This document shows, one piece after another, positions 1-54,155 of a DNA stretch of 54,155 bases. How positions within the stretch are numbered: the stretch's first letter is position 1; the number at the start of each line of letters is the position of its first letter. The DNA comes from Acidobacteriota bacterium (GTDB lineage Bacteria; Acidobacteriota; Holophagae; Holophagales; Holophagaceae): positions 1 to 54,155 of the forward strand of contig JAFDVN010000071.1 in NCBI GenBank assembly GCA_018269025.1. Reading direction: 5' to 3'. Both the position numbers and the translations under genes were made by a program. The notes under the pieces were generated by a model. The model worked only from the letters and a program-made list of their open reading frames with translations. It was not told the origin of the DNA and ran no database searches.

Positions 1-67
1 CCCGGTACTTTCCGGTGCCGAGGATGAGGCGGCTCGGGAAGGTCTTGCCCGCGACGGTGAAGGACAT
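1..67 (-). CDS. thiG: thiazole synthase ThiG, N-terminal fragment (gene runs off the window)
   Basis: Minus-strand ATG at 65-67 then MSFTVAGKTFPSRLILGTGKYR, which resembles the conserved ThiG N-terminus (F-x-SRL-x-x-GTGKY). Only 22 codons are visible. Confidence 0.5.
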   Translation of the reverse strand, partial: MSFTVAGKTFPSRLILGTGKYR

Positions 68-107
68 GGCGCGCTCCTGGCCTTCAAGTGTAGCGCCCGG
101 GTTGAGG

Positions 108-731
108 TTAAGCGGCGCGATCGAGCTTCGGCTCCTTGCGGCGGCGCAGGCCCGTCAAGCGCAGGATGAGGCGCTCCAGGCCCCGCCAGAAGCCGACGCG
201 CTCCAGCACCGGGTTGAGGGTGTTGGTGAGGGGGCAGTAGTGGGTTTTCCGGGGCCAGCGGTGGTGGAGGGCGTGCTGGGCCCGGGACTGAATCAGGCCC
301 TTCTCCTGCATCCATGAGATGACGCGGCCGTTCTCGGCCGGGCTTTGATGGGCCCAGCGATGGACGAGGTTCGTGAAGGCCGCGAGGAGAATCGCGAGGA
401 CGAGGGGCCAGGAAAGGGCATGGAAGGCCGCCAGCACGCCCAGCGCGATTCCGCCCGCCGCCACGGGCACATCCACATTCTTCCACCAGGGCAGGCGGGT
501 CATGGCGCGGGGGTCGCGGTGATGGAGCAGGTTCGGCTCAGCGACGAGGGGCCCTAGCACCGGCCACTCGGCCTGGGCGTAGGCGTCCTCCCACCAGTGG
601 ACGAGGCCGGTGATGAAGTCCGCCAGAAGCCAAGCGCCGAGGGCTTCCAGGGCCATCCAGAGGCCGTGGCGCGCTTGTTCGAAGAGGCTGGGCAGAAGGC
701 TGGGTTTGACGAGGGTGAGCGCAACGCTCAT
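108..731 (-). CDS. CarF/PEDS1 (TMEM189)-type membrane lipid desaturase family protein
   Basis: C-terminal part of track ORF 108..1439. The region upstream of 731 is antisense to the TetR gene, so the start is taken at MSVALTL (alternative ATG at 752). Histidine boxes HWWED, HHRDP, HRWAH, HALHH lie in a multi-TM protein, the pattern of the Kua/TMEM189 desaturase domain. Confidence 0.7.
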   Translation of the reverse strand: MSVALTLVKPSLLPSLFEQARHGLWMALEALGAWLLADFITGLVHWWEDAYAQAEWPVLGPLVAEPNLLHHRDPRAMTRLPWWKNVDVPVAAGGIALGVLAAFHALSWPLVLAILLAAFTNLVHRWAHQSPAENGRVISWMQEKGLIQSRAQHALHHRWPRKTHYCPLTNTLNPVLERVGFWRGLERLILRLTGLRRRKEPKLDRAA

Positions 732-821
732 GGGGGCTCCGAGGATGGCCATACGGCTGCGTATGGATGACAGTACGGTTCCGTATGGTAGGCTCACGGC
801 AAGCCCCGTCAAGGCGCTACC

Positions 822-1400
822 GTGAGTCAGAAACCCAAGCCCGCTCCAACTGCCCTGTCGGCCCAGGATTGGGTCCGGGCGGCGCTGCGCCTCATCGCCA
901 AGGAGGGCGTCGCCGCCGTGGCCGTGGAGTCCCTCGCCCGGGATCTGGGCGTCACGAAGGGCAGCTTCTATTGGCACTTCGAGAACCGCGATGGCCTCGT
1001 CGCCGCAGCGCTCCAGGCCTGGGAGGAGGATCAGGCGCGGGATGTCGTCACGCGCTACGAAGGCATCGAGGATCCGCGCAAGCGCCTGCGGGTGATGATG
1101 GCCGCGGCCTTCGAAGACCAGGAGAACGGCCTCCTCTTCGCCGCCCTCTCCGCCAGCAGCGAGGACCCGAGAGTCCATCCTGTGCTCACGAGGGCTTCCG
1201 AACAGCGCCTCGCCTTCGGCATCCGCTCCCTTCAAGCGCTCGGATTTCCGGAGGATGAAGCGCGTCGCAAGGCGCTCTTCCTCTACGCGAGTTACGCGGG
1301 CTACTTCCAACTGCTGCGGGCCATGCCGGAGGCGGTGCGCCGGGTGTCGGATTTGAGTGCGTTCGCCCGGGATCTGGTGGACGCGGTCCTTCCCGGCTAG
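822..1400 (+). CDS. TetR/AcrR family transcriptional regulator
   Basis: GTG start. N-terminal HTH region VRAALRLIAKEGVAAVAVESLARDLGVTKGSFYWHFENRDGL is typical TetR. Divergent from the desaturase gene. Confidence 0.85.
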   Translation: MSQKPKPAPTALSAQDWVRAALRLIAKEGVAAVAVESLARDLGVTKGSFYWHFENRDGLVAAALQAWEEDQARDVVTRYEGIEDPRKRLRVMMAAAFEDQENGLLFAALSASSEDPRVHPVLTRASEQRLAFGIRSLQALGFPEDEARRKALFLYASYAGYFQLLRAMPEAVRRVSDLSAFARDLVDAVLPG

Positions 1401-1457
1401 CGGCGGCCCTTCAACCGGCCCAAGCTGAAGCGGGTCCATCCCTCATCAGGACGATGC

Positions 1458-3050
1458 ATGTTCAGCCGCCTCGGCAAATTCGAGATCCTCAAATCCTTGG
1501 GCCAGGGTGCCATGGGCGAAGTCTTTCTCGCCCGTGATCCGGCCATCGGACGCGAGGTGGCGGTAAAGACGATCCTCGCTTCCAGCACTGCGGGGGAAGG
1601 CGCGAAGGATCGCTTCGCGCGGGAGGCCAAGGCCGCCGGAACGCTGAACCATCCGGGCATCGTCACGATCCACGAATTCGGCGAGGACCAGGGCGTGCTC
1701 TACCTCGCGATGGAGTTCGTGCAGGGCGAGGATCTTCAAAACCTGCTGGTGGATGGAGGCCTTCCCAAAGCGGACCTGCTGGAGATCCTCGCCCAGGTCT
1801 CCGAGGCCCTCGCCTACGCCCACCGCAAGGGCGTGTTGCATCGGGATGTGAAGCCCTCCAATGTCCGCGTGAGCCGTGAAAGCGGCAAGCTCCAGGCGAA
1901 ACTCATGGATTTCGGCATCGCCCGCATGTCCGAATCCACGCTGACGAGCGCGGGCCTGCTCATGGGCACGGTGGCCTACATGGCACCGGAATATGTGAAG
2001 ACGGGCAAGGCCGATCCCCGCGGCGACCTCTTCGCCGTGGGCGTCATGCTCTACGAAGGCCTCTCGGGGCAACTGCCCTTCGCAGGCGACACCACCGCCA
2101 CCGTGCTCTACCGCCTCGTGCACGAAGACCCGAAACCCTTGCCGCCTTCCGCGCTGATCGGCGCGAGCCCGGCGTTGCGGGGGGTGCTGGAACGCGCCCT
2201 CGCCAAGGAACCGGACTTCCGACATCCGGATGGGGACGCCCTCGCCGCGGCGCTTCGGGCGGCCAAGGACCCGGCTTGGGTGGGCGAAGCTGTGCCCTTC
2301 CGCGCCGCGGACCACGCGCCCACCGTCGCCATGCGACGCGGGGTGGCTGAGGCCGCGCCTTCGTCGAAACGGGGCGTCTGGGCTGTTGGCGCGGCGGTGA
2401 TCCTTCTCGCGGGAGGGGGGTACGCCTGGACCCGGATTCGGAGGCCTGTGCCCCCCATGGCGACCACGCCTCCCCCGCAGGCAGCGCCTCTCAGTCAGAC
2501 ACCCGCGGCTGCGCCACCCCCACCGGCTGCGGAACCCCAACCCGCGCCCGCGCCGAAGGTCGTGGTGGCGACACCCGAGCAACCGGTCAAAAAGGCCGAT
2601 CCCAAGCCCATCCCTGTGCCTGTGGCCCCGCCCGTCGAAGACCCGGCCCCCCAGGCAACAGATGAAGCTCCGCTCCCCACCGACGCCCCGGCGGACCCGG
2701 TCTCTGCCCAGCCCAGCGCGGTGGCGGCGGCGAAGGAACTGGAATCCGATCCGGCCCAGGCCCATCGGGACCTGCAACCCCTCATCCAGGCCAACCCGGA
2801 GAACCCTCATTTGCGCGCGTTGGACCTGGTGGCGCTGGCGAACGCGGGAAACGGCCCGGGCTTCATCTCCGCTTGGGACGCTGCGGTGGGCGCGGGCGTC
2901 AATCCGGCCTTCTTCCGATTCACACCGCGATTCAACACGATGCTGAAAGAGCAGGCCCGCAACGCGACGCTGCCACCCGAGGCGCTGCAGCGCCTGCAGC
3001 AGACCTTCGCGCCGAGGAAGGAGAACCGTCGCTGGCGGAGAGGCCGTTGA
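1458..3050 (+). CDS. Ser/Thr protein kinase, membrane-anchored, Pro-rich extracytoplasmic region
   Basis: Hanks kinase motifs: GQGAMGEV, VAVKTI, HRDVKPSN, DFGIA, APE. Followed by a TM segment VWAVGAAVILLAGGGYAW and Pro/Ala-rich sequence. Confidence 0.9.
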   Translation: MFSRLGKFEILKSLGQGAMGEVFLARDPAIGREVAVKTILASSTAGEGAKDRFAREAKAAGTLNHPGIVTIHEFGEDQGVLYLAMEFVQGEDLQNLLVDGGLPKADLLEILAQVSEALAYAHRKGVLHRDVKPSNVRVSRESGKLQAKLMDFGIARMSESTLTSAGLLMGTVAYMAPEYVKTGKADPRGDLFAVGVMLYEGLSGQLPFAGDTTATVLYRLVHEDPKPLPPSALIGASPALRGVLERALAKEPDFRHPDGDALAAALRAAKDPAWVGEAVPFRAADHAPTVAMRRGVAEAAPSSKRGVWAVGAAVILLAGGGYAWTRIRRPVPPMATTPPPQAAPLSQTPAAAPPPPAAEPQPAPAPKVVVATPEQPVKKADPKPIPVPVAPPVEDPAPQATDEAPLPTDAPADPVSAQPSAVAAAKELESDPAQAHRDLQPLIQANPENPHLRALDLVALANAGNGPGFISAWDAAVGAGVNPAFFRFTPRFNTMLKEQARNATLPPEALQRLQQTFAPRKENRRWRRGR

Positions 3051-3065
3051 GCCCCGCTGGAAGCC

Positions 3066-3506
3066 CTACTGCCCTTCGGTCCGTTCCGTGAAATCCTGGA
3101 CCGTCACCAGGCGCCAGTCGGAGCCGCGCTTCTTCCAGTGGAGGATGTAGACCTTTTGGGAGCCGTCCGGGAAGAGCCCCGTGCCCTTCTGGGTGAGGAG
3201 CACATGCACCTTCTCGAAGGCGTCCTCGCCGTTCAGACCGATGTCCTGGTTGGACAGATGAACGGTCACGGGACCCTGCTTGAGGACTTGAGCCAGGTAG
3301 AAGGTCGTGGCGGCCTTGTTCATCCCCTCGGGCCCCTGGAAGGTGTCGTCCAGGATGGCGACGGCCCCGCCCGCGTCCCCGGCCTCCAGGGCCTGGGCGG
3401 CCTTTGACAGAGTGTCGCGGATCGCCTGGTCCGCGGAGGTCTTGGGGCGGCAGGAGGGCGCCAGTACGAGGGCGGGAAGGGCCAGAAGGACCAACTTGCT
3501 TTTCAT
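3066..3506 (-). CDS. secreted/lipoprotein-like hypothetical protein (NTF2/SnoaL-like size and pattern)
   Basis: Start taken at MKSKLVLLALPALVLAPSC (signal peptide with Cys). The extra 7 codons in the track ORF are probably not translated. Fold assignment is a guess. Confidence 0.6.
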   Translation of the reverse strand: MKSKLVLLALPALVLAPSCRPKTSADQAIRDTLSKAAQALEAGDAGGAVAILDDTFQGPEGMNKAATTFYLAQVLKQGPVTVHLSNQDIGLNGEDAFEKVHVLLTQKGTGLFPDGSQKVYILHWKKRGSDWRLVTVQDFTERTEGQ

Positions 3507-3547
3507 CACGGGGGCACCCTCCCACACTGGTAGACCGGAGAACGATC

Positions 3548-4705
3548 ATGGCATCCGCGTCCCAGCATTTCGACACCCTTTGCATCCACGCGGGCCAACA
3601 GCCCGATCCCCTCTCCGGCGCGGTGATGACGCCGGTCTACTTCACGAGCACCTACCTTCAGGAAGGGCTCGGAAAACACAAGGGCTTCGAATACGCCCGC
3701 ACCCGCAACCCCACCCGGGACGCGGTGCAGGGCAACCTCGCGGCGCTGGAAGGGGGCAAGCAGGCCATCGCCTTCGCCTCGGGCCTCGCGGCGACCCAAG
3801 CGATCCTTGAGCTGCTGGATGGCGGCGATCACCTGGTGCTCGGGAACAATGTCTACGGCGGCACCTTCCGGCTCGTGGACAAGATCATGGCCCGCTTCGG
3901 CATCGTCTACACCCAAGTGGACACTTCGGATCTCGCCGCGCTGAAAGCCGCGATCACGCCGAAGACGAAACTCGTGATGTTGGAGACGCCGACCAATCCC
4001 ATGCTCGGGCTGTCCGACATCGCGGCCGTCCGCACGGTCGTGAAGGAAGCCGCGCCGAACGCGATTCTCGCGGTGGACAACACCTTCGCCACGCCCTTCA
4101 ACCAGCAGCCCTTGAGCCTGGGGGCCGACCTCGTCTTCCACAGCACGACGAAGTACCTGAATGGCCACAGCGATTCCATCGGCGGCGTTGTCGTCACCAA
4201 CAACGACGATCTCGCCGCCAAGCTCGCCTTCATCCAGAACGCCGCAGGCGCGATCCTCTCGCCCATGGAGAGCTTCCTCATCCTGCGGGGCACCAAGACG
4301 CTGCACCTTCGCATGGCTCGTCACAATGAAAGCGCCTTGAAGATCGCCCGGTGGCTGGAGGCGCGAACGGATCTTACGGCCGTCTACTACCCCGGCCTAG
4401 AGTCCCATCCCCAGCACGAGCTCGCAAATCGCCAGATGAAGGGCTTCAGCGGCATCGTGAGCTTCGACACCGGCGATACCGAGAAGACCCGCCGCGTGGC
4501 CGAGCGCTTCAAGATCTTCGCCCTCGCCGAATCCCTCGGCGGCGTCGAAAGCCTCGTCTGCCACCCCGCGTCCATGACCCACGGCTCCGTTCCCGCAGCC
4601 GACCGCGCCAAGCTCGGCCTCACCGACAGCCTCCTGCGCCTCAGCGTCGGCGTGGAAGCCGCCGAGGACCTGATCGCCGACCTGGAGCATGCTTTGAAGG
4701 CATGA
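3548..4705 (+). CDS. Cys/Met-metabolism PLP-dependent enzyme (cystathionine gamma-synthase / beta-lyase / gamma-lyase family)
   Basis: Real start MASASQHFDTLCIHAG at 3548; the track ORF starts earlier, antisense to the neighbouring gene. STTKYLNGHSDSIGG PLP-lysine motif and C-terminal LRLSVGVE. Confidence 0.9.
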   Translation: MASASQHFDTLCIHAGQQPDPLSGAVMTPVYFTSTYLQEGLGKHKGFEYARTRNPTRDAVQGNLAALEGGKQAIAFASGLAATQAILELLDGGDHLVLGNNVYGGTFRLVDKIMARFGIVYTQVDTSDLAALKAAITPKTKLVMLETPTNPMLGLSDIAAVRTVVKEAAPNAILAVDNTFATPFNQQPLSLGADLVFHSTTKYLNGHSDSIGGVVVTNNDDLAAKLAFIQNAAGAILSPMESFLILRGTKTLHLRMARHNESALKIARWLEARTDLTAVYYPGLESHPQHELANRQMKGFSGIVSFDTGDTEKTRRVAERFKIFALAESLGGVESLVCHPASMTHGSVPAADRAKLGLTDSLLRLSVGVEAAEDLIADLEHALKA

Positions 4706-4740
4706 AGCCCAATGACCACCCAATGCAAATGAAAGGCGAT

Positions 4741-4826
4741 TACGCGGAGGACAGCGGAGAAGCGGAGGGCAGCCGAGAAGGACTATAACCTCCGCTGCCC
4801 TCCGCTTCTCCGCTGTCCTCCGCGTG
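4741..4826. terminator. very long perfect hairpin between convergent genes (bidirectional terminator / REP-like palindrome)
   Basis: Arm GCGGAGGACAGCGGAGAAGCGGAGGGCAGC (4744-4773) is the exact reverse complement of 4794-4823. The loop is 20 nt and pairing extends 2-3 bp outward. Confidence 0.8.
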
Positions 4827-4859
4827 GTTGTTTTTCTTCGCGTTCTTCGCGGTGAATCG

Positions 4860-5447
4860 TTATTTGATTCCGTGCTCCCGGAACAGCGTCGGGTAGCTCC
4901 GCCGCTCGACGCGGTCGCTGCCGAGGTGCAGGTGTTCGGCGGCGGCTTTGATGGCGTGGGGGTCGCCTTCCAGTTCCAGGAAGCAGCCGAAGGGCGTCTC
5001 ATCCAGGCAAGCGACGAGTTCATCGCGATTCAAAATGGCGCGCGTCTTCTCCATGGTCAGCACCGGCGCGAAGCCTAGGGCGGTGAGGATGGCCTCCAGC
5101 GCGTCGGCGTCTTCCACTGCTGTTTCTTCTTCGGGGCGGATCTTGAGGATCGGATCGGGCACGACGGCGCCCTTCCAGGTGAGGATCGTCTTGCCCGCGT
5201 AGCGGCGGACGCGCAGGGCGGAGCCGCGAGCGGCCAACTCTCCGTTCCGGTCCCAGAGCACGCTGATCTCGCGTTGGGCGGGTGTCGTCTCCACGAACCC
5301 CATGGCCCGAAGCAGTTCCCGAATGGGTGGGATGGCCGGAATGCGGAGTTTCAGTTCGGTTTCGATCGCGTTCCGGTGCTTCAAGGGCCTGCCTCCGGCA
5401 TGATGGGCAGAACGGATGGTGCCCTTGCCCTCCACCAAGTATCTCAT
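4860..5447 (-). CDS. CYTH-domain protein (class IV adenylate cyclase / triphosphatase family)
   Basis: ExExK signature IETELKLRI near the N-terminus, size about 195 aa. Start uncertain: ATG at 5447 or GTG at 5435, both overlapping the divergent gene start at 5416. Confidence 0.7.
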   Translation of the reverse strand: MRYLVEGKGTIRSAHHAGGRPLKHRNAIETELKLRIPAIPPIRELLRAMGFVETTPAQREISVLWDRNGELAARGSALRVRRYAGKTILTWKGAVVPDPILKIRPEEETAVEDADALEAILTALGFAPVLTMEKTRAILNRDELVACLDETPFGCFLELEGDPHAIKAAAEHLHLGSDRVERRSYPTLFREHGIK

Positions 5448-6744
5448 CGCCACTCTGTTCATCGCCGCCATGCTCCTGCTGGTGACGATCGTGCAGGGCT
5501 TGAAACCTGCCAGCAGCGGAGGCATCGCCGCGGGTGTCGGCGCGGACGCGCCCGCGGCGGTGTTGGGCTTGGACAGCTTTCCGGTGGAAGCCTCCACGCG
5601 GCTGGAGGATGGCTGGTCGCCGCGCTTTCAGGGGGCCCAGGACCCGGATCAGTGGGAGCCCTGGCCCTTCGCGGGCGGCTTCGGCGCGCCCTGGGAGCCG
5701 GCTTCCCCCTACCTCCAGGATCAAGGCTTCGCGGCGAACGGACCCAAGGGTCGGAGCGAAGTGCGGCTGTGGCAGGGGCTCGAATGGCGCACCTACCGCT
5801 TCGACTCGCCTCTTGTGTCGGCGCGCATCTCCCTCCATCGGCCGGACCGCTTGTTGGTGACCCTCGCCTCCGGGCCCGGTCGCTTCGAGACCGAGCTTCT
5901 AACCATCCCCGAAGGCCGGGTGCTCTGGTCGGTCATGGCGGGCCCCTGGAGCCGCTACTCCTGGGATGGACGGGCGATTCTCGTAGGCTTCCTGGAGGGC
6001 CCGGATCAGCATCTCCTCCTTTCGGCGCTGCCGATGGAGGGCGACCTTCCTGATGCAACCCTCGCGTCCTGGGATGAAAAGGGCCTTCCGCCTGCGCCCA
6101 AGGGTCTTCCGACGAAGGCCGATCAGTTGAGTGACGATGGCCGCGACTTGCCGGGGGCGAAGGTCGCCCTGCCCTGGAAGGAAGGGGACCGGGTTTGGAT
6201 GCCCCGGCCGGACTGGCTTTGGGTGAGCGGAGGAGGAACCTGGAGCGCCTGGAAGCTGGAGGAAGGCCGTTGGCGGCGCCAGGCCACGGGTCCAGGCGTC
6301 CTGGAGGCCCAGCCGCCCCTGAGGGTGGGCCTCACCGCGCCGGCGACGCCACCGGGGGAAGGCATGGCGCGAAGCACGAGCTCCGTGGATCGGGTGGCGT
6401 GGACACCCGTGTCCGGGGACGATCCCGCGTGGCCCGCCTACGATCCCGCCTGGGCCTGGGGCGAGGGCAGTGCCCTCACCGCCTGGGACTTGCGTTGGCG
6501 GGCCTTCCCGGAGGCGCTTCCCCCCGAACGGCAGCGGGCGGCCTTGGCCTTAGCCTTCAAGCCCGACTGGCTCAGCGCCAAGGCGATCCGCCGCTCTGTG
6601 GCGGGTTGGCTTCCCGGGGGGGCCGAGGTGGCCCTGCGCGAAGCCCAGGATCGGGCCTGGGTCTGGGTGGGGGACCGGGTGCTGCTGGTGAAGCTCCCGG
6701 AACTGTCCAGGACCCGTCGTGTGCGTAAGATCCTCAATCCGTAG
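5416..6744 (+). CDS. hypothetical membrane-anchored Trp-rich protein
   Basis: ATG start, N-terminal TM YLIATLFIAAMLLLVTIVQG, long ORF in the same direction as and tightly followed by the response-regulator gene. I recognise no family. Confidence 0.6.
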   Translation: MVPLPSTKYLIATLFIAAMLLLVTIVQGLKPASSGGIAAGVGADAPAAVLGLDSFPVEASTRLEDGWSPRFQGAQDPDQWEPWPFAGGFGAPWEPASPYLQDQGFAANGPKGRSEVRLWQGLEWRTYRFDSPLVSARISLHRPDRLLVTLASGPGRFETELLTIPEGRVLWSVMAGPWSRYSWDGRAILVGFLEGPDQHLLLSALPMEGDLPDATLASWDEKGLPPAPKGLPTKADQLSDDGRDLPGAKVALPWKEGDRVWMPRPDWLWVSGGGTWSAWKLEEGRWRRQATGPGVLEAQPPLRVGLTAPATPPGEGMARSTSSVDRVAWTPVSGDDPAWPAYDPAWAWGEGSALTAWDLRWRAFPEALPPERQRAALALAFKPDWLSAKAIRRSVAGWLPGGAEVALREAQDRAWVWVGDRVLLVKLPELSRTRRVRKILNP

Positions 6745-6796
6745 ACCATTTCTGGTAGGTTAGGCCCAGCCATTCAACGGACTCCGAGGTCGCCAC

Positions 6797-7888
6797 ATGC
6801 CCCGTCTCCTGCTCGTGGACGACAACCCCAGCATCCACCGCATCGCCGAGTCGCTCCTGACCGGCACTTCCGCGGACCTGGTGTGCGTGGAGAGCGGCGA
6901 AGAGGCGCTGCGGCAGGTGAACGCGGGCGAACGCTTCGATGTGGCCTTGCTGGACACGGTGCTCGGCCCCGGCGGCATGGATGGCTGGTCCCTGCTGGAG
7001 CGGCTCCGCCAGACGCCCGCGACGGCGGCGATGCCCATCGCCCTCATGGCCGGCGTGCTGGACGCGGTGGATCCCCTGCGCCTCGAGAAGGCCCCCATCC
7101 AAGGCTTCCTCCGCAAACCCGTTGAACTCCGCGATCTGGAAGAGCGGCTGAAGGCCTACATGGCCGCGCCGGTGGAAGGCGCGGGTCGCGGCACCGTGCC
7201 CGGCGCGCGGCTCCAGGACTGGATGAGCGAAGCTCCCGCCGCGGCCCAGCCGGCCCGCGGGCCCGAACCTGAGAACGACTTGCTCGTGTTGACGGCGGAA
7301 GATCTGCTGGAGCCGCTGTCCGGGGAAGTGCCCATGATGGCCCCGGCCTCTGTGGAGCACGAGCCCGAGCCCGAACTCCACATCGAAGAACTGGACATGG
7401 AGACGCTGCATGGCGTCGCCGCAGCCGCACCCGCGATGCCTGTGACCGCCGCTCTCCCCGAGCCTGAGCCGCAGCTTCCTGAGATCCCGTCCATCAACCT
7501 CGATGAACCTCTCTCCCACGAGATGCTGGCGAGCCTCGCCCCGACGGCCCACGCCGAAGGGCTAGCTCAAGCCGCCTCCGCTCCGCTGGATCTGAGCGCC
7601 GCGCCCACGCCGCTGACGCTGGAACCGGAGATGGAGCTGGAAACCCTGCATGGCGTGGATCCCGATACGCTGCGCGGGCCCGCGATCGAAGCACCCGCAA
7701 CGCCACCCGGCGCGGCACCCGCTGCTTCCGCTCCGGGCGACGCCAACGCGATGGTGCAGGCCATCCTCGCCGATCCGAACGCGCGCCAGGCGCTTCTGAA
7801 GGCCCTGCTGTCCCAAGGGGGCGAACAGGTGCTCCGCGAAGTGGCCTGGGAAGTGATGCCCGACCTCGCCTCCAAATTGCAGAAGTAG
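6797..7888 (+). CDS. response regulator: receiver domain + long Pro/Ala/Glu-rich linker + short conserved C-terminal helix region
   Basis: Receiver motifs LLLVDDN, VALLDTVL..GMDG, FLRKPV. About 200 aa of low-complexity acidic/Pro-rich sequence follow, then ...VLREVAWEVMPDLASKLQK. Confidence 0.85.
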   Translation: MPRLLLVDDNPSIHRIAESLLTGTSADLVCVESGEEALRQVNAGERFDVALLDTVLGPGGMDGWSLLERLRQTPATAAMPIALMAGVLDAVDPLRLEKAPIQGFLRKPVELRDLEERLKAYMAAPVEGAGRGTVPGARLQDWMSEAPAAAQPARGPEPENDLLVLTAEDLLEPLSGEVPMMAPASVEHEPEPELHIEELDMETLHGVAAAAPAMPVTAALPEPEPQLPEIPSINLDEPLSHEMLASLAPTAHAEGLAQAASAPLDLSAAPTPLTLEPEMELETLHGVDPDTLRGPAIEAPATPPGAAPAASAPGDANAMVQAILADPNARQALLKALLSQGGEQVLREVAWEVMPDLASKLQK

Positions 7889-7894
7889 GGTCCG

Positions 7895-8539
7895 ATGATC
7901 ACCGGCTACAACACCGATGTCCGCCACGGCAACCGCGTCTACCATGTGCAGACCGAGGATAAGGGCCTCTCCAATCCCAAGGTGGAGACGCTCATCTATG
8001 TTGGCGGCGAGATTCTTGATAGCCACCGCAGTTCCTACGAGGATCTGGTCGCGGGCGGGGCGCTGAAGGACGAGGCGGCGCTCCAGGCCCGCATGGATGA
8101 GCAGCACAAGTCCATCATCCGGGATATCAAGGCCGGCAAGTACGACGCGACCCCTCCGGGGGATTCGGAGAAGGAGGCTTTCAACGACCGCCCCCTGGAT
8201 CAGGCGATCCTCGAATTCCTCCAGCGGGAAGGCGATGTGGACACCTTGGAGGTGGTGCTGGATCAGCCGCTCCGCCCCATCTTTGGCGCGGCCTTTCCCC
8301 TCGATTTCAAGGTGCGCCTTTCCCGTAGCCAGGCGCCCGTGAAGGACGCGGAAGTGACCGTGAAGCTCGTCTCCAGCCTCAAGAAGGCCGTGGTGCTGGG
8401 CGCGGGCAAGACGGATGCCCAGGGTGTCTACAAGGCCGAAGTCCAGCTTCCGCCCAGCCAGCCGGGCCAATGCGCGCTGCTTGTTACCTGCGCCGGCGAA
8501 CACGGCATGGATGAAGTGAAGGCCCTCATCCGCGGATAG
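7895..8539 (+). CDS. conserved hypothetical protein
   Basis: ATG 6 bp after the response-regulator stop. N-terminus MITGYNTDVRHGNRVYHVQTEDKG looks like a conserved module, and the C-terminal half is beta-rich. Function unknown. Confidence 0.65.
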   Translation: MITGYNTDVRHGNRVYHVQTEDKGLSNPKVETLIYVGGEILDSHRSSYEDLVAGGALKDEAALQARMDEQHKSIIRDIKAGKYDATPPGDSEKEAFNDRPLDQAILEFLQREGDVDTLEVVLDQPLRPIFGAAFPLDFKVRLSRSQAPVKDAEVTVKLVSSLKKAVVLGAGKTDAQGVYKAEVQLPPSQPGQCALLVTCAGEHGMDEVKALIRG

Positions 8540-8557
8540 CACCGCTACCCTAGACGG

Positions 8558-9568
8558 GTGAGCGCGAAGATCCTCCTCCTCCACACCGGCGGCACCCTCG
8601 GTATGGCCCCCAGCGGCGAGCCGACGACCCTCGCGCCCGGGCCCTTCCTCGACCACCTGCTGGAGCAGGTGCCCGAGCTCGGGCGTCTCGCCGATCTCAA
8701 GGTCGAGGTGCCCTTCAACTGCGATTCCGCCACGGTGGAGCCGTCCCGGGTGCTTGAGCTCGCCGCGCACCTGCGCGGGCGTGCGGGTGAATTCGATGGC
8801 TTCGTGCTCATCCACGGCACGGACACGATGGCCTTCACGGCCTCCGTGTTGGGGTTTCTCCTCGCGGATCTCGGCAAGCCTGTGGTGCTCACGGGCAGTC
8901 AAAGACCCCTCGCCTTCGCCCGCACGGACGCCCGCAGCAACCTCATCAACGCCGTGGACCTCGCCACCCGGGGCATTCCGGAAGTGGGCATCGCCTTCGG
9001 CTCCCGCTGGATCCGAGGCGTGGCCAGCGACAAGCGCAGCGTGGGTCGCTTCGAGGCCTTTCACAGCCCCAATCTGGAGCCCCTGGCGGAGCTGGGGGTG
9101 GATGTGTGGATGAGCGACGAGGCGGGCCGCTTCGAACGCCGCGTGCCGAAGGGTCTCGGAGCCGCGTTGGAGATGGATATCCTCACGATCACGCCCCATC
9201 CCGGCATGGCGTGGCGCACGGCGCCCGAAGGCGTTCGCGCCGTGCTCATCCAGGCCTTCGGCGCGGGCAACCTGCCCATGGGCCGCGTAGATCTCAAGGC
9301 CTTCCTCGCGGACGCGGCAGCGCGCAAGCTGCCCGTCGTCGTGACGAGCCAATGCGAGGACGGCGGCGTGGATCTGAGCGCCTACGAACTGGGTCGCGCC
9401 CTGGAAGGGGCGGGCGCGATCCCCGGCGGCTTGCACACCCGCTGGGCCGCGCTGGCCAAGCTGGGCCTCCTGCTGGGCGCGGGGCACGGGTTGAATGAAG
9501 TCCGAACCGCCTTCGAAACGAGCTGGGCCGGAGAACCCCTGCCTGCCGGGAACTGGCAGCACCGGTAG
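8558..9568 (+). CDS. ansA: L-asparaginase, type I
   Basis: GTG start. LLLHTGGTLGM (TGGT active-site motif) and IHGTDTMAFTAS. Confidence 0.9.
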   Translation: MSAKILLLHTGGTLGMAPSGEPTTLAPGPFLDHLLEQVPELGRLADLKVEVPFNCDSATVEPSRVLELAAHLRGRAGEFDGFVLIHGTDTMAFTASVLGFLLADLGKPVVLTGSQRPLAFARTDARSNLINAVDLATRGIPEVGIAFGSRWIRGVASDKRSVGRFEAFHSPNLEPLAELGVDVWMSDEAGRFERRVPKGLGAALEMDILTITPHPGMAWRTAPEGVRAVLIQAFGAGNLPMGRVDLKAFLADAAARKLPVVVTSQCEDGGVDLSAYELGRALEGAGAIPGGLHTRWAALAKLGLLLGAGHGLNEVRTAFETSWAGEPLPAGNWQHR

Positions 9569-9574
9569 GGTGTT

Positions 9575-9609
9575 CGGGCGTCGGGCGTCGGGCTTCAGGC
9601 GTCGGGTCG
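9575..9609. repeat. heptanucleotide array (TCGGGCG-like x5)
   Basis: TCGGGCG TCGGGCG TCGGGCT TCAGGCG TCGGGTC, immediately after the ansA stop. Confidence 0.85.
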
Positions 9610-9657
9610 TGGTGCTTTTCACCGCGTTGGATCATGGCAGCCCGGCCTGCAGGCAGG

Positions 9658-9692
9658 CCCGAAGCCTGACGCCGGTAGCCTGACGCCAGTAG
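9658..9692. repeat. heptanucleotide array (CCNGANG x5), inverted relative to 9575-9609
   Basis: CCCGAAG CCTGACG CCGGTAG CCTGACG CCAGTAG. Its reverse complement resembles the left array. Confidence 0.85.
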
Positions 9693-9715
9693 ACTAGCTA
9701 TTTCTCGGACTTCCC

Positions 9716-10987
9716 ATGCTCGACCCCCACGCTCTGCGCACCGATCTCGACGCCCTCGTGGCGCGCCTCGCCGACCGCGGCTTCGCCTTTGACCGCGACA
9801 CCTATGGCCATCTGGAGTCCGAACGCCGCCGCGTGATCCAGGAGGCCGAAACGCTGAAGGCCGAGCGCAACAAGGTGAGCGACGAGGTGGCGAAGCTCAA
9901 GCGGGAGAAGCAGGACGCCTCCCATCTCATCGAGGCGCAGCGGACCGTGGGCGAAAAGCTGAAGGCGCTCGAACACGCCGAGAAGGAGGCCGATGCGGCC
10001 TTTCACGCCTTTCTCGCCGGGGTGCCCAATGTGCCCCATGCCAGTGTGCCTTCCGGAAAGAGCGAGCACGACAATGTGGAAGTGAAGAAGTGGGGACAGG
10101 CCCCCGCCATCGCGAAGCCCCTGGACCATGTGGAGCTGGGCACGAAGCTCGGCATCCTCGATCTGGACCGCGCGGCCAAGCTGAGCGGGGCGCGTTTCAG
10201 CGTGCTGAAAGGGCTCGGCGCCAAGCTGGAGCGAGCCCTCGCCGCCTTCATGCTCGATCGCCAGACGGAAGCGGGATACACCGAAGTCATCCCGCCCTAC
10301 CTCGTGAACGCCGACTCGCTCCAGGGCACGGGACAGTTGCCGAAATTCGAGCAGGACCTCTTCCAGGTGCCCCACGGCGAGTCGAAGCTCTACCTCATCC
10401 CCACGGCCGAAGTGCCCGTCACGAACCTCTACCGGGACGAGATTCTCGACGGCGCGACCCTGCCGCTCCGTCACTGCGCCTTCACGCCCTGCTTCCGCAG
10501 CGAGGCGGGCAGCTACGGCAAGGACACGAAGGGCATCATCCGCCAGCACCAGTTCCATAAAGTCGAACTCGTCACCTTCACCACGGCGGATGCTGCGGAA
10601 GCGGAGCTGGAACGGCTCACGGCGGACGCGGAAGCGATCCTCGAAGCCCTGGAGTTGCCCTACCGCCGCGTGCTGCTTTGCACCGGCGACATGGGTTTCA
10701 GCAGCCAGAAGACCTACGACCTCGAAGTGTGGATTCCTTCGCAGCAGACCTACCGCGAGATTTCGTCCTGCAGTTGGTTCGGCGATTTCCAAGCGCGCCG
10801 CGCGAACCTGAAATACCGTCCGAATGAACCGAAGGCGAAGGCGCAGTTGCTTCACACCTTGAACGGCAGCGGCCTCGCCGTGGGCCGCACCTGGGTCGCC
10901 GTGCTGGAGAATTACCAGCAGCCCGATGGCAGCATCCGCGTGCCGAAGGCGTTGGAGCCCTTCATGGGCTGCGAGGTCATCCGGTGA
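9716..10987 (+). CDS. serS: seryl-tRNA synthetase
   Basis: N-terminal coiled-coil arm, class II motifs (FRSEAGS.GKDT.G..R.HQF.KVE, LNGSGLAVGRT). Confidence 0.95.
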   Translation: MLDPHALRTDLDALVARLADRGFAFDRDTYGHLESERRRVIQEAETLKAERNKVSDEVAKLKREKQDASHLIEAQRTVGEKLKALEHAEKEADAAFHAFLAGVPNVPHASVPSGKSEHDNVEVKKWGQAPAIAKPLDHVELGTKLGILDLDRAAKLSGARFSVLKGLGAKLERALAAFMLDRQTEAGYTEVIPPYLVNADSLQGTGQLPKFEQDLFQVPHGESKLYLIPTAEVPVTNLYRDEILDGATLPLRHCAFTPCFRSEAGSYGKDTKGIIRQHQFHKVELVTFTTADAAEAELERLTADAEAILEALELPYRRVLLCTGDMGFSSQKTYDLEVWIPSQQTYREISSCSWFGDFQARRANLKYRPNEPKAKAQLLHTLNGSGLAVGRTWVAVLENYQQPDGSIRVPKALEPFMGCEVIR

Positions 10988-11412
10988 AATGCTCCCTTGC
11001 CGGCTCTGTGCTGATCTCAACGGTCTTCGGAGTCCTGGGGTTTCTGTTGGGCCAAGGCTTGCTCAAGCGGTTCATTGAACCCTGGGTTGAGCTCAGGAAA
11101 GTTCATGGTCGGATAGCATCAGGATTCATTCGCTATGCTCAAGTCGTGAGCATTTCGTCTCATACCGTAGATCAGAATCAGAAGAAACTTTTGTTGGATG
11201 CGAGATCCTTTTTCCGCGAACAAAGTGGGGAATTGCTTGCAGCCGCCCACGCGCTTCCTTGGCCGATTAGACGGTGGCGGTGGGAGAGCACTGTCCGTGC
11301 CTCTAGGGAATTGATCGGCCTCAGCAATTCGGTCGGGGGTGAGACTTCCGAGATTTTCATCAGATGTAGAACGAATCTCATCAGCATTATTGACATTCCT
11401 GATTTGACATGA
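10984..11412 (+). CDS. hypothetical small membrane-anchored protein in a lower-GC segment
   Basis: GTG overlaps the serS stop (GTGA) and its stop overlaps the next ATG (ATGA). N-terminal TM VLISTVFGVLGFLLGQGLL. Visibly lower GC than its neighbours. I recognise no family. Confidence 0.5.
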   Translation: MKCSLAGSVLISTVFGVLGFLLGQGLLKRFIEPWVELRKVHGRIASGFIRYAQVVSISSHTVDQNQKKLLLDARSFFREQSGELLAAAHALPWPIRRWRWESTVRASRELIGLSNSVGGETSEIFIRCRTNLISIIDIPDLT

Positions 11413-12326
11413 CCTCGGTTGTATCTAGTCTGCTTGCCGTCCGCGACCTGGGTCTCCAGCGCGACGGACGGTGGGCGCTGAAGGGGGTGTCCTTCGAGAT
11501 CGCACCGGGGGAAGCCTGGGGCGTCATTGGCGAAAGTGGCGCGGGGAAGAGCACGCTGCTCCAACTCGTGCTGGGCCTGTTGGAGCCGGACGAGGGCGAA
11601 GTGCGCCTGGAGGGCGAAATGTGGTCGCGCGTGCCCGAGCGCGCGCGCCGTCCCAACCGATCACGGATGCAGGCGGTGTTCCAGGATCCCCACGCGAGCC
11701 TGCCGCCCCACCGCACGGGATGGGAGATCCTTCAGGAGCCCCTCGACATCTGGAAGCGCGGCACGAAGGCGGATCGTCGCGAGGCCGCCGCGCGCATGGC
11801 CGCGAAGGTGAAGTTCCCCGAATCCGCCTTGGCGCAAAAGCCCGCGTCCTGGAGTGGCGGCCTCGCCCAGCGCCTCGCGGTGGCCCGCGCACTCATGCTG
11901 GAGCCGGCGCTGCTCGTGTTGGACGAGCCGCTTTCGGCGCTGGATCCGACCCTTGCGGGCCACCTGCTGGAATTGCTCCTTGATTTGAAGGAAGCAGGCA
12001 CGGCCCTGCTCTTCGTGAGCCACGACCTTCCCGCCGTGGCGCGGCTTTGCGACCAGACCCTCGTCCTCTACGGCGGCGAGACCATGTGCCAGGGGCCGCT
12101 TCCCGCATTGATGGACGAGGCACGGCATCCCTACCTGCGGGGCTTGCTGGAGGCCGTTCCGCGCCTGGAGGCGGGTCATCGCCCCCTCGCCTGGGGCACG
12201 CGGAAGTTGCGCGTGGAGGCTCCGGGCGGTTGTCCCCTTTACGCCCGGTGCCCCTCGGCTCAATCGGATTGCGAAAAGGGCCTGCCCTTTGGGCAGGCCC
12301 TCCGTTGTCGGCATCCCTTCAGCTAA
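11409..12326 (+). CDS. ABC transporter ATP-binding protein (peptide/nickel DppF/OppF-like), no cognate permease nearby
   Basis: Walker A GESGAGKST, signature-like WSGGLAQR, Walker B LLVLDEP, Cys-containing C-terminal extension typical of the Opp/Dpp ATPases. Confidence 0.85.
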   Translation: MTSVVSSLLAVRDLGLQRDGRWALKGVSFEIAPGEAWGVIGESGAGKSTLLQLVLGLLEPDEGEVRLEGEMWSRVPERARRPNRSRMQAVFQDPHASLPPHRTGWEILQEPLDIWKRGTKADRREAAARMAAKVKFPESALAQKPASWSGGLAQRLAVARALMLEPALLVLDEPLSALDPTLAGHLLELLLDLKEAGTALLFVSHDLPAVARLCDQTLVLYGGETMCQGPLPALMDEARHPYLRGLLEAVPRLEAGHRPLAWGTRKLRVEAPGGCPLYARCPSAQSDCEKGLPFGQALRCRHPFS

Positions 12327-14287
12327 TTGTCGTCGCCCACCGCGTCCGCGGATTGGAGTTGGCGCTCGTAGGCCTTGTCAATCCAGATCCCGTTCAGATG
12401 CCCCCAGAGGGAACTGAAACCCGGGTGCAGATTTCCCTGGCGCAGCAGGGTCTGCATCTCGCTTCCAAGCAGCTTCTGGGCTTCCTGGTCCTGGACGCTT
12501 TGTACCAGCGCGCGGCGGGTTTCGAAGGTGAGCGCCGGGGCGGGGGTGCGCGCCTTCAGAACCGCCACCCAGAGCTTGCCGTCTTCGGTCCAAAGCAGGG
12601 GTGTCGTCTGACCCGTGGGCGTGTCCAGCAATGCCTTGCGGATGCCGCTGTGGGCCGTGAGGTCGGCATGGGCGGAGAGGGTGGTGTCCGACAAAGTCTG
12701 GACGACGGCACCGAGGGGCTTCAGGGCCTCCAGGCCCCCCTGCTTCAGCGCATCGGCAGCCTTGGTCTGGAGATCGGTCCGGGCCTGATCCAGCTTCCAG
12801 GCGGTGAGCACTTGGGCACGGATTTCGGCGAGGGGTGGAACGGCGGGGGGCAGTTCCTTTTGCACCCGGAAGACGAGGTAGGAGTCGCCTGCCTGGATCA
12901 CGGACGATACGCCTCCCACTTTCAAGGTGAAGGTCGGCCCGAGGATGGATTCCACCGGGCCGTTAAATCCTGATATCGCCGTGGTGCCGGTCTCAGAGAA
13001 AGGCTGGCTGAGATGGGCTTCCAGGCCGAGGGCCCGGGCGCCGTTCGCGAGATCGCCGCCATTCGCCTTCTTGCGGAGGTTCTCCAGGCGCTCAGTGGCC
13101 TTCGCCGCGAAGCGATCGCTTTCAAGCTGGGCTCTGAGCTGGGCCTTCACCTCGTCGAAGGATTTGGTCGTCGCGGGCTTGGTGTCTTCCACCTGGATGA
13201 GGTGGTAGCCGAACTGGGTCTTCACGGGCTCGCTGATCTCGCCCTTCTTGAGCTTGAAAGCGACCTCGCTGAATTCCTTCACCATCTTGGGCGCGTCGAA
13301 CCAGCCCAGATCGCCCCCGCGACCCTTGGCGGAAGGGTCCTGGCTGTACTGCTCCGCGGCCTTCGCGAAATCGAGCCCCTTCACCAGCTTCGCGCGGAGG
13401 TCCTGGGCCTTCTTCAAGGCGGCGGCGTATTCCTCATCCGTGGAGGCGCTAAAGAGGATGTGGCGGGCCTTCACCTGGGCGGCGGTCGTGAACTGGGCCT
13501 TGCGGCTGTCGTAGGCCTGCTGGACTTCGGCGTCGGAGACGGCCGTCTCCTTCGCGAGCGCGGCTTTGTCGAGGGACACGAATTGGATCACCCGGCGGGG
13601 TGGCTGAAGGAAGCGCTGGCCGCTTTGCTTCAGGTAGGCGTCGAGGGTGGCATCGCCCGGATCCGCGACCTTGGAGGGGTCCGGCGTGAGGCGGGCCTCG
13701 TCGAAGGTGAGCTTTTCATTGCGGGCGCGGTTCTCGGATTCCACCCAGGCGGCGTCCACGGGCACCAGGAGCGCGGCCTGATCCACGAGCTTCTGGCGCA
13801 CCAGGCTCGCGCGCACGCCCTTCTCCATCTGCGGAAGGCTGAAGCCGCTCTCATCCAGGATGGGTTTCAGCTTGTCGTAGGGCAGCAGCTTGTGGGTGGT
13901 GGGGTCCAGCAGCACGGGGTACTGGCTGAGTTGGGCCTCCACGGCCGTGCGGACTTCGGGATCGGTGACGACGACGCCATGGCGCTCGGCCAGCTCCTCC
14001 ACCAGCTTGTCGCGCAGGACCATCTGAAAGGCCTGGGGCGCGATGAGGGGCATGAGCTGGTCCCGGTTGGCGCCCTTGCCGAAGCGCTGGAGGGCCTGGT
14101 CAATCTGCTCATCCACCTCGCGGCGGAAGACCTCGTGCCCATAGACCCGGGCCACGACGGAATCCGGGGTCACGACACCGCCGCCCGAAGGCACGAGGTA
14201 GAGCAGCATGCCGGCGGAGAGGACCACCATGAGCGCGCCCATGGTCGTGCCGTTGTCTTTGAATACCTTGCGGAAATCGCGGAGCAT
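12323..14287 (-). CDS. ppiD: periplasmic chaperone / peptidyl-prolyl isomerase PpiD-like
   Basis: N-terminal TM anchor, SurA-N-like region, parvulin motif VKARHILF...GGDLGWF...F.L..GE.S.PV.T.FGYHLI. Confidence 0.8.
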   Translation of the reverse strand: MLRDFRKVFKDNGTTMGALMVVLSAGMLLYLVPSGGGVVTPDSVVARVYGHEVFRREVDEQIDQALQRFGKGANRDQLMPLIAPQAFQMVLRDKLVEELAERHGVVVTDPEVRTAVEAQLSQYPVLLDPTTHKLLPYDKLKPILDESGFSLPQMEKGVRASLVRQKLVDQAALLVPVDAAWVESENRARNEKLTFDEARLTPDPSKVADPGDATLDAYLKQSGQRFLQPPRRVIQFVSLDKAALAKETAVSDAEVQQAYDSRKAQFTTAAQVKARHILFSASTDEEYAAALKKAQDLRAKLVKGLDFAKAAEQYSQDPSAKGRGGDLGWFDAPKMVKEFSEVAFKLKKGEISEPVKTQFGYHLIQVEDTKPATTKSFDEVKAQLRAQLESDRFAAKATERLENLRKKANGGDLANGARALGLEAHLSQPFSETGTTAISGFNGPVESILGPTFTLKVGGVSSVIQAGDSYLVFRVQKELPPAVPPLAEIRAQVLTAWKLDQARTDLQTKAADALKQGGLEALKPLGAVVQTLSDTTLSAHADLTAHSGIRKALLDTPTGQTTPLLWTEDGKLWVAVLKARTPAPALTFETRRALVQSVQDQEAQKLLGSEMQTLLRQGNLHPGFSSLWGHLNGIWIDKAYERQLQSADAVGDDN

Positions 14288-14325
14288 GCTGGAGTCCTCG
14301 TCTAGGAAACGCGCAATCCCCTAGA

Positions 14326-15822
14326 TTACCAGCCGCTGGCGCCGGAGGCTCCTCCGCGGACTTCCTGGAGGGCCTGGGCCATGCGCTCGCAGGCTTCGTT
14401 CTGATCCGCGACCCCGTGGGCGGCAAAGCCGAGGCAGACAGCCGGAACGGCCCTTCGATGGAAATCGTAGAGCCGGCCTGGGAAGAAGACGACGCCCTTG
14501 GCGGCGCAGCGTTGCACCCAGTCCTCCACCGGCAGGCCGGAAACCGTCACCTTGGCCCAGAGGGACAGGCCTTGACGGGGGTTCTCCACCTCCAGGGCGT
14601 GGCCCAGGTGGAGCTGGAGGCGGTCCACCATGGATTCCCGCCGCTCGTCCGTCACCCGGCGGATACGGCCCAGGTGGCGGCGCATCTCGTCGTCCCGGAA
14701 GAGCTCCTCAATGGTGGCTTCCAGCACCGGGTTCCCCGGCCAATCAATGAGCTGGCGCTGCTTGGCCAGGGCCTTCGCGAGGGGCGCGGAAGCGGCCATG
14801 AAGCCCACCTGCAGGCCGGGCGCGAGGATCTGATCCAGGGCGCTGAAATAGACCACCGTGCCCTTGGTGTCCTGGCTCGCCAAGGGCAGGAGCGGGTCCT
14901 TCTCCCGGTGGAAGCCGAAGGTGAAGTCGCCTTCGAGGATGCGGGCCCCCGCGGCCTCCGCGAGGTCGAGTATGCGCTGACGCCGCTCCGGGCCCATGGC
15001 CGCGTGGGTTGGATACTGGGGGCTGGCGGTGAGGTGGATGAGCTTCACGGGCTCCCGGGCGAGCAGGGCTTCGAGTTCCTCCAGCCGAAGGCCCTGATCA
15101 TCCAGGCCGATGGGGAAGAGTCGGGCGCCGGCGGCGCGAAAGGCTTCCGCCACCCGGAAATGGCCAGGCGATTCCACCACCACCGCGTCCCCGGGCGCGA
15201 AGAGGGTGCGGGATACGAGGTTGAGGGTGCTCATGAGCCCGCGGGTGAGGACCAGGTTGCCCGGGTCCACCGCCATGCCCCGCAGGTCCCGGAGCATGCC
15301 GCAGAGGGAGGCCCGCAGGTCCAGCAGCCCCCGGGGGTCCCAGCCCGGTTGGAGGAAGCGCTGCCGTTGGCGGTTCAACACGCGACCGCCGGCGCGGTGG
15401 ATGGCGGCGGTGGGCGCGAGGCGCACATCCGGCAGATCGGGAATGAGGCGGAAGCCTTCGTAACCGACGGATTGGGGCTGGAAGAAGGGCTCCGTGTCCG
15501 GCGCCCCCGAGGTCCAGGAGCCGGAATCCACCACGGCGATGGAGGCGTCCTCGGTGGCGGGGAGGGGCGGTGTGTCGGTGACGAAACTGCCCCGATCCGG
15601 TCGGGATACGATCCAGCCTTCGGCTTCCAATTCGCGGTAGGCGGCGATGGTGGTGGTGCGGTTCACGCCCAGGCTTTCCGCGAGGGCGCGCGTGCCGGGC
15701 AGGGGATCGCCGGGCTTGATCCGACCTTTGCGGATGCCTTCCCCCACCGCCCGCACGATCTGGAGGTACAGCGGATCGCTGGCCTCGCGGTCGAGCTGGA
15801 TGATGAGCGGCCAAGTCGCCAT
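14326..15822 (-). CDS. MocR-type regulator (GntR HTH fused to aminotransferase-like PLP domain)
   Basis: Start taken at MATWPLIIQLDREASDPLYLQIV (ATG 15822). GntR wHTH (LPGTRALAESLGVNRTT) plus a long fold-type I aminotransferase-like domain. Confidence 0.8.
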   Translation of the reverse strand: MATWPLIIQLDREASDPLYLQIVRAVGEGIRKGRIKPGDPLPGTRALAESLGVNRTTTIAAYRELEAEGWIVSRPDRGSFVTDTPPLPATEDASIAVVDSGSWTSGAPDTEPFFQPQSVGYEGFRLIPDLPDVRLAPTAAIHRAGGRVLNRQRQRFLQPGWDPRGLLDLRASLCGMLRDLRGMAVDPGNLVLTRGLMSTLNLVSRTLFAPGDAVVVESPGHFRVAEAFRAAGARLFPIGLDDQGLRLEELEALLAREPVKLIHLTASPQYPTHAAMGPERRQRILDLAEAAGARILEGDFTFGFHREKDPLLPLASQDTKGTVVYFSALDQILAPGLQVGFMAASAPLAKALAKQRQLIDWPGNPVLEATIEELFRDDEMRRHLGRIRRVTDERRESMVDRLQLHLGHALEVENPRQGLSLWAKVTVSGLPVEDWVQRCAAKGVVFFPGRLYDFHRRAVPAVCLGFAAHGVADQNEACERMAQALQEVRGGASGASGW

Positions 15823-16005
15823 GGATCCCCTGGGAGATGCCCTTCGAGCCCAACGATTGGGCCAGGCCGCGATGGCGTCAAGGACGGAGGGGTCCGGAAG
15901 GGGGACCGGACCGGTGGGTATTTCCAAACCGGTGCTGGAGCGGAGGTTGGCTGCGGCGAAGGATGGGATACCCCGCTTCCGGGGCCGCTTTGTCCGGAGT
16001 CTTCC

Positions 16006-16440
16006 ATGAACCTCAGGTCTGGCCTCACCCTGTTCGGCCTCCTCGCGTGCCTCGCCTGTGGCGGGGGCGGCGGTGGATCGAGTTCGTCATCTTCCACGCC
16101 ACCCCCCGCGGGTCCACCCGCGAACACCGTTTATGTCGGCGGAGACAATGGGTACGGTGGCGCAACGATGACGTTCACGCCCTCAACCCTGAATGTGACG
16201 GCGGGAACCACCGTTACCTTCGTTTGGCAGGGGGGCACTCACAATGTCACCTCCTACGCGGTGAGCGGGTCGCCGACCTTCACCAATAGCGGCGACCACA
16301 GCAATGTTGGGGACAGCTTTCAGTACACCTTCGCCACGGCTGGGACCTACTACTACCGCTGCACCTATCACAGCACGGCCCAGGCCGATCCCAATAGCGT
16401 TGCCACGGGGATGATGATCGGCAAGGTGGTGGTGCAGTGA
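16006..16440 (+). CDS. cupredoxin (plastocyanin/pseudoazurin-like) lipoprotein
   Basis: Only the 3' part of track ORF 14416..16440 is credible. Start at MNLRSGLTLFGLLACLAC (lipobox). Type-1 Cu ligand pattern GGTHNV ... YRCTYH ... GMM. Confidence 0.8.
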   Translation: MNLRSGLTLFGLLACLACGGGGGGSSSSSSTPPPAGPPANTVYVGGDNGYGGATMTFTPSTLNVTAGTTVTFVWQGGTHNVTSYAVSGSPTFTNSGDHSNVGDSFQYTFATAGTYYYRCTYHSTAQADPNSVATGMMIGKVVVQ

Positions 16441-17207
16441 AGGGAGGCCTTCGATCCAGAGCGTTCCTCGCCGCTCTCCTCCTGGGTTCGCCGCTGGCGG
16501 CCCAGGAGGATTCGGATCTACCGCTCCTCCTCAACCTGCCCACGGCGGATCACCTGGCGGATTGGGACATTGGCCTCCGTTTCACGCACCGCTTCCAGGA
16601 GCAGGCGAAAGGCAACAGTCGGGACTTCTATGGCCTCGACAATGGCGCGTACACAGGCCTGGGCCTCGATTTCGGAATCAAGGCGATTCCGGGTCTCAAC
16701 GCCCAGGTCTTCCGCACTTCGGACCGTAAGACGCTCACCCTCGCGCTTCAGGAGCAGGTGATCGCTCGGGAGCAGTGGCGCGTCGCCGTGCGCGTCGAAC
16801 GCTTTGATGAAACCGTGAAGGGCGGCCAGGTGGGGACGACGGTACAGGTGCCTGTGGACTGGCAGCCCTGGGCGCCGCTCACATTCACCCTCGTGCCGAC
16901 CTACCTTTCCCGAAGTGCCACCGCTGAAAGCGTTGTGACAGCCGGCGTGGGCACCCATTGGGCTTTCACCGAAAGCCAGGGACTCATCGGGGAGTACTAT
17001 CCGAGACCCTCCAAGGTGGACGCCGCCTTCGAGCGCGGATGGGCTTTGGGCTACCAATACCGCACCCATGGCCATCGCTTTTCGATCCTCGCCACCAATC
17101 AATTGGGCACCACGGCGAATCAAGTGCTGGGCGGGGATTACCAGGGCTTCGGGCCGCGTCCGTCGGGGGCCTGGGCCCTCGGCTTCAATGTCATCCGGAT
17201 CTTCTGA
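16437..17207 (+). CDS. putative outer-membrane beta-barrel protein
   Basis: GTGA overlap with the cupredoxin gene. Signal peptide AFLAALLLGSPLAAQ, alternating beta-strand pattern, C-terminal ...NVIRIF. Confidence 0.65.
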   Translation: MKGGLRSRAFLAALLLGSPLAAQEDSDLPLLLNLPTADHLADWDIGLRFTHRFQEQAKGNSRDFYGLDNGAYTGLGLDFGIKAIPGLNAQVFRTSDRKTLTLALQEQVIAREQWRVAVRVERFDETVKGGQVGTTVQVPVDWQPWAPLTFTLVPTYLSRSATAESVVTAGVGTHWAFTESQGLIGEYYPRPSKVDAAFERGWALGYQYRTHGHRFSILATNQLGTTANQVLGGDYQGFGPRPSGAWALGFNVIRIF

Positions 17208-17242
17208 GCCCTGGGCGTATACTGGAGGGTCAGGAGAGGCCG

Positions 17243-17749
17243 ATGGCCGTGCGCGAGGTCGTGACCTGGGGCGATCCCAGGCTCAAGAAGGACAGCGAGG
17301 ATGTGGGCGCGTGGACCCCGGAGCTGGATCAGCTCGTGGCGGACATGTTCGAGACCGCCCTCGCGGAAGAGGGCGTCGGCCTCGCCGCGCCCCAGATCGG
17401 CATCAACCTCAACCTGGCCGTCATTGACTGCTCCTGCGGTGAGGATCCATCCCAGAAGATCGTCCTCATCAATCCTGAGATCGTTCGGGAGGAGGGCGTG
17501 CAGGTGGGGCCGGAAGGATGCCTCTCCATCCCCGGCATCCGCGAGGTGCTGGAACGGCCCATGAAGGTGTGGGTGAAGAATCGCAAGCCCGATGGAAGCT
17601 GGGAGGAGATCACCGGCGAAGAATTGCTCGCCCGGGCCTTCTGCCATGAGATTGATCACCTGCGCGGTCGGCTCTTCGTGGAGTACTTCGGGCCCGTGAA
17701 GCGCCAGGTCATCCAGCGCAAATACCAGAAGCACTACCAGCCCGCCTGA
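17243..17749 (+). CDS. def: peptide deformylase
   Basis: GVGLAAPQIG, EGCLSIPG, HEIDHLRG motifs. Start at MAVREV. Confidence 0.95.
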   Translation: MAVREVVTWGDPRLKKDSEDVGAWTPELDQLVADMFETALAEEGVGLAAPQIGINLNLAVIDCSCGEDPSQKIVLINPEIVREEGVQVGPEGCLSIPGIREVLERPMKVWVKNRKPDGSWEEITGEELLARAFCHEIDHLRGRLFVEYFGPVKRQVIQRKYQKHYQPA

Positions 17750-18681
17750 TGGCGCCACGGGTCGCCTTCCTTGGCACGCCCGCCGTGGCCGTGCCCGCCC
17801 TGCGCGCCTTGGCGGAATCCACGCGGGTTGATGCGGTCTTCTGCAATCCGGACAAGCCCGCCGGCCGTGGCCGCGCCCTCGCCGCGCCGCCGGTGAAGGA
17901 AGCCGCGTTGGAGTTGGGCCTCCAGATCCATCAACCCCTGCGATGGAAGGACCCGGCGTCGCGGGACCAGTGGGACGCGCTTCACATTGATCTCGCGGTG
18001 GTCGTAGCCTACGGGCACATCCTGCCCTCCTGGATGTTGGACTCGCTCAAGCTGGGTGCCTGGAATCTGCACTTTTCGTTGCTGCCAAGATGGCGCGGTG
18101 CGGCACCCGTCAATCACGCGATTTTCGCGGGCGACGCTGAAACGGGGGTCGCGCTCATGCGCATCACGCCCGGCCTGGATGAGGGCCCGGTGCTGGCCCT
18201 GAGCCGTCGGCCGATCCGAATGGCGGATGAAGCGGAAGGCCTGCTGACCGCGCTCGCCGAGGATGCGGGCGCGCTCCTGAAGGCGCACCTGCCTTCCCTG
18301 CTGGAGGGCTCTGCGCGACCCACGCCCCAAGTAGGCGAACCGACCTACGCTTCCAAGCTCTCCAAAGAGATGGCGCGGCTGGACGCCACCGCGCCCGCGC
18401 ACACGCTCCATCGCCAGGTGCGCGCCCTCCACCCCTGGCCCGGTTCCGAGCTGCCTGTGGAAGGGGCCGTTCTCAAAGTCATCGAGGTAGGCAGATTGAA
18501 GCCCTCCGCGGATGCCCCGGGCACGCTTCGTTGGGACAAGCACGGGGCCTGGCTTGCCTGTGGGGACGAACAAGCCCTGGAGCTCATCCGTCTCCAACGC
18601 CCCGGCAAGCCAGTCCAGCCCGCGCTTCAAGCGCTGCAGGTATTTGGCTCCAAAGGGGTTCTTGGTTGGAATCAAAAATAA
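17749..18681 (+). CDS. fmt: methionyl-tRNA formyltransferase
   Basis: TGATG overlap with def. FLGTP....L..L, NLHFSLLPRWRGAAP motif. Confidence 0.95.
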   Translation: MAPRVAFLGTPAVAVPALRALAESTRVDAVFCNPDKPAGRGRALAAPPVKEAALELGLQIHQPLRWKDPASRDQWDALHIDLAVVVAYGHILPSWMLDSLKLGAWNLHFSLLPRWRGAAPVNHAIFAGDAETGVALMRITPGLDEGPVLALSRRPIRMADEAEGLLTALAEDAGALLKAHLPSLLEGSARPTPQVGEPTYASKLSKEMARLDATAPAHTLHRQVRALHPWPGSELPVEGAVLKVIEVGRLKPSADAPGTLRWDKHGAWLACGDEQALELIRLQRPGKPVQPALQALQVFGSKGVLGWNQK

Positions 18682-18717
18682 GTGTTGCGACTCTTGCAAG
18701 TTATTAAGAATTAAGAA

Positions 18718-18745
18718 TTTACAACAATTATTATTTAGATATACT
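18718..18745 (+). promoter_or_regulatory. candidate sigma70-type promoter inside a strikingly AT-rich island
   Basis: TTTACA (18718-18723), 16-nt spacer, TATACT (18740-18745). It is embedded in TTATTAAGAATTAAGAATTTACAACAATTATTATTTAGATATACTAA, about 50 nt upstream of the lipoprotein ATG. Confidence 0.5.
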
Positions 18746-18796
18746 AACTGCCACCTTGGTCGCTTGTCGCGTTCAAGGGCTTTATGGCGGGCGAGC

Positions 18797-21622
18797 ATGC
18801 TAACGATGAGATCTTCGCTTTGGGTGGTACCGGCCCTTTGCATCGGTGTGCTGGGCTGTTCGGACAAGGCAGGAGCTTCGGAGGACTCGGCCCCCGCGAT
18901 CACGACCCAGCCGACGAGTGTGACGGTGACGCCGAACAGTGCAGCCTCCTTCTCCGTCACAGCGACCGGAGCAGCCCCTCTTACCTACCAATGGCGCAAG
19001 AACGCGGGGGCCATCGCCGGAGCGACTTCCAGCACCTACGCCATCACCTCGGCCCAGGCCGGAGATGCGGGGACTTACGATGTGGTGGTTTCCAACCCGA
19101 AAGGCAGCGCGAGGAGCAACGGCGCGACGCTGACGGTGAGCGCGGCGTTGTCCGCGCCGGTGATCACGACGCAACCCAGCGGGAAGAGTGTCACGGCGGG
19201 GAGCTCCGCGACCTTTACGGTAGCGGCGAGCGGAAACCCAGCCCCGACCTACCAGTGGCAGCGGAACAATGGCGGCGGATGGAACCCGGTCAGCGGGGCG
19301 ACGAGCGCGTCCTACTCCCTTTCCGGGGCGCAGGTCTCCGACAACGGAGCCCAGTTCCGGTGTGTGGCGACCAATAGCCAGGGCAGCGCGACGAGCAACG
19401 GTGCGACGCTGACGGTGAGCGCGGCGTTGTCGGCCCCGGTGATCACGACGCAACCCAGCGGGAAGAGTGTCACGGCGGGGAGCTCCGCGACCTTTACGGT
19501 GGCGGCGAGCGGAAACCCAGCCCCGACCTACCAGTGGCAGCGGAACAATGGCGGCGGATGGAACCCGGTGAGCGGGGCGACGAGCGGGTCCTACACGCTG
19601 TCCGGAGCCCAAGTGTCCGACAACGGAGCCCAGTTCCGGTGTGTGGCCACGAATAGCCAAGGCAACGCGACGAGCAATGGCGCGACGCTGACGGTCAGCG
19701 CGGCGGGCGCGTTGGCGCCGCCCGTGTTCACAGCCCAACCTGAGTCGCGATTGGCGGCGACGGGATCCTCCCCAACCTATGCGGTCACCGTGACCGGAAG
19801 CCCCACGCCGGCCCTCCAGTGGCAGCGCAGTTCGGATGGCACCACTTGGTCAGATATTGGCGGCGCGACGAGCACGACCCTCACCCTCGCGAATGTGACC
19901 GCCTCCAATTCGAATACCAAGGTGCGGTGCCTGGCGAGCAACAACCAGGGGACGGACATGAGTGATCCAGCCGTGCTCGTAACGCAGACGCCAGGAGGGA
20001 CGACCTACTATGTGTCCCCCTCTGGCAATGACAGCAACGATGGCCTCACCCTTGGGACGGCCTGGGCGACCATCTCCCATGCGGCGGATTCAAGCAGTCC
20101 CGTGGGTCCAGGCGACACGGTGTATGTAGCGGCGGGCACCTACAACGAGACGGTGGAGCTTGAAAAGGCAGGAACGCCCGGCAACCCCATCGTGTTCCAG
20201 GGCTACAAGACCACGCCGGGCGACGCACCCTTGAAGCTGGTGGATCGCGCAAATGCGTATACCGCCTTCAATGGGTTCGATATGCCTCTCATCAACGGGG
20301 GTGACCGTACGAGTGGCATCGGTCTGGATAGCCCCCATGGGAAGAATCTGGTGATTCGCAATTTCCAAATTCGGAATGTGGCCTATGGCGTGAATTTGGG
20401 GGACAGCACCCAGAACGCCGGGAGCAACTGGCTCGACAATGTGGGCGTCATGACCGTGGGTGATCCGTCGGATGATTATCAAGGCGAAGGCATCCTCATG
20501 GGGAGCATGGGAACCCGGTTCACCAACAGCAACATGGTGACGGATTGTCTGGTGGTGAACGCTTGCGCTGAAGGTATTGATGTGAACGGCACGGGGAATG
20601 TCCTGGTGGGTTGCAAGGTTTACTGCAACGACAACACGGACAACGCTCCAACGGATTACTACATCATGATCACGGGGGATTCGAACGCCGCGTACGCCTG
20701 TTACATCGAACGAGCGCCCGGCCTTTCCCACGCGGGCCATGGGCTCGGGGCCAAGACGAACGCGGAGCAAGTCGTGGACCAAGGCCTGAATCTCCCGGCC
20801 ATTTCAGCGAGATACAATCAATTCATCCATTGCACCGCGCGGAACATGGGCGAGTCCTTCTATGTGCGGCACCGCACGGCCCAGTACAACCTGTTCTATC
20901 GGTGTACGGCCATTGGGACCTATTCCGGTGCATCCCAGGCGGCTGAAGGAGAAGGGAATGGAATCGAAACGCGGGATGGCGCCAGCGACAATGTGTTCGA
21001 TGGGCTGATCGTCAAGAATTGTGATGCTGGCATCGAATTTCGAGACACGGTGGAAGATGGCGACACCATGAGTAATCCCCCGGGACATCCTGGGAACAAC
21101 AACCTCTACAAGAACTGCCTCATCCTGAATTGTCGCCTCGCGGTTGATTTTGACGATTACAGCGTGGCGTCCGACGCGGGGGACAACACCATCGCGGATT
21201 GCACCTTCTACAAGAACCGCTACTTGTTCGACTGCGGGCGGGAATGCAACAGCATGAAGTATGTTGGAAATATCTTTGAAGGAACCCTGCAGGACGGAGT
21301 CGGAGGGGCCTTCTTCTCGCCGAGTCACCCGACTTTCGACGGTGAGGTTATTCCCAACGGGGTGAATAGCTACTTCAAGAATTGTGATTTTCACAACATC
21401 GAAGGGGGCATGCCTTCTGGCTTTGTATCAGCTGCAAGCGGGTCTATCGCCTCAGACCCAATGTTTGTGGATCCGGCGAATCTGAACTTTCGTTTAACTC
21501 CGGGAAGCCCGTGCGTGGACAGCGGCCTTTCGGTGACTGGCGTTTCGACGGATCGAGACGGGATCGGGCGTCCCCAGGGCGGCACACCGGACATGGGTGC
21601 TTATGAGGCCCACACGCCCTGA
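18797..21622 (+). CDS. large surface lipoprotein: four Ig-like repeats + right-handed parallel beta-helix domain
   Basis: Start at MLTMRSSLWVVPALCIGVLGC (lipobox). About 93-aa repeats with TYQWQRN...GATS.SY.LSGAQVSDNGAQFRCVATNSQG.ATSNGATLTV. The C-terminal part has repetitive N/G/D-rich beta-helix-like turns and the ending GTPDMGAYE. Confidence 0.8.
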   Translation: MLTMRSSLWVVPALCIGVLGCSDKAGASEDSAPAITTQPTSVTVTPNSAASFSVTATGAAPLTYQWRKNAGAIAGATSSTYAITSAQAGDAGTYDVVVSNPKGSARSNGATLTVSAALSAPVITTQPSGKSVTAGSSATFTVAASGNPAPTYQWQRNNGGGWNPVSGATSASYSLSGAQVSDNGAQFRCVATNSQGSATSNGATLTVSAALSAPVITTQPSGKSVTAGSSATFTVAASGNPAPTYQWQRNNGGGWNPVSGATSGSYTLSGAQVSDNGAQFRCVATNSQGNATSNGATLTVSAAGALAPPVFTAQPESRLAATGSSPTYAVTVTGSPTPALQWQRSSDGTTWSDIGGATSTTLTLANVTASNSNTKVRCLASNNQGTDMSDPAVLVTQTPGGTTYYVSPSGNDSNDGLTLGTAWATISHAADSSSPVGPGDTVYVAAGTYNETVELEKAGTPGNPIVFQGYKTTPGDAPLKLVDRANAYTAFNGFDMPLINGGDRTSGIGLDSPHGKNLVIRNFQIRNVAYGVNLGDSTQNAGSNWLDNVGVMTVGDPSDDYQGEGILMGSMGTRFTNSNMVTDCLVVNACAEGIDVNGTGNVLVGCKVYCNDNTDNAPTDYYIMITGDSNAAYACYIERAPGLSHAGHGLGAKTNAEQVVDQGLNLPAISARYNQFIHCTARNMGESFYVRHRTAQYNLFYRCTAIGTYSGASQAAEGEGNGIETRDGASDNVFDGLIVKNCDAGIEFRDTVEDGDTMSNPPGHPGNNNLYKNCLILNCRLAVDFDDYSVASDAGDNTIADCTFYKNRYLFDCGRECNSMKYVGNIFEGTLQDGVGGAFFSPSHPTFDGEVIPNGVNSYFKNCDFHNIEGGMPSGFVSAASGSIASDPMFVDPANLNFRLTPGSPCVDSGLSVTGVSTDRDGIGRPQGGTPDMGAYEAHTP
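19132..19689 (+). repeat. tandem 279-bp duplication inside the lipoprotein gene (two near-identical Ig-like modules)
   Basis: GACGGTGAGCGCGGCGTTGTC... restarts exactly 279 bp later (19132 and 19411). Long identical runs; differences cluster in one about 40-bp patch. Confidence 0.9.
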
Positions 21623-21676
21623 TGAACTTGCCGCCGGGTCACGGGGGTAGCCCCAGGCCCGGCAGTTGTCACTCGC

Positions 21677-24439
21677 CTATTGAACCTTCGCGGCCACATC
21701 CCGGTATTCGGGGTCGAGGTCGTGGACGGCCCGGAACTCCTGCAGGGCGGCGGAGCGATCGCCGGTCTGGAGGTACATCTCGCCCAGGTCGTAGCGGAGG
21801 CCGATGCTGTCCTCGGGGGGGAAGCCGGGAGCCTTGATGCCCTTGATGAGCCAGCTCATCGCTTCGTCGAAGTTGCCGCGAGCCTGCTCACAGATGCTCA
21901 GCATGGAGCAGCATTCGAGGGTGCGCTCGGGGTCGCGGAGCACCTTCTTGAATTCGTCAATGGCCGGGTCGAGGAGCATCATCTCCTTGTAGGCGATGCC
22001 CAGGTTGTAGTGCGTGTCGTAGTCGTCGCCCTTGACCTGCTCTTCCACGCCCATGCGGAAGGCGTCGAAGAGTTCATCCACGCTCTGCACCTTGTCCACG
22101 ACCTTGGTCGCGTCGTGCATTTCTTCGCCTTCACCCGAGTCCTCAAGCGCGCTGCCCAGGACATCCGTGAGGTCGAAGAAGGAATTGGCGAAGTCCTCCT
22201 CGCCAAGGGCCTGGGGCTTGGGGCTTCCATGTCCGAGCTTCTGAAGTTTCTCTTCGGCCTTGGCGAGGCGACCTGTGAGCTCCGGGTGTCCCGGGAATTG
22301 ATCGAGGGCGCCTTCGATTTCGGCTTTGGCTTCCTCGGGGCTGCCGTAGTCCAACTGGAAATCAATGTCGGAGAGGAGATCCTGGAGCTTTTCTGGAATC
22401 TCAACACCTGCGGCCATGGGCATCTCCGCTTCGAGCGGCGGAGCCATGGGCATGGTGACCGGCATGGTGGGCGGCAGGGCGATGGGCGCGTTCGGGGTCG
22501 GGATGGGCTCCCAGGCGAGATCACCGGCATCCAGCGCCATGGGTGCGGGCACCGTATTCGGCATCGTCAAAGGCAGATCGGGCATGGGCGGCAGCGGCAC
22601 CGTGGGCATCGCCGCAGGGGGCATCGCATCCATGGGGGCCATGGCTTCCGGCAGCGCGAAGCTCGGCAGGGGCGGCGCGGTGGGGGCGGAAGGGCTGAAC
22701 CCCCCTGCTGGCGTGCCGATGGCCGGTGCTTGATCCATGTCCGGGAGGTCGAGCGGAATGATGGCGTCCGGCGCAAAGGCCGGAGGAGTTGAAGCGGGAA
22801 TCGGAATGGCCGCTGGGGCGGGGATGGCAGGAGCCGCAGGCGTCGCCGAGGCGACGGGTTGCATGCCCGCGCCCTGGGGGTTGTAGTCCGGCAGGCCCAT
22901 GGTGCGGCGATGGATGCGGGTGGAGCCGGGAAAGAGCTGCTCCGCCTTATCCAGCAGGTAGGTGGCTTCCTTGGGTTTGCCCAGGGCATGCACGGCCTGG
23001 GCGCTTTGGAGGTATTGCTGCTGCACCCGGGTGAGCAGGCCGGACTGGCGGTGGAGGCCGCAGATGGTCTCGATGAGCCCAAAATTCGCCGGGTCCACCT
23101 CGAGGGCCTGCTTGTAGGCGGCCACCGCGCGATCCAGGCTGCCCGAGCGGGCAAAAGCCTCACCCTGCTTGGTGAACTGCTCCACCTTGATCCGCTTCAT
23201 CGGATCAATTTCGGTCTCCCCATGACGGGTGTGTTCGCCAGAGGCTGCCCCACTGAAGGAGGGGTAGAAGCCGGAGCTGGATGCGAAGGCATCGGGCTTG
23301 GACAGTGGCTTGTCGTCCGGAGTTGCGCCCAATTCCGCGAGTTGAGCCCGCGCGCCTTCCGCGGCCCGGGCATCGCCGTTGGTTGTGGCGAGCTGATGGG
23401 CGTTCTGGAGCGCGTAGATCTGGTCGTTCTTGTTGCCGCCCTGCTGAGCCACTTCGGCGAGGTAGAGCCACGCCTCGATGGAGGGCCGTTCCTTGGTGGC
23501 CGAAGCCACCGCGCGGGTGACGATGTCGCCCATGCCGCGCCGCGCGAGTTCCCGGCCCAAGGGCGCGAAGAGGCGCAGGCCTTCTTCGCCGCGGCCCGCC
23601 GCCACCATCTGCTTCAGGGCGCGCTCGCAGAGGGCGAGATCCTTTTCGGGAAGCTGGGGTACCTGGGCGAGGGCCTCCAGGGCGCGGTCGGGGTTGTTGC
23701 CTCGCAGTTCGATTTCAGCGAGGGCCTCCAGCAATTCCACGCTGCGGGAATTCGCCTTCAGGCCTTCCCGCAACGCGGCGGAGGCGCCCGAGTAGTCCGT
23801 GGCCATCACCGCGAGGCGGCTCTGGCTCAAGAACAGCTGAGGCGACGAAGTCATCGTCTTCGCCCGGTCCATGATCTGCATGGCTTCGGCGGTCTTGCCT
23901 TCCATGCCGAGCGATTCGGCGACTTCCAGATAGATGGCCGCCGCCTGATCCTTCATGCCTTCTTTGTTGAAGAGGTCCGCGAGCTTGATCTTGTTCTTGA
24001 GGTTCTTCGGGTCGAGGTCCACGACCTTTCCGAATTCCTCCAGCGCCCGCTTCACGAGCCCCTTCTTCTGGAAGTGCTCGGCCACCTGGAGGTGGGTCGC
24101 CACCGCGTCGCGGATCATGCCTGTCTGGCGGTAGAGATCTGCGAGGCGCTGCATGAGGTCCATGTCATCCGGCGAACTGCGCACGGCCTTCTTCAGAACC
24201 GCAGTGGCCTTGGGCGCGAAGCCATCGCGCTCATAGGCGATGGCGAGGCGACGGAAGACTTCCACCGCTTCCTGCCCGCGTCCGCCCTGGGCCAGAAGGT
24301 CGCCGTAAGTGTTTTGGAGGGCCAGATTCTTCGGATCGTCGTCCACCAACATCCGATAGGAATCCAGGGCCTTGTCGATCCGTCCGGCCGCCTGGTGCTT
24401 TTCGGCCTCTTTCCGGACTTTGATGCGATCAATGGCCAT
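21677..24439 (-). CDS. TPR-repeat protein with central Pro/Ala/Met-rich disordered region
   Basis: Start taken at MAIDRIKVRKEAEKHQAAG (ATG 24439). Many 34-aa TPR-like units on both sides of a P/A/M-rich segment (...PAIPAPAAIPIPASTPP...MPTVPLPPMPDLPLTMP...). Confidence 0.8.
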   Translation of the reverse strand: MAIDRIKVRKEAEKHQAAGRIDKALDSYRMLVDDDPKNLALQNTYGDLLAQGGRGQEAVEVFRRLAIAYERDGFAPKATAVLKKAVRSSPDDMDLMQRLADLYRQTGMIRDAVATHLQVAEHFQKKGLVKRALEEFGKVVDLDPKNLKNKIKLADLFNKEGMKDQAAAIYLEVAESLGMEGKTAEAMQIMDRAKTMTSSPQLFLSQSRLAVMATDYSGASAALREGLKANSRSVELLEALAEIELRGNNPDRALEALAQVPQLPEKDLALCERALKQMVAAGRGEEGLRLFAPLGRELARRGMGDIVTRAVASATKERPSIEAWLYLAEVAQQGGNKNDQIYALQNAHQLATTNGDARAAEGARAQLAELGATPDDKPLSKPDAFASSSGFYPSFSGAASGEHTRHGETEIDPMKRIKVEQFTKQGEAFARSGSLDRAVAAYKQALEVDPANFGLIETICGLHRQSGLLTRVQQQYLQSAQAVHALGKPKEATYLLDKAEQLFPGSTRIHRRTMGLPDYNPQGAGMQPVASATPAAPAIPAPAAIPIPASTPPAFAPDAIIPLDLPDMDQAPAIGTPAGGFSPSAPTAPPLPSFALPEAMAPMDAMPPAAMPTVPLPPMPDLPLTMPNTVPAPMALDAGDLAWEPIPTPNAPIALPPTMPVTMPMAPPLEAEMPMAAGVEIPEKLQDLLSDIDFQLDYGSPEEAKAEIEGALDQFPGHPELTGRLAKAEEKLQKLGHGSPKPQALGEEDFANSFFDLTDVLGSALEDSGEGEEMHDATKVVDKVQSVDELFDAFRMGVEEQVKGDDYDTHYNLGIAYKEMMLLDPAIDEFKKVLRDPERTLECCSMLSICEQARGNFDEAMSWLIKGIKAPGFPPEDSIGLRYDLGEMYLQTGDRSAALQEFRAVHDLDPEYRDVAAKVQ

Positions 24440-24476
24440 TCGGGTGCCTCGGGATTCGATGGGGACGGACCTTAGT

Positions 24477-24944
24477 CTAGGAGCCTTGGGGCCCCTTGGA
24501 AAGATTCGGCACGGATCCGCCGGGAATGAAATCCCGACCGGAGAAGGCATGGGGGAGCAGGTCCGCCAAGTCGTGGAGGGCCCGCTCCTGGCGATTGGCG
24601 AGGAGAACGGGCAGGTGGTCCGCGAATTCCGCCAGGACTTGACGGCAGGCGCCACAGGGGGGCGTCAGCCGGTCAGCTTCGGTGACCACCACCAGGGCCT
24701 GGAGCCCGCCCGGGCGGAGCAGCCCCTGACCCACCGCCGCGGCCACGGTGCCCCGCTCGGCGCAGGTGCAGAGGGGGTACGCGGCGTTCTCGACATTGCA
24801 GCCCGCCATGACTTGGCCTGTCGCCGTGACCAGGGCCGCGCCCACCCGAAAGCCGGAATAGGGGGTGTGGGCATGGTCCCGGGCGGCCCAGGCGGCGGCG
24901 AGGAGGGGGTCCCAGTCGGGGTCGTCGGCGTGGAGGAAGGCCAT
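24477..24944 (-). CDS. cdd: cytidine deaminase
   Basis: Start at MAFLHADD. Zinc-binding motifs CAER and PCGACRQ. Confidence 0.85.
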   Translation of the reverse strand: MAFLHADDPDWDPLLAAAWAARDHAHTPYSGFRVGAALVTATGQVMAGCNVENAAYPLCTCAERGTVAAAVGQGLLRPGGLQALVVVTEADRLTPPCGACRQVLAEFADHLPVLLANRQERALHDLADLLPHAFSGRDFIPGGSVPNLSKGPQGS

Positions 24945-24951
24945 GGTCCGT

Positions 24952-25923
24952 TCAGGATGCCGCAAGGGAAGCTGTTGGGGGGGGAGGGATCGCGTCCGCC
25001 TCGCCGCCTTCACCTTCCGCATCGGAAAGGGCCAAGGCCCGCCAGCAGGCCTGGGGGCCTTCGTGACGATGCAGGCCGTTGGCTCCGCGCACGACCAATT
25101 CCACTTCCCGTTTCTGGAGCCGGGCCTGGAGGATGGCCCCGGAAAGGCGTTCCAGCTCCCGTTCAAAGGTCCGGCCGGGAGCCCAGGCTCCCAGGTCTAG
25201 CTCGAGATGGAGGGCGAGGGGCTGCTCTTCCTCGAAGGTGCGGACCCACAGCTCGCCTTGGGGCCGCTGGGCGCTGCGCTTCCAGTGGACCCGGGCGGGG
25301 GGGTCCCCGGGGCGCATGGGGCGTGCGCCTTCCGGGCTGCTTTCGCCTGGACGGGGCAGGGTGCGCACCTGCCCATCCCGTGCGGGATCGCCAGGCGCGG
25401 CTTGGGGCGCGCGGGGGTGAGGCAGCACCAGCACGGCGCGATCGAGCTCGAAATGCCAGGCCTTTTCCAGGAAGCCGAAGGGGTGCCGGGTGCGAAGCTC
25501 CAGCCCCGTGAGGCGCGTCCACCCGCGCAGGCCGGCCCGGGCATGGAGGACGGCGACGGGCTCGGACTCTCCACCGCCCCCGGCGAAGAAGGCCGTTTCC
25601 ACCTCGCCGCCTTCCATGGCGAGGCGAAGCTCCAGCCCTCGGACCCGCTTGGGCGTGCTGTCCTGAAGGCGCAGCCGGAGTCCCCCTCGGACCCGGGCGA
25701 AGAGGTTGCCCTCATCCAGATCCAGCGGGCTAAGGCCCCGGAGCGACCGTCGGCTCACAACGCCCGAGACGAGGAAGAGTCCGAGCATCAGCGAGAAGAC
25801 CAGGTACAGCAGGTTGTTGCCGCTGTTCACCGCGAAGGCGCCAATGGCAAGCAGGGCCAGCAGGTACTCCCACCCGAGGCGGGTGATGGAGAGGCGCAGG
25901 GTCCGGTCCTTCCAGAGCAGCAT
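24952..25923 (-). CDS. DUF58 family protein (MoxR/vWA-associated type)
   Basis: Two N-terminal TM helices and the motif MRPGDPPARVHWKRSAQRPQGELWVRTFEEE, which corresponds to the DUF58 REY.PGD..R.IDWKASAR....V.EFE signature. Confidence 0.75.
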   Translation of the reverse strand: MLLWKDRTLRLSITRLGWEYLLALLAIGAFAVNSGNNLLYLVFSLMLGLFLVSGVVSRRSLRGLSPLDLDEGNLFARVRGGLRLRLQDSTPKRVRGLELRLAMEGGEVETAFFAGGGGESEPVAVLHARAGLRGWTRLTGLELRTRHPFGFLEKAWHFELDRAVLVLPHPRAPQAAPGDPARDGQVRTLPRPGESSPEGARPMRPGDPPARVHWKRSAQRPQGELWVRTFEEEQPLALHLELDLGAWAPGRTFERELERLSGAILQARLQKREVELVVRGANGLHRHEGPQACWRALALSDAEGEGGEADAIPPPPTASLAAS

Positions 25924-25982
25924 CGGGGCTAAGGGTATCCAAGGCGGGCGCGGTAGGATGGAGGATTCACCCGGATCGCACG

Positions 25983-27581
25983 ATGCTCAAACGCCTATTC
26001 CGCACCAAGTCCATGGAGCAACTGCGCGCTTCGGCCGAGGAGCCGGAGCATCAGCTCAAGAAGAACCTGGGTTCCTTCGACCTCACGATGTTCGGCATCG
26101 GCGCCATCATTGGCGCGGGCATCTTCAGCACCATCGGCACGGCGGCGGCGGGCAACCTCGCCGATGGCCGCCTCGCCGCGGGCCCGGCCCTCATCCTCAG
26201 CTTCTTGTTCACCGCGATCATCTGCGGCTTCACCGCGCTCGCCTACGCCGAACTGGCGAGCATGATCCCCGTCTCCGGCTCGGCCTACACCTATGCCTAT
26301 GCGACGCTCGGCGAATTGATGGCCTGGATCCTGGGCTGGAACCTGCTCCTGGAATACGCGATCTCCAATGTGGCCGTCGCCATCTCCTGGGGGGACTACG
26401 CCCGGAGTTTCCTGGAGAACATCTGCCACATCCGCATCCCGGGTTGGCTCGCCATTGATCCGAAATCGGCGCTGATGTTGAACGACGGCGTCGCGCCCAT
26501 GGCGCTCCACGACAAGCTCTCGCTCCTGGCCCAGGCCAAGGCGGGCACGGTGGATGGCGGCCACTTCTTCATGAACTGGGAAAAGCTCCAGAGCGCGCCC
26601 CTGCTCCACGGCTTTCCGGTGTGCATCAACCTCCTCGCGGTTGTCATCACGGTGTTCATCACCTGGCTCGCCTACCGCGGCATCAAGGAGAGCGCCAAGG
26701 CCAACAACTGGATGGTGCTCATCAAGGTGGCGATCCTCCTCGCTGTCATCGCCCTGGGCGCGCGCTTCATCCACCCGGACAACCTCGTCGGGCACCCGGC
26801 CTCCTGGAGCGGCTTCGCCCCCAACGGCTTCAAGGGCATTCAGGCGGGCGCGGGCATCATCTTCTTCGCCTTCATCGGCTTCGACGCCGTTTCCACGACG
26901 GCGGAGGAATGCAAGGATCCCGGGCGCGATGTGCCGAAGGGCATTCTCTGGAGCCTCGTCATCTGCACCGTGATCTATGTGCTCGTGGCGGCGGTGGTGC
27001 TGGGGATGCTCCATTACACGGAACTCGTGGGCAAGGCCGATCCGCTCTCCTATGTGTTCGAGCAGCACCACCTCACTTGGCTGGCGGGCATCATCAGCAT
27101 CGGCGCGGTCATCGCCACCACGGCGGCCTTGCTCGTCTACCAGGTGGGCCAACCGCGCATCTTCATGAGCATGAGCCGGGACGGGCTCCTCGGCCCCTGG
27201 TTCGGCAAGGTCCACAAGCGCTTCGGAACCCCCTCCAATGCGACGATCTTCACGGGCTTCCTCGTCGCCATCCCCGCCGCGCTGCTGGATATCGGCTTCG
27301 TGGTGGAACTGGCGAACATCGGGACGATCTCGGCCTTCATCGTCGTCTGCATCGCCGTCCTGCTCATGCGCAAGCGCCGCCCCGACGCGCCCCGCAAGTT
27401 CCGCATGCCCTTCGCGTGGGTGCTCGCGCCCCTGGCGATCCTCGGATGCCTCTGGATGGCGCGGGGCCTCACCATGGTCACCTGGAAGAACTTTGGCCTG
27501 TGGCTCGTGGTCGGCCTGCTCATCTACGCCTTCTACGGCAGCCGCAACAGCCGCCTGCAACGGGACAGCCAGGAGGCCTGA
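25983..27581 (+). CDS. APC-superfamily amino acid permease (cationic amino acid transporter-like)
   Basis: About 12-14 TM segments, N-terminal LKKNLGSFDLTMFGIGAIIGAGIF typical of APC/CAT transporters. Confidence 0.9.
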   Translation: MLKRLFRTKSMEQLRASAEEPEHQLKKNLGSFDLTMFGIGAIIGAGIFSTIGTAAAGNLADGRLAAGPALILSFLFTAIICGFTALAYAELASMIPVSGSAYTYAYATLGELMAWILGWNLLLEYAISNVAVAISWGDYARSFLENICHIRIPGWLAIDPKSALMLNDGVAPMALHDKLSLLAQAKAGTVDGGHFFMNWEKLQSAPLLHGFPVCINLLAVVITVFITWLAYRGIKESAKANNWMVLIKVAILLAVIALGARFIHPDNLVGHPASWSGFAPNGFKGIQAGAGIIFFAFIGFDAVSTTAEECKDPGRDVPKGILWSLVICTVIYVLVAAVVLGMLHYTELVGKADPLSYVFEQHHLTWLAGIISIGAVIATTAALLVYQVGQPRIFMSMSRDGLLGPWFGKVHKRFGTPSNATIFTGFLVAIPAALLDIGFVVELANIGTISAFIVVCIAVLLMRKRRPDAPRKFRMPFAWVLAPLAILGCLWMARGLTMVTWKNFGLWLVVGLLIYAFYGSRNSRLQRDSQEA

Positions 27582-28246
27582 TGTTCACCGGTCTGATCCG
27601 ACACCTCGGAACCCTGGAAGCGCGGTCGTCGCGCTCCGGCGGCGCGCGGCTGCGGATCGCTTCACCCAAGGCGGTGCTGGACCGGGCGGAAGAGGGCGCG
27701 AGCATCGCCGTGAACGGCTGCTGCCTCACGGCGGTAGCGCGGGACGGTCGGGCGTGGGAGGCCGATCTGAGCGAAGAGACCCTTCTCAAGACCACCCTGG
27801 GCCAGCTCCCCATTGGATCGAAACTGCATCTGGAACCCGCGCTTCGCGTGGGCGACCCGCTGGATGGTCATCTCATGCTTGGCCATGTGGACGCCTTCGG
27901 CGCGCTGGCGTCGCGGCCCACCGGCGAAGGCCTGTGGCGCTTCACCCTGCCCACCGAGCTTGCGCCCTTGGTGGCGGAGAAGGGTTCCATCGCCGTGGAC
28001 GGCGTGAGCCTCACGGTGGTGGACGCGGGGTCGGACTTCTTTACGGTCGCCCTGATCCCGGAAACCGTGACCCGCACGGCCTTCGCGGATCTCAGGCCCG
28101 GCGATCGAGTGAACCTTGAGGCCGACCCCCTCGCCCGCTACGCCGCGCGGCTCCTGGGCGGGAAGTCGGCGTCGGCCAAGCTCGCGTCCTTCGCCGAAGG
28201 CGGATGGGCCGCCATGGAAGCCTGGGGGCCGGACCCGGAGGTCTGA
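27581..28246 (+). CDS. ribE: riboflavin synthase alpha subunit
   Basis: CTGATG overlap with the permease. MFTGLIRHLGTL..., SIAVNGCCLTAV and the repeated SIAVDGVSLTVV lumazine-binding motifs. Confidence 0.9.
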   Translation: MFTGLIRHLGTLEARSSRSGGARLRIASPKAVLDRAEEGASIAVNGCCLTAVARDGRAWEADLSEETLLKTTLGQLPIGSKLHLEPALRVGDPLDGHLMLGHVDAFGALASRPTGEGLWRFTLPTELAPLVAEKGSIAVDGVSLTVVDAGSDFFTVALIPETVTRTAFADLRPGDRVNLEADPLARYAARLLGGKSASAKLASFAEGGWAAMEAWGPDPEV

Positions 28247-28247
28247 G

Positions 28248-29696
28248 CTACTTCCGGCCCCGGCTCGAATCGGCCCAGCCATCCCACATGCCAAAGGTCT
28301 TCATCTGGGGCGCGAGGCCGGTGGCCTGGATGAGCGCCTCGACCTGCGCCCGGGTCTGACGGGAAAGCAAGGCCGGGGCGTTGGCGAGGCCCCACATCAG
28401 GATCGCGGCTTCGTGGGTCTGGCGCCGCAGCGCGCCGGCGTCCACCTTGTCGAAGGTGTCACTTTCCGCGTGGTAGTTGGGCAGGTAGTTTGTCCAGTCC
28501 TGATTGGCGATGAGGGTGGGCACGCCTTCCACGAGGAAGTCGTAATTATCCGTCCCCACGAAGGCATCGTCCGTATGCGCCTTGGGGGCCCCATCCCCTT
28601 CCGGAGCCAGGGCCGCATCCAGGATGGGCCGCCATTCGGGACGCCCGCCCAGGCTGAAGCCGCTCACCTTGCCCAAGCCCTCGTCATAGATGACGACGGC
28701 GCGAATGCGGTCCAGCTCGGCCCGATGGGCCTTCACATAGGCTTTGGAGCCAAGCATGCCTTCTTCCTCCCCGCCGAAGAGCGCGAAGCGAATCGTGCGG
28801 CGCGGGTGAAGGTTGGCGGCTTTGAAAAGCCGCGCGATCTCCACCACCATGGCGGCGTTGCAGCCGTTGTCGAGGGCGCCCGTGCCCAGCTCCCAGGAAT
28901 CCAGATGGGCGCCGATGAGCACGACTTCATCCTTGAGGTCGGTCCCGGGGATTTCCGCGATGACATTGCCTGCCTGCACCGGCCCTGAGACGCGGTTGGG
29001 CATGCGGATCTCGGCCTGCACGGGGCGGTCCTTGAGCAGGCGACCCAGTCGCGCGCCGTCTTCCCGGGCGATCTGAATCTCCACGAGGTCCGCGACGCGC
29101 CCGTCATCACACCGCGGATCCAGGTGACGGTAGAGGAGCTTGCGGACCCGGGTGGACTGGACGATCAGCCCCTTCGCGCCAAGAGCTTTCGCCACCGCCG
29201 ATTGCCGGGCGGTCGTCGTGTATTCCCCAAAGAGTGCCTCGGGGGTGGTCATGGGCTCGGAAGCGAGGTAGATGAACGCACCCTTCGCGCTCGTGCCGAG
29301 CGTCTTCATCGCCGCGTCGCTGCCATCCCCCCCATCCAGGATGCGGAAGGTGCCCGCGCAGGGCGGACTCCAACCCCAGCTCGTCGCAAGGGGCGAAAAG
29401 CCCATGGGGCCTTCGATGCGGATGCGCGGCGGCGCGGCCGTCCACCCATTCACGAGGGGGAAAGGTTCCACCTTGGCCTGGAGGCCCGCGGCCTTGAATC
29501 CATCCACCCCCCATTTAAGGGCGCGGGTGAAGGCAGGGCTGCCCGTGACGCGTCCGCCGATGCCATCGCAGAGCTGCCGAAGCTGAGCGAGCTCCGGAGA
29601 GGGTTGAGCGAAGGCGGCGCGGAGACGCGCGAGGTCGTTGTCGGGGGCCTGGGCGAGCAGGGGAAGGGCGACGAGCGCCAGGAGCCGTTTCCTCAT
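28248..29696 (-). CDS. M28 family aminopeptidase with PA domain, secreted
   Basis: Signal peptide MRKRLLALVALPLLAQA. GAHLDSWELGTGALDNGCNAAMVVE and FGGEEEGMLGS metal-ligand motifs. Confidence 0.85.
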   Translation of the reverse strand: MRKRLLALVALPLLAQAPDNDLARLRAAFAQPSPELAQLRQLCDGIGGRVTGSPAFTRALKWGVDGFKAAGLQAKVEPFPLVNGWTAAPPRIRIEGPMGFSPLATSWGWSPPCAGTFRILDGGDGSDAAMKTLGTSAKGAFIYLASEPMTTPEALFGEYTTTARQSAVAKALGAKGLIVQSTRVRKLLYRHLDPRCDDGRVADLVEIQIAREDGARLGRLLKDRPVQAEIRMPNRVSGPVQAGNVIAEIPGTDLKDEVVLIGAHLDSWELGTGALDNGCNAAMVVEIARLFKAANLHPRRTIRFALFGGEEEGMLGSKAYVKAHRAELDRIRAVVIYDEGLGKVSGFSLGGRPEWRPILDAALAPEGDGAPKAHTDDAFVGTDNYDFLVEGVPTLIANQDWTNYLPNYHAESDTFDKVDAGALRRQTHEAAILMWGLANAPALLSRQTRAQVEALIQATGLAPQMKTFGMWDGWADSSRGRK

Positions 29697-31828
29697 GCGG
29701 TTCTCCGGGTGTCGCTGGCGTCGCCGCCACTCTGGATGGCCTTGATGACTTCCACCACCTCCGCCGCGCCGCTGGGCCGATCCTCCATGCGTTTTTGGAG
29801 CAGGCGATCCAGGAGGAAGCTGAAGCTGGCGGGCAACGAATGGTCCAGATCCTTGGCGTGGGGCGGCTCGGCGGAAAGCTGCTTGCGGAGCAGCTCGCTC
29901 ACATCCGAGCCCGGGAAGGGCGGTTGTCCCGTGGCCAGTTCGAAGAGCATGACGCCCAGGGAATAAAGATCCGTGCGGGGGTCCACCCGGTCGCCCCGCA
30001 CCTGTTCGGGGGCCATGTAGCGCGGGGAGCCGAAAACCTGGCCTGAGCGATCCTTGCCCGCCGCAGACACCGGTGCGGCGAGGCCGAAGTCCATGAGTTT
30101 CACATCGCCTCGCGCGTCGAAGAGCACATTGAGGGGTTTGATGTCGCGGTGCACGACGCCTTCGGCGTGGGCGGCTTCCAGGCCCTCGGTCACCTGGCGG
30201 CCGATGCGGAGGACCAGGGCCAAGGGCAGCTTGCCTCGGTCATCCAGCAGGCGCTTGAGGGTGACGCCCTTGAGGTATTCCATGCTCACGAAGGCCACCC
30301 CATCGGCCTCGGCGAAATCATGGGTGCGAAGCACGAAGCGGTGGCTGATCTTGCGGGCGAGACGGACCTCCTGCTTGAGGCGCTCCAGGAATTCCACATC
30401 CACCGCGTGCTCGGGCCGGATGACCTTGATGGCCACTTCCTCATCCAACTGGAGGTCCCGGGCCTTGAGCACGACGCCCATGCCGCCCTTGCCCAACACG
30501 CCTTCGACCCGGTAGCGCCCGGCGAAGGTCTCGCCTTCCTTGATGGTGAGGCGCTTGGGCGTGGGCAGGGGCTGGCCGAGCAGGCTCACGGTGGCGTCCA
30601 CATCCACCACGGTCATGTCCGCGTCCTTCGTGGCCCGGGTCTGGCCCGCGCCCGTGGAGCGCACCTGCTCCAGCATGGCGACCATGTCCTCCTTCGCCTT
30701 CAATTCGGAGAGGAGGCCCCGGAAGCGGTCCGTGAGCAGGCCGACTTCGTCCTTCTGAGCCACTTCGGGCAGGTCGGGCCTCCGGCCTTCCGCCAGGGCG
30801 GCGGTGGCTTCGGTGAGGTGGGCGAGGGGTGCCGTCACGCTCCGGGCTGAAAGCAGGGCCACCAGCAAGGCCAGAAGCAGGCCCGCCGCGCCGGCGCCGA
30901 GGATCCAGTAGCGCAGGCGGGTGTAGGGCGCGAGGAAGGGGTCCAGGGGCATGACGAGCAGTTCGGCGGCCTGGAGATCTGCCGCGTTGGCCCCGCGCAG
31001 CGGAACGAGGGTGGCGAGCTGGTCATGGCCGCCCAGGGTGATGAGCACCGGCGGCGGGACTTCGCCCTTTTGAAGCACGGCTTTGGCGCTCGCGAAAGCG
31101 GGGCCTTTTAGCGCGGCCATGGCCTGATCCCGCACTGCGTCGTCGGGAAAGGTGTCGCCCTCGAACTTGAAGCGGCTGAGGAGGGCAAGGTGGGCGGTCT
31201 TGGGCAGGGCGAGGGCGCGGAGGCTCGCCGCCTGCTTGTCATCCAACCGCGTGCCCACGAGCATTACGCCGACGGGATTGCCCGAAGGCGCGGTGAGCCG
31301 CCGCGCCACGGCGAAGTAGGCCTGCTTGCCCAGTTCCACGAAGCCCCGGTAGGAGGGCCCCTGGAAGCCGGCCGCCGCGGCTTCATCGGGGTTGAGGGCC
31401 ATCTGGACGATGCCGACCTCGCCGAAATCGGATCGCCCGGGGACGGGCTCGGTGCTGGCGAGCAGGCGATTGTCGGGCCGCACCACCAGCGCCACATCCC
31501 CGGAGAAGGTGGGCAGGTTGTCGTTGAGCAGGTCCTGGACGCTGATGAGGCTGCCGGTCTCTTCCGCCTTTTCGATCTCCGCCAGGTTGTAGGAGGCCTG
31601 GGAGAAGACCTCCAACCCGGCGTCCATCACTTTGGCCTGCTGGTCGAAGGTGCGACCCAGCAGCGCCGCTGCGGAGTGCAGGCCCTCGGCGGCGGAGGCC
31701 TGGGCGGCCTTCTTCGTTTGGACCAGGGCCACGCCCAGCACCGCGCCCACGAGGAGGACGATGACCAGCCCGGTGCGGAGGAAGAATTTCCAACCCAGGG
31801 ACTTCGACCAGCTCACGCCTTTGGCCAT
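29693..31828 (-). CDS. receptor-type Ser/Thr protein kinase (TM - periplasmic sensor - TM - HAMP - kinase)
   Basis: HAMP-like TAPLAHLTEATAALAEGRRPDLPEVAQKDEVGLLTDRFRGLL. Kinase motifs GKGGMGVV, VAIKVI, HRDIKPLN, DFGLA, APE. ATGA overlap with the peptidase gene. Confidence 0.85.
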   Translation of the reverse strand: MAKGVSWSKSLGWKFFLRTGLVIVLLVGAVLGVALVQTKKAAQASAAEGLHSAAALLGRTFDQQAKVMDAGLEVFSQASYNLAEIEKAEETGSLISVQDLLNDNLPTFSGDVALVVRPDNRLLASTEPVPGRSDFGEVGIVQMALNPDEAAAAGFQGPSYRGFVELGKQAYFAVARRLTAPSGNPVGVMLVGTRLDDKQAASLRALALPKTAHLALLSRFKFEGDTFPDDAVRDQAMAALKGPAFASAKAVLQKGEVPPPVLITLGGHDQLATLVPLRGANAADLQAAELLVMPLDPFLAPYTRLRYWILGAGAAGLLLALLVALLSARSVTAPLAHLTEATAALAEGRRPDLPEVAQKDEVGLLTDRFRGLLSELKAKEDMVAMLEQVRSTGAGQTRATKDADMTVVDVDATVSLLGQPLPTPKRLTIKEGETFAGRYRVEGVLGKGGMGVVLKARDLQLDEEVAIKVIRPEHAVDVEFLERLKQEVRLARKISHRFVLRTHDFAEADGVAFVSMEYLKGVTLKRLLDDRGKLPLALVLRIGRQVTEGLEAAHAEGVVHRDIKPLNVLFDARGDVKLMDFGLAAPVSAAGKDRSGQVFGSPRYMAPEQVRGDRVDPRTDLYSLGVMLFELATGQPPFPGSDVSELLRKQLSAEPPHAKDLDHSLPASFSFLLDRLLQKRMEDRPSGAAEVVEVIKAIQSGGDASDTRRTA

Positions 31829-31897
31829 CCGAACCTCGTCACGGGAGTATGCTTTGCGTCCATCCTACCGAAGGCAGGCCTCTCTCTTGGAGACTCC

Positions 31898-32455
31898 ATG
31901 TCGGAACGGCGTGACTTCCTTCGTACCGTGGTTGGCGGAACGGCCCTCCTGGGCCTCGGCAGCCTTGAGCTTCCGGCCCTGGAGGCCGCGGATCGGGGCC
32001 GGGCCCCTTCGGATGTGGCCCTGCTCAACACGGCCCTGGAACTGGAGCACACGGCCATCTTCGCCTATGGCCTCGCCGCGGGCTCGGGCCTGCTCTCCAA
32101 GGGCACCCTGGCGGTGGGCACCCTCTTCAATGGCAGCCATGAGACCCACCGGGCGGCCCTCACCCAGGCCATCAAGGACCTGAAGGGCTTTCCCATCGCC
32201 CCCCGGAAGAGCTACAGCTTTGACGCCTTCGACTTGAAGACCGAGGCCGATGTGCTGCGCCTCGCCCTCTTCCTGGAATTGAAGGCGGCCCGGGCCTACA
32301 ACGACTCCCTCCGCCAGTTCCGGCACCGGGCCCTGATGGACGCGGCGGGGCGCATCCTGGGGGACGAGGTCAGCCATGCCGCCATCCTTCGCTCCGCCCT
32401 TGGGCAGGCCCCCGTGGCATTCTGGGGCCAGCTTGACGAGGGACTCGATGGTTAA
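31898..32455 (+). CDS. Tat-signal ferritin-like domain protein
   Basis: MSERRDFLRTVVGG twin-arginine motif. LELEHTAIFAY and ELKAARAY...DEVSHAAIL resemble ferritin-like/DUF4439-type four-helix motifs. Confidence 0.7.
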   Translation: MSERRDFLRTVVGGTALLGLGSLELPALEAADRGRAPSDVALLNTALELEHTAIFAYGLAAGSGLLSKGTLAVGTLFNGSHETHRAALTQAIKDLKGFPIAPRKSYSFDAFDLKTEADVLRLALFLELKAARAYNDSLRQFRHRALMDAAGRILGDEVSHAAILRSALGQAPVAFWGQLDEGLDG

Positions 32456-33104
32456 ACCGCTCGCTGCCCTGCTCTTCGCCCCGGCGCTGCTCGCAGGCGG
32501 GCTCCAAGGCCCCGTGAAGGTGGTGGACAAGCATGGAGAGCGGCCGACCCTCAAGGACGCCATCGCCATCCTGGAGCCGCTCACCCACCGTGCGGATGCC
32601 CAGAAGCGGCCCATGCTACGCATCCGCACCACGGGCAAGCGCTTCGTCCCCCGCGTCGCCTGGACCACGCCCGGCAGTCCCGTGAGTTTTCCGAACCAGG
32701 ACCACATTCTCCACAATGTGTTCAGCGTGACCCCCGGCGAAGCCTTCGACACTGGCCACTACGAGCCCGGCGACGCGCCCCGCTGGACCGCGGCGAAGCC
32801 CGGCCTCGTGAAGCTCTACTGCAATGTGCACCGGAAGATGAACGCCTTCCTCTGGATCGTTGACACCCCCTGGGCCGATGTCCTCGATGGCCAGAAGGGG
32901 TTGGACTTCAAGAATGTGCCCCCCGGCCGCTACAAGCTCCGGCTTTGGCATCCCGAAGTGGGCGAGAAGGACTTCGAAGTGAGCATTGGCGAAGGCGTCA
33001 CCATGGGGAATTGGACCCTCCAGGCGAACCTGCCGGACTTCGAGCCCCACAAGAACAAGTTCGGCAAGGACTATCCGCCCGCGAAGGACGAGGGAAATTA
33101 CTGA
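32448..33104 (+). CDS. cupredoxin-like protein with C-terminal Ig/carboxypeptidase-regulatory-like domain
   Basis: Overlaps the previous stop by 8 nt. Signal peptide. FPNQDHILHNVFS and YCNVHRKM (Cu-site-like pattern), then PGRYKLRLWHPE. Confidence 0.7.
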   Translation: MVKPLAALLFAPALLAGGLQGPVKVVDKHGERPTLKDAIAILEPLTHRADAQKRPMLRIRTTGKRFVPRVAWTTPGSPVSFPNQDHILHNVFSVTPGEAFDTGHYEPGDAPRWTAAKPGLVKLYCNVHRKMNAFLWIVDTPWADVLDGQKGLDFKNVPPGRYKLRLWHPEVGEKDFEVSIGEGVTMGNWTLQANLPDFEPHKNKFGKDYPPAKDEGNY

Positions 33105-33113
33105 GGGGGTCCC

Positions 33114-33148
33114 GGGCTACGGGCTGCAGGCTACGGGCTACACGGTTG
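33114..33148. repeat. heptanucleotide array (GGGCTAC-like x5)
   Basis: GGGCTAC GGGCTGC AGGCTAC GGGCTAC ACGGTTG just after the stop at 33104. Confidence 0.85.
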
Positions 33149-33194
33149 GACGAGTCCGGGTGGTGCGGATCGTCAGCCTCCGATTCTTCGCGGG

Positions 33195-33213
33195 GCCAGG
33201 GTAGCCCCCTGGC
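33195..33213. terminator. short GC hairpin in convergent spacer
   Basis: GCCAGGG-TAGCC-CCCTGGC. Confidence 0.5.
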
Positions 33214-33232
33214 TCATGAGGACGAGCCTTGC

Positions 33233-33246
33233 CCCGTAGCCCGTAG
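33233..33246. repeat. heptanucleotide array (CCCGTAG x2), reverse complement of 33128-33141
   Basis: CCCGTAGCCCGTAG is exactly complementary to GGCTACGGGCTAC in the left array. Confidence 0.85.
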
Positions 33247-33248
33247 CC

Positions 33249-34202
33249 CTATTCCCCCCCATGCACCTTCTTGATCATGTAGCGGGGTCGGTCGCGGACT
33301 TCGGTGTAGATGCGGCCGATGTATTCGCCGAGCAGGCCCAGCGCCAGGAACATGCAGCCCACGAAGAAGAAGAGGATGGCGAAGAGGGTGAACACGCCGT
33401 TCACCGTGCCTTCGGGGTGGACGAAGCGATAGATCAACAGGCCCAGCGAGAAGGCGAGGCTGATGCCACTGATGACGACGCCGAAGACGCTGAGCATTTG
33501 GAGCGGCAGCAGGCTGAAACTCGTCACGAGGTCGAACTGGAGGTTGATGAGCTTCCAGAGCCCGTACTTGCTATCCCCGGCGGCGCGCTCGGCGTGGGCC
33601 ACGGGCACCTCCGCGATGCGCTTGGCGAAGGAGTTGGCGAGGGCCGGGATGAAGGAGCTGCGCTCCTTGCAGAGCAGCATGGCGTCCACCACCTCGCGCC
33701 GGTAGGCCCGGAGCATGCAGCCGTAGTCATGGAGCTTCACGCCGGTGGTCCTCCGGGTGATGGCGTTGACGAGCTTGCTCGGCAGGCGGCGGAAGAGGGA
33801 ATCGTTCTCCTCCCGACCCTGCCGCCACCCGCCCACCACATCAAAGCCTTCCTCGATCTTGGCGACGAGCTTCGGGATCTCTTCCGGCGGGTTCTGGAGG
33901 TCGGCGTCCAGGGTGACGATGATTTCGCCCTTGGCCTCCGCCAGCGCGCCGAAGACGGCGGCGTGCTGGCCGTAGTTGCGATTGAACTCCACGACCCGGA
34001 TGCGGGGTTCGGCCTTGGCCAGGTCCAGGAGCAGCTTGAGGCTGGCGTCCTTGGAGCCGTCATCGGTGAAGATCACCTCCCAGCCCCGGGCGTCGAAGGG
34101 CGCGAGGGCCGCGGACAGGCGTCCCCAAAGGGCCGGGATGTTGTCCTGCTCGTTGTAGATGGGGATGGTGACGCTCAGGAAGGGCGTGGGTTCAAGGGCC
34201 AT
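33249..34202 (-). CDS. family 2 glycosyltransferase (polyprenyl-phosphate sugar transferase, ArnC/DPM1-like)
   Basis: Start at MALEPTPFLSVTIPIYNE (ATG 34202; the longer track ORF is antisense to the regulator gene). DDGSKD, TLDADLQNPPEEIP (DxD), two C-terminal TM helices. Confidence 0.85.
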   Translation of the reverse strand: MALEPTPFLSVTIPIYNEQDNIPALWGRLSAALAPFDARGWEVIFTDDGSKDASLKLLLDLAKAEPRIRVVEFNRNYGQHAAVFGALAEAKGEIIVTLDADLQNPPEEIPKLVAKIEEGFDVVGGWRQGREENDSLFRRLPSKLVNAITRRTTGVKLHDYGCMLRAYRREVVDAMLLCKERSSFIPALANSFAKRIAEVPVAHAERAAGDSKYGLWKLINLQFDLVTSFSLLPLQMLSVFGVVISGISLAFSLGLLIYRFVHPEGTVNGVFTLFAILFFFVGCMFLALGLLGEYIGRIYTEVRDRPRYMIKKVHGGE

Positions 34203-34257
34203 GGGGCCTCCGAGGCTCAATTCTAGTAGAATCCTGCGAACCGCCCCTGGAGTGCCC

Positions 34258-34977
34258 ATGTCCCAGCCCCACATCCTGTTGGTCGAGGACGAACTGAGCC
34301 TTGCCGAGGGCATCAAACTCAACCTGGAGATGGAGGGGCTCGCCTGCACCTGGATCCCGAGGGGCGACGAGGCGCTCAAGCGCATCCTCGCCGAACCGTT
34401 CGACCTCGTGCTCCTGGATGTGATGCTGCCGGGCATGGACGGCTTCAGCGTCTGCGAGCGGGTGCGGGACGCCAAGAACTTCACACCCATCCTTTTCCTC
34501 ACGGCCAAGAACACCGAGGATGATCGCGTTCACGGCTTCGAGACCGGCGGCGACGACTACTTGGGCAAGCCCTTCCAGGTGCGCGAGCTGCTCACCCGCG
34601 TGCGCGCCATCCTGCGCCGCGAGGCCTGGTACAAGAACCGCACCCTGGGCAGCCGTCAGGCCTTCGGCCCCCATTGGGTGGACTTCGACAACTTCTGCGG
34701 CGAGGGGCCGAACGGCGCCTTCCAGCTTGGCGTGAAGGAATGCATGATCCTGAAGCTCCTCATGGAGAAGCCGGGCGCGGTCGTGAGCCGCCAGGAGATC
34801 CTGGACAAGGTCTGGGGTGAAGATTCCTACCCGACGACGCGCACCGTGGACAACTTCATCGTGCGCCTCCGCCGCAGCATGGAGCAGGACGCCCACCACC
34901 CCCGCTGGATCCACACCATCCGCTCCGTCGGCTACCAGTTCGACCCCGAAGGCAAGCAGCGCAAGGGCGAAGAGTGA
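34258..34977 (+). CDS. OmpR/PhoB-family response regulator (no kinase gene adjacent)
   Basis: ILLVEDE, LVLLDVMLPGMDG, LTAK, DDYLGKPF receiver motifs. C-terminal winged helix (RTVDNFIVRLRRSME..IHTIRSVGYQF). Confidence 0.9.
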   Translation: MSQPHILLVEDELSLAEGIKLNLEMEGLACTWIPRGDEALKRILAEPFDLVLLDVMLPGMDGFSVCERVRDAKNFTPILFLTAKNTEDDRVHGFETGGDDYLGKPFQVRELLTRVRAILRREAWYKNRTLGSRQAFGPHWVDFDNFCGEGPNGAFQLGVKECMILKLLMEKPGAVVSRQEILDKVWGEDSYPTTRTVDNFIVRLRRSMEQDAHHPRWIHTIRSVGYQFDPEGKQRKGEE

Positions 34978-34980
34978 TAA

Positions 34981-35325
34981 GTGAAAGCTGAAACCACGGA
35001 GACTCAGAGGCACGGAGAAAAGCCGGAACGAAGATTTTTCTGGATCGCGACCATCTCAATTGCGCTCGGATTTATTCCTCCGGTCTTCTGCGCTGGAGTG
35101 CTGTTTGTAGGCGGGACGCCGGGGGATGGTCCGGCTGCGGCAGTGGCGTGGTTCTTTTTGGTAGGTTCATCCCTACTGGGGCTCTCGATTGTTTTGTTGA
35201 TGAGCATCCTGGGTGGGACAGCCATGCCGAATGGAAGCCGTGCGAGAAAAGGGTTTCGCGGAATTTCTTGGCTCGGCGCTTTAACAGGATTGATCTGGCT
35301 CTGCCTGCCCCTCGTTCTTCGCTGA
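34981..35325 (+). CDS. hypothetical small integral membrane protein (lower GC)
   Basis: GTG-initiated ORF with three hydrophobic segments. Its first about 15 codons coincide with an inverted-repeat arm, so the true start, or coding status, is uncertain. Confidence 0.35.
   Translation: MKAETTETQRHGEKPERRFFWIATISIALGFIPPVFCAGVLFVGGTPGDGPAAAVAWFFLVGSSLLGLSIVLLMSILGGTAMPNGSRARKGFRGISWLGALTGLIWLCLPLVLR
34990..35017. repeat. left arm of imperfect inverted repeat flanking the small ORF
   Basis: GAAACCACGGAGACTCAGAGGCACGGAG matches the reverse complement of 35354-35381 (GGAACCACGGAGACGCAGAGACACAGAG), about 24 of 28 positions. Confidence 0.75.
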
Positions 35326-35332
35326 GTTGCGA

Positions 35333-35381
35333 AGAGGGGCCCTTTGCGGGCCCCTCTGTGTCTCTGCGTCTCCGTGGTTCC
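35333..35381. repeat. GC hairpin (GAGGGGCCC-TTTGC-GGGCCCCTC) followed by right arm of the inverted repeat
   Basis: Hairpin at about 35333-35355 sits between the convergent stops. The right IR arm at 35354-35381 abuts the peptidase stop. Confidence 0.7.
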
Positions 35382-37516
35382 TATTTCTTGGGCGCCGCCG
35401 TCGGATCCAGGTCCCGGCTCTTGCCCCAGGCTTCGACGCGGAGCATCTGGTCTTCGAAGGATTCGCCGGTCTCGACCTTCACATCCTTCAGGATCTGGCG
35501 GCCGTTCATGTCCTCCACCACGGGCACGAGCTTGGGGAAGACGAAGGCCTTCTCCTTGGGGAGCTGCAGGGCTTCCCGGCGGGCCTTGGCGTCGTCGTGC
35601 CAGGCCTTGTTTACCTTCGTGCCGTACTGGCCGAAGAAGGCCTCGGCGCCAGCCTGATCGCCCATGGCCTTGATCGTCTGGAGCTTGGTCAGCACCTCGC
35701 CCACGCCCTCGCGGGCCTTGGCGAGGTCGGTGATCTCGACATACGCGTGGCCGTCCACCTGATCCACCTGGACGCCCTTCTGGTTGTCCACGAGGTAGTT
35801 CAGCACGAGCTGTCGGCCACGGAGGTGCGCCTCGTGGATGGTGTCGCCTTCCACCAGCCCGTTGGCCATGAGCTGGCCCGTGAGGTACTGAAGCAGCATG
35901 GCTTTGTAGGCGTCCGCGTGATCGGCGGCGGACACCGCGCCGATCTCTTCGAGCTTGGGATCAGGGAACTGGTAGAGCGCGACGCAATCGGCGCGGCACT
36001 CCTCCAACGCGGAGTAGGTGGGACCGATCTTGGTGGCGGGATCGGCGCCCGCGAGCGACGCGTCCGGCTGACCGGAGCCGTGGCCGATGACCTCGTGCAT
36101 GTACACGACCCACTGGCGGGCGAGGGAGCCGTCCTTGCGGATCAGGTCCTGATCCTCCGCGCGGTAGGAAGCCTTGATGCCGGCCTCGCGGGTAGCGGCG
36201 CTGGAGGCGCCTTCCACATTGAGCAGGACGACATTCTTGCTGCCGTAGTCCTTGCGGATGTCCGCGTAGTTGGGGAGGTTGTAGGCCGCCGGGCTGATCG
36301 GCCCCGCGTCCCCGGTCTCCATCAGCACATTGACGATGCTGGCGACGGGGGGCGTGATCTTGTCCCGCTTCCACTTGGCGTCCCAGGGCATTTTCGCTTC
36401 GAAGTACGCGGCGTTCTGGCTGAGCTTATCAATGACGGTGGAGTCAGACTTGTAGCTGACATTGGCCTCGTAGGCGCCGATGACGGAGCGGGGGTCCTTG
36501 TAGACCTCGTAGAAGCCGTTGAGGTAGTCCACGGTGCTCTTGGTCTGGAGCCAGGCGATGCTGTGTTTCTTGAAAGTGGCCTCGTCGCCGGTCTTGAAGA
36601 AGGCAATGAGGTCTTCCAGGGCCTGCTTCTGATTCGCGTTGGCCTCGAAACGGGTCTTCACGGTGCCATCGGGCATCGTCACCTTGGCGATCTCGTCTTC
36701 CACATAGGGGAGGGCCTTCTGGAGCCAGTAGACGACGGTATCGAGCTGGGCGCCGTAGACGCCGCCCACCTTGAAGACCTGGGCCACGGCCTTCTTGCCC
36801 TTCTTGGCGAAGCGGACATTGACCTGAGCCTGGGTGGCTTCCGGCAGAGCCTGGATCGCCTTGAGCGTGAGGCCCTTGTCGTAGAGGCCGTTGGATGAGG
36901 TCGCGATGGGATCCACGCCCGGCACCTGATTCACCTGGATGGGGTCCACCTTCGGGTCGAAGATGTAAGGCTTGAGCTGGGCCAGCGCCGCCATTCCGCC
37001 CCCCTTCACGGCGAACTTGGCGTGCTTCTTCACCGCGATCTGGACGGCCTTCTTGAGCTGATCGTAGGTGAGGTTGGCCGGGACGAACTTGGTGGCGTGG
37101 GTGTGGCTGTAATTGCCGTGGTTGGCCCACACGAGTTTCAGGTATTCGCCGAGCCCGGCGCGGGTGGCCTCGTCCAGCGCGTCCTTCTTGGACCAGACGC
37201 CTTCCAGGAGGTTCTTGATGTCGAGGGCCTTGGGGTGGTTCTGGAGGTAGGCGATCTCATCCCCGGCCAGGGCGGCGCGGTAGAGGTAGTAAGCGAATTT
37301 GCGCTGGGTGGGCCGCAGCTTGTCGAAGCCAGGCGCTTCCACGGGCACGAGCCACATGTCCCGGCCATCCGCGCCGAGCTTTTCGATGGCGGCGGGAGCC
37401 TGGGCTGGAGTCTGGGCGGACGCCGGCGCGGGAGTCGGCGCGGGAGCCGGGACTGGAGCTTGGGCGAAGAGGGTGGTGCCTGCGGCTAGGGCCGCCATGA
37501 TCCAGGCGCGCTGCAT
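35381..37516 (-). CDS. dipeptidyl-peptidase III (M49 family), secreted
   Basis: Signal peptide MQRAWIMAALAAGTTLFAQA. HEVIGH and EECRAD zinc motifs characteristic of M49. Confidence 0.85.
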   Translation of the reverse strand: MQRAWIMAALAAGTTLFAQAPVPAPAPTPAPASAQTPAQAPAAIEKLGADGRDMWLVPVEAPGFDKLRPTQRKFAYYLYRAALAGDEIAYLQNHPKALDIKNLLEGVWSKKDALDEATRAGLGEYLKLVWANHGNYSHTHATKFVPANLTYDQLKKAVQIAVKKHAKFAVKGGGMAALAQLKPYIFDPKVDPIQVNQVPGVDPIATSSNGLYDKGLTLKAIQALPEATQAQVNVRFAKKGKKAVAQVFKVGGVYGAQLDTVVYWLQKALPYVEDEIAKVTMPDGTVKTRFEANANQKQALEDLIAFFKTGDEATFKKHSIAWLQTKSTVDYLNGFYEVYKDPRSVIGAYEANVSYKSDSTVIDKLSQNAAYFEAKMPWDAKWKRDKITPPVASIVNVLMETGDAGPISPAAYNLPNYADIRKDYGSKNVVLLNVEGASSAATREAGIKASYRAEDQDLIRKDGSLARQWVVYMHEVIGHGSGQPDASLAGADPATKIGPTYSALEECRADCVALYQFPDPKLEEIGAVSAADHADAYKAMLLQYLTGQLMANGLVEGDTIHEAHLRGRQLVLNYLVDNQKGVQVDQVDGHAYVEITDLAKAREGVGEVLTKLQTIKAMGDQAGAEAFFGQYGTKVNKAWHDDAKARREALQLPKEKAFVFPKLVPVVEDMNGRQILKDVKVETGESFEDQMLRVEAWGKSRDLDPTAAPKK

Positions 37517-37593
37517 GGGTCCTCCGTGGGGAAAGGCCCATCATGCCATAGGGGGTGGGAAGCGCCGCCTTGAGATCCTAAGCGGTCCGCGTG

Positions 37594-38889
37594 TCAGTCT
37601 TTCGCCGGGGTGGGTTCCTGGGTGTGCGTCCGCATGAGCACCGAGACGGCGATGACACGATCCTCCGCGCCCCGCACGGGGGCAAAGGTCAGGTCCGCCT
37701 GGAAAGGTTCCCCCCGGCGCAGCACTTCGCCATCGGGGATGCGGACGATTTCGCCCGCGCCCACCTTGGTGAGCAGGTCCGGCAGGAGGGCGAGGCCCCC
37801 ATCCACCATGAGGCGGGAGAAGGGCTGGCCGAGTGCCTCGGCGCGGGGGAGGGCGAAGATCGCCTCGGCCGCGGCGTTCCAGGTGAGGATGCGGCCGTCG
37901 GCGCCGAAGGAGGCGAGCCCATCCCCCAGGTTGTGGAGCAGGCTTTCCAAGTAGCGGCGGGTCTTCTGGGTTTCCTGATGACTGCGCTCGAGCTGGGCGT
38001 AGAGCTGGCCCATCTCCTGGTTGCGCTGTTCCAGTTCCTCCTTCGCGGAGCGCAGCTCCGAGTAGAGGCGTGCCGTCTCCATGCTGGATTTGAGCGCGTC
38101 CTCCAGCAGGTCCTGGGTTTCCGCGCGACCATCGGGTTGCAGGTCGTCAATGGTCACGCCCGCGTGGCGCAGGATCACCGCGGGCGGTTGCTCGGGCGCC
38201 GTGCCCGGCGCGGCAGCGGTGCCCACCTCTCGCAGCGCCTGGCTCAGGTTGCTGTCAATGAGCGCCAGCATGGCGTCGAAGTCCTTCACCTTCTTGTCGA
38301 GGTTGAACTTCTTGAAGGTGTAGTCCACCGTCTCCCGGGTGATGGCGCGGAAGGTTTCCGCCACGCCGATGCCTTGAGAGGCGATGGCCTCGAAGAAGGG
38401 CGCGTTGCGGAAGTTGAGACGGCGGTTCATCACGCCAACGGCGAGGGCATCCGGCAAGTCCCGCTTGTTGAACTGGAGCACCAGGGGGATCTGCTTGATG
38501 TTCAGGCGGTTCGCGTTGAGGTTGTGATAGAGGTTGCTGAGCGAATCCACATTGTCCTGCATCTTCGCTTCGGCCGAATCCGCCACGAAGACGACGCCAT
38601 CGGCGCCCCCCAGCACCACGCGGCGGCTGGCGTCGTACTGGATCTGACCGGGCACGGTGTAGACCTGCAGGTGGATCGCGTTGCCGTAGATGTAGCCGAG
38701 GTTGATGGGCAGCAGGTCGAAGAAGAGGGTGCGGTCTTCCTGGGTGTTCACGCTGAACATCTCGCCGCGCTGTGCCTCACCGCAGAGGGCGTGGAGCTGC
38801 TGGAGGTTCGTCGTCTTGCCCGAAAGCCCCGGCCCGTAATAGACCAGCTTCAGCAGGATCTCGTTGGCTCGCGTGTTGAATTGGACCAT
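37594..38889 (-). CDS. MglA-family Ras-like GTPase fused to C-terminal coiled coil and PAS domain
   Basis: N-terminal about 190 aa: LVYYGPGLSGKTTNL, DRTLFFDLLP, YTVPGQ, FVADS, QFNKRDL (all MglA hallmarks). Then a heptad-rich helix (ETARLYSELRSAKEELEQRNQEMGQLYAQLERS) and PAS-like LGDGLASFGADGRILTWNAAAEAIFALPRAEALGQPF. Confidence 0.85.
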   Translation of the reverse strand: MVQFNTRANEILLKLVYYGPGLSGKTTNLQQLHALCGEAQRGEMFSVNTQEDRTLFFDLLPINLGYIYGNAIHLQVYTVPGQIQYDASRRVVLGGADGVVFVADSAEAKMQDNVDSLSNLYHNLNANRLNIKQIPLVLQFNKRDLPDALAVGVMNRRLNFRNAPFFEAIASQGIGVAETFRAITRETVDYTFKKFNLDKKVKDFDAMLALIDSNLSQALREVGTAAAPGTAPEQPPAVILRHAGVTIDDLQPDGRAETQDLLEDALKSSMETARLYSELRSAKEELEQRNQEMGQLYAQLERSHQETQKTRRYLESLLHNLGDGLASFGADGRILTWNAAAEAIFALPRAEALGQPFSRLMVDGGLALLPDLLTKVGAGEIVRIPDGEVLRRGEPFQADLTFAPVRGAEDRVIAVSVLMRTHTQEPTPAKD

Positions 38890-39056
38890 GGCGGCAGGGG
38901 AAGGGATCAGCCTAGCACGGGGAAAAAACCGGGGACCTTCCCCCCTCTCAACGGCAAGGTGCCTGTTTGGATCAAATCCTGGAGGGGGGAGAGTCGGGGG
39001 CCTTTTCGGACCTTCATTGGGCTAACATGAATGGTTCTACGAATTCCTGGTAGCCC

Positions 39057-39266
39057 ATGAGCGTCCCCTCCCATGTCGCGATTATTTTCTCGGTATCGGC
39101 TTTGCCGATACGCGAGACCTCCCCTGCCAGCGGTGCATCGGCCGCTAGGGGGAGTACCTTGTGAGCATTCCGACCCATGTGGCCATCATCTTCTCGGTAT
39201 CGGCTCCGCCGATACGCGAGACCTCGCGCTAGGTTGGGCCTTGTCCGATCCAAGGGTGTCTTCCCG
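39057..39266 (+). repeat. two tandem about 105-bp units, each beginning with a copy of the uppS start (mini-ORFs) followed by a hairpin
   Basis: Unit A 39057-39160 starts ATGAGCGTCCCCTCCCATGTCGCGATTATT. Unit B 39161-39266 starts GTGAGCATTCCGACCCATGTGGCCATCATC. The real uppS at 39267 starts ATGAGCATTCCGACCCATGTCGCCGTCATT. Hairpins TCTCGGTATCGGC-NNN-GCCGATACGCGAGA at 39088-39117 and 39192-39221. Confidence 0.9.
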
Positions 39267-39953
39267 ATGAGCATTCCGACCCATGTCGCCGTCATTTTGG
39301 ACGGCAACGGCCGCTGGGCTGCCCAGCGGGGGCAGGCGCGCATTAAAGGGCACAAGGCCGGGGTCCGGGCGGTGGAGGCCATCCTGGACGAGGCCTCGGA
39401 CCTGGGCATCCAGCATTTGAGCCTCTATGCCTTCAGCACCGAGAATTGGAAGCGGCCCGCCTTCGAGGTGACGGCGCTCATGGCGCTGCTCCGCATGTAC
39501 TTGCGGATGTTCGTGCCCAAGCTTCTCGCCAAGGGCACCCGCTTCCATCACCTGGGCAGCGTGGAGGGTCTTCCCGCCGGGGTGGTGTCGGATCTCCACT
39601 GGCTGGAGGCGAAGACGGCCCATGGGACGGGCATGACCTTTCACCTGGCCGTGAATTACGGCTCCCGCCTGGAAATCGCCCAAGCGGCCGCCCGCTGCGT
39701 GGCGGACGGATTGAGGCCGGATCAGGTGGATGAGGCCGCCCTCCAGGCCCGGCTCTGGACGGCGGGCGTGCCGGATGTGGATCTGCTCATCCGCACCAGC
39801 GGCGAGCACCGCATCTCCAACTTCCTGCTCTGGCAGGCGGCCTATGCCGAGTTGCACCTGACGGACATCCTTTGGCCCGATTTCGGGCCCGCCCAGCTCC
39901 GCGAGGCCCTCGCCGACTTCGGGGCCCGGGAGCGGCGTTTTGGCGGGTTGTAG
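39267..39953 (+). CDS. uppS: undecaprenyl diphosphate synthase
   Basis: MSIPTHVAVILDGNGRWA, FSTENWKRP, and RTSGEHRISNFLLWQAAYAEL motifs. Confidence 0.95.
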   Translation: MSIPTHVAVILDGNGRWAAQRGQARIKGHKAGVRAVEAILDEASDLGIQHLSLYAFSTENWKRPAFEVTALMALLRMYLRMFVPKLLAKGTRFHHLGSVEGLPAGVVSDLHWLEAKTAHGTGMTFHLAVNYGSRLEIAQAAARCVADGLRPDQVDEAALQARLWTAGVPDVDLLIRTSGEHRISNFLLWQAAYAELHLTDILWPDFGPAQLREALADFGARERRFGGL

Positions 39954-39968
39954 GTCAAACTAGGGATC

Positions 39969-40889
39969 ATGCCCAAGATGCCCGTCCCCGCCGTTCCCGC
40001 CGCCTCCACGAAGCCGGGATTCGATAAGAAGAACCTGATCACCCGGGTGGGCACGGCCCTCGTCTTCGCCAGCCTCTTCCTGAGCCTGCTCTGGTTCGGG
40101 GGAGATGCCGCCTGGGGCCGCCCGGCCTACGCGCTGCTCATGGCCGTGAGCATCTTCGCGGGCGTGCGGGAGATGACCCTCATCGGTCGAGCCTGCGGCT
40201 TCAATCCGCAGATGCTTCCGGCGCTCCTGGTGGCCTGGGGCCTGCTCGCCCACTTCTACCTTCAAAGTGGCGTGGAAGACCCCTTGCCGCTGTGGCTGAT
40301 CTTCGGCGGAGGCTTCCTCCTCATCCATTTCAGCGCGCTCTTCTTCGACACGAAGCTCGAAGAGGCGCTGCCCAGCCAGGCCATCGCGTGGATGGGCGCG
40401 TTGCTCCTCGGCCTGGGCCTCGGCTTCCAGCTCAAGCTCTTCCTGCTGCAAGGCACCGTGGCCAAGACCGGCAGCCGATTCATCCTCGCGCTCTACCTCA
40501 TCACCTGGCTGGGGGACACGGCGGCTTACTTCATTGGAAGCGCCTTCGGCAAGCACCGCCTCGCCCCCAAGGTGAGTCCGAAGAAGAGCTGGGAGGGCGC
40601 GGCGGGGAACCTACTCGGCAACCTGCTCGGTGGCGTGATCATCAAGCTCTGGGCCTGCCCCCAGTGGAGCTGGGTGGATGTGGTGGCGCTCTCGCTCCTC
40701 ATGGGCATCGCGGGCCAGCTCGGCGACCTCGTGGAAAGCACCTGGAAGCGCAGCGCGGGCGTGAAGGACTCCAACGCGGGCAGCGTCTCCATCCCCGGTC
40801 ACGGCGGCTTGCTGGACCGGGTGGACAGCTTGCTCTTCGCCGCGCCCGTGCTCTACGCCTACGCGTACTTCGTGTTCGGCTTCAATTGA
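39969..40889 (+). CDS. cdsA: phosphatidate cytidylyltransferase
   Basis: Multi-TM protein. C-terminal signature SxxKRxxGVKDSxxxIPGHGGLLDRVDS. Confidence 0.9.
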   Translation: MPKMPVPAVPAASTKPGFDKKNLITRVGTALVFASLFLSLLWFGGDAAWGRPAYALLMAVSIFAGVREMTLIGRACGFNPQMLPALLVAWGLLAHFYLQSGVEDPLPLWLIFGGGFLLIHFSALFFDTKLEEALPSQAIAWMGALLLGLGLGFQLKLFLLQGTVAKTGSRFILALYLITWLGDTAAYFIGSAFGKHRLAPKVSPKKSWEGAAGNLLGNLLGGVIIKLWACPQWSWVDVVALSLLMGIAGQLGDLVESTWKRSAGVKDSNAGSVSIPGHGGLLDRVDSLLFAAPVLYAYAYFVFGFN

Positions 40890-42037
40890 CACGGAAAGTC
40901 GCGATCCTCGGCTCCACCGGCAGCATCGGCTGTTCGGCGCTGGAGGTGGTGCGCGCCCATCCGGATCGGCTCGCCGTCGTCGCGTTGGCGGCGGGGCGCA
41001 ATCGAGATCGCTTGCGGGAGCAGTGCGAAGCCTTCCGCCCGCGCCTCGTGAGCGTTGCCACCGACGAGGACGCGATCTGGTTGAAGGGGCAACTCTCCTT
41101 CCAGCCTGAGATCGTCTTTGGGGCGGAAGGCCTCATGGCCTGCGCGCTGCACGGCGACGCGGACACGGTGCTCGCGGCGGTGGTGGGCGCGATCGGCCTA
41201 CCCTCCACCGAAGCCGCGTTGCGGGCGGGCAAGCGGGTCTGCGTGGCAAATAAGGAATCCCTCGTCGTCGGCGGCGCGCTCATGCGCCGGGCGCTGGAGG
41301 CGGGCGGCGGCGAGCTGCTTCCGGTGGATAGCGAGCACGCGGCGCTGCACCAGCTTCTCGCGGGCCGCGCGACCGCCGACATCGCCGAGCTGCGCCTCAC
41401 CGCCAGCGGCGGCCCGTTTCGCGACTGGCCGCTCGAAAAGATCCGCGCCGCCACGAAATCCGAAGCCCTGAACCACCCCACCTGGAAGATGGGCCCCAAG
41501 ATCACCATTGATAGCGCGACCCTGATGAACAAGGGGCTGGAGGTCATCGAGGCCTCCGTTCTCTTCGGGCTCGGTGCGGACCGCATCGCCGTCACCGTCC
41601 ATCCCCAAAGCCAGGTCCACGCGATGGTGGGCTTCGCGGATGGCACCTACCAGCTCCAGGTCTGTGCCAACGACATGAAGCTGCCCATCCAATACTGCCT
41701 GCTCCATCCCGACAAGGTGCCGGGGCCCGTCCCGCCCTACGATTGGGAGGCGAGTCGCGCGTGGACCTTCGAAGCCCCCGATCTCGCGCGCTTTCCGCTC
41801 CTGGGCTTGGCCTTCGACGCGCTTCGGGCCGGGGGCACGGCCCCCGCGATCCTCAACGCGGCGAACGAAGTCGCCGTCGCGTTTTTCCTGGAAGGACGGC
41901 TTGGATTCTGGGACATCCAGGCCTGTGTGCGGGAGACCTTGAACGCGGTTCCCAGCGAACCCATGCTGGATCTTCCCCAGGTGCTGGATGCGGACCGCCG
42001 CGCCCGGGCCTTCGCGGAAACCTGGGCGTCCGCCTGA
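40886..42037 (+). CDS. dxr: 1-deoxy-D-xylulose 5-phosphate reductoisomerase
   Basis: TTG start overlapping the cdsA stop. VAILGSTGSIG, LANKESLV, PVDSEH, NKGLEVIEA motifs. Confidence 0.9.
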   Translation: MTRKVAILGSTGSIGCSALEVVRAHPDRLAVVALAAGRNRDRLREQCEAFRPRLVSVATDEDAIWLKGQLSFQPEIVFGAEGLMACALHGDADTVLAAVVGAIGLPSTEAALRAGKRVCVANKESLVVGGALMRRALEAGGGELLPVDSEHAALHQLLAGRATADIAELRLTASGGPFRDWPLEKIRAATKSEALNHPTWKMGPKITIDSATLMNKGLEVIEASVLFGLGADRIAVTVHPQSQVHAMVGFADGTYQLQVCANDMKLPIQYCLLHPDKVPGPVPPYDWEASRAWTFEAPDLARFPLLGLAFDALRAGGTAPAILNAANEVAVAFFLEGRLGFWDIQACVRETLNAVPSEPMLDLPQVLDADRRARAFAETWASA

Positions 42038-42069
42038 TCTGACCGCCTGATCTGACCGCCTGATCTGAA
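42031..42069. repeat. 13-bp direct repeat x3 (CGCCTGATCTGAC) spanning the dxr stop
   Basis: Copies at 42031, 42044 and 42057 (the last ends ...GAA). Each copy carries two TGA triplets, so stops occur in all three frames. Confidence 0.9.
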
Positions 42070-42078
42070 AGGCCTGCC

Positions 42079-43191
42079 TTGCTCACCTTCCCCCTCGCGT
42101 TCTTCTCCGCTGGATGGTTGTCGGCGATCTGGCCCCCCGCGGTCATGCTCGGCGGCCTCATCTTCCTCCACGAGCTCGGCCACTTCATCGTCGCCAAGCG
42201 CATGGGCATGCCGGTGGAAGTCTTCTCCCTGGGCTTCGGCACGCGGCTCGTCGGCTTCAAGTGGCGCGAGACGGATGTGCGGCTTTCGCTGCTTCCTCTG
42301 GGTGGCTATGTGAAGCTCGCGGGCTTCAATCCCGAAGAACCCGCCGCAGAAGATCCCCACGGGTTCCTCCAGCAGCCCGTGTGGAAGCGCCAGATCTTCT
42401 ACTCCGGTGGCATCATCGCCAACCTTCTCGTCGCCTTCATGCTGCTCTGGGTCATCGGTGTGAACGGCGCGCGGGTCGTGAAGGCTTCCGCCAAGGCCGG
42501 ATCCCCCATGCTGGTGGATCAGGTTCTGAAAGGGCAGCCCGCCGAAGCCGCGGGCTTGCGTCCTGGCGATGAATTGAAGCGCATCGGGACGGTCGCCTTC
42601 CCCGCCGGGACCTGGGAGCAGGCCGTCGCCTTCATCCAGTCCCACCCCGATCAGGCGGTGCCCTTCGAGGTGATCCGGGAGGGCAAGACCCTTGACCTCA
42701 CCGTCACGCCCCGGAACGAAGGCGGCGTCGGGAAGGTCGGCCTTGCCCCCGTGCCTGCGGAGCTCCAGGTGGAGCGACGCCCCTTCCAGGTGGGCGACCT
42801 CTGGACCGGCGCCGCCTTCAGCGCCACGCGCATGGTGGACCTCACGAAGAATGTCTTCGGGTTCCTCGGCCAGATCCTCACCTTCAAGGCCCACGCGGCG
42901 GATGTGGCGGGCCCCATCGGCATCATGAAGATCAGCGCCCAGGCCGCGAAAATCGGATGGGAAACCTTCCTTTCGATGATGGCGCTCATCAGCCTGGAGC
43001 TGGCCATCTTCAACCTGCTGCCCATCCCCATGCTGGATGGCGGCCACATGGCCGTGCTCGCCTACGAGCGGTTCCGGCGCAAAGATCTGACGCTCGAATT
43101 CAAAGAAAAGCTCTTCACCGGCGGCTTCCTGCTCATCGCGGGCCTCATGGCCTTCGTGCTCTTCCTGGATGTGATGAAACTGCGGAAGTGA
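42079..43191 (+). CDS. rseP: RIP zinc metalloprotease RseP (M50, site-2 protease) with PDZ domain
   Basis: TTG start. HELGHF motif, PDZ-like middle region, LNLLPIPMLDGGH motif. Confidence 0.9.
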   Translation: MLTFPLAFFSAGWLSAIWPPAVMLGGLIFLHELGHFIVAKRMGMPVEVFSLGFGTRLVGFKWRETDVRLSLLPLGGYVKLAGFNPEEPAAEDPHGFLQQPVWKRQIFYSGGIIANLLVAFMLLWVIGVNGARVVKASAKAGSPMLVDQVLKGQPAEAAGLRPGDELKRIGTVAFPAGTWEQAVAFIQSHPDQAVPFEVIREGKTLDLTVTPRNEGGVGKVGLAPVPAELQVERRPFQVGDLWTGAAFSATRMVDLTKNVFGFLGQILTFKAHAADVAGPIGIMKISAQAAKIGWETFLSMMALISLELAIFNLLPIPMLDGGHMAVLAYERFRRKDLTLEFKEKLFTGGFLLIAGLMAFVLFLDVMKLRK

Positions 43192-43192
43192 A

Positions 43193-43483
43193 TCCCGCGA
43201 AGGGCCACGAAGGGAAAAGCTAAGGACCGCGAATTCATTTTCGGTTCATCGCGGATGAGCGGGGCGGCGATCTCCCCAAGATGGGTAGGACCTTTCGGCC
43301 CCCAAAAGATCGGATCACAGAGATCACTGAGATACACAGACCCCCTGCGTTCCATCATTAGTCGCCCTCGGCAAATACAGGGAAGCCTCAAATGGGATCT
43401 GGGGCTGGCGATTCTTCCCGGTATTGCGCGAAGAACCTCGTTTTCGCGGTCCTTGCTTTTTCCTTCGCGGCCCTTCGCGGGGA
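43193..43483. repeat. about 290-bp element bounded by about 41-bp terminal inverted repeats (MITE-like or large stem-loop) between rseP and smpB
   Basis: 43193-43233 TCCCGCGAAGGGCCACGAAGGGAAAAGCTAAGGACCGCGAA compared with the reverse complement of 43443-43483, TCCCCGCGAAGGGCCGCGAAGGAAAAAGCAAGGACCGCGAA. The interior is lower in GC. Confidence 0.8.
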
Positions 43484-43487
43484 TACC

Positions 43488-43943
43488 CTATTCCCGCGCG
43501 CCTTTGCGGATGCGGTCCATCTCGCGCTTGGCCTCGCGTTCCTTCAAGGCGTCTTTTTTATCGGGTGCCTTCTTGCCTTCAGCGAGGGCGAGCTTGAGTT
43601 TCACCTTGCCCTTGCCGCTCAAGTAGAGCGCCAGCGCGACGAGGGTGAAACCTTTGCGATCCACCTTCGAGGCGATCTTCTTGATCTCGGCCTTGGAGAG
43701 CAGGAGTTTGCGGGGGCGCAAGGGCTCATGGTTCACATAGCCGCCTTGCTCGTAGGGGCTGATGTGGGCCTGCTTCAGCCACAACTCGCCGTCCACGAGA
43801 TCCACATAGGCGTCCTGCAACTGGCCCTTGCCCGCGCGCAGCGCCTTCACCTCCGTGCCCAGCAGCACGAGCCCCGCCTCCCAGGTGTCCAGGATGTGGT
43901 AGTCGTGCAGGGCCTTGCGATTGCGGACGAGGTCTTCGGACAT
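43488..43943 (-). CDS. smpB: SsrA-binding protein
   Basis: NRKA.HDY.I....EAG..L.G.EVK.LR, typical SmpB length and basic C-terminal tail. Confidence 0.95.
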   Translation of the reverse strand: MSEDLVRNRKALHDYHILDTWEAGLVLLGTEVKALRAGKGQLQDAYVDLVDGELWLKQAHISPYEQGGYVNHEPLRPRKLLLSKAEIKKIASKVDRKGFTLVALALYLSGKGKVKLKLALAEGKKAPDKKDALKEREAKREMDRIRKGARE

Positions 43944-43965
43944 GAAATCAGTCTAAAGGGAGCGG

Positions 43966-44014
43966 CCCGAAGCCCGAAGCCTGACGCCTGACGCCCAAAG
44001 CGCTAGCCTGGAAG
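43966..44014. repeat. heptanucleotide array x7 ending 1 nt before the dedA-family start codon
   Basis: CCCGAAG CCCGAAG CCTGACG CCTGACG CCCAAAG CGCTAGC CTGGAAG then G ATG. Confidence 0.85.
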
Positions 44015-44015
44015 G

Positions 44016-44669
44016 ATGCTGCACACCTTGATGGCTCCCGTGATCGCCTGGATGACGGCCGTGATGATGGCGACCGGGCCCTATGGCGTGATGCTGCTCA
44101 TGGCCATCGAAAGCGCCTGCATCCCGCTGCCCAGCGAAGTCATCATGCCCTTCGCGGGGTTTCTCGCCTTCAAAGGCCAGCTTCACTTCCATGGAATCGG
44201 CGCGGGCAACCCGGTCGCCCAGATCTGGATCGCGGGCCTCTTTGGCGCGCTGGGCTGCAACCTTGGCTCCATCCCGGCCTACGAGCTGGGCCGCTGGGGT
44301 GGGCATCCGGCCGTGAAGAAATTCGGCCGCTACATTTGGCTGCATGAAGGCCATCTCGATTCCGCCCACCGCTTCTTCGAACGCTTCGGACCGGAAGCCA
44401 TCCTCATCGGCCGCATGCTGCCCGTCGTCCGCACCTTCATCGCCCTGCCCGCGGGCGTGGCGGAAATGGACCGGACCAAGTTTCACATCTACACCTTCGC
44501 CGGGAGCCTGCCTTGGTGCCTGGGCCTCGCCTGGCTTGGCTACAAGCTCGGCCAGAAGTGGGACACGCTCGGCGTGTGGTTCCACCGCTTCGACACGGTG
44601 ATCGTCGCCGTGATCCTCGCGGGCGTCGTCTGGTTCGTATGGGATCACTTCAAGCACCGGACGCGGTAG
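44016..44669 (+). CDS. DedA family membrane protein
   Basis: Multi-TM protein. ESACIPLPSEVIMPFAGF and GRMLPVVRTFIALPAG motifs typical of DedA/SNARE-associated proteins. Confidence 0.85.
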   Translation: MLHTLMAPVIAWMTAVMMATGPYGVMLLMAIESACIPLPSEVIMPFAGFLAFKGQLHFHGIGAGNPVAQIWIAGLFGALGCNLGSIPAYELGRWGGHPAVKKFGRYIWLHEGHLDSAHRFFERFGPEAILIGRMLPVVRTFIALPAGVAEMDRTKFHIYTFAGSLPWCLGLAWLGYKLGQKWDTLGVWFHRFDTVIVAVILAGVVWFVWDHFKHRTR

Positions 44670-44678
44670 GAGGAAGCC

Positions 44679-45227
44679 ATGAAGCTCTACACGCGGGGCG
44701 GAGACAAGGGTTCCACGGGTCTCTTCGGCGGGGATCGGGTGGCGAAGGACCATCCGCGCCTCAGGGCCTACGGCACGCTGGATGAGTTGAACTGCGTCAT
44801 CGGCTTGCTGCGGCTCCACGCGAAGGCCGCGAGCAGCGATGACCTCCAGCGGGTGCAGCACGACCTCTTCGTGCTGGGCGCGATGCTCGCGACGCCGGAG
44901 GAGAAGAAGGACCTGCTTGGCGCGAAGATGACGACGCCCACCTGGACGATCGCGGACATGGAAGGGGACATTGACCGCCTCACGGCCCTCGCCCCGCCCA
45001 TGACCGCCTTCGTGCTCCCGGGAGGTTGCGAGGCGTCCGCCCACGCGCACCTGGCCCGCACCGTCTGCCGCCGCGCCGAACGGGAGGTGGTGGCCTTGAA
45101 TGAGGAAGTTGCTGTTGACCCCGCCGTGCTCATCTACCTGAACCGCCTCAGCGACTGGCTCTTCGCCCTCGCCCGCGCGGAGAACGCCGCGGCGGGGGTG
45201 GCCGATATCGAGTGGCGGCCGAAATAG
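44679..45227 (+). CDS. ATP:cob(I)alamin adenosyltransferase, PduO type
   Basis: MKLYTRGGDKGSTGL....V.K...R..AYGTLDELN N-terminal signature. Confidence 0.9.
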   Translation: MKLYTRGGDKGSTGLFGGDRVAKDHPRLRAYGTLDELNCVIGLLRLHAKAASSDDLQRVQHDLFVLGAMLATPEEKKDLLGAKMTTPTWTIADMEGDIDRLTALAPPMTAFVLPGGCEASAHAHLARTVCRRAEREVVALNEEVAVDPAVLIYLNRLSDWLFALARAENAAAGVADIEWRPK

Positions 45228-45261
45228 GCTGGAGACCGGGGGCTGGGGGCTGGAGGTGATA
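45227..45261. repeat. heptanucleotide array (GGCTGGN-like x5), overlapping the adenosyltransferase stop by one base
   Basis: GGCTGGA GACCGGG GGCTGGG GGCTGGA GGTGATA. The first G is the last base of the stop codon TAG (45225-45227). Followed by hairpin CGGCGCC-ACA-GGCGCCG at 45267-45283. Confidence 0.8.
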
Positions 45262-45319
45262 TGGACCGGCGCCACAGGCGCCGCGCGATTTGGCCTCCCG
45301 TCTTCAGTCCCCGGCCTGA

Positions 45320-46318
45320 TTACCCCAAGCTCTCCGCGGGATCATCGCCGTTCAGTTCGCCAAGTCGGCCTTCCGCGAGGCGCGTTGCATTCTCCGCCCA
45401 AAGCACGCCTTCGCCGAGGGACAGGCGCTCGAAGTGGCCGCGCAGGTGGGCGAGGGTGCGAAGAAGCGCGGGCGCGAAGCTGGTCTTCCGTTTCAATACG
45501 AGTTGCGCGCCGAAGGTGCCGAGGGCTTTGAGGTTTCGCTGAACGGCGGAGAGCGTGAGTTCCTCTTCGAGATCCGGATCGTCCCAGCCGAGCTCGTCGC
45601 GCACGGCGTCGGTGAGCAGGCGTCCGGCTTCCACGCTCCAATCCCAGTAGCCGTCATAGCGCAGGCTCGCGAGGTCGTAGGTGGCCGCGCCGCGCCGGGC
45701 GTCCTGGAAATCCAGCACCACGAGCCGGTCGCCGTGGACCATGAGGTTGCGCACATGGAAATCGCGGTGGACGAAGAAGGCCGCGCGGCTTTCCAGGCTC
45801 GCGTGGACATCGTCCATCATGCGATCCAGCCACCGGGGCGGTTCCTTGGCGAGGAAGCCTCCGAAGAAATGCTCCCGGGCGTAGCTCCACTCGAAGGCGA
45901 ATTTCGCCTGATCGAAGCTGCGCTGCATGAAGAAGGCTCCCGGGGGCGAACCCACCGTGAGTGGCCCGAGCCAGGTGGCGAGGAGGTGCCCCGCGCGGTG
46001 GGCCCAGCATTTCTCCTCCTCCGGGTGCTGCATGAGGCGTTGTTCGAGCGTCGTGTCGCCCAGGTCCTCCAGGAGCAAGCAGCGGTCCTCGTCTTCGGCC
46101 TTCAGGATCGTAGGCACCGCGACCAAGGGGGCGAGGTAGGCCTGGAGCGCTCGGAATTCGAAGTAGGATTCGTCGCCCTCCGGATGCAGGGCGAGGATCG
46201 CGGAACCCAGGCGGGGATGGGCCACGCGGAAATAGCGCCGCGCTCCCACATCCCCCGCGAGGGGCTTGGGCGAATGGAGGCCCCATCGGTCGAGGGCGCG
46301 TTGGAGGCGGGGGTCCAT
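45320..46318 (-). CDS. aminoglycoside-phosphotransferase-fold kinase, AmgK (anomeric MurNAc/GlcNAc kinase)-like
   Basis: VHRDFHVRNLMV and VLDFQDA catalytic motifs. The pairing with an adjacent nucleotidyltransferase mirrors amgK-murU. Confidence 0.65.
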   Translation of the reverse strand: MDPRLQRALDRWGLHSPKPLAGDVGARRYFRVAHPRLGSAILALHPEGDESYFEFRALQAYLAPLVAVPTILKAEDEDRCLLLEDLGDTTLEQRLMQHPEEEKCWAHRAGHLLATWLGPLTVGSPPGAFFMQRSFDQAKFAFEWSYAREHFFGGFLAKEPPRWLDRMMDDVHASLESRAAFFVHRDFHVRNLMVHGDRLVVLDFQDARRGAATYDLASLRYDGYWDWSVEAGRLLTDAVRDELGWDDPDLEEELTLSAVQRNLKALGTFGAQLVLKRKTSFAPALLRTLAHLRGHFERLSLGEGVLWAENATRLAEGRLGELNGDDPAESLG

Positions 46319-46320
46319 GG

Positions 46321-46355
46321 GTACAGGCTACAGGCCGGAGGCCGGAGGCTGGAGG
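46321..46355. repeat. heptanucleotide array x5 filling the spacer between the murU-like and amgK-like genes
   Basis: GTACAGG CTACAGG CCGGAGG CCGGAGG CTGGAGG. Confidence 0.85.
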
Positions 46356-46356
46356 G

Positions 46357-47187
46357 TCAAGTGCGGAGATTCAGCCGGATCTGGACGCCGAGATGTTCGA
46401 ACCAGAAGGCGTCGTGATCCGTCGCGGCGAGGGGTGGCTTTGCGCCGGGGCCAAGGACGCAGCGGGTGAAGCGGCTTGAAGCATCCGGGCCGGGATCGGA
46501 AGCAGGGTGCAGGTAGCAGCCTTTCACGCGGCCTTCCTGGTCCGGTGCGAGGTCGCTGGCGGCTTCGATCAACGCTTCCGGTGTGCCGATTTCGCGCCAG
46601 GGGAAGGACTCCGCCACGAAGCCGCGATGGTCCAGGCGTGGCAAAAGGTCGCGGACTTCGCTCGGGCCATCGGGGAGTAGGGCGAGGGCGCGGGGCGACC
46701 AGCAGGCCGCGCCGGTGAAGAGGTAGGGACCCTCGCCACAGCCGTGGACGCGCCGCTCGGCATCCAGCCAGACCCGGGTCCAGGGACCACCCGGATGGGG
46801 GAGCAGCAACCAAGTGAGGTCCGCCCCGGAGGCGAGGTGGGCGGCCTTCAGTGCCGCGAAAGGCACGCGGCTCGCGAGGGCGTCGGCATTCCAGGTGAGC
46901 AGCGCGTCGTCCACGCGGTCCCTCGCGTGAAGCAGGCCTCCCGCGGAACCGAGCAGGGTCGGCTCGTCGAATACTTCGACTCCTTCCGCCCCTTCGCGCA
47001 GGCGAGCCGGATGCAGATGGGCGTTGCAGGCGAGACGGGAGAAGCCTTCTGCCCGAAGGGCCTCCGCGCCCCATTGGAGCAGGCTCTTGCCGCCAAGGGT
47101 CCAAGCGGGCTTCGGGAGGGCCTCGGACAGCGGCCCCATGCGGGTGCCGAGCCCCGCGGCGAGGAGAAAGCCGTCAATCGTGTCCAT
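46357..47187 (-). CDS. sugar-phosphate nucleotidyltransferase, MurU-like
   Basis: N-terminal LLAAGLGTRMGPLSEALPKPAW nucleotidyltransferase G-loop. Gene context with the kinase. Confidence 0.65.
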   Translation of the reverse strand: MDTIDGFLLAAGLGTRMGPLSEALPKPAWTLGGKSLLQWGAEALRAEGFSRLACNAHLHPARLREGAEGVEVFDEPTLLGSAGGLLHARDRVDDALLTWNADALASRVPFAALKAAHLASGADLTWLLLPHPGGPWTRVWLDAERRVHGCGEGPYLFTGAACWSPRALALLPDGPSEVRDLLPRLDHRGFVAESFPWREIGTPEALIEAASDLAPDQEGRVKGCYLHPASDPGPDASSRFTRCVLGPGAKPPLAATDHDAFWFEHLGVQIRLNLRT

Positions 47188-48490
47188 GATCCTTCACCGG
47201 TGGATCCTTCACCGGCCGGAGCAGGAAGCGCCCCGGCGCGAGGCCGCGCATGGCGAGGACGCGGATGCGCCAGCCTTCCAGCCGCAATTCGTCCCCGACC
47301 CGCAGCACCCGGCCCAGTTGTTCCTGGAAGTAGCCGCCGAGGGACACGGAGCCTTCTTCTCCCTCCAGGCGCAGGTGAAGGTGATCTTCCAATTGCTCCA
47401 GGGTGACGGTGCCCTGGGCCAGCCAACCGCCGCCCGGACGGGGGCTGAGTTGGATCGCCTCCCGATCGAATTCGTCCTGAATCTCGCCCACCAATTCTTC
47501 GAGCACATCCTCCAGGGTGACGAGACCGTCCACGCCGCCGTGCTCATCCACCACCAGGGCGAGGTGCTGCTTCCGCTGCTGGAATTCCAGAAGGAGGGAT
47601 TCGAGAAGCTGGGTTTCCGGCGCGAAGAAGGCGGGGCGGGCCAGCGCGCGCAAGTCCACCGCCGAACCCTGCTCGTGCAGGCTCCACAGCAGTTCCTTGA
47701 GGTGGACGACGCCCAGGACGCGGTCCAGGTCCCCATCCACGAGGGGCAGGCGCGTGTGGGGGGTTTCCCGGGCGCGACCGAGGTTGGTCTCCAGGTCCAG
47801 GCGCGCATCCAGGTAGGTCACCTGCACCCGGGGCACCATGATTTCTCGCACGGTGCGCTTCGAGAACTGGAAGAGGTTCTCGATGAGTTCCTGTTTCGAC
47901 AGGTCCAGGACGCCCTCGGCCCGGCTGCGGTGGAGGATGTGCTTCAGCTCTTCCTCGGAAGGCGCGCGCTCGCTGTGGGCCTCGGCGGCTCCGCCCAGCA
48001 TCCGCTCCACGCCGCTGCTGAGCATCTGGAGAAAGGCGGTAAGCGGGCGGATGATCCGGGACCAGAGCAACAGCGGTCGGGCGGTGCGGAGGGACCACGC
48101 GACCGAGCTGCGGATGGCGAGGCCCCGGGGCACCAGTTCGGCGAGCACCACCTGGAGCAGCGTGACGAGGAGGAGGCCGAAGGCCGTGCCCACGAGAAAG
48201 CCCGCCCGGGGCCAAGGAAGGCCGCCCAACAAGCGTTGGAAAACCTTCACGAAGGCATCCTCCCCCACCGCGCCGAGGGTGATGGTGAGGAGCGTGATCG
48301 CCACCTGGATGCTCGTGAGGTGCCGGGAGAGGTTCTGATGGACTTCCAGCGCCGCGCGGGCCCGCGTGTCCTTGTCCTTCAGCGCTTCAAGCTGGGTCGC
48401 CCGCACCCGCACCGCAGCGAATTCGGCCAGCACGAAGAAAGCGCCGCAGAGCAGGAGCGCCGCGCAGGCGAAGAGCAAGCCGAGGCTCAT
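47174..48490 (-). CDS. CNNM/TlyC-family transporter-associated protein (DUF21 + CBS pair + CorC_HlyC)
   Basis: N-terminal 4-TM DUF21 region (AEFA....R), REIMVPR start of the CBS pair, C-terminal CorC/HlyC-like domain. Confidence 0.85.
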   Translation of the reverse strand: MSLGLLFACAALLLCGAFFVLAEFAAVRVRATQLEALKDKDTRARAALEVHQNLSRHLTSIQVAITLLTITLGAVGEDAFVKVFQRLLGGLPWPRAGFLVGTAFGLLLVTLLQVVLAELVPRGLAIRSSVAWSLRTARPLLLWSRIIRPLTAFLQMLSSGVERMLGGAAEAHSERAPSEEELKHILHRSRAEGVLDLSKQELIENLFQFSKRTVREIMVPRVQVTYLDARLDLETNLGRARETPHTRLPLVDGDLDRVLGVVHLKELLWSLHEQGSAVDLRALARPAFFAPETQLLESLLLEFQQRKQHLALVVDEHGGVDGLVTLEDVLEELVGEIQDEFDREAIQLSPRPGGGWLAQGTVTLEQLEDHLHLRLEGEEGSVSLGGYFQEQLGRVLRVGDELRLEGWRIRVLAMRGLAPGRFLLRPVKDPPVKDHGHD

Positions 48491-48518
48491 GGGCGGAAGG
48501 CCTGGTGAGAGCTAGCCC

Positions 48519-50207
48519 TCATTCCTTCGCGAGACCGCCACCTTGGCGGAGCTTTTCGCCCAGTTCGTCCAGAAGCGCGGCCAGGCCCTTGAGCCGGTCG
48601 CCCCGGTCCGCGAGTTGGCCCTGGAGGGTCTGCTTTTCCTTTTCGAGGGCGGTGGAGGCGTCCTGGGCGGCCTTGTGCTGATCCTTGGTGCGACTCAGCT
48701 CGGCCTCCTTGAGATCCAGGCCCTTCATGAGCTCCATGCGTTCCTGGTCGTGGCGGGCCTTGTCTTCCTCGAGCTTCTGCTTGGCGTCCTTCGCGTCCCG
48801 CATCGCGCTTTCGATGTCCTTGGCGAGGGTGGCCTTGGTGTCTTCGGCTTCCTTGAGGGCGGCGGCGCTCTTCGCGGCCTTCTCTTCGGCGGCCTTGAGC
48901 TTGGATTCGGCGTCGGTGAGGGAATCCTGCATTTGCGCGAGCTGACGGCCCTGGCCCCGCACGGTGGCTTCGAGCCCCGTCACTTCGTCCTTCAGGGCCG
49001 TGACCTTGTCCTTGTGCTGGGTCAGCTCTTCACTGGCCTTGGCATGGGCCTTTTCCAGATCCGCCTGCTTGGCGCTCATCTTCTCCAGGCTTTCGTTGAG
49101 CTGGCTGGCTTCCGTCTTCCGCTTCTCCAGCTCGGACTCCGCCGCCTCGGCGCGGCTCTGGAAGGCCGACATCTCCAGATTCTGGCTCTGAAGCTTGTCC
49201 CGTTCCCGGAGCAGGTCAATGGTGCGGGTGGTCTTTTCGGAGAGTTGCTGGTTGAGCTGGTCCGCCTGCTGGATGAGCTGCTGGCGTTCCGTGATGGCGT
49301 CCTTCAACTGCTGGCGCAACGCGTCCGCGTCCCCGGACTCTTCGGCTTTGGCCAGCGCGGCCTGGGCCGCCTCCAGTTTCGCCTGGAGGTCGGAAGATTC
49401 CTTCTTGCCGCGCTCCAGCTCGTCCAAGTTCAGGGTGACGCTATTGAGCTGGCGCTGGAGTTGGACGAGGGCCTCTTCCGTCTCCTTGAGTTTCTGGCTC
49501 TTGGCGTTCAGCTCTTCCTGGAGGTGGGCCACCTGACCCGCGGCGAGATCGGGCTTGGCCGTCCCCGGAGGGGCGGTGGCATGGGCCGGGGATGGGACCG
49601 GTGCCGGTGAAGGGGCCGGCGCCGGAGCTGCCTTGGGAGCAGGCACGGAGGCGAGGGCCGCCTGGATCTGCGCGGCGGACACGGCCACGGTGCCCGCGGC
49701 GTGATCCTGCGGCGCAGGCGCGCCTCCCGATTCCAGATCGGTCTTCAGGTCTCCGAGCCAGTCGCCGCCCAGATCCCCGCTGAGATCGCCGTCATCCGCC
49801 AGGTCGCCGAGCGGGTTGTCGGGATCCACGCCCCGGGGCGGCACGAGGGGGCGCAGAGCCTCCACGAGGTTCACGGGCGGAATGGGCTTCATCAGATAGA
49901 GGTCGGCGCGGCCCTTGAGGCTCTGGTGGCGCTTGTATTCGTCCTCGGTGGCCTTGGCGCTGATGAGCGCGACCTTCACCCCGCCCAGCTTGGAGCTGCG
50001 GCGGATGGAGGCGCAGAGGGCATAGCCCCGGTTGTCGGCGATCTCGACGGAGATGAGCACACAGGCAAAGGCTCCGCTCTCCAGTCGCTGCATGGCCGCG
50101 TCCGGCGCGTTCGCCACCTCCACCTCGAAGGCAGCTTCCAGGCCCGCCTGGTGCTCCTTCAGGAAGGCGCGGTCGTTGTCCACGATGAGTAGGCGCTGGC
50201 CTGACAT
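48519..50207 (-). CDS. FrzS/AglZ-like protein: pseudo-receiver domain + Pro/Ala linker + about 330-aa coiled coil
   Basis: Receiver-like fold (LLIVDND..., LYLMKPI) with Ser at the phospho-acceptor position (ACVLISVEIADNRGY). Compare M. xanthus FrzS as I recall it (not checked): VVLAVDLSAGQNGY. The remainder is continuous heptad-rich E/K/Q/L sequence. Confidence 0.8.
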   Translation of the reverse strand: MSGQRLLIVDNDRAFLKEHQAGLEAAFEVEVANAPDAAMQRLESGAFACVLISVEIADNRGYALCASIRRSSKLGGVKVALISAKATEDEYKRHQSLKGRADLYLMKPIPPVNLVEALRPLVPPRGVDPDNPLGDLADDGDLSGDLGGDWLGDLKTDLESGGAPAPQDHAAGTVAVSAAQIQAALASVPAPKAAPAPAPSPAPVPSPAHATAPPGTAKPDLAAGQVAHLQEELNAKSQKLKETEEALVQLQRQLNSVTLNLDELERGKKESSDLQAKLEAAQAALAKAEESGDADALRQQLKDAITERQQLIQQADQLNQQLSEKTTRTIDLLRERDKLQSQNLEMSAFQSRAEAAESELEKRKTEASQLNESLEKMSAKQADLEKAHAKASEELTQHKDKVTALKDEVTGLEATVRGQGRQLAQMQDSLTDAESKLKAAEEKAAKSAAALKEAEDTKATLAKDIESAMRDAKDAKQKLEEDKARHDQERMELMKGLDLKEAELSRTKDQHKAAQDASTALEKEKQTLQGQLADRGDRLKGLAALLDELGEKLRQGGGLAKE

Positions 50208-50249
50208 GCCTCGTCCTGAGTTGGGGTTTCAGTCTATCCGCAAATGTGG

Positions 50250-50277
50250 GAAAGCCCAGGGGATCCCCTGGGCTTTC
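50250..50277. terminator. perfect 14-bp-arm palindrome downstream of htrA
   Basis: GAAAGCCCAGGGGA / TCCCCTGGGCTTTC with no spacer. Confidence 0.7.
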
Positions 50278-50302
50278 TCTTCGGTCGGTTTGGGAAAAAC
50301 CT

Positions 50303-51826
50303 TTAGCGGCGACGGGGTACGGCCACCGTCACCTTCTGATCCCCCCGGGGACTTTGGATGAAGAGAAGGAGGGCGCGGCCCCCCGCCTTTTTCACCTGGG
50401 CGTTGAACTGGGACATGTCGGAGACCGGGGCCCGGCCCACGGAAGTGACTACCCAGCCCGGCGCGAGCACATTGGCGGCGTCCGAGCGGGGGGCGACGCT
50501 GGTCACGACGACGCCCTGGACCCCGTCCTGGATGCCGAACTGGTAGCGGTTGGCCTGACTGAGATCGCCCACGGAGAAGCCATAGCTCTTGTCCAGATTC
50601 AGGGCCTGGCCACCCTGGGGGGCCGCGTCGCTCGGGCCGGAATCGTCGTCCTGGCCTTGGCTGTCCTGGTTGCTCATGTCGCGGCGGTCACCCAGCTTCA
50701 CGGTGAGGGTCTTGGTCTTGCCGTCCCGGAGCACTTCCAGCTTCACGGTCTCACCCGCGCGACGACCCGCGATGTAGCTGACCAGTTCGTCCGGGGTGGT
50801 GACGGCCTGGCCGTCCACGCCCGTGATCACATCGAGCCGCTGCACGCCGGCCTTATCCGCAGGCGCGCCGTGTTCCACCGTGCTCACCACCACACCCTTG
50901 GTCGCGCCCAGAGCGTCCTGGAAAGGTCCGGAGAGTTGCGTGAGCTGGATGCCCAGGTAGCCGCGGCTCACGGGCTGGCCCGAACGCAGGTACTTGAGGA
51001 TGCGGGTCACTTCGCTGATGGGCACCGCGAAGCCGATGTTCTGGCCATCCGCCCGGATGAGGGTGTTGATGCCCAGCACCTCGCCCTTCAGATTCAGCAA
51101 CGGTCCGCCGGAGTTGCCCCGATTGATGGCGGCGTCCGTCTGGAGGTAGGCGCCGAGCCCGGCGTCCAGACGGCGGCCCTTGGCGCTGATGATGCCTTGG
51201 GTGACGGTGTGTTCCAGGCCCAGCGGGTTGCCGATGGCGACCACCCACTCGCCCACCTTGGCCTTGTCCGAATCGCCCAGCTTGGCGAAGGGCAGGTGGC
51301 TCGCGTCAATCTTCACGAGGGCGATGTCCAGTTCCTTGTCCCGGCCCAGGATCGTGCCCTTGAATGTACGGCCGTCCGACAGCTTCACCTCGATCTGCGG
51401 CTTGTCGTCCGAGCCTTGGGCCCCCGCAATCACATGGTTGTTGGTGAGGATCTCGCCATCGGGGCTGATGACCACGCCGGAACCCGAGGAGATCTCCCGC
51501 TCTTCCTGGCCGCCTTGGGGCCCGCGCTGACGGGGGCCGAAGAAGAAGTTGAAGAAGGGGTCCTGGTTGTTGAAAGGGTCGCCGCCCGCCCGCTGGCGCA
51601 CATAGCTCGTGTTGGTGATGGCGACGACCGTCGGGTTGAGGGCCTGGGCCACCTGGGCGATGGGCGGCAGGCTATCGGCGTTCTTCACATCCACGGAGAC
51701 GGCCCGGGGTTCCTGGGCGCTCGCGACCCAGTGGTGGCTCAGCGCCATGCCCCCCGCCAGGCAGGCGGCGGCGAAGGCGGAAAGCCCCAGCGCGTGTTTC
51801 AAAGCGGGACGGGAAGGACGGTCCAT
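50303..51826 (-). CDS. htrA: HtrA/DegP/DegQ-family periplasmic serine protease with two PDZ domains
   Basis: TNNHV, D.AL.K, GNSGGPLLN catalytic-triad motifs. Two PDZ-like regions. Confidence 0.9.
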   Translation of the reverse strand: MDRPSRPALKHALGLSAFAAACLAGGMALSHHWVASAQEPRAVSVDVKNADSLPPIAQVAQALNPTVVAITNTSYVRQRAGGDPFNNQDPFFNFFFGPRQRGPQGGQEEREISSGSGVVISPDGEILTNNHVIAGAQGSDDKPQIEVKLSDGRTFKGTILGRDKELDIALVKIDASHLPFAKLGDSDKAKVGEWVVAIGNPLGLEHTVTQGIISAKGRRLDAGLGAYLQTDAAINRGNSGGPLLNLKGEVLGINTLIRADGQNIGFAVPISEVTRILKYLRSGQPVSRGYLGIQLTQLSGPFQDALGATKGVVVSTVEHGAPADKAGVQRLDVITGVDGQAVTTPDELVSYIAGRRAGETVKLEVLRDGKTKTLTVKLGDRRDMSNQDSQGQDDDSGPSDAAPQGGQALNLDKSYGFSVGDLSQANRYQFGIQDGVQGVVVTSVAPRSDAANVLAPGWVVTSVGRAPVSDMSQFNAQVKKAGGRALLLFIQSPRGDQKVTVAVPRRR

Positions 51827-51952
51827 GGAACTCCTCTCAAGACAACAAGGGACCGGCTGAGGCCGGTGCCGTTCAATCCTAGTGTGGTCCGGAGCGCCAC
51901 GAGGTTTCCGCTGGCCCCGAAGTCCCGTCTCCGCTAGACTGAGCGGTCCAAC

Positions 51953-52030
51953 GGCGGCTGTAGCTCAGTTGGTTAGAGTACCGGATTGTGATTCCGGGTG
52001 TCGGGGGTTCGAGTCCCCTCAGCCGCCCCA
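51953..52030 (+). tRNA. tRNA-His (anticodon GTG) with encoded G-1 and CCA
   Basis: G-GCGGCTG/TA/GCTC-AGTTGGTT-AGAGT/A/CCGGA-TTGTGAT-TCCGG/GTGTC/GGGGG-TTCGAGT-CCCCT/CAGCCGC-C-CCA. The extra 5' G pairing with C73 is the His identity feature. Confidence 0.9.
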
Positions 52031-52056
52031 AAAAGCGCCCCTTCGGGGGCGTTTTT
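52031..52056 (+). terminator. rho-independent terminator after tRNA-His
   Basis: AAAAGCGCCCC-TTCG-GGGGCGTTTTT. Confidence 0.85.
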
Positions 52057-52058
52057 GT

Positions 52059-52088
52059 TGGGGGCGGCTGAGGGGACTCGGACCCCCG
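52059..52088 (-). repeat. inverted partial copy of the tRNA-His 3' end (T-arm + acceptor)
   Basis: TGGGGGCGGCTGAGGGGACTCGGACCCCCG compared with the reverse complement of 52002-52030, TGGGGCGGCTGAGGGGACTCGAACCCCCG: one extra G and one substitution. Confidence 0.85.
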
Positions 52089-52460
52089 AAGGCTCCGCCT
52101 CCGCGAGCTGTGGCGAGCGGGAGCGTCGTCCGGTGGACGACGCGTCAGGCGGAGGGACCGCCGGATTGGAAGCGGTTGCCGCACCTTCTCCACCAAGCTC
52201 AGGTTCGCGCGAGGCTACGAGGGGATGCACCGTCCATGGTGCATCCATCCTCAAGAACCTCAAGCGGGACAAGGCTTCCCTTGAATCACCCGCTGTCAGG
52301 TTTCCACGGTCGCGGATGCAATCCGGATCACGGCGGTCCCCCATCCCCAGCATTCATGGGCCAATCCTGGGGTCCGCCCCTCGAAAAAAAATTTCGCAGA
52401 GGTCTTCCCATGCGCGATTCCGCTGCTAGCATCCTCTCAACCTTCTTCACAGGAGCACAC

Positions 52461-52754
52461 ATGGCCAAGGCCGAGAACATCTCCCTCCGTGAACTGTCCG
52501 ACAAGCTCGCTGACGAGCTCGGCGTTTCCAAGGCTGCGTCCTACGAGGGCCTCAAAGAGGTCTTCGAGCATGTCGCCAAGACGGTTCACAGCGGGGCCCG
52601 CGTCTCCATCTTTGGGTTCGGCACCTTCTCTCTGAAGGAGCGCAAGGCCCGCACGGGCCGCAACCCCCAGACTGGCGCGACCATCAAGATCGCCGCTTCC
52701 AAGAGCATCGGCTTCAAGCCCGCTTCTTCCCAGAAGAAGACCGGCAAGAAGTAG
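52461..52754 (+). CDS. hup: HU/IHF-family nucleoid-associated DNA-binding protein
   Basis: FGFGTFSLKERKARTGRNPQTGATIKIAASK arm motif. Start at MAKAENISLREL with AGGAG 6 nt upstream. Confidence 0.9.
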   Translation: MAKAENISLRELSDKLADELGVSKAASYEGLKEVFEHVAKTVHSGARVSIFGFGTFSLKERKARTGRNPQTGATIKIAASKSIGFKPASSQKKTGKK

Positions 52755-52779
52755 TCCGCTCGAGGAATTCGAATCACCT

Positions 52780-52805
52780 GAAAGCCCGCCGCGAGGCGGG
52801 CTTTC
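52780..52805. terminator. bidirectional terminator between the HU and Sir2 genes
   Basis: GAAAGCCCGCC-GCGA-GGCGGGCTTTC followed by T-rich sequence. Confidence 0.85.
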
Positions 52806-52806
52806 T

Positions 52807-53511
52807 TCATGCTTCGAGCAGCTCGCGGACGAGACCCGGCACCACTTCCGTCGCGGGACCGACGCGATGTTCCCGGAAGGCGTTCGCCATGGAGCTCCGT
52901 TCCAGATTCACCTCGATGGTTCGCGCGGAGCGCGGCGTGGCACCGACGAGCCCCGCGGCCGGATAGACGACGCCGCTGGTGCCAATGGCGACGAAGAGTC
53001 CACACCGGCTTACCGCGTCGAAGATGGTCGGGAGGCCAAGGGGTTCCTCGCCGAACCAGACGATGTGCGGGCGCAGCGATCGTGCCCCGCAAGCAGGGCA
53101 GGGTGGCCGGGGTTCGAGATCCTCCGCCCAGGCCATCACCGTCCGGCAAGCCTCGCAGCGGGCCTTGCGAAGTTCGCCGTGCATGGAGAGGACCTTTCGG
53201 GACCCCGCCCGCTCGTGAAGATCGTCCACATTCTGGGTGACGAGCAGCACCTCCCCGGGCCAATCCTGTTCCAGGCGGGCGAGGGCAAGGTGCGCCGCGT
53301 TGGGTTCCACGGTCCTCAGTTGGCGGCGCCGGGCGTCGTAGAAGCGCTGCACGAGATCGGGGTTGCGCGCGAAGGCCTCCGGGGTCGCCACCTCCTCCAC
53401 GCGATGGCCTTCCCACAGTCCCCCCGCGTCGCGAAAGGTGCGAAGCCCACTCTCGGCGGAAATCCCTGCGCCGGTGAGGACGACGATGGAAGCATCCGGG
53501 GCGATCTGCAT
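52807..53511 (-). CDS. cobB: NAD-dependent protein deacylase (Sir2/CobB family)
   Basis: TGAGISAESGLRTFRD, QNVDDLHERAG, zinc-ribbon cysteines C..C...C..C, GTSGVVYPAA. Confidence 0.9.
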   Translation of the reverse strand: MQIAPDASIVVLTGAGISAESGLRTFRDAGGLWEGHRVEEVATPEAFARNPDLVQRFYDARRRQLRTVEPNAAHLALARLEQDWPGEVLLVTQNVDDLHERAGSRKVLSMHGELRKARCEACRTVMAWAEDLEPRPPCPACGARSLRPHIVWFGEEPLGLPTIFDAVSRCGLFVAIGTSGVVYPAAGLVGATPRSARTIEVNLERSSMANAFREHRVGPATEVVPGLVRELLEA

Positions 53512-53527
53512 GGCCTATGATCCTCCC

Positions 53528-53668
53528 ATGGACGCTGCTTCCTTCGACCTCGTCGCCACCCATCATGTCGCGACCAGGACGGGTCTCACTTGGCGCACTG
53601 CGTCAAGTGAGGGGAACCCGTCGGGAGCGAGTCCGTCGCCAGTGGGCCTAGACTGGTCCCATGCCTGA
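53528..53668 (+). other. 46-codon upstream ORF whose N-terminus duplicates the thioesterase start; its stop overlaps the real ATG (ATGCCTGA)
   Basis: MDAASFDLVATHHVATR... versus the real MPEATFDLVATHHVLTL.... A 28-nt identical run CCTTCGACCTCGTCGCCACCCATCATGT occurs at 53541-53568 and 53674-53701. Confidence 0.7.
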
Positions 53669-54065
53669 AGCCACCTTCGACCTCGTCGCCACCCATCATG
53701 TTCTGACCCTCCACTTGGGCGTGGCGGGCACACTCTTTGGGGGAACGCTGCTCGCGTGGGTGGACGAAGCCGCCGCGCTCTACGCCACCCGCGCCGCCGA
53801 CAACCGCTTCGTCACCTTCGAGTTGGAACGGGTGCGCTTCCTCCTGCCCTGCTTCATGGGCGATGTGGTGGATGTGTGCGCGCGACCCATCCAGGCCACC
53901 ACTTCAGGACTCGAGCTGGAAGTGAAAGCCGCGCGTCTCCGGGCGGATGGCAGCGAAGAAGTGGTGCTCAGCACCCGCGCCGTGATGGTGGCGGTGGATG
54001 GGGATGGAAAGAAGACGCCGATCAAGTTCAGGCCGGGATGGGCGGCGCGGTTCGGGAAGGCGTGA
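53661..54065 (+). CDS. hotdog-fold acyl-CoA thioesterase (YciA/4HBT-like)
   Basis: GTLFGGTLLAWVDEAA motif, about 134 aa, typical of the family. Confidence 0.8.
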   Translation: MPEATFDLVATHHVLTLHLGVAGTLFGGTLLAWVDEAAALYATRAADNRFVTFELERVRFLLPCFMGDVVDVCARPIQATTSGLELEVKAARLRADGSEEVVLSTRAVMVAVDGDGKKTPIKFRPGWAARFGKA

Positions 54066-54155
54066 CGACGACGGGTGCGCCCATCTGGATTCGAACCCCT
54101 TGCCGTCATCGGTTCGCGCTTTGGACCGCTCCGACAGCGCCTGTGCGCTGTCTCC

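What the first reader, a model, noticed from the sequence alone, without database searches (positions are those of the whole stretch)
37594..38889. MglA-family polarity GTPase fused to a coiled coil and a PAS sensor domain, with no MglB partner nearby
Seen: the first about 190 residues carry every MglA hallmark (LVYYGPGLSGKTTNL P-loop, DRTLFFDLLP switch region, YTVPGQ, QFNKRDL). The same ORF then continues for about 240 residues through a linker and a heptad-rich helix (ETARLYSELRSAKEELEQRNQEMGQLYAQLERS) into a PAS-like module (LLHNLGDGLASFGADGRILTWNAAAEAIFALPRAEALGQPFSRLM...).

Known: characterised MglA proteins are single-domain GTPases of about 195 aa. They are usually encoded in an operon with the roadblock/LC7 GAP MglB. 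Neither neighbour here resembles MglB: a secreted M49 peptidase lies 78 bp downstream and a repeat-filled spacer lies upstream.

Inference: a small GTPase covalently coupled to a ligand- or redox-sensing PAS domain would be a signal-gated polarity or motility switch. I am not aware of this architecture having been studied.
Basis: partly seen in the sequence, partly recalled or inferred. Interest (0 to 1): 0.78.

Follow-up and report, generated by a model that had tools for sequence, protein, structure and literature searches.

The report
MglA-type GTPase fused to PAS sensor
The gene encodes a bacterial Ras-like "polarity" GTPase joined through a coiled coil to a PAS sensor domain. It is the stripped-down member of a widespread, undescribed Acidobacteriota family whose full-length forms are also two-component signalling kinases, so a small-GTPase switch and phosphorelay signalling sit in one protein.

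Summary
Window 37594-38889 (-) encodes a 431-aa protein with four parts:
- an MglA-class G domain (PDB MglA E=2e-54; predicted fold TM 0.90 to MglA)
- a disordered linker
- a 64-residue heptad helix
- a PAS domain with no cofactor signature.

The identical protein was assembled in at least four independent runs. No MglB-like ORF exists in the 54-kb window or in the 18 related loci searched.

It belongs to a large, uncharacterised Acidobacteriota (mostly Holophagae) family with a G-coiled coil-PAS core. At the same syntenic locus, relatives carry a complete hybrid histidine kinase (794 aa), a His-less pseudokinase (~660 aa) or a receiver domain (557 aa). The window allele lost the receiver by a roughly 350-bp net deletion but stays under purifying selection (dN/dS 0.03 for G, 0.05-0.23 for PAS).

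A distant sub-clade lies 15-16 bp downstream of pilin genes in type IV pilus clusters. That gives circumstantial support to an MglA/SofG-like motility or polarity role.

The key survey of prokaryotic small GTPases excluded every sequence over 240 aa, and I found no paper describing this architecture. Verdict: a real, new variant of a known kind. The mechanism is inferred, not shown.

The parts
37594..38889 (-). Complete ORF, 431 aa: MglA-like G domain, linker, coiled coil, PAS
   Evidence: The identical product is on 14 independent contigs.
38305..38889 (-). G domain (aa 1-195), MglA class. It has the P-loop GPGLSGKT, the switch-I Arg53/Thr54, the G3 motif TVPGQ (Thr78, Gln82) and the G4 motif NKRD (141-144).
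   Evidence: PDB MglA E=2e-54. Foldseek to 6izw/6h5b/6h17 gives TM 0.90-0.92 normalised to the target. These residues are invariant or nearly so across 121 and 99 homologues. dN/dS is about 0.025.
38119..38304 (-). Linker (aa 196-257): a short helix at 204-218, then an Ala/Pro-rich segment predicted to be disordered
   Evidence: pLDDT below 50 for residues 221-255. Length and sequence vary among relatives.
37927..38118 (-). Single long helix (aa 258-321) with heptad periodicity, presumed to be a parallel dimeric coiled coil leading into the PAS domain
   Evidence: 3.5-residue period, power 75. dN/dS is about 0.04.
37618..37926 (-). PAS domain (aa 322-424), with no Cys and no family-conserved His
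   Evidence: Pfam PAS 45 bits and PAS_4 42 bits. Model pLDDT is about 88-90. Conserved WNxAAExxFG core. dN/dS is 0.05-0.23 among short forms.
37594..37617 (-). Seven-residue C-terminal tail (EPTPAKD) plus the stop codon created after loss of the receiver domain
   Evidence: The tail is similar in the other short-form alleles (P0001, L014, L016).
37571..37633 (-). Deletion scar. 56 nt (37578-37633) replace 408 nt of receiver-domain coding sequence in the orthologue L001 (11260-11667). A relic of the ancestral last codons and stop (GATCTGAAG changed to GATCTCAAG) lies at about 37571-37577.
   Evidence: pairwise alignment, first seen
38890..39020 (-). Conserved 5' leader/promoter region of the gene, including a short G/C hairpin plus T6 at 38931-38945. 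Function unknown.
   Evidence: conserved in window, L016, L001 and L007. The hairpin is not above chance in the scan, and there is no credible Rfam match (single hit E=0.65, 14.7 bits against a gathering score of 55).
35381..37516 (-). Neighbour, not part of the protein: a secreted-type M49 peptidase gene 77 nt downstream on the same strand. It is syntenic in most Holophagaceae orthologous loci but absent from the hybrid-kinase locus L030.

Best explanation
The gene encodes a cytoplasmic, probably homodimeric, MglA-class molecular-switch GTPase. A parallel coiled coil tethers it to a cofactor-less PAS domain. It is the minimal member of an undescribed Acidobacteriota family whose conserved core is G domain, coiled coil and PAS. 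The fullest form of the family is a hybrid histidine kinase (G-CC-PAS-DHp-CA-REC). At this locus the output modules have been shed stepwise, and the window lineage lost its receiver domain by a roughly 350-bp net deletion. The G domain is by far the most constrained part, while the phosphorelay modules are repeatedly lost or inactivated. I therefore infer that the G domain is the working end: in its GTP state it engages downstream partners, as MglA and SofG do. In this reading the coiled coil and PAS (plus REC or kinase in longer relatives) set its nucleotide state, dimer geometry or location. The most likely cellular target is type IV pilus function or cell polarity. Shown here: architecture, family membership, intact catalytic residues, the deletion history, purifying selection, absence of a nearby MglB, and T4P linkage in one sub-clade. 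Inferred: dimerisation, direction of signal flow, effector identity, and independence from MglB.
For: The architecture and MglA-class G domain rest. The catalytic and switch residues Lys25, Arg53, Thr54, Thr78, Gln82, Asn141, Lys142 and Asp144 are invariant across the 99 other MglA-like representatives and invariant or at least 90% conserved in the 121-sequence family alignment where fragments do not gap the column. The PAS-fused G domains form one clade separate from M. xanthus MglA, which is 47% identical. One locus carries four architectures: 794-aa hybrid (His and REC sites intact), 663-aa kinase-like, 557-aa REC, 431 aa. The H-box His is kept in only 11 of 83 relatives that have a DHp-like helix, mostly hybrids, and none of the 8 relatives scanned has a HisKA hit. 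So phosphotransfer is not the conserved function. dN/dS is 0.025 for G, 0.04 for the helix and 0.05-0.23 for PAS in short forms, and the short form is kept in at least three lineages (window, L014, L016). Independent short forms of about 400-430 aa occur in sub-clades B and C. In L022, L024 and L028 the gene starts 15-16 bp after a pilin gene, behind PilB-type or T2SSE ATPases and (in L022 and L024) PilC. No MglB-like ORF was found in the window or in the 18 loci searched, and precomputed Pfam lists show no Robl_LC7 in the later loci. A FrzS-like REC plus coiled-coil protein lies 10 kb away and is syntenic in close relatives.
Against: There is no experimental data for any family member. The T4P linkage is seen only in sub-clade C (about 40% full-length identity, 60% in the G domain). 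The window locus has no pilus genes, and its conserved neighbours are housekeeping genes (uppS, cdsA, dxr, rseP), an M49 peptidase, an OmpR-type regulator and a GT2 glycosyltransferase. In bacterial signalling proteins N-terminal domains are usually inputs, which favours the opposite direction of signal flow. The inter-domain geometry of the model is unreliable (pTM 0.47), and no dimer was modelled. An MglB encoded elsewhere in the genome cannot be excluded. The tree is a neighbour-joining tree without support values.
Confidence: 0.5

Rival explanations
1. The GTPase is the input. The G domain is a guanine-nucleotide-sensing (or GTP-timer) input module that controls the C-terminal kinase or receiver through the coiled coil and PAS, as N-terminal sensor domains do in ordinary sensor kinases. 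The truncated window protein would then act only as a modulator, for example by PAS- or coiled-coil-mediated heterodimerisation with another kinase.
For: The domain order (N-terminal G, then helix-PAS-DHp-CA-REC) matches the usual input-to-output order. The fullest form at the same locus has intact His and Asp phospho-sites. An OmpR-type regulator is conserved two genes away. A single-domain REC follows the Acanthopleuribacter gene.
Against: Most kinase-type relatives lack the phospho-acceptor His and none of those scanned has a HisKA hit. Output modules were lost independently in several sub-clades, while G-CC-PAS persists under strong purifying selection. A pure input domain with no output would not be expected to be the most conserved part of the protein.
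Confidence: 0.25
2. It is a conventional MglA with regulators in trans. The G domain is regulated by an MglB-type GAP and RomR/RomX-type GEF encoded elsewhere in the genome. The coiled coil and PAS only provide localisation or scaffolding.
For: The G domain is 47-48% identical to M. xanthus MglA, and its best structural match is MglA in the MglB complex. The intrinsic Arg finger and catalytic Gln that MglB repositions are conserved. RomR homologues have been reported in Acidobacteria (PMC4546325). Orphan MglA-family proteins such as SofG and Bdellovibrio MglA are functional (PMC4316618).
Against: No mglB lies next to any of about 25 family loci, whereas 404 of 488 MglA-clade genes are coupled to mglB in the 2014 survey. 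Guzzo et al. found mglA and mglB in tandem whenever both were present.
Confidence: 0.2
3. The truncated window allele is a decaying remnant or an assembly/frameshift artefact with no function of its own.
For: It has lost about 126 residues (the receiver domain) relative to its closest orthologues, and a relic of the old stop codon is still recognisable.
Against: The identical protein is found on 14 contigs, the four shown coming from four different runs. The same short form is kept in two other species-level MAGs. dN/dS is 0.10 overall and 0.02 between L014 and L016, and the PAS is no more relaxed than in REC-bearing forms. Equivalent short forms exist independently in other sub-clades.
Confidence: 0.03

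Closest known systems
MglA (Myxococcus xanthus, Thermus thermophilus), Group 1 MglA family of Wuichet & Sogaard-Andersen
   Same: Same G-domain fold (TM 0.90) and 47-48% identity. It shares the MglA-specific G3 motif TxxGQ, the intrinsic switch-I Arg finger and catalytic Gln, and the same N-terminus. One sub-clade is genomically linked to type IV pili, a system MglA controls.
   Different: It is 431 aa rather than about 195 aa, with a covalently attached coiled coil and PAS, plus kinase or REC in relatives. No adjacent mglB was found in any locus examined. It forms its own clade.
SofG (M. xanthus MglA paralogue that positions PilB/PilT)
   Same: It is an orphan MglA-family GTPase without a coupled MglB, extended beyond the G domain, and linked to type IV pili (PMC4316618).
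   Different: SofG is 239 aa, and from my own knowledge its extension is N-terminal. It has no PAS or coiled coil. No SofG sequence was compared here.
Actinobacterial conservons / AGPS (CvnA kinase-like, CvnB roadblock, CvnC, CvnD GTPase)
   Same: An MglA-family GTPase works together with a histidine-kinase-like protein. It is the only described system that pairs these two signalling logics (PMC4316618; PMC13343842).
   Different: Conservons are four separate proteins that include an MglB-type roadblock and CvnC. They are restricted to Actinomycetota, and the kinase is membrane-bound. Here the GTPase and kinase modules are on one cytoplasmic polypeptide, with no roadblock or CvnC nearby, and the family is in Acidobacteriota.
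Cytoplasmic PAS-containing (hybrid) sensor histidine kinases, e.g. ThkA and NtrB/AtoS types
   Same: The helix-PAS-DHp-CA(-REC) layout of the long relatives is the same. The PAS S-box core is conserved. The nearest PDB PAS is the Thermotoga sensor protein 3a0r (E=9e-4), and the best NCBIfam partial hits are to AtoS and WalK.
   Different: The N-terminal sensor is replaced by a Ras-like GTPase. Most relatives have lost the phospho-acceptor His, and the window protein has no DHp, CA or REC at all.
Roco proteins (Roc-COR multidomain Ras-like GTPases)
   Same: They are multidomain proteins in which a Ras-like G domain is regulated in cis and acts as a dimer.
   Different: There is no COR domain. 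The Pfam Roc hit is far below its cut-off (14 bits against 27). The G domain is MglA-class, not Roc.

Membership tests
MglA family of prokaryotic Ras-like GTPases | Ras-like G-domain fold with G1-G5 motifs and closest similarity to MglA | tested here: met
   PDB MglA E=2e-54. Foldseek TM 0.90 to 6izw/6h5b. Pfam Ras and Arf hits are above cut-off.
MglA family of prokaryotic Ras-like GTPases | MglA-type catalytic set: G3 TxxGQ instead of DxxGQ, an intrinsic Arg finger in switch I, and a catalytic Gln | tested here: met
   YTVPGQ (Thr78, Gln82) and DRTLFF (Arg53, Thr54) are in the sequence. These positions are invariant or nearly so in 121 and 99 homologues.
MglA family of prokaryotic Ras-like GTPases | Single-domain protein of about 150-240 aa (the criterion used in PMC4316618) | tested here: not met
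   The protein is 431 aa with three further structural modules. Such long sequences were excluded from that survey.
MglA family of prokaryotic Ras-like GTPases | Coupled (adjacent) mglB / Roadblock-LC7 GAP gene | tested here: not met
   There is no MglB-like ORF in the window or in L001-L018, and no Robl_LC7 in the Pfam scans or precomputed lists. The rest of the genome could not be searched.
MglA family of prokaryotic Ras-like GTPases | GTP binding with MglB-stimulated hydrolysis | not testable with these tools
   This needs biochemistry.
MglA Group 1 (sensu Wuichet & Sogaard-Andersen) | Phylogenetic placement within Group 1 | tested here: inconclusive
   The NJ tree puts PAS-fused G domains in their own clade, apart from M. 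xanthus MglA. The published groups were not reconstructed, and the tree has no support values.
PAS domain superfamily | Profile match above the curated threshold and a PAS fold | tested here: met
   PF00989 45.1 bits (cut-off 22.6), PF08448 42 bits and TIGR00229 27.8 bits. The model shows a five-strand sheet plus helices at pLDDT about 88-90.
Cofactor-binding PAS classes (LOV, PYP, FixL-type haem) | Conserved Cys (LOV, PYP) or proximal His (FixL) | tested here: not met
   The window PAS has no Cys, and no family column has more than 30% Cys or His. FixL similarity is limited to the N-terminal S-box, at E of about 0.02.
Two-component histidine kinase / hybrid kinase | DHp helix with phospho-acceptor His, HATPase_c catalytic domain and (for a hybrid) REC | tested here: not met
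   The window protein ends 7 residues after the PAS. These features are present in the orthologue P0121. The His is missing in 72 of 83 relatives with a DHp-like helix.
Actinobacterial conservon / AGPS | Four-gene set: cvnA (kinase-like), cvnB (roadblock), cvnC (DUF742), cvnD (GTPase) | tested here: not met
   No roadblock gene or CvnC-like gene lies nearby, and the lineage is different (Holophagaceae MAGs).
Roco (Roc-COR) GTPases | Roc G domain followed by a COR dimerisation domain | tested here: not met
   The Roc hit is 14 bits against a cut-off of 27, and there is no COR hit.

The most novel reading that the evidence does not exclude
G-coiled coil-PAS proteins are self-contained, MglB-independent GTPase switches. 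The parallel coiled coil holds two MglA-type G domains together, so hydrolysis is triggered by dimer geometry (a GAD-like mechanism). That geometry is set by the PAS domain, and in longer relatives by His-Asp phosphorylation. This would wire two-component signalling directly into a Ras-like switch that controls type IV pili or polarity across Holophagae and related Acidobacteriota.
Probability: 0.2. Interest if true: 0.8.

Novelty: new variant of a known kind. Interest (0 to 1): 0.6.

Why it matters
Bacterial Ras-like GTPases are treated as single-domain switches controlled in trans by MglB, RomR/RomX, or chemosensory and two-component proteins. In this family the switch and the two-component modules sit on one polypeptide. 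It also comes as a natural deletion series at a single locus: hybrid kinase, pseudokinase, receiver-only and core-only forms. That gives a ready-made system for asking how phosphorelay and PAS signals are transmitted to a small GTPase, or from it. It also lets one ask whether an MglA-type GTPase can cycle without MglB. It gives a first handle on pilus or polarity control in the abundant but poorly studied Holophagae. There is a practical point too: annotation pipelines label these proteins 'PAS domain S-box protein', 'response regulator' or 'ADP-ribosylation factor-like protein', and the reference survey excluded them by length. The family is therefore currently invisible.

Tried and rejected
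- **Frameshift or assembly artefact:** rejected. The identical ORF is on 14 contigs, and the four shown come from four different runs.
- **Pseudogene:** rejected by dN/dS and by retention in three lineages.
- **MglB nearby:** HMM and phmmer with validated MglB probes found nothing with E below 1.
- **HisKA domain in kinase-type relatives:** no Pfam hit at E of 0.1 or better in the 8 scanned. I then located the DHp-like helix by eye and tabulated the H-box column.
- **rRNA operon as the cause of the low-GC stretch at 16-21.6 kb:** rejected. Rfam finds only one tRNA, and the stretch encodes def, fmt and a 1036-aa Ig-repeat protein.
- **Riboswitch or leader RNA upstream of the gene:** no credible Rfam hit. 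The hairpin plus T-run is not above the shuffle expectation.
- **Upstream repeats as a regulatory array for this gene:** rejected. They are tandem copies of the uppS 5' end.
- **PAS ligand class from solved relatives:** uninformative. The best hit is E=9e-4 to a Thermotoga sensor PAS.
- **Inter-domain packing from the AlphaFold model:** not interpretable (pTM 0.47, disordered linker).
- **Taxon names for the T4P-linked sub-clade:** none on record.
- **Apparent rarity of single-domain proteins:** the top 150 representatives for the G domain are nearly all long. This may partly reflect how cluster representatives are chosen, so I do not use it to claim that single-domain MglA is rare.
Full report

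Yes. Its codon-position GC (0.68/0.40/0.88) is typical of the window's genes.

Pfam places Ras (27.2 bits) and Arf (25.0 bits) on residues 66-187. It places PAS (45.1 bits, cut-off 22.6) and PAS_4 on residues 314-424. NCBIfam adds the generic sensory_box model but no specific family.

Against all PDB sequences the top hits are M. xanthus MglA (E=1.9e-54, residues 5-185) and T. thermophilus MglA (E=2.5e-50). The next hits are Arf and Arl proteins at E of about 1e-4.

An AlphaFold2 model built on 121 homologues (mean pLDDT 74.5) shows:
- a G domain (residues 1-194)
- a disordered Ala/Pro-rich linker (221-255)
- one 64-residue helix (258-321)
- a confident PAS fold (324-421).

Foldseek puts the G domain on MglA crystal structures at TM 0.90, with the MglA-GTPgammaS-MglB complex as the best match. 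No PDB entry covers the whole protein: TM normalised to the query is 0.42 or less.

The helix is a genuine heptad helix. The family hydrophobicity profile peaks sharply at period 3.5 (power 75 against 16 or less elsewhere), and the window sequence beats shuffles at P=0.019.

The identical 431-aa product was called on 14 contigs, and the four loci shown come from four different sequencing runs. It is also on record in several archives. The fusion and its stop codon are therefore not assembly artefacts.

**2. Is there an MglB partner nearby?**

No. I validated an M. xanthus MglB probe (100% identical to PDB 6h5b_B) and recovered the T. thermophilus MglB core. I then searched every six-frame ORF of 60 aa or more in the window and in 18 related loci, using both phmmer and a two-sequence HMM. 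All hits had E above 1.

Pfam scans of the window's ORFs show no Roadblock/LC7. Precomputed Pfam lists for the later loci show none either. I could not search the rest of the genome.

**3. What is it really?**

It is the minimal member of a large family. A database search returned 120 listed relatives, all carrying the same N-terminal G domain followed by PAS. Those with taxon names are from Holophagaceae, Holophaga, Ca. Geothrix, Acanthopleuribacter pedis, Sulfidibacter corallicola and unclassified Acidobacteriota. They are annotated only as 'PAS domain S-box protein', 'response regulator' or 'ADP-ribosylation factor-like protein'.

The closest relatives (77-88% identity) are 557-573 aa and carry an extra C-terminal receiver domain. 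The 65%-identity tier is about 650-663 aa with a HATPase_c domain. Others combine HATPase_c and REC.

These are orthologues, not paralogues. The same synteny holds for all four forms: the 431-aa form, the 557-aa REC form, the 663-aa kinase-like form and the 794-aa full hybrid. In each case uppS-cdsA-dxr-rseP lies divergent on one side, and an OmpR-type regulator and a GT2 glycosyltransferase lie on the other.

The hybrid P0121 keeps the H-box His (LFHEVANRLTP) and the REC residues DD, D, T and K. In contrast, only 11 of 83 relatives with a DHp-like helix keep the His. Those 11 are mainly the hybrid forms, and the kinase-only forms have N, D, T, E or K at that position. None of the 8 relatives scanned matches Pfam HisKA.

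The family therefore looks like an ancestral MglA-domain hybrid kinase that has repeatedly degenerated into pseudokinase, receiver-only and core-only forms.

**4. How did the window allele arise?**

A pairwise alignment with the REC-bearing orthologue L001 shows homology up to window 37634, resuming at 37577. In between, 408 nt of receiver coding sequence are replaced by 56 unalignable nucleotides that contain the new stop. The old terminal codons and stop survive as a non-coding relic (GATCTGAAG changed to GATCTCAAG). The leader of the downstream M49 gene is 93% conserved.

The same short form (432 aa, similar tail) occurs in two other species-level MAGs.

Nei-Gojobori dN/dS against these alleles:

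| Region | dN/dS |
|---|---|
| G domain | 0.026-0.027 |
| Helix | 0.04 |
| PAS | 0.20-0.23 |
| L014 vs L016, whole gene | 0.02 |
| L014 vs L016, PAS only | 0.045 |

The PAS is no more relaxed than between two REC-bearing forms, where it is 0.35. The truncated gene is therefore maintained by selection.

**5. Family structure and genomic context**

A neighbour-joining tree of G domains (no support values) puts the PAS-fused proteins in essentially one clade. It is separate from M. xanthus MglA, which is 47% identical. The clade has four sub-clades:
- **A:** the window group.
- **B:** short forms of about 410-420 aa, followed within 46-57 bp by a GT2 glycosyltransferase. That gene also sits two genes away at the window locus.
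- **C:** short forms that start 15-16 bp after a pilin gene. The pilin is preceded by PilB-type (MshEN+T2SSE) or FHA-T2SSE ATPases and, in L022 and L024, PilC. A fourth member of C is a 700-aa hybrid next to a GGDEF gene.
- **D:** pseudokinase forms of about 630 aa in Acanthopleuribacteraceae-type genomes, with a single-domain REC 1.1 kb downstream.

The window itself has no pilus genes. However, a 562-aa REC plus long coiled-coil protein lies 10 kb away at 48519-50207. Its receiver domain has M. xanthus FrzS (2gkg, E=3.7e-7) as its second-best PDB match. It is syntenic in close relatives.

**6. How does it most likely work?**

Shown:
- The G domain keeps all MglA catalytic and switch residues.
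- The G domain is the most constrained module.
- G-coiled coil-PAS is the invariant core, while phosphorelay modules are dispensable.
- The PAS has no Cys and no conserved His, so it is not a LOV-, PYP- or FixL-type sensor. Solved PAS relatives give no hint about a ligand.

Inferred:
- The protein is a parallel dimer through the heptad helix, as in PAS kinases.
- The G domain is the effector-binding output, as in MglA and SofG.
- The PAS (plus REC or kinase in relatives) modulates its nucleotide cycle or geometry.
- The likely target is type IV pili or polarity, judging from the sub-clade C operons and the FrzS-like neighbour.

I put this at about 0.5. The main rival (0.25) reverses the flow and makes the G domain an input to the phosphorelay. 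A second rival (0.2) is a conventional MglA cycle with MglB and RomRX encoded elsewhere. RomR homologues have been reported in Acidobacteria (PMC4546325).

**7. Comparison with what is known**

The reference survey of prokaryotic small GTPases found 488 MglA-clade sequences, 404 of them coupled to mglB. It explicitly dropped the 39 sequences longer than 240 aa from further analysis (PMC4316618).

Full-text searches that combined MglA with PAS, histidine kinase, fusion, multidomain or Holophagae genus names found no description of this architecture.

The nearest functional analogue is the actinobacterial conservon (AGPS). It pairs an MglA-family GTPase with a kinase-like protein, but as four separate proteins that include an MglB-type roadblock.

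The window protein meets the fold and catalytic-motif criteria for the MglA family. It fails the single-domain and mglB-coupling criteria. It is not itself a histidine kinase, a Roco protein or a conservon component.

**8. A wider point seen on the way**

An exhaustive search with the G domain alone found 1818 cluster representatives at E of 1e-30 or better. Of the best 150, 147 are longer than 240 aa and carry the G domain at the N-terminus. Of 99 scanned, most have proline-rich tails with no Pfam match. Only a few carry PAS (4), GAF (4), HATPase_c (4), REC (3) or HisKA (1).

Multidomain MglA-like proteins are therefore numerous and unstudied. The way cluster representatives are chosen may inflate this impression.

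**9. Verdict**

This is not a unique GTPase-PAS fusion but the core-only end of a natural degeneration series. The series belongs to a widespread, unannotated family that merges an MglA-type switch with two-component signalling. One branch of the family is embedded in type IV pilus operons.

It is a new variant of known kinds. Interest is moderate to high (0.6), and the mechanism is still inferential.

Noticed in passing
window 39043-39298 (+); compare L001, L007, L016, L013 at about 9600-10010: There is a tandem triplication (period 104-106 bp) of the 5' end of uppS. Each unit carries a degenerate copy of the uppS start (ATGAGCATTCCGACCCATGT = MSIPTHV) and a palindrome GTATCGGC-N3-GCCGATAC. 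Copy number varies between relatives: 3 in the window, 2 in L001 and L007, 1 in L016 and L013.
   Followed up: partly
window 48519-50207 (-): A 562-aa protein has an N-terminal receiver domain, an Ala/Pro-rich linker and a coiled coil of about 330 residues. M. xanthus FrzS is the second-best PDB match of its receiver (2gkg, E=3.7e-7). By eye, the phospho-acceptor position appears to be Ser rather than Asp. It is syntenic in L001, L003 and L006. It may be a FrzS-like pilus or polarity adaptor.
   Followed up: partly
L022 4454-9245; L024 1326-7922; L028 5833-9242: These are type IV pilus clusters (PilB-type or FHA-T2SSE ATPase, PilC in L022 and L024, a TPR protein in L024, and a pilin) that end in a G-coiled coil-PAS gene 15-16 bp after the pilin. 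A divergent STAS gene lies upstream in L022 and L024. DivIVA lies about 3 kb downstream in L022 and L028. The taxon is unknown.
   Followed up: partly
relatives P0017-P0042 and P0060-P0112 (alignment A3, column 575): The kinase-type relatives have a DHp-like helix and HATPase_c but have replaced the phospho-acceptor His with N, D, T, E or K. They are probably pseudokinases. The His is retained mainly where a REC is also present.
   Followed up: yes
representatives P0121-P0267: A large number of 250-790-aa proteins have an N-terminal MglA-like G domain and mostly proline-rich C-terminal extensions with no Pfam match. A few carry GAF, HisKA or HATPase instead of PAS.
   Followed up: partly
window 33249-34202 (-) and 34159-34977 (+): A GT2 glycosyltransferase and a divergently oriented OmpR-type response regulator are conserved next to the locus in L001, L002, L003 and L030. 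In sub-clade B (L019, L020, L026, L027) the GT2 gene directly follows the G-PAS gene. This recurring association is unexplained.
   Followed up: no
window 18512-21622 (+): A 1036-aa protein with multiple eukaryote-type immunoglobulin (Ig_3, I-set) repeats lies in the lowest-GC stretch of the window (0.587 against about 0.66).
   Followed up: no
window 38931-38945 (-): A short G/C hairpin followed by T6 lies about 40 nt upstream of the start codon, inside a leader conserved in four loci. It is not above chance in the scan and has no credible Rfam match.
   Followed up: partly
window 14326-15927 (-) and 14416-16440 (+): Two long ORFs overlap on opposite strands. One is a GntR-aminotransferase regulator. 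The other has a plastocyanin/azurin-type copper-binding domain near its C-terminus. Gene boundaries here are unresolved.
   Followed up: no

Follow-up and report, generated by a model that had tools for sequence, protein, structure and literature searches.

The window analysed here, a stretch of 54,155 nucleotides from an Acidobacteriota bacterium of the family Holophagaceae, contains the operon uppS-cdsA-dxr-rseP, which was confirmed by Pfam matches to the same genes in identical contigs; the parts of its two repeat loci located below lie on the plus strand. The first gene, uppS (39267..39953), codes for an undecaprenyl-diphosphate synthase of 228 amino acids (PF01255 on the identical protein), and its start is present three times in tandem, as a first-pass annotation of this DNA had noticed. 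The window has exactly three matches to the degenerate pattern TGAGCNTYCCSWCCCATGTSGCSRTYATY (39058, 39162 and 39268), shuffled sequences have none, and the start copies are spaced 104 and 106 nt apart. While the copies of the start are thus real, the repeated part extends further than the 30 nt of the start alone. The region 39015-39296 is organised as D0-HP-D1-HP-D2, where D is a block of 72-74 nt of which the final 30 nt are the uppS start, and HP is a hairpin of 32 nt (TTCTCGGTAT-N11-ATACGCGAGAC); block and hairpin together form the repeat unit.

The leftmost block, D0 (39015..39086), is contiguous with the native upstream DNA, ends in a first pseudo-start of 30 nt (MSVPSHVAII), and is collinear, upstream hairpin GGGCTA...TAGCC included, with the start region of uppS in the closest relative (L207), where the real start is the only one. 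It is followed by hairpin copy 1 (39087..39118, TTCTCGGTATCGGCTTTGCCGATACGCGAGAC, 54.1 bits with covariance model R1), by the middle block D1 (39119..39190), which consists of 42 non-coding nt and a second pseudo-start (VSIPTHVAII), by hairpin copy 2 (39191..39222, TTCTCGGTATCGGCTCCGCCGATACGCGAGAC, 55.2 bits with R1), and by the gene-proximal block D2 (39223..39296), in which a 'tail' of 44 nt, orthologous to the tails of L209, L211 and L212, precedes the first 30 nt of the real uppS. Within this genome, similarity between the D copies is left only in the 30 coding nt and, between copies 2 and 3, in some 15 nt upstream of these. Each upstream copy diverges from uppS where a hairpin with arms of 13 bp begins, as had been described: directly after copies 1 and 2 stands TTCTCGGTAT-CGGC-TTT/TCC-GCCG-ATACGCGAGAC, a stem of 13 pairs with one bulged G, which folds as DNA at -12.3 kcal/mol (z = -6.0 and -3.4). 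The hairpin core does not occur elsewhere in the 54 kb (0 occurrences expected by chance), and isolated half-sites are found in the window at chance level only.

The two mini-ORFs also read as described. Mini-ORF 1 (39057..39164, 35 codons) reads TTC TCG GTA through hairpin 1, and its TGA overlaps the GTG of mini-ORF 2 (GTGA), which passes through hairpin 2 (39161..39232, 23 codons) and stops 35 nt before the uppS ATG. Further upstream, TTGGAT at 38967..38972 is a putative -10 box of the uppS promoter: a consensus promoter scan did not call it, and every uppS upstream region used for comparison has TAGGAT, TAGCAT or TAGAAT at the corresponding position. If this assignment is correct, the repeat units lie inside a transcribed 5' leader. 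Elsewhere in the operon, a 13-nt sequence free of the hairpin is repeated three times in tandem across the dxr stop.

A second locus in the window has the same architecture with a different hairpin insert. The stretches 53512-53575 and 53645-53708, 64 nt long, are 77% identical and 133 nt apart. The first of these, D0' (53512..53575), comprises a native intergenic spacer of 16 nt and the original start of an acyl-CoA thioesterase gene, now a pseudo-start (MDAASFDLVATHHV), and it adjoins the start of a divergent SIR2-family gene, the same position that the real start occupies in L218 and L219. The second, D1' (53645..53708), is the gene-proximal copy and carries the real start of the thioesterase (53661..54065, 134 aa, hotdog fold, PF03061 on homologues). 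Between them lies insert X (53576..53644, 69 nt), with a hairpin of 45 nt at 53578-53622 that is unrelated to the uppS hairpin and folds at -25.5 kcal/mol (z = -4.0). A mini-ORF of 46 codons plus stop (53528..53668) reads through X, and its TGA overlaps the real start (ATGCCTGA). The insert is missing from relatives, the thioesterase site being empty in L218, L219 and L220, and its hairpin (CTCACTTG..CAAGTGAG) has no match in 206 other loci. The first-pass annotation had taken the arrangement at 53528 for the same phenomenon as that at uppS, and its view that the recurrence argues against a random scar holds, although the insert belongs to a different hairpin.

A dispersed hairpin family

The pattern TTCTCGGTATN{7,17}ATACGCGAGAC finds matches in at least 120 metagenome contigs, and the hairpin is therefore a dispersed repeat. 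In the DNA covered its copies are sparse: the 54-kb window holds a single locus, and some 170 kb from relatives added one further copy. In the viral contigs the pattern matches once, and a phage origin was rejected on this ground. The ends of the hairpin read TTCT... and ...GAGAC on one strand, and GTCT... and ...AGAA on the other. The lower stem (TTCTCGGTAT / ATACGCGAGAC), which has a single bulged G, is conserved, although the outer 21 nt were fixed by the search pattern, so that their conservation is not an independent result, and the upper stem of 4 bp and the loop of 3 nt are free to vary. This upper stem occurs in seven different Watson-Crick combinations, 90% of its pairs are Watson-Crick, and CG to GC swaps are seen in three stem pairs. 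Such covariation could stem from the copying mechanism instead of from selection.

Direct duplications of the adjacent gene end flank about one third of the hairpin copies. About half of the copies of the 32-nt class have no flanking duplication and stand in REP-like intergenic clusters, with a conserved AAACTGATATCTG extension, and the family may thus spread in more ways than one. Clustering the open reading frames around hairpin copies returned only orthologous host loci, with no linked transposase, recombinase or reverse transcriptase, in a search weakened by spurious high-GC reading frames. A small ORF family on the opposite strand (M..VSRIAAGDTEK..) was also considered and found unconvincing, with an in-frame ATG within 45 nt in 24 of 76 copies as against 18 and 11 in the control frames; a Pfam search with this ORF found nothing. 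Against Rfam, the window matched a tRNA and no other family, and 16 loci with the hairpin matched none; the hairpin thus does not belong to an RNA family described there.

Length, polarity and target of the duplications

Duplications abut the hairpin at the 5' ends of uppS, a manC-like gene, polA, a cyd-like gene, a permease gene and rdgB, and, with the hairpin on the opposite strand, at the 3' ends of rpsT, nuoJ, two biotinyl-domain genes and five others. The period from copy to copy is 103-108 nt in at least 13 unrelated genes, regardless of the length of the similarity that is still visible, and the intact gene always lies 3' of the hairpin (16 of 16 loci). At the target junction, 16 of 17 loci read YTC|TT. 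In young copies the duplicated block measures 66-75 nt, and the identity spans the whole block, non-coding DNA included: 66 nt at 100% in L171, where the block takes in the rpsT terminator, 73 nt at 100% in L086, and a block of 70 nt in L091. Duplication lengths cluster tightly at 71-76 nt. However, four loci have a longer period (157-215 nt), and a strict ruler is thus not the whole story. Between the duplicates there is only the hairpin and a filler of 0-9 nt at the right junction, which is a better match for illegitimate joining or template switching than for clean transposase chemistry.

Two accounts of the duplicated block were tried and given up. A block ending where the transcript ends holds at rpsT, where it ends at the U-tract of the terminator (L171 and L109), and fails at L179 and L091. 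Copying through the mRNA of the gene was rejected, because the 5' cases are sense and the 3' cases antisense to the hairpin. The in-frame bias of the 3' cases (9 of 10) was not counted as selection, as it is probably a by-product of a TT/AA target on codon positions 1-2 in GC3-rich genes. The differences between the truncated copies and the genes fall mostly on third codon positions (22/13/61 by codon position at 5' ends, 0/2/19 at 3' ends). Of the two copies in L209, the truncated one is the better preserved: at 3920 it is ancestral and GC3-rich (0.88), and its gene-proximal counterpart is AT3-rich (0.44), with synonymous differences only. Neither the third-position bias nor this pattern is predicted by a model of purely selfish scars.

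Variation among relatives

The uppS unit is found in Geothrix and other Holophagaceae, with 0-2 units upstream of the orthologous genes. The window has two units, Geothrix sp. PMB-07 and one further Geothrix genome have one each, and G. limicola has two; PMB-07 and G. limicola are isolate genomes. The manC loci carry 1-4 units. The uppS site is empty in the closest relative (L207, with an UppS 94% identical) and in L002, and the unit is absent from this closest relative and from Holophaga with the operon intact in both. Filled and empty sites are also seen at 3920-3951 in L209, which is filled, and at the orthologous positions 33050-33103 of the window, which are empty.

The uppS unit is old, and its copies have evolved in concert. 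The pseudo-starts are 84% identical to the real start of their own genome, 75% to the real starts of other genomes and 72% to the orthologous pseudo-starts. Between species, their conservation (0.72) comes near to that of the first 10 codons of the real gene (0.79), with flanking non-coding DNA at 0.32-0.35. Among uppS orthologues, single-sided changes in the stem gave a G.U pair in all of about five independent events. Throughout the family, on the other hand, G.T and A.C mismatches are balanced (5 to 8), and selection at the RNA level on the family as a whole was discarded for want of such a strand signature. Apart from the hairpin itself and invariant contacts of 5 bp without covariation, RNAalifold on nine species detected no further conserved structure in the uppS leader.

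The mini-ORFs show a regularity of their own. Relative to the next start, the frame that runs through the hairpin closes at -37 to +5 nt in 20 of 20 5' units examined; in at least 14 of these 20 it closes at -8 to +1 nt, and in the remainder earlier. Most of the stops overlap or touch the next start (GTGA, ATGA, TAGTG, TGATG or TAGATG), an effect that comes in part from native start contexts like ATGA. A translational coupling of the mini-ORFs to the real gene is plausible.

Origin of the units

Taken together, the three uppS starts are probably the flanking duplications of a mobile hairpin akin to REPs, MITEs and MIRUs that duplicates about 72 bp of its target, followed by expansion, contraction and concerted evolution of the resulting array. 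A palindromic element with a long target duplication was the first of three explanations offered in the first-pass annotation, and it is favoured by the dispersal of the hairpin, by duplications in many unrelated genes and by the pairs of filled and empty sites. A new copy would join precisely at a YTC|TT target within a gene, near its 5' or 3' end, and the same event would duplicate a block of about 72 nt outward of the joining point, giving the order U-D-hairpin-D-gene. The distal D copy would become a truncated gene end, and the gene would stay intact because the gene-proximal copy is continuous with it. I infer that the target was either cut with a long stagger, as if by a ruler, during insertion, or copied through a replicative template switch. 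Between the two D copies, whole units of 105 nt could then be gained or lost by unequal recombination or replication slippage (0-2 at uppS), an exchange that would preserve the likeness of the coding parts and let the non-coding part of D diverge. As a truncated 5' copy retains a working initiation region, it would make a mini-ORF through the hairpin that stops at or just before the next start; such mini-ORFs would be translated, and translation would probably be passed on to the real gene, as has been proposed for mycobacterial MIRUs.

Against this reading stands the duplication of 72 bp, for which there is no precedent in a small element. In a full-text search of the open-access literature, small palindromic repeats with long duplications of their flanks were nowhere described, and about 72 bases is far longer than any duplication I found described for small bacterial repeats. 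I put forward only tentatively, and as rather less likely than its opposite, that the hairpin may be the visible part of an unrecognised class of mobile elements, in which the target is cut or copied at two points some seven helical turns (72 bp) apart, with fixed polarity, either by an integrase of the ruler type or by a polymerase that is target-primed and switches templates. The deliberate duplication of the gene end would then let essential genes survive, and the mini-ORFs, each a gene fragment with a linker encoded by the hairpin, would be translated and selected instead of being scars.

Alternatively, the units could be a selected regulatory leader, in which hairpin and mini-ORF control the translation or stability of the essential gene downstream. 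Ribosomes that loaded at the duplicated initiation region would open the hairpin and then pass to the real start, with the number of units tuning expression, and the hairpin might also bind a protein. The persistence of the uppS unit across genera agrees with this, as do the compensatory changes that keep its stem, the five or so single-sided changes that all led to G.U, and the differences concentrated at third codon positions; MIRUs, too, are thought to work in this way (PMC12548453). The conservation of the pseudo-starts, almost equal to that of the first 10 real codons, and the mini-ORF stops that overlap or abut the next start also point in this direction. However, the former is largely due to concerted evolution and the latter partly to the native start contexts, and the balance of G.T and A.C mismatches holds for the whole family. 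Moreover, the same hairpin occurs antisense at 3' ends, behind terminators and in intergenic clusters, so one role at the RNA level cannot fit all copies. I regard a regulatory leader as unlikely to be the explanation. Its more specific form, the leader-peptide attenuator suggested in the first-pass annotation, is not supported: the plus strand of 38800-39400 has no terminator-like site, the hairpins being followed by CTCCCC and CTCGCG and not by a U-tract, no conserved alternative pairing and no Rfam match were found, and the unit is missing in the closest relative and in Holophaga despite an intact operon.

It is more doubtful still that the units are scars of site-specific recombination or of an integrative element, with the hairpin as a recombinase site of the attC or dif kind and the gene-proximal copy as a surrogate gene end left by a lost element. 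The core sites R''/R' of integron attC read RYYYAAC ... GTTRRRY. With its conserved outer arms, free but paired centre and extrahelical base, the hairpin may be likened to folded attC sites; its centre covaries and the bulged G is conserved (the outer 21 nt again being set by the search pattern). It has no R''/R' core sites, the R-box consensus GTTRRRY being absent. Strict polarity with an intact gene on one side would also fit, and the L209 copy at 3920 looks as it should if the AT3-rich, only synonymously different gene-proximal copy were a foreign surrogate end beside an ancestral truncated one. However, young copies duplicate local non-coding DNA exactly (the terminator in L171, the upstream spacer at 53645 in the window, and L086), and the second copy must consequently have been made from resident sequence. 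In addition, only 32 nt and 0-9 nt lie between the copies, and the clustering of reading frames revealed no integrase beside any copy.

Plain local tandem duplication by slippage, with junctions that happened to evolve hairpins, is hardly credible as the origin of the units. Arrays of identical units that vary in number do exist, and the triple repeat at the dxr stop has no hairpin, but the same 32-nt sequence stands at the junction in at least 16 unrelated genes of many genomes and is also found without a duplication. Slippage fails to explain the origin since the insert is foreign and not a diverged copy of the DNA downstream, as judged against shuffles at both loci of the window (for insert X, a score of 5.0 with a shuffle mean of 4.6). 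Of the slippage or duplication scars proposed in the first-pass annotation, what survives is the later change in unit number, 0-2 at uppS and up to 4 at manC, together with concerted evolution. An expanded or collapsed repeat in the assembly, finally, deserves practically no credence, as six assemblies, each from a different sample, agree at 100% over a region of 311 nt, the isolate genomes Geothrix sp. PMB-07 and G. limicola have the same architecture, and the three copies share no 31-mers able to mislead an assembler.

Comparison with known repeats

MIRU units measure 46-101 bp. These short mobile repeats occupy gene starts within operons, as tandem units of variable number, and carry a small ORF whose stop overlaps the next gene's start, an arrangement thought to allow insertion with little effect on expression (PMC12548453). 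The units described here are alike in their variable number at gene starts (0-2 at uppS, 1-4 at manC) and in stops placed on the next start (GTGA, ATGA, TGATG, TAGTG). However, the whole MIRU unit is the same at all loci, whereas here only 32 nt are common and the other 72 nt or so are the local gene end; the present units are also found, oppositely oriented, at 3' ends, and their hosts are Holophagaceae and not Mycobacterium.

REPs and BIMEs are dispersed imperfect palindromes of 20-40 bp, often beside or overlapping gene ends and sometimes inside the 5' ends of open reading frames, and the survey that describes them reports no flanking duplication (PMC3733652). With 32 nt, a stable stem-loop (13 pairs and a bulged G, z = -3.4 to -6.0) and many copies in REP-like intergenic clusters, the present hairpin is similar, but it has no GTAG or CGTC tag at either end and, in the DNA covered, a low copy density, with one extra copy in about 170 kb. 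Tagged REPs go with a cognate RAYT gene (a Y1 transposase) that the repeats flank; around copies of the present hairpin, the clustering of reading frames gave no recurrent mobile-element gene.

Target-site duplications of MITEs are short, a few bp (typically 2-10 bp), while the duplication here is about 72 bp, with a period of up to 215 nt at some loci. The present hairpin is not known to have a parent IS. Prokaryotic MITEs (Correia, ERIC, RPE and others) are non-autonomous and hairpin-forming, have direct repeats when young, and may be fused in frame with host ORFs; those reviewed exceed the present hairpin in size, and their terminal inverted repeats, of 4-30 bp, are separate (PMC10969869). 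The arms of the hairpin are inverted repeats as well, but they stand back to back and make up the entire 32-nt element.

The only bacterial elements that I found documented with long direct repeats on insertion are IS1634 and IS1549, whose repeats measure 8-514 bp and for which no mechanism was proposed (PMC2266710). Long direct repeats flank the present hairpin too. These insertion sequences are, however, autonomous DDE elements of 1.5-2 kb with repeats of widely variable length, as opposed to 32 nt and 71-76 nt here. In CRISPR spacer acquisition by Cas1-Cas2 (PMC4872114), a piece of about 32 nt is inserted in a polar manner and a flank of fixed length is duplicated by two ruler-set cuts. The likeness is in form only, a block-insert-block order with polarity: here the inserted piece is constant and the duplicated block specific to the locus, which is the reverse, there is no leader, and the 'spacers' between the hairpins, which in a CRISPR array would be unique, are copies of each other and of the gene start.

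If the mobile-hairpin reading is right, a tiny selfish repeat can enter uppS, polA, rpsT, nuoJ and other essential genes and leave the cell alive, by copying the gene end that it interrupts, and does so with an insertion geometry new to bacteria, combining a fixed duplication of about 72 bp with strict polarity. The units are variable-number tandem loci that could be used for typing Geothrix and other Holophagaceae, and a natural test bed for translational coupling and for the concerted evolution of very short repeats. They also affect gene annotation, creating false extended starts, as in one database entry that has UppS at 258 aa from inside a unit (P0072), and spurious small genes, as in L210, where an ORF of 29 aa was called.

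Results

As the first-pass annotation had claimed, the start of uppS is present three times in tandem: a degenerate pattern matches exactly three sites (39058, 39162 and 39268; none expected by chance), spaced 104 and 106 nt apart. Each upstream copy is followed by a hairpin, TTCTCGGTAT-CGGC-NNN-GCCG-ATACGCGAGAC, with a stem of 13 pairs and one bulged G, and both mini-ORFs, short frames running from a truncated extra start (pseudo-start) through the hairpin, were also found, the TGA of the first overlapping the next GTG. The register of the repeat is, however, not a 30-nt start plus an insert: comparison with related loci shows the unit to be a 32-nt hairpin between two copies of a block (D) some 72 nt long. 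D0 (39015-39086) and D1 (39119-39190) thus precede hairpin copies 1 (39087-39118) and 2 (39191-39222), and D2 (39223-39296) continues into uppS; likeness among these D copies is left only in the 30 coding nucleotides and, between D1 and D2, in about 15 nt upstream. The 311-nt repeat region is not an assembly artefact, as six assemblies, each from a different sample, share it without a difference. The gene order uppS-cdsA-dxr-rseP is confirmed by Pfam matches, which identify the divergent gene upstream as a Ras-like GTPase with PAS domains.

Upstream of D0, TTGGAT (38967-38972) aligns with TAGGAT, TAGCAT or TAGAAT, a box conserved ahead of uppS across all the Holophagaceae loci compared. Judged by sequence, it is likely a -10 box shared with the divergent promoter region, and the conserved TAGGAT/TAGAAT-like box suggests that the repeat units belong to the uppS leader. 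An inverted repeat, TGGGCTAACATGAAT / ATTCCTGGTAGCCCA (39018-39057), ends at the first ATG and is kept in the closest relative, L207, where uppS itself starts at that ATG; structure in the native initiation region is therefore possible. A second duplicated gene end within the operon has no hairpin: a perfect threefold 13-nt tandem repeat (CCGCCTGATCTGA, 42028-42068) overlaps the dxr stop codon.

The hairpin is a dispersed repeat. At least 120 metagenome contigs match TTCTCGGTATN{7,17}ATACGCGAGAC, with one match in the viral collection, and Rfam holds no family for it, neither for the window nor for 16 hairpin-bearing loci. The 11 nt at its centre vary in sequence without loss of pairing: the matches listed contain 47 distinct centres and seven different Watson-Crick combinations in the upper stem, 169 of 188 centre pairs are Watson-Crick, and CG is swapped to GC at three stem positions. 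The lower stem is set by the search pattern, so that independent evidence for its conservation comes from the uppS orthologues alone. Copies are sparse: in about 170 kb of sequence, window and related loci together, a covariance model found a single additional one. A separate family with a 16-17-nt centre and the same lower stem (TTCTCGGTATCCTGCGCTGCGCTTGGATACGCGAGAC) lies within a conserved dispersed element of about 250 nt at L083, L095, L114, L161 and about 17 other loci, mostly from metagenome Ga0268262; flank duplication was never seen among its listed matches, and Rfam gave no match. In the window, a palindrome that is nearly perfect, each arm about 30 bp long (4744-4823), lies downstream of a PLP-enzyme gene and is followed by ttcttcgcg repeats ending in ggtgaatcg (4834-4860). 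Clusters of motifs resembling these, cttggtg or cttcgtgg...gtgaat(c/g), flank many non-duplicated hairpin copies at metagenome loci.

Among the matches listed, the left flank recurs to the right of the hairpin in about one third of all copies, and in nearly half of the 32-nt class. The genes concerned are unrelated to one another, and either end may be affected: the 5' end, on the hairpin strand, in uppS, a manC-like nucleotidyltransferase gene, polA, a cyd-like gene, an FtsX-like permease gene and rdgB, and the 3' end, on the opposite strand, in rpsT, nuoJ, two biotinyl-domain genes, a DUF-type gene in L209 and four others. In young copies, identity spans the entire D block including non-coding DNA (66 nt at 100% with the rpsT terminator included in L171, 73 nt at 100% in L086, 70 nt with 3 mismatches in L091), and the second copy was therefore made from resident sequence. 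D blocks are of ruler-like length (71-76 nt), and the copy-to-copy period is 103-108 nt at 13 or more independent loci, whatever similarity survives, with longer periods at four loci (157, 171, 175 and about 215 nt). On its left the hairpin joins precisely, at YTC|TT in 16 of 17 loci, and the TT may be common to its own first two bases; the right junction carries a filler of 0-9 nt. Polarity is strict: at all 16 independent loci the hairpin has the intact gene body on its GAGAC side, and its TTCTCGG arm adjoins the truncated copy. At the nuoJ-nuoK junction of L144 and L149, the unit lies between the two genes, and since the truncated nuoJ end retains its native stop, 8 nt ahead of the nuoK start, nuoK still has its original coupling context behind the insertion.

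Filled and empty uppS sites occur among relatives of the window, which has two units. Ordered by UppS identity to the window, there are no units in L207 (94%), one with a decayed hairpin in L209 and L210 (91%), one in L211 (86%), L212 (82%) and Geothrix sp. PMB-07 (79%), two in G. limicola (79%), one in a further Geothrix genome, L216 (76%), two in L001 (74%) and none in Holophaga sp. (71%); L087 has at least one. The non-coding tails of the units are orthologous in the window, L209, L211 and L212, and the unit is therefore older than their split. The single start of L207 (MSVPSHVAII) corresponds to the leftmost pseudo-start of the window, most simply explained by secondary loss via recombination between D copies. 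Another filled/empty pair of the same hairpin family is formed by L209, filled at 3920-3951 (region compared 3780-4140), and the window, empty at 33050-33103. The manC loci carry one to four units, which in some genomes are near-identical tandem copies.

Pseudo-starts are closest to the real start of their own genome (identity 0.84, against 0.75 to real starts elsewhere and 0.72 to orthologous pseudo-starts), which indicates concerted evolution. Differences between truncated and real copies number 22/13/61 by codon position at 5' ends and 0/2/19 at 3' ends; unlike this coding part, the non-coding part of D diverges until unalignable. Concerted evolution accounts for much of the uppS divergence pattern, but not for L209 3920, where the pair differs by 11 synonymous and no non-synonymous changes. 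There the truncated copy has a GC3 of 0.88, as in the rest of the gene and the window orthologue, against 0.44 in the gene-proximal, real 3' end. By its codons, the truncated copy has retained the ancestral GC3-rich state, the real end having drifted by synonymous changes only; possible causes are translated, selected mini-ORFs, error-prone gene-proximal synthesis or selection for repeat divergence.

The recurrence of the phenomenon at 53528 was borne out in its architecture, which is lineage-specific here, but not in its hairpin. Two 64-nt blocks at a thioesterase start (53512-53575 and 53645-53708; 77% identical) enclose a 69-nt insert with a 45-nt hairpin, unrelated to the uppS hairpin and without match among 206 other loci; the insert is not a diverged copy of the downstream gene. 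The mini-ORF runs through it and stops within ATGCCTGA at the real thioesterase start. Relatives with thioesterases 81% and 78% identical have a single start, and in the related loci L218 and L219 this start lies 16 nt from a divergent SIR2-family gene, the position of the window pseudo-start.

Discussion

The simplest account of the uppS-type unit is a mobile or mobilised palindromic element. Its arrival at a YTC|TT site close to the end of a gene would duplicate roughly 72 bp of the target on the outward side, leaving the gene whole, with a truncated copy of its end behind the hairpin. Two processes could formally yield this: a transposon-like insertion whose staggered target cut is very long, or a replicative template switch in which the hairpin is copied from another locus with re-entry about 72 nt back. 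A template switch or a target-primed process would better fit the filler seen at one junction and the microhomology seen at the other, and the tight length together with the polarity favours a protein ruler; no enzyme for the spread was identified among the ORFs clustered near copies. In this account, the number of units later changes, and the units are homogenised, by slippage or by unequal exchange involving D copies or hairpins.

In how they work, the units come nearest to MIRUs, whose insertions are proposed to be harmless, the stop of a small ORF overlapping the downstream start (PMC12548453). At all 20 units examined at 5' ends, each retaining an initiation region, the frame TTC TCG GTA through the hairpin ends -37 to +5 nt from the next start, usually overlapping it, an overlap partly due to native start contexts (ATGA); the arrangement is suggestive of a similarly harmless insertion. 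In form, the hairpin is nearest to REPs (PMC3733652) and MITEs (PMC10969869), and the only elements I found documented as producing long direct repeats are IS1634 and IS1549 (PMC2266710). Each of these systems misses at least one defining feature, and in the open-access literature I found no small palindromic repeat described as having a flank duplication both long and fixed. It is less likely than not that the mechanism forms a class of its own.

The leader-peptide attenuator proposed initially finds no support, as the uppS leader has no U-tract terminator, conserved alternative pairing is absent across nine species, the unit is missing in L207, and this hairpin is also found at 3' ends, in antisense orientation, and within intergenic clusters. 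The units may still play a milder regulatory role, through coupling, dosage via unit number or protein binding.

The units have also misled public annotation. In L216 (10001-10777), the UppS protein P0072 is 30 aa too long, its start lying inside the unit, and in L210 (3915-4004) a 29-aa ORF consisting of hairpin and truncated gene end was called as a gene. A further repeat in the window, a 279-nt tandem repeat of 2.2 copies (19101-19705; 93% identical) inside a 1036-aa ORF, is probably a repeated protein domain.

Follow-up and report, generated by a model that had tools for sequence, protein, structure and literature searches.

Leaderless bacterial genes can be recognized by a signature, TANNNT, located about 12 bp before the start codon (PMC3160421). 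Other genes are coupled to a short upstream ORF (uORF) or leader cistron, the natural counterparts of bicistronic designs (e.g., PMC13285730, PMC8092293). Template switching gives rise to quasipalindrome mutations (PMC8794818, PMC7202029) and is able to yield hairpin pairing and covariation without selection (PMC8794818). Two further systems that invite comparison are tandem or segmental duplication with concerted evolution and the att-site duplications made by integrases. We analyzed a locus that touches on all of these, in which the start of an acyl-CoA thioesterase gene is duplicated, within a 54,155-nucleotide contig of an uncultured Holophagaceae bacterium (Acidobacteriota), hereafter the window. 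The literature on uORFs that mimic an N terminus, and on uppS leaders, yielded nothing directly comparable. The reading that we favor, with a probability of about 0.6, is that a leaderless start module was duplicated locally at the level of the clade, an event that split a pair of overlapping divergent genes, left a relic start that gene conversion has kept similar to the working one, and enclosed a constrained hairpin.

Two ATG codons, at 53528 and 53661, lie 133 nt apart at and 5′ of the thioesterase start. The exact 28-nt repeat that follows them (CCTTCGACCTCGTCGCCACCCATCATGT) is embedded in a 64-nt repeat of 77% identity and period 133 (53512–53575 versus 53645–53708), which takes in 16 nt 5′ of each ATG. 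The first-pass annotation, which was made from the sequence alone, had reported the two ATGs, the 28-nt identity, an open frame of 46 codons, and a stop codon lying over the real start; all of these are present, with slightly corrected coordinates, and the genuine duplication of a gene start that it proposed is confirmed and is wider than it saw. No local direct repeat passed the score threshold in any block-shuffled window. An assembly artefact is excluded, because the region is identical in ten contigs of independent samples, and no deletion joint between the two repeats was found among the DNA contigs examined. All 44 thioesterase homologues begin M-x4-FDLVATHHVLT, as do 27 of 27 aligned thioesterases, and so the exact repeat spans a conserved motif and residues 2–5 are variable. 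Named homologues assign the source organism to the Holophagaceae. The genes for HU and tRNA-His lie further upstream of the cobB/thioesterase pair. The features of the locus are collected in the table.

Table. Positions of features at the thioesterase/cobB locus, numbered from the first nucleotide of the window.
Feature	Position	Strand	Basis and remarks
cobB/SIR2-family NAD-dependent deacylase, divergent from thioesterase	52807-53511	-	Pfam SIR2, E=3e-45; same position in relatives
Ancestral cobB-thioesterase spacer, 16 nt	53512-53527	.	Plus strand TATGAT 53516-53521, 6 nt before relic ATG; minus strand cobB Shine-Dalgarno GGGAGGA
Relic start copy (A), ATG plus 15 codons (MDAASFDLVATHHVAT)	53528-53575	+	Position equals working start in outgroups; half of 64-nt repeat
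uORF, 46 codons plus stop	53528-53668	+	Stop TGA 53666-53668 in ATGCCTGA, overlapping real start region
Exact 28-nt repeat CCTTCGACCTCGTCGCCACCCATCATGT, copy 1	53541-53568	+	Direct comparison
Long hairpin/palindrome, 21 pairs	53578-53622	+	Inner arms 53585-53597/53599-53611; outer stem GACGGG/CCCGTC; conserved
Possible decayed third start copy, AGCGAGTCC...CGTCGCCA	53626-53641	+	Cf. ATG AGC GAR TCC ... CTC GTC GCC A; suggestive
Spacer copy (A') before working start	53645-53660	+	-10-like TAGACT 53649-53654, 6 nt before ATG; no Shine-Dalgarno
Working acyl-CoA thioesterase (hotdog fold, 4HBT), 134 aa	53661-54065	+	Pfam 4HBT, E=2e-11
Exact 28-nt repeat CCTTCGACCTCGTCGCCACCCATCATGT, copy 2	53674-53701	+	Codons 5-14 of working gene

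Comparison with relatives identifies the original layout. L096, L097, L098, and L100 (74–76% protein identity), L132–134 (81%), and L141 all have HU, a terminator, cobB on the minus strand, and the thioesterase on the plus strand, in that order; the thioesterase and cobB start codons are just 16–17 nt apart, and there is no duplicate start. In the window, 16 nt separate the upstream ATG from the cobB ATG, and the upstream ATG follows the GGCC(C)TATGAT motif that precedes the working starts of these outgroups; this match in position and motif indicates that it is the orthologue, or relic, of the original thioesterase start. A derived layout, consisting of the relic start, a hairpin insert, and a new start, is found in five lineages (the window, L012, L139, L140, and L130/L131), in which the two ATGs are separated by 133, 134, 138, 134, and 170 nt, respectively. 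Both identity matrices, for the thioesterase and for SIR2, group these lineages as one clade. The duplication is thus common to five related lineages, and is not the private, recent slippage event that had been named as the outcome that would count against the original observation.

Three other relatives (L129, 96%; L011, 90%; L013, 78%) are without cobB, relic, and insert and keep the promoter-proximal 20-odd nucleotides of the new start. In the cobB-less relatives L129, L011, and L013/L014, the thioesterase gene directly follows the HU terminator. Because the SIR2-less relatives (L129, L011, and L013) are scattered through the tree, several deletions, or recombination between lineages, would be required, a point that counts against the favored reading. 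The comparison indicates that cobB has been lost, or swapped by recombination, several times at this locus, which appears, evidently, to be prone to deletion or recombination.

The sequences before the thioesterase starts point to leaderless transcripts. Among 19 Holophagaceae thioesterase starts compared, relics included, TAnnnT occupies positions −12 to −7 in 16 (seen as TATGAT, TATCAT, TAGACT, TAAACT, or TAGTCT) and CATTCT is found in 3; none of the 19 is preceded by a Shine-Dalgarno sequence. The working ATG follows TAGACT, TAAACT, or TAGTCT in every clade-I relative and in L013, and the relic ATG, with TAnnnT or CATTCT at −12 to −7, is kept in all five derived lineages. We infer from these signals that the relic and working starts are both leaderless and that the duplicated unit was a complete leaderless start module. 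The placement of TAnnnT at exactly −12 to −7 before both starts and the lack of a Shine-Dalgarno sequence are as in the leaderless genes described previously; the difference is that two such modules here stand in tandem, 133 nt apart.

Read on the minus strand, the 16-nt spacer gives GGGAGGA-N9-ATG, which is a good Shine-Dalgarno sequence for cobB, and for this reason the cobB transcript is expected to begin inside the former thioesterase coding sequence, now relic and insert. A candidate cobB promoter on the minus strand (GTGAGA-16-CATGAT) was dropped, its −10 element being destroyed in L139 and L140. A scan of 53300–53800 for consensus promoters and terminators returned nothing. Rfam models gave no credible match at E ≤ 10 in 53400–53800, and among matches to the whole window and to both leaders, only tRNA-His reached its gathering score. 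The metatranscriptome contigs that matched the locus covered the HU gene only.

The two start copies appear to have exchanged sequence within individual genomes. The relic and working copies of the window match at 28 of 28 positions and have the derived codons TTC, GAC, and ACC in common, and the L012 relic has the ancestral TTT, GAT, and ACG, the same as L013. The working copy of L140 is identical to the relic of L012 (27/27) and differs at four positions from the working copy of L012, its sister. In L130, relic and working copy agree at 26 of 27 positions in codons 6–14 and at 10 of 12 in the variable codons 2–5. The simplest explanation of the perfect 28-mer is gene conversion between copies, and conversion from a constrained working copy would also explain why most differences between relic copies are synonymous.

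In several respects, the locus behaves like a tandem or segmental duplication that undergoes concerted evolution: the gene start is spanned by a head-to-tail repeat, of which one copy occupies the ancestral position; stretches of perfect identity lie amid diverged flanks; and derived states are common to both copies within a genome. It departs from that pattern in the DNA between the copies, which is a conserved hairpin and not recognizable duplicated coding sequence. A plain tandem duplication would be expected to leave similarity to the thioesterase coding sequence in the insert, and none was significant (p = 0.73); comparison of the insert with cobB and with downstream and flanking DNA gave no significant similarity either. 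The upstream 16 nt may lie outside the original duplication, because the spacers of copies A and A′ are just 6–7/16 identical in L012 and L140.

The first-pass annotation had also described a hairpin at about 53585–53611 with an 11-nt loop. The hairpin is real; its inner arms form a palindrome core, CTCACTTGGCGCA-C-TGCGTCAAGTGAG, within a larger structure (see table). The predicted minimum free energy of the hairpin with a few flanking pairs is −33 kcal/mol. Four sequences retain every one of the 21 stem pairs, and three pairs vary, one by an A-U to G-C double change and two between G-C and G-U, changes that would fit a stem in plus-strand RNA; a covariation test on the same stem (123 of 500 shuffles) was underpowered. 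The insert core is better conserved than the coding sequence (96.7% identity to L012 versus 84%, and 89% to L130 versus 81%). The distance from the hairpin to the relic ATG is steady at 48–49 nt and the distance to the working ATG differs by 36 nt in L130, and so the hairpin is tied to the relic/cobB side of the locus.

How the hairpin arose is partly suggested by two close relatives. L139 differs from the near-identical L140 by a 4-nt insertion, ACCC, which is the exact complement of the bulge and produces a perfect 21+21 palindrome; to judge from these sequences, the insertion bears the hallmark of a quasipalindrome-correcting template switch. The left arm has a weak resemblance to thioesterase codons 17–21 (p = 0.017–0.02). 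Both features recall the template-switch mutations described above, and the locus differs from them in that the origin of the whole hairpin by template switching would have to be deduced from a resemblance at p of about 0.02. Between the hairpin and the A′ spacer, a suggestive match to the gene start may represent a decayed third copy. When it was compared with the start of the same genome, the L130 version matched at 12 of 13 positions (p = 0.005), and in the other lineages, p was 0.05–0.15 with the matching blocks collinear.

The favored history, local duplication of the start module, can be laid out as follows. Comparison shows an ancestral state in which only 16–17 nt separated the start codons of the thioesterase and of its divergent neighbor, cobB/SIR2; the thioesterase mRNA would have been leaderless, its ATG preceded at 6 nt by TAnnnT and not by a Shine-Dalgarno sequence. 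Comparison places the next step at the root of a single Holophagaceae subclade, where the start module (a −10-like box, the ATG, and about 16 codons) was copied locally. The upstream copy would have remained beside cobB and the downstream copy, 133 nt away in the window, would have become the working start, with the 45-nt hairpin and probably the decayed third copy between them. Repeated gene conversion would then have held codons 6–14 identical or nearly so. As a consequence, the overlapping divergent control regions would have been separated, and relic and hairpin would form a new upstream region of cobB. The relic may still be usable as a distal leaderless start, the product of which would be a junk peptide; the hairpin would be a constrained cis element, possibly one that acts on transcripts initiated at the relic start, possibly an operator; and the overlap between uORF stop and working start would be an accident of the window lineage.

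An alternative is that the ORF that mimics the N terminus and the hairpin together form a selected leader that controls the thioesterase by coupling, attenuation, or ribosome-dependent unfolding, as at uppS. Selection of this kind would account for the intact relic ATG, −10-like box, and first 16 codons in all five lineages, for the synonymous nature of five of the six changes in codons 6–16, and for a conserved hairpin at a fixed distance from the relic ATG. The uppS analogues discussed below and the enrichment of start duplications in the lineage lend it further weight. The synonymous bias, however, is accounted for by gene conversion from the working copy, and other properties of the uORF do not look selected. 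A 1-nt indel inside the insert shifts its frame between lineages, and its length and the position of its stop relative to the real ATG are 46 codons/+5, 16/−86, 48/−26, 59/+43, and 28/−54 in the five lineages, which indicates that the overlap in ATGCCTGA is private to the window lineage. The relic of L139 and L140 has Gln in place of a His that is invariant in all real proteins. Most relatives lack the element and express the thioesterase without it. The working ATG is preceded at 6 nt by a TAGACT box of its own, an arrangement also seen in relatives that have no uORF, and so would not need coupling. Selected translational coupling through the uORF, which the first-pass annotation had put forward, thus finds no support at the thioesterase, and we consider a selected leader here unlikely.

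The resemblance to coupled leader cistrons lies in the short upstream ORF and, in the window, in the overlap of its stop with the main start. The thioesterase locus differs in that relatives do not conserve the overlap, that the main start is equipped with a leaderless-type signal, and that the uORF is leaderless and not led by a Shine-Dalgarno sequence. Translational bypass of the T4 gene 60 type, or an intron-like insert, was considered and rejected: L012 is the sole lineage with a stop beside the take-off site, and an insert of this size is much too small.

The leader of uppS matches that family much better. In the window, it comprises two tandem units, 39057–39160 and 39161–39266, ahead of the real start at 39267, and each unit consists of a start with about 11 UppS codons followed by a hairpin. 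One or two units of this type are present in L015, L135/136, and two Geothrix genomes (L137 and L138), and none was found in Holophaga L016. All of the units sit downstream of a conserved extended −10 element (TGCTAGnAT), which places them in a predicted 5′-UTR. The hairpin covaries (GTATCGGC/GCCGATAC versus GTATGCCC/GGGCATAC), with pairing at 94% and a covariation score that was reached in 0 of 500 shuffles, and the start copies follow the UppS N terminus of each genome. Five of seven units have a length of 3n+2, which puts the uORF stop over the next start (ATGA, GTGA, or TAGTG), and because this overlap is mostly conserved, the idea of coupling has merit at uppS. The uppS insert showed one weak match to the uppS coding sequence, in L138 (p = 0.003, uncorrected). 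By comparison of the sequences, the uppS leader is older and wider in distribution than the thioesterase case and is led by Shine-Dalgarno sequences; it is plausibly a translational-coupling leader and is a candidate for a new cis-regulatory leader.

The first-pass annotation had assigned the thioesterase and uppS duplications to the same class of event. They do agree in architecture (start copy, hairpin, and real start, possibly in three copies), but not in sequence or in conserved coupling, and when the inserts were compared for common motifs, as it had proposed, they had no sequence in common. At uppS, gene callers lengthen the protein by 30 residues (258 versus 228 aa), placing the ATG in the upstream pseudo-start unit (window 39177–39953, L138 1501–2277), an annotation artefact caused by the start duplication.

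We estimated the frequency of start duplications with a peptide-level scan for start codons whose next 12 residues recur, with at least 8 of 12 identical, where a long ORF begins within 400 nt. The window contained exactly two such loci, uppS and the thioesterase. In 80 loci (1.27 Mb) among the matches listed from a UppS search of genome contigs, the sole match was L015, itself a Holophagaceae uppS locus. The non-Holophagaceae loci among those listed matches, 78 in number (about 1.23 Mb), served as the control set and contained none. The enrichment, 2 in 54 kb versus 0 in about 1.23 Mb, is real and rests on two loci. Of the genome-wide mechanism that had been suggested from two cases in 54 kb, the enrichment over other bacteria is therefore upheld and an element that targets 5′ ends is not. 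A 55-nt exact repeat in L016 (16690–16899) was discarded as a scaffolding artefact and not a biological duplication, since it flanks a run of N. A broader proposal is that Holophagaceae repeatedly build 5′ leaders from a start-module copy and a hairpin as a functional, lineage-specific control device that is used at many genes, for coupling at uppS and for insulation or attenuation at thioesterase/cobB; we regard this as distinctly unlikely.

Recombination between lineages could in principle have produced the same layout by replacing the 5′ end of the gene. A cobB-less donor segment (HU, terminator, spacer, TAGACT, and thioesterase) would have entered a cobB-containing chromosome through one homologous crossover in the thioesterase and one illegitimate crossover at codon 16, so that the start of the recipient became the relic and the spacer of the donor became the insert. 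The 23 nt before the working ATG do align with cobB-less L129, L013, and L011, both arrangements exist among close relatives (90–96% protein identity), the beginning of the insert (TCGCGACCAGGACGG) matches the L013 sequence after the HU stop at 13 of 15 positions, and the insert and the L013 spacer are alike in length (93 versus 97 nt). The insert hairpin, however, is unrelated to the HU terminator, which is what every cobB-less relative has at that position; the insert core has no similarity to the spacers of L129, L011, or L013; and the identity matrices for SIR2 and the thioesterase agree with each other and give no hint of a foreign segment. Taken together, this makes replacement of the 5′ end very unlikely.

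The notion of an element that targets or duplicates gene 5′ ends, whether a small palindromic MITE- or REP-like element or an integrase att scar that duplicated its target or brought in a replacement 5′ end, draws on the direct repeats that flank a palindrome-containing insert, the integrase-type events suggested by a tRNA-Arg 3′-end duplicate just past the thioesterase, and a second gene in the window with a similar layout, but is highly improbable because the insert is single-copy in all data searched and unrelated to that of uppS. Neither the window nor 1.5 Mb of fetched loci yielded a second copy; in three metagenome contig sets in which the organism is present, the insert matched only the orthologous locus and an L131-type relative, and a scan of viral contigs with the hairpin pattern gave no match. 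Known bacterial transposons generate target-site duplications far shorter than 48–64 nt; the repeat here, 28 nt exact and 48–64 nt overall, would compare with 2–15 bp, and no integrase or other gene lies between the repeats. The identical core on both sides of an insert and the restoration of an intact gene end are reminiscent of integrase att-site duplication. They are set apart from it by an insert of about 70–100 nt that is non-coding and lacks an integrase, by a target that is the 5′ end of a protein gene, and by a relic that stands at the ancestral position beside a conserved neighbor gene.

Read as a local duplication of the start module, the locus is a case of back-to-back genes with overlapping control regions that a small duplication would have pulled apart. 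The relic start, its appearance kept fresh by gene conversion, is a pitfall both for gene callers and for those who read function into uORFs. The thioesterase case is a variant of known processes, and what makes it interesting is mainly that the hairpins are conserved and that start duplications appear to be enriched in the family; the thioesterase hairpin and the older, covarying uppS leader are candidates for new cis-regulatory elements in a poorly studied phylum.

Two repeats elsewhere in the window were also observed. Immediately after the thioesterase stop, 54069–54097 is a 27/29 copy, on the minus strand, of the 3′ end of tRNA-Arg(TCT), the full gene for which lies about 150 nt further on, past the end of the window (L001 3561–3637); L013 has a 27-nt exact copy of the tRNA-Arg 3′ end. 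The copy resembles the att-type scar that an integrase-driven event would leave. At 19103–19827, a coding region contains two to three tandem 279-nt repeats with identities of 94% and about 71–91%, which are probably repeated extracellular (Ig-like) domains.
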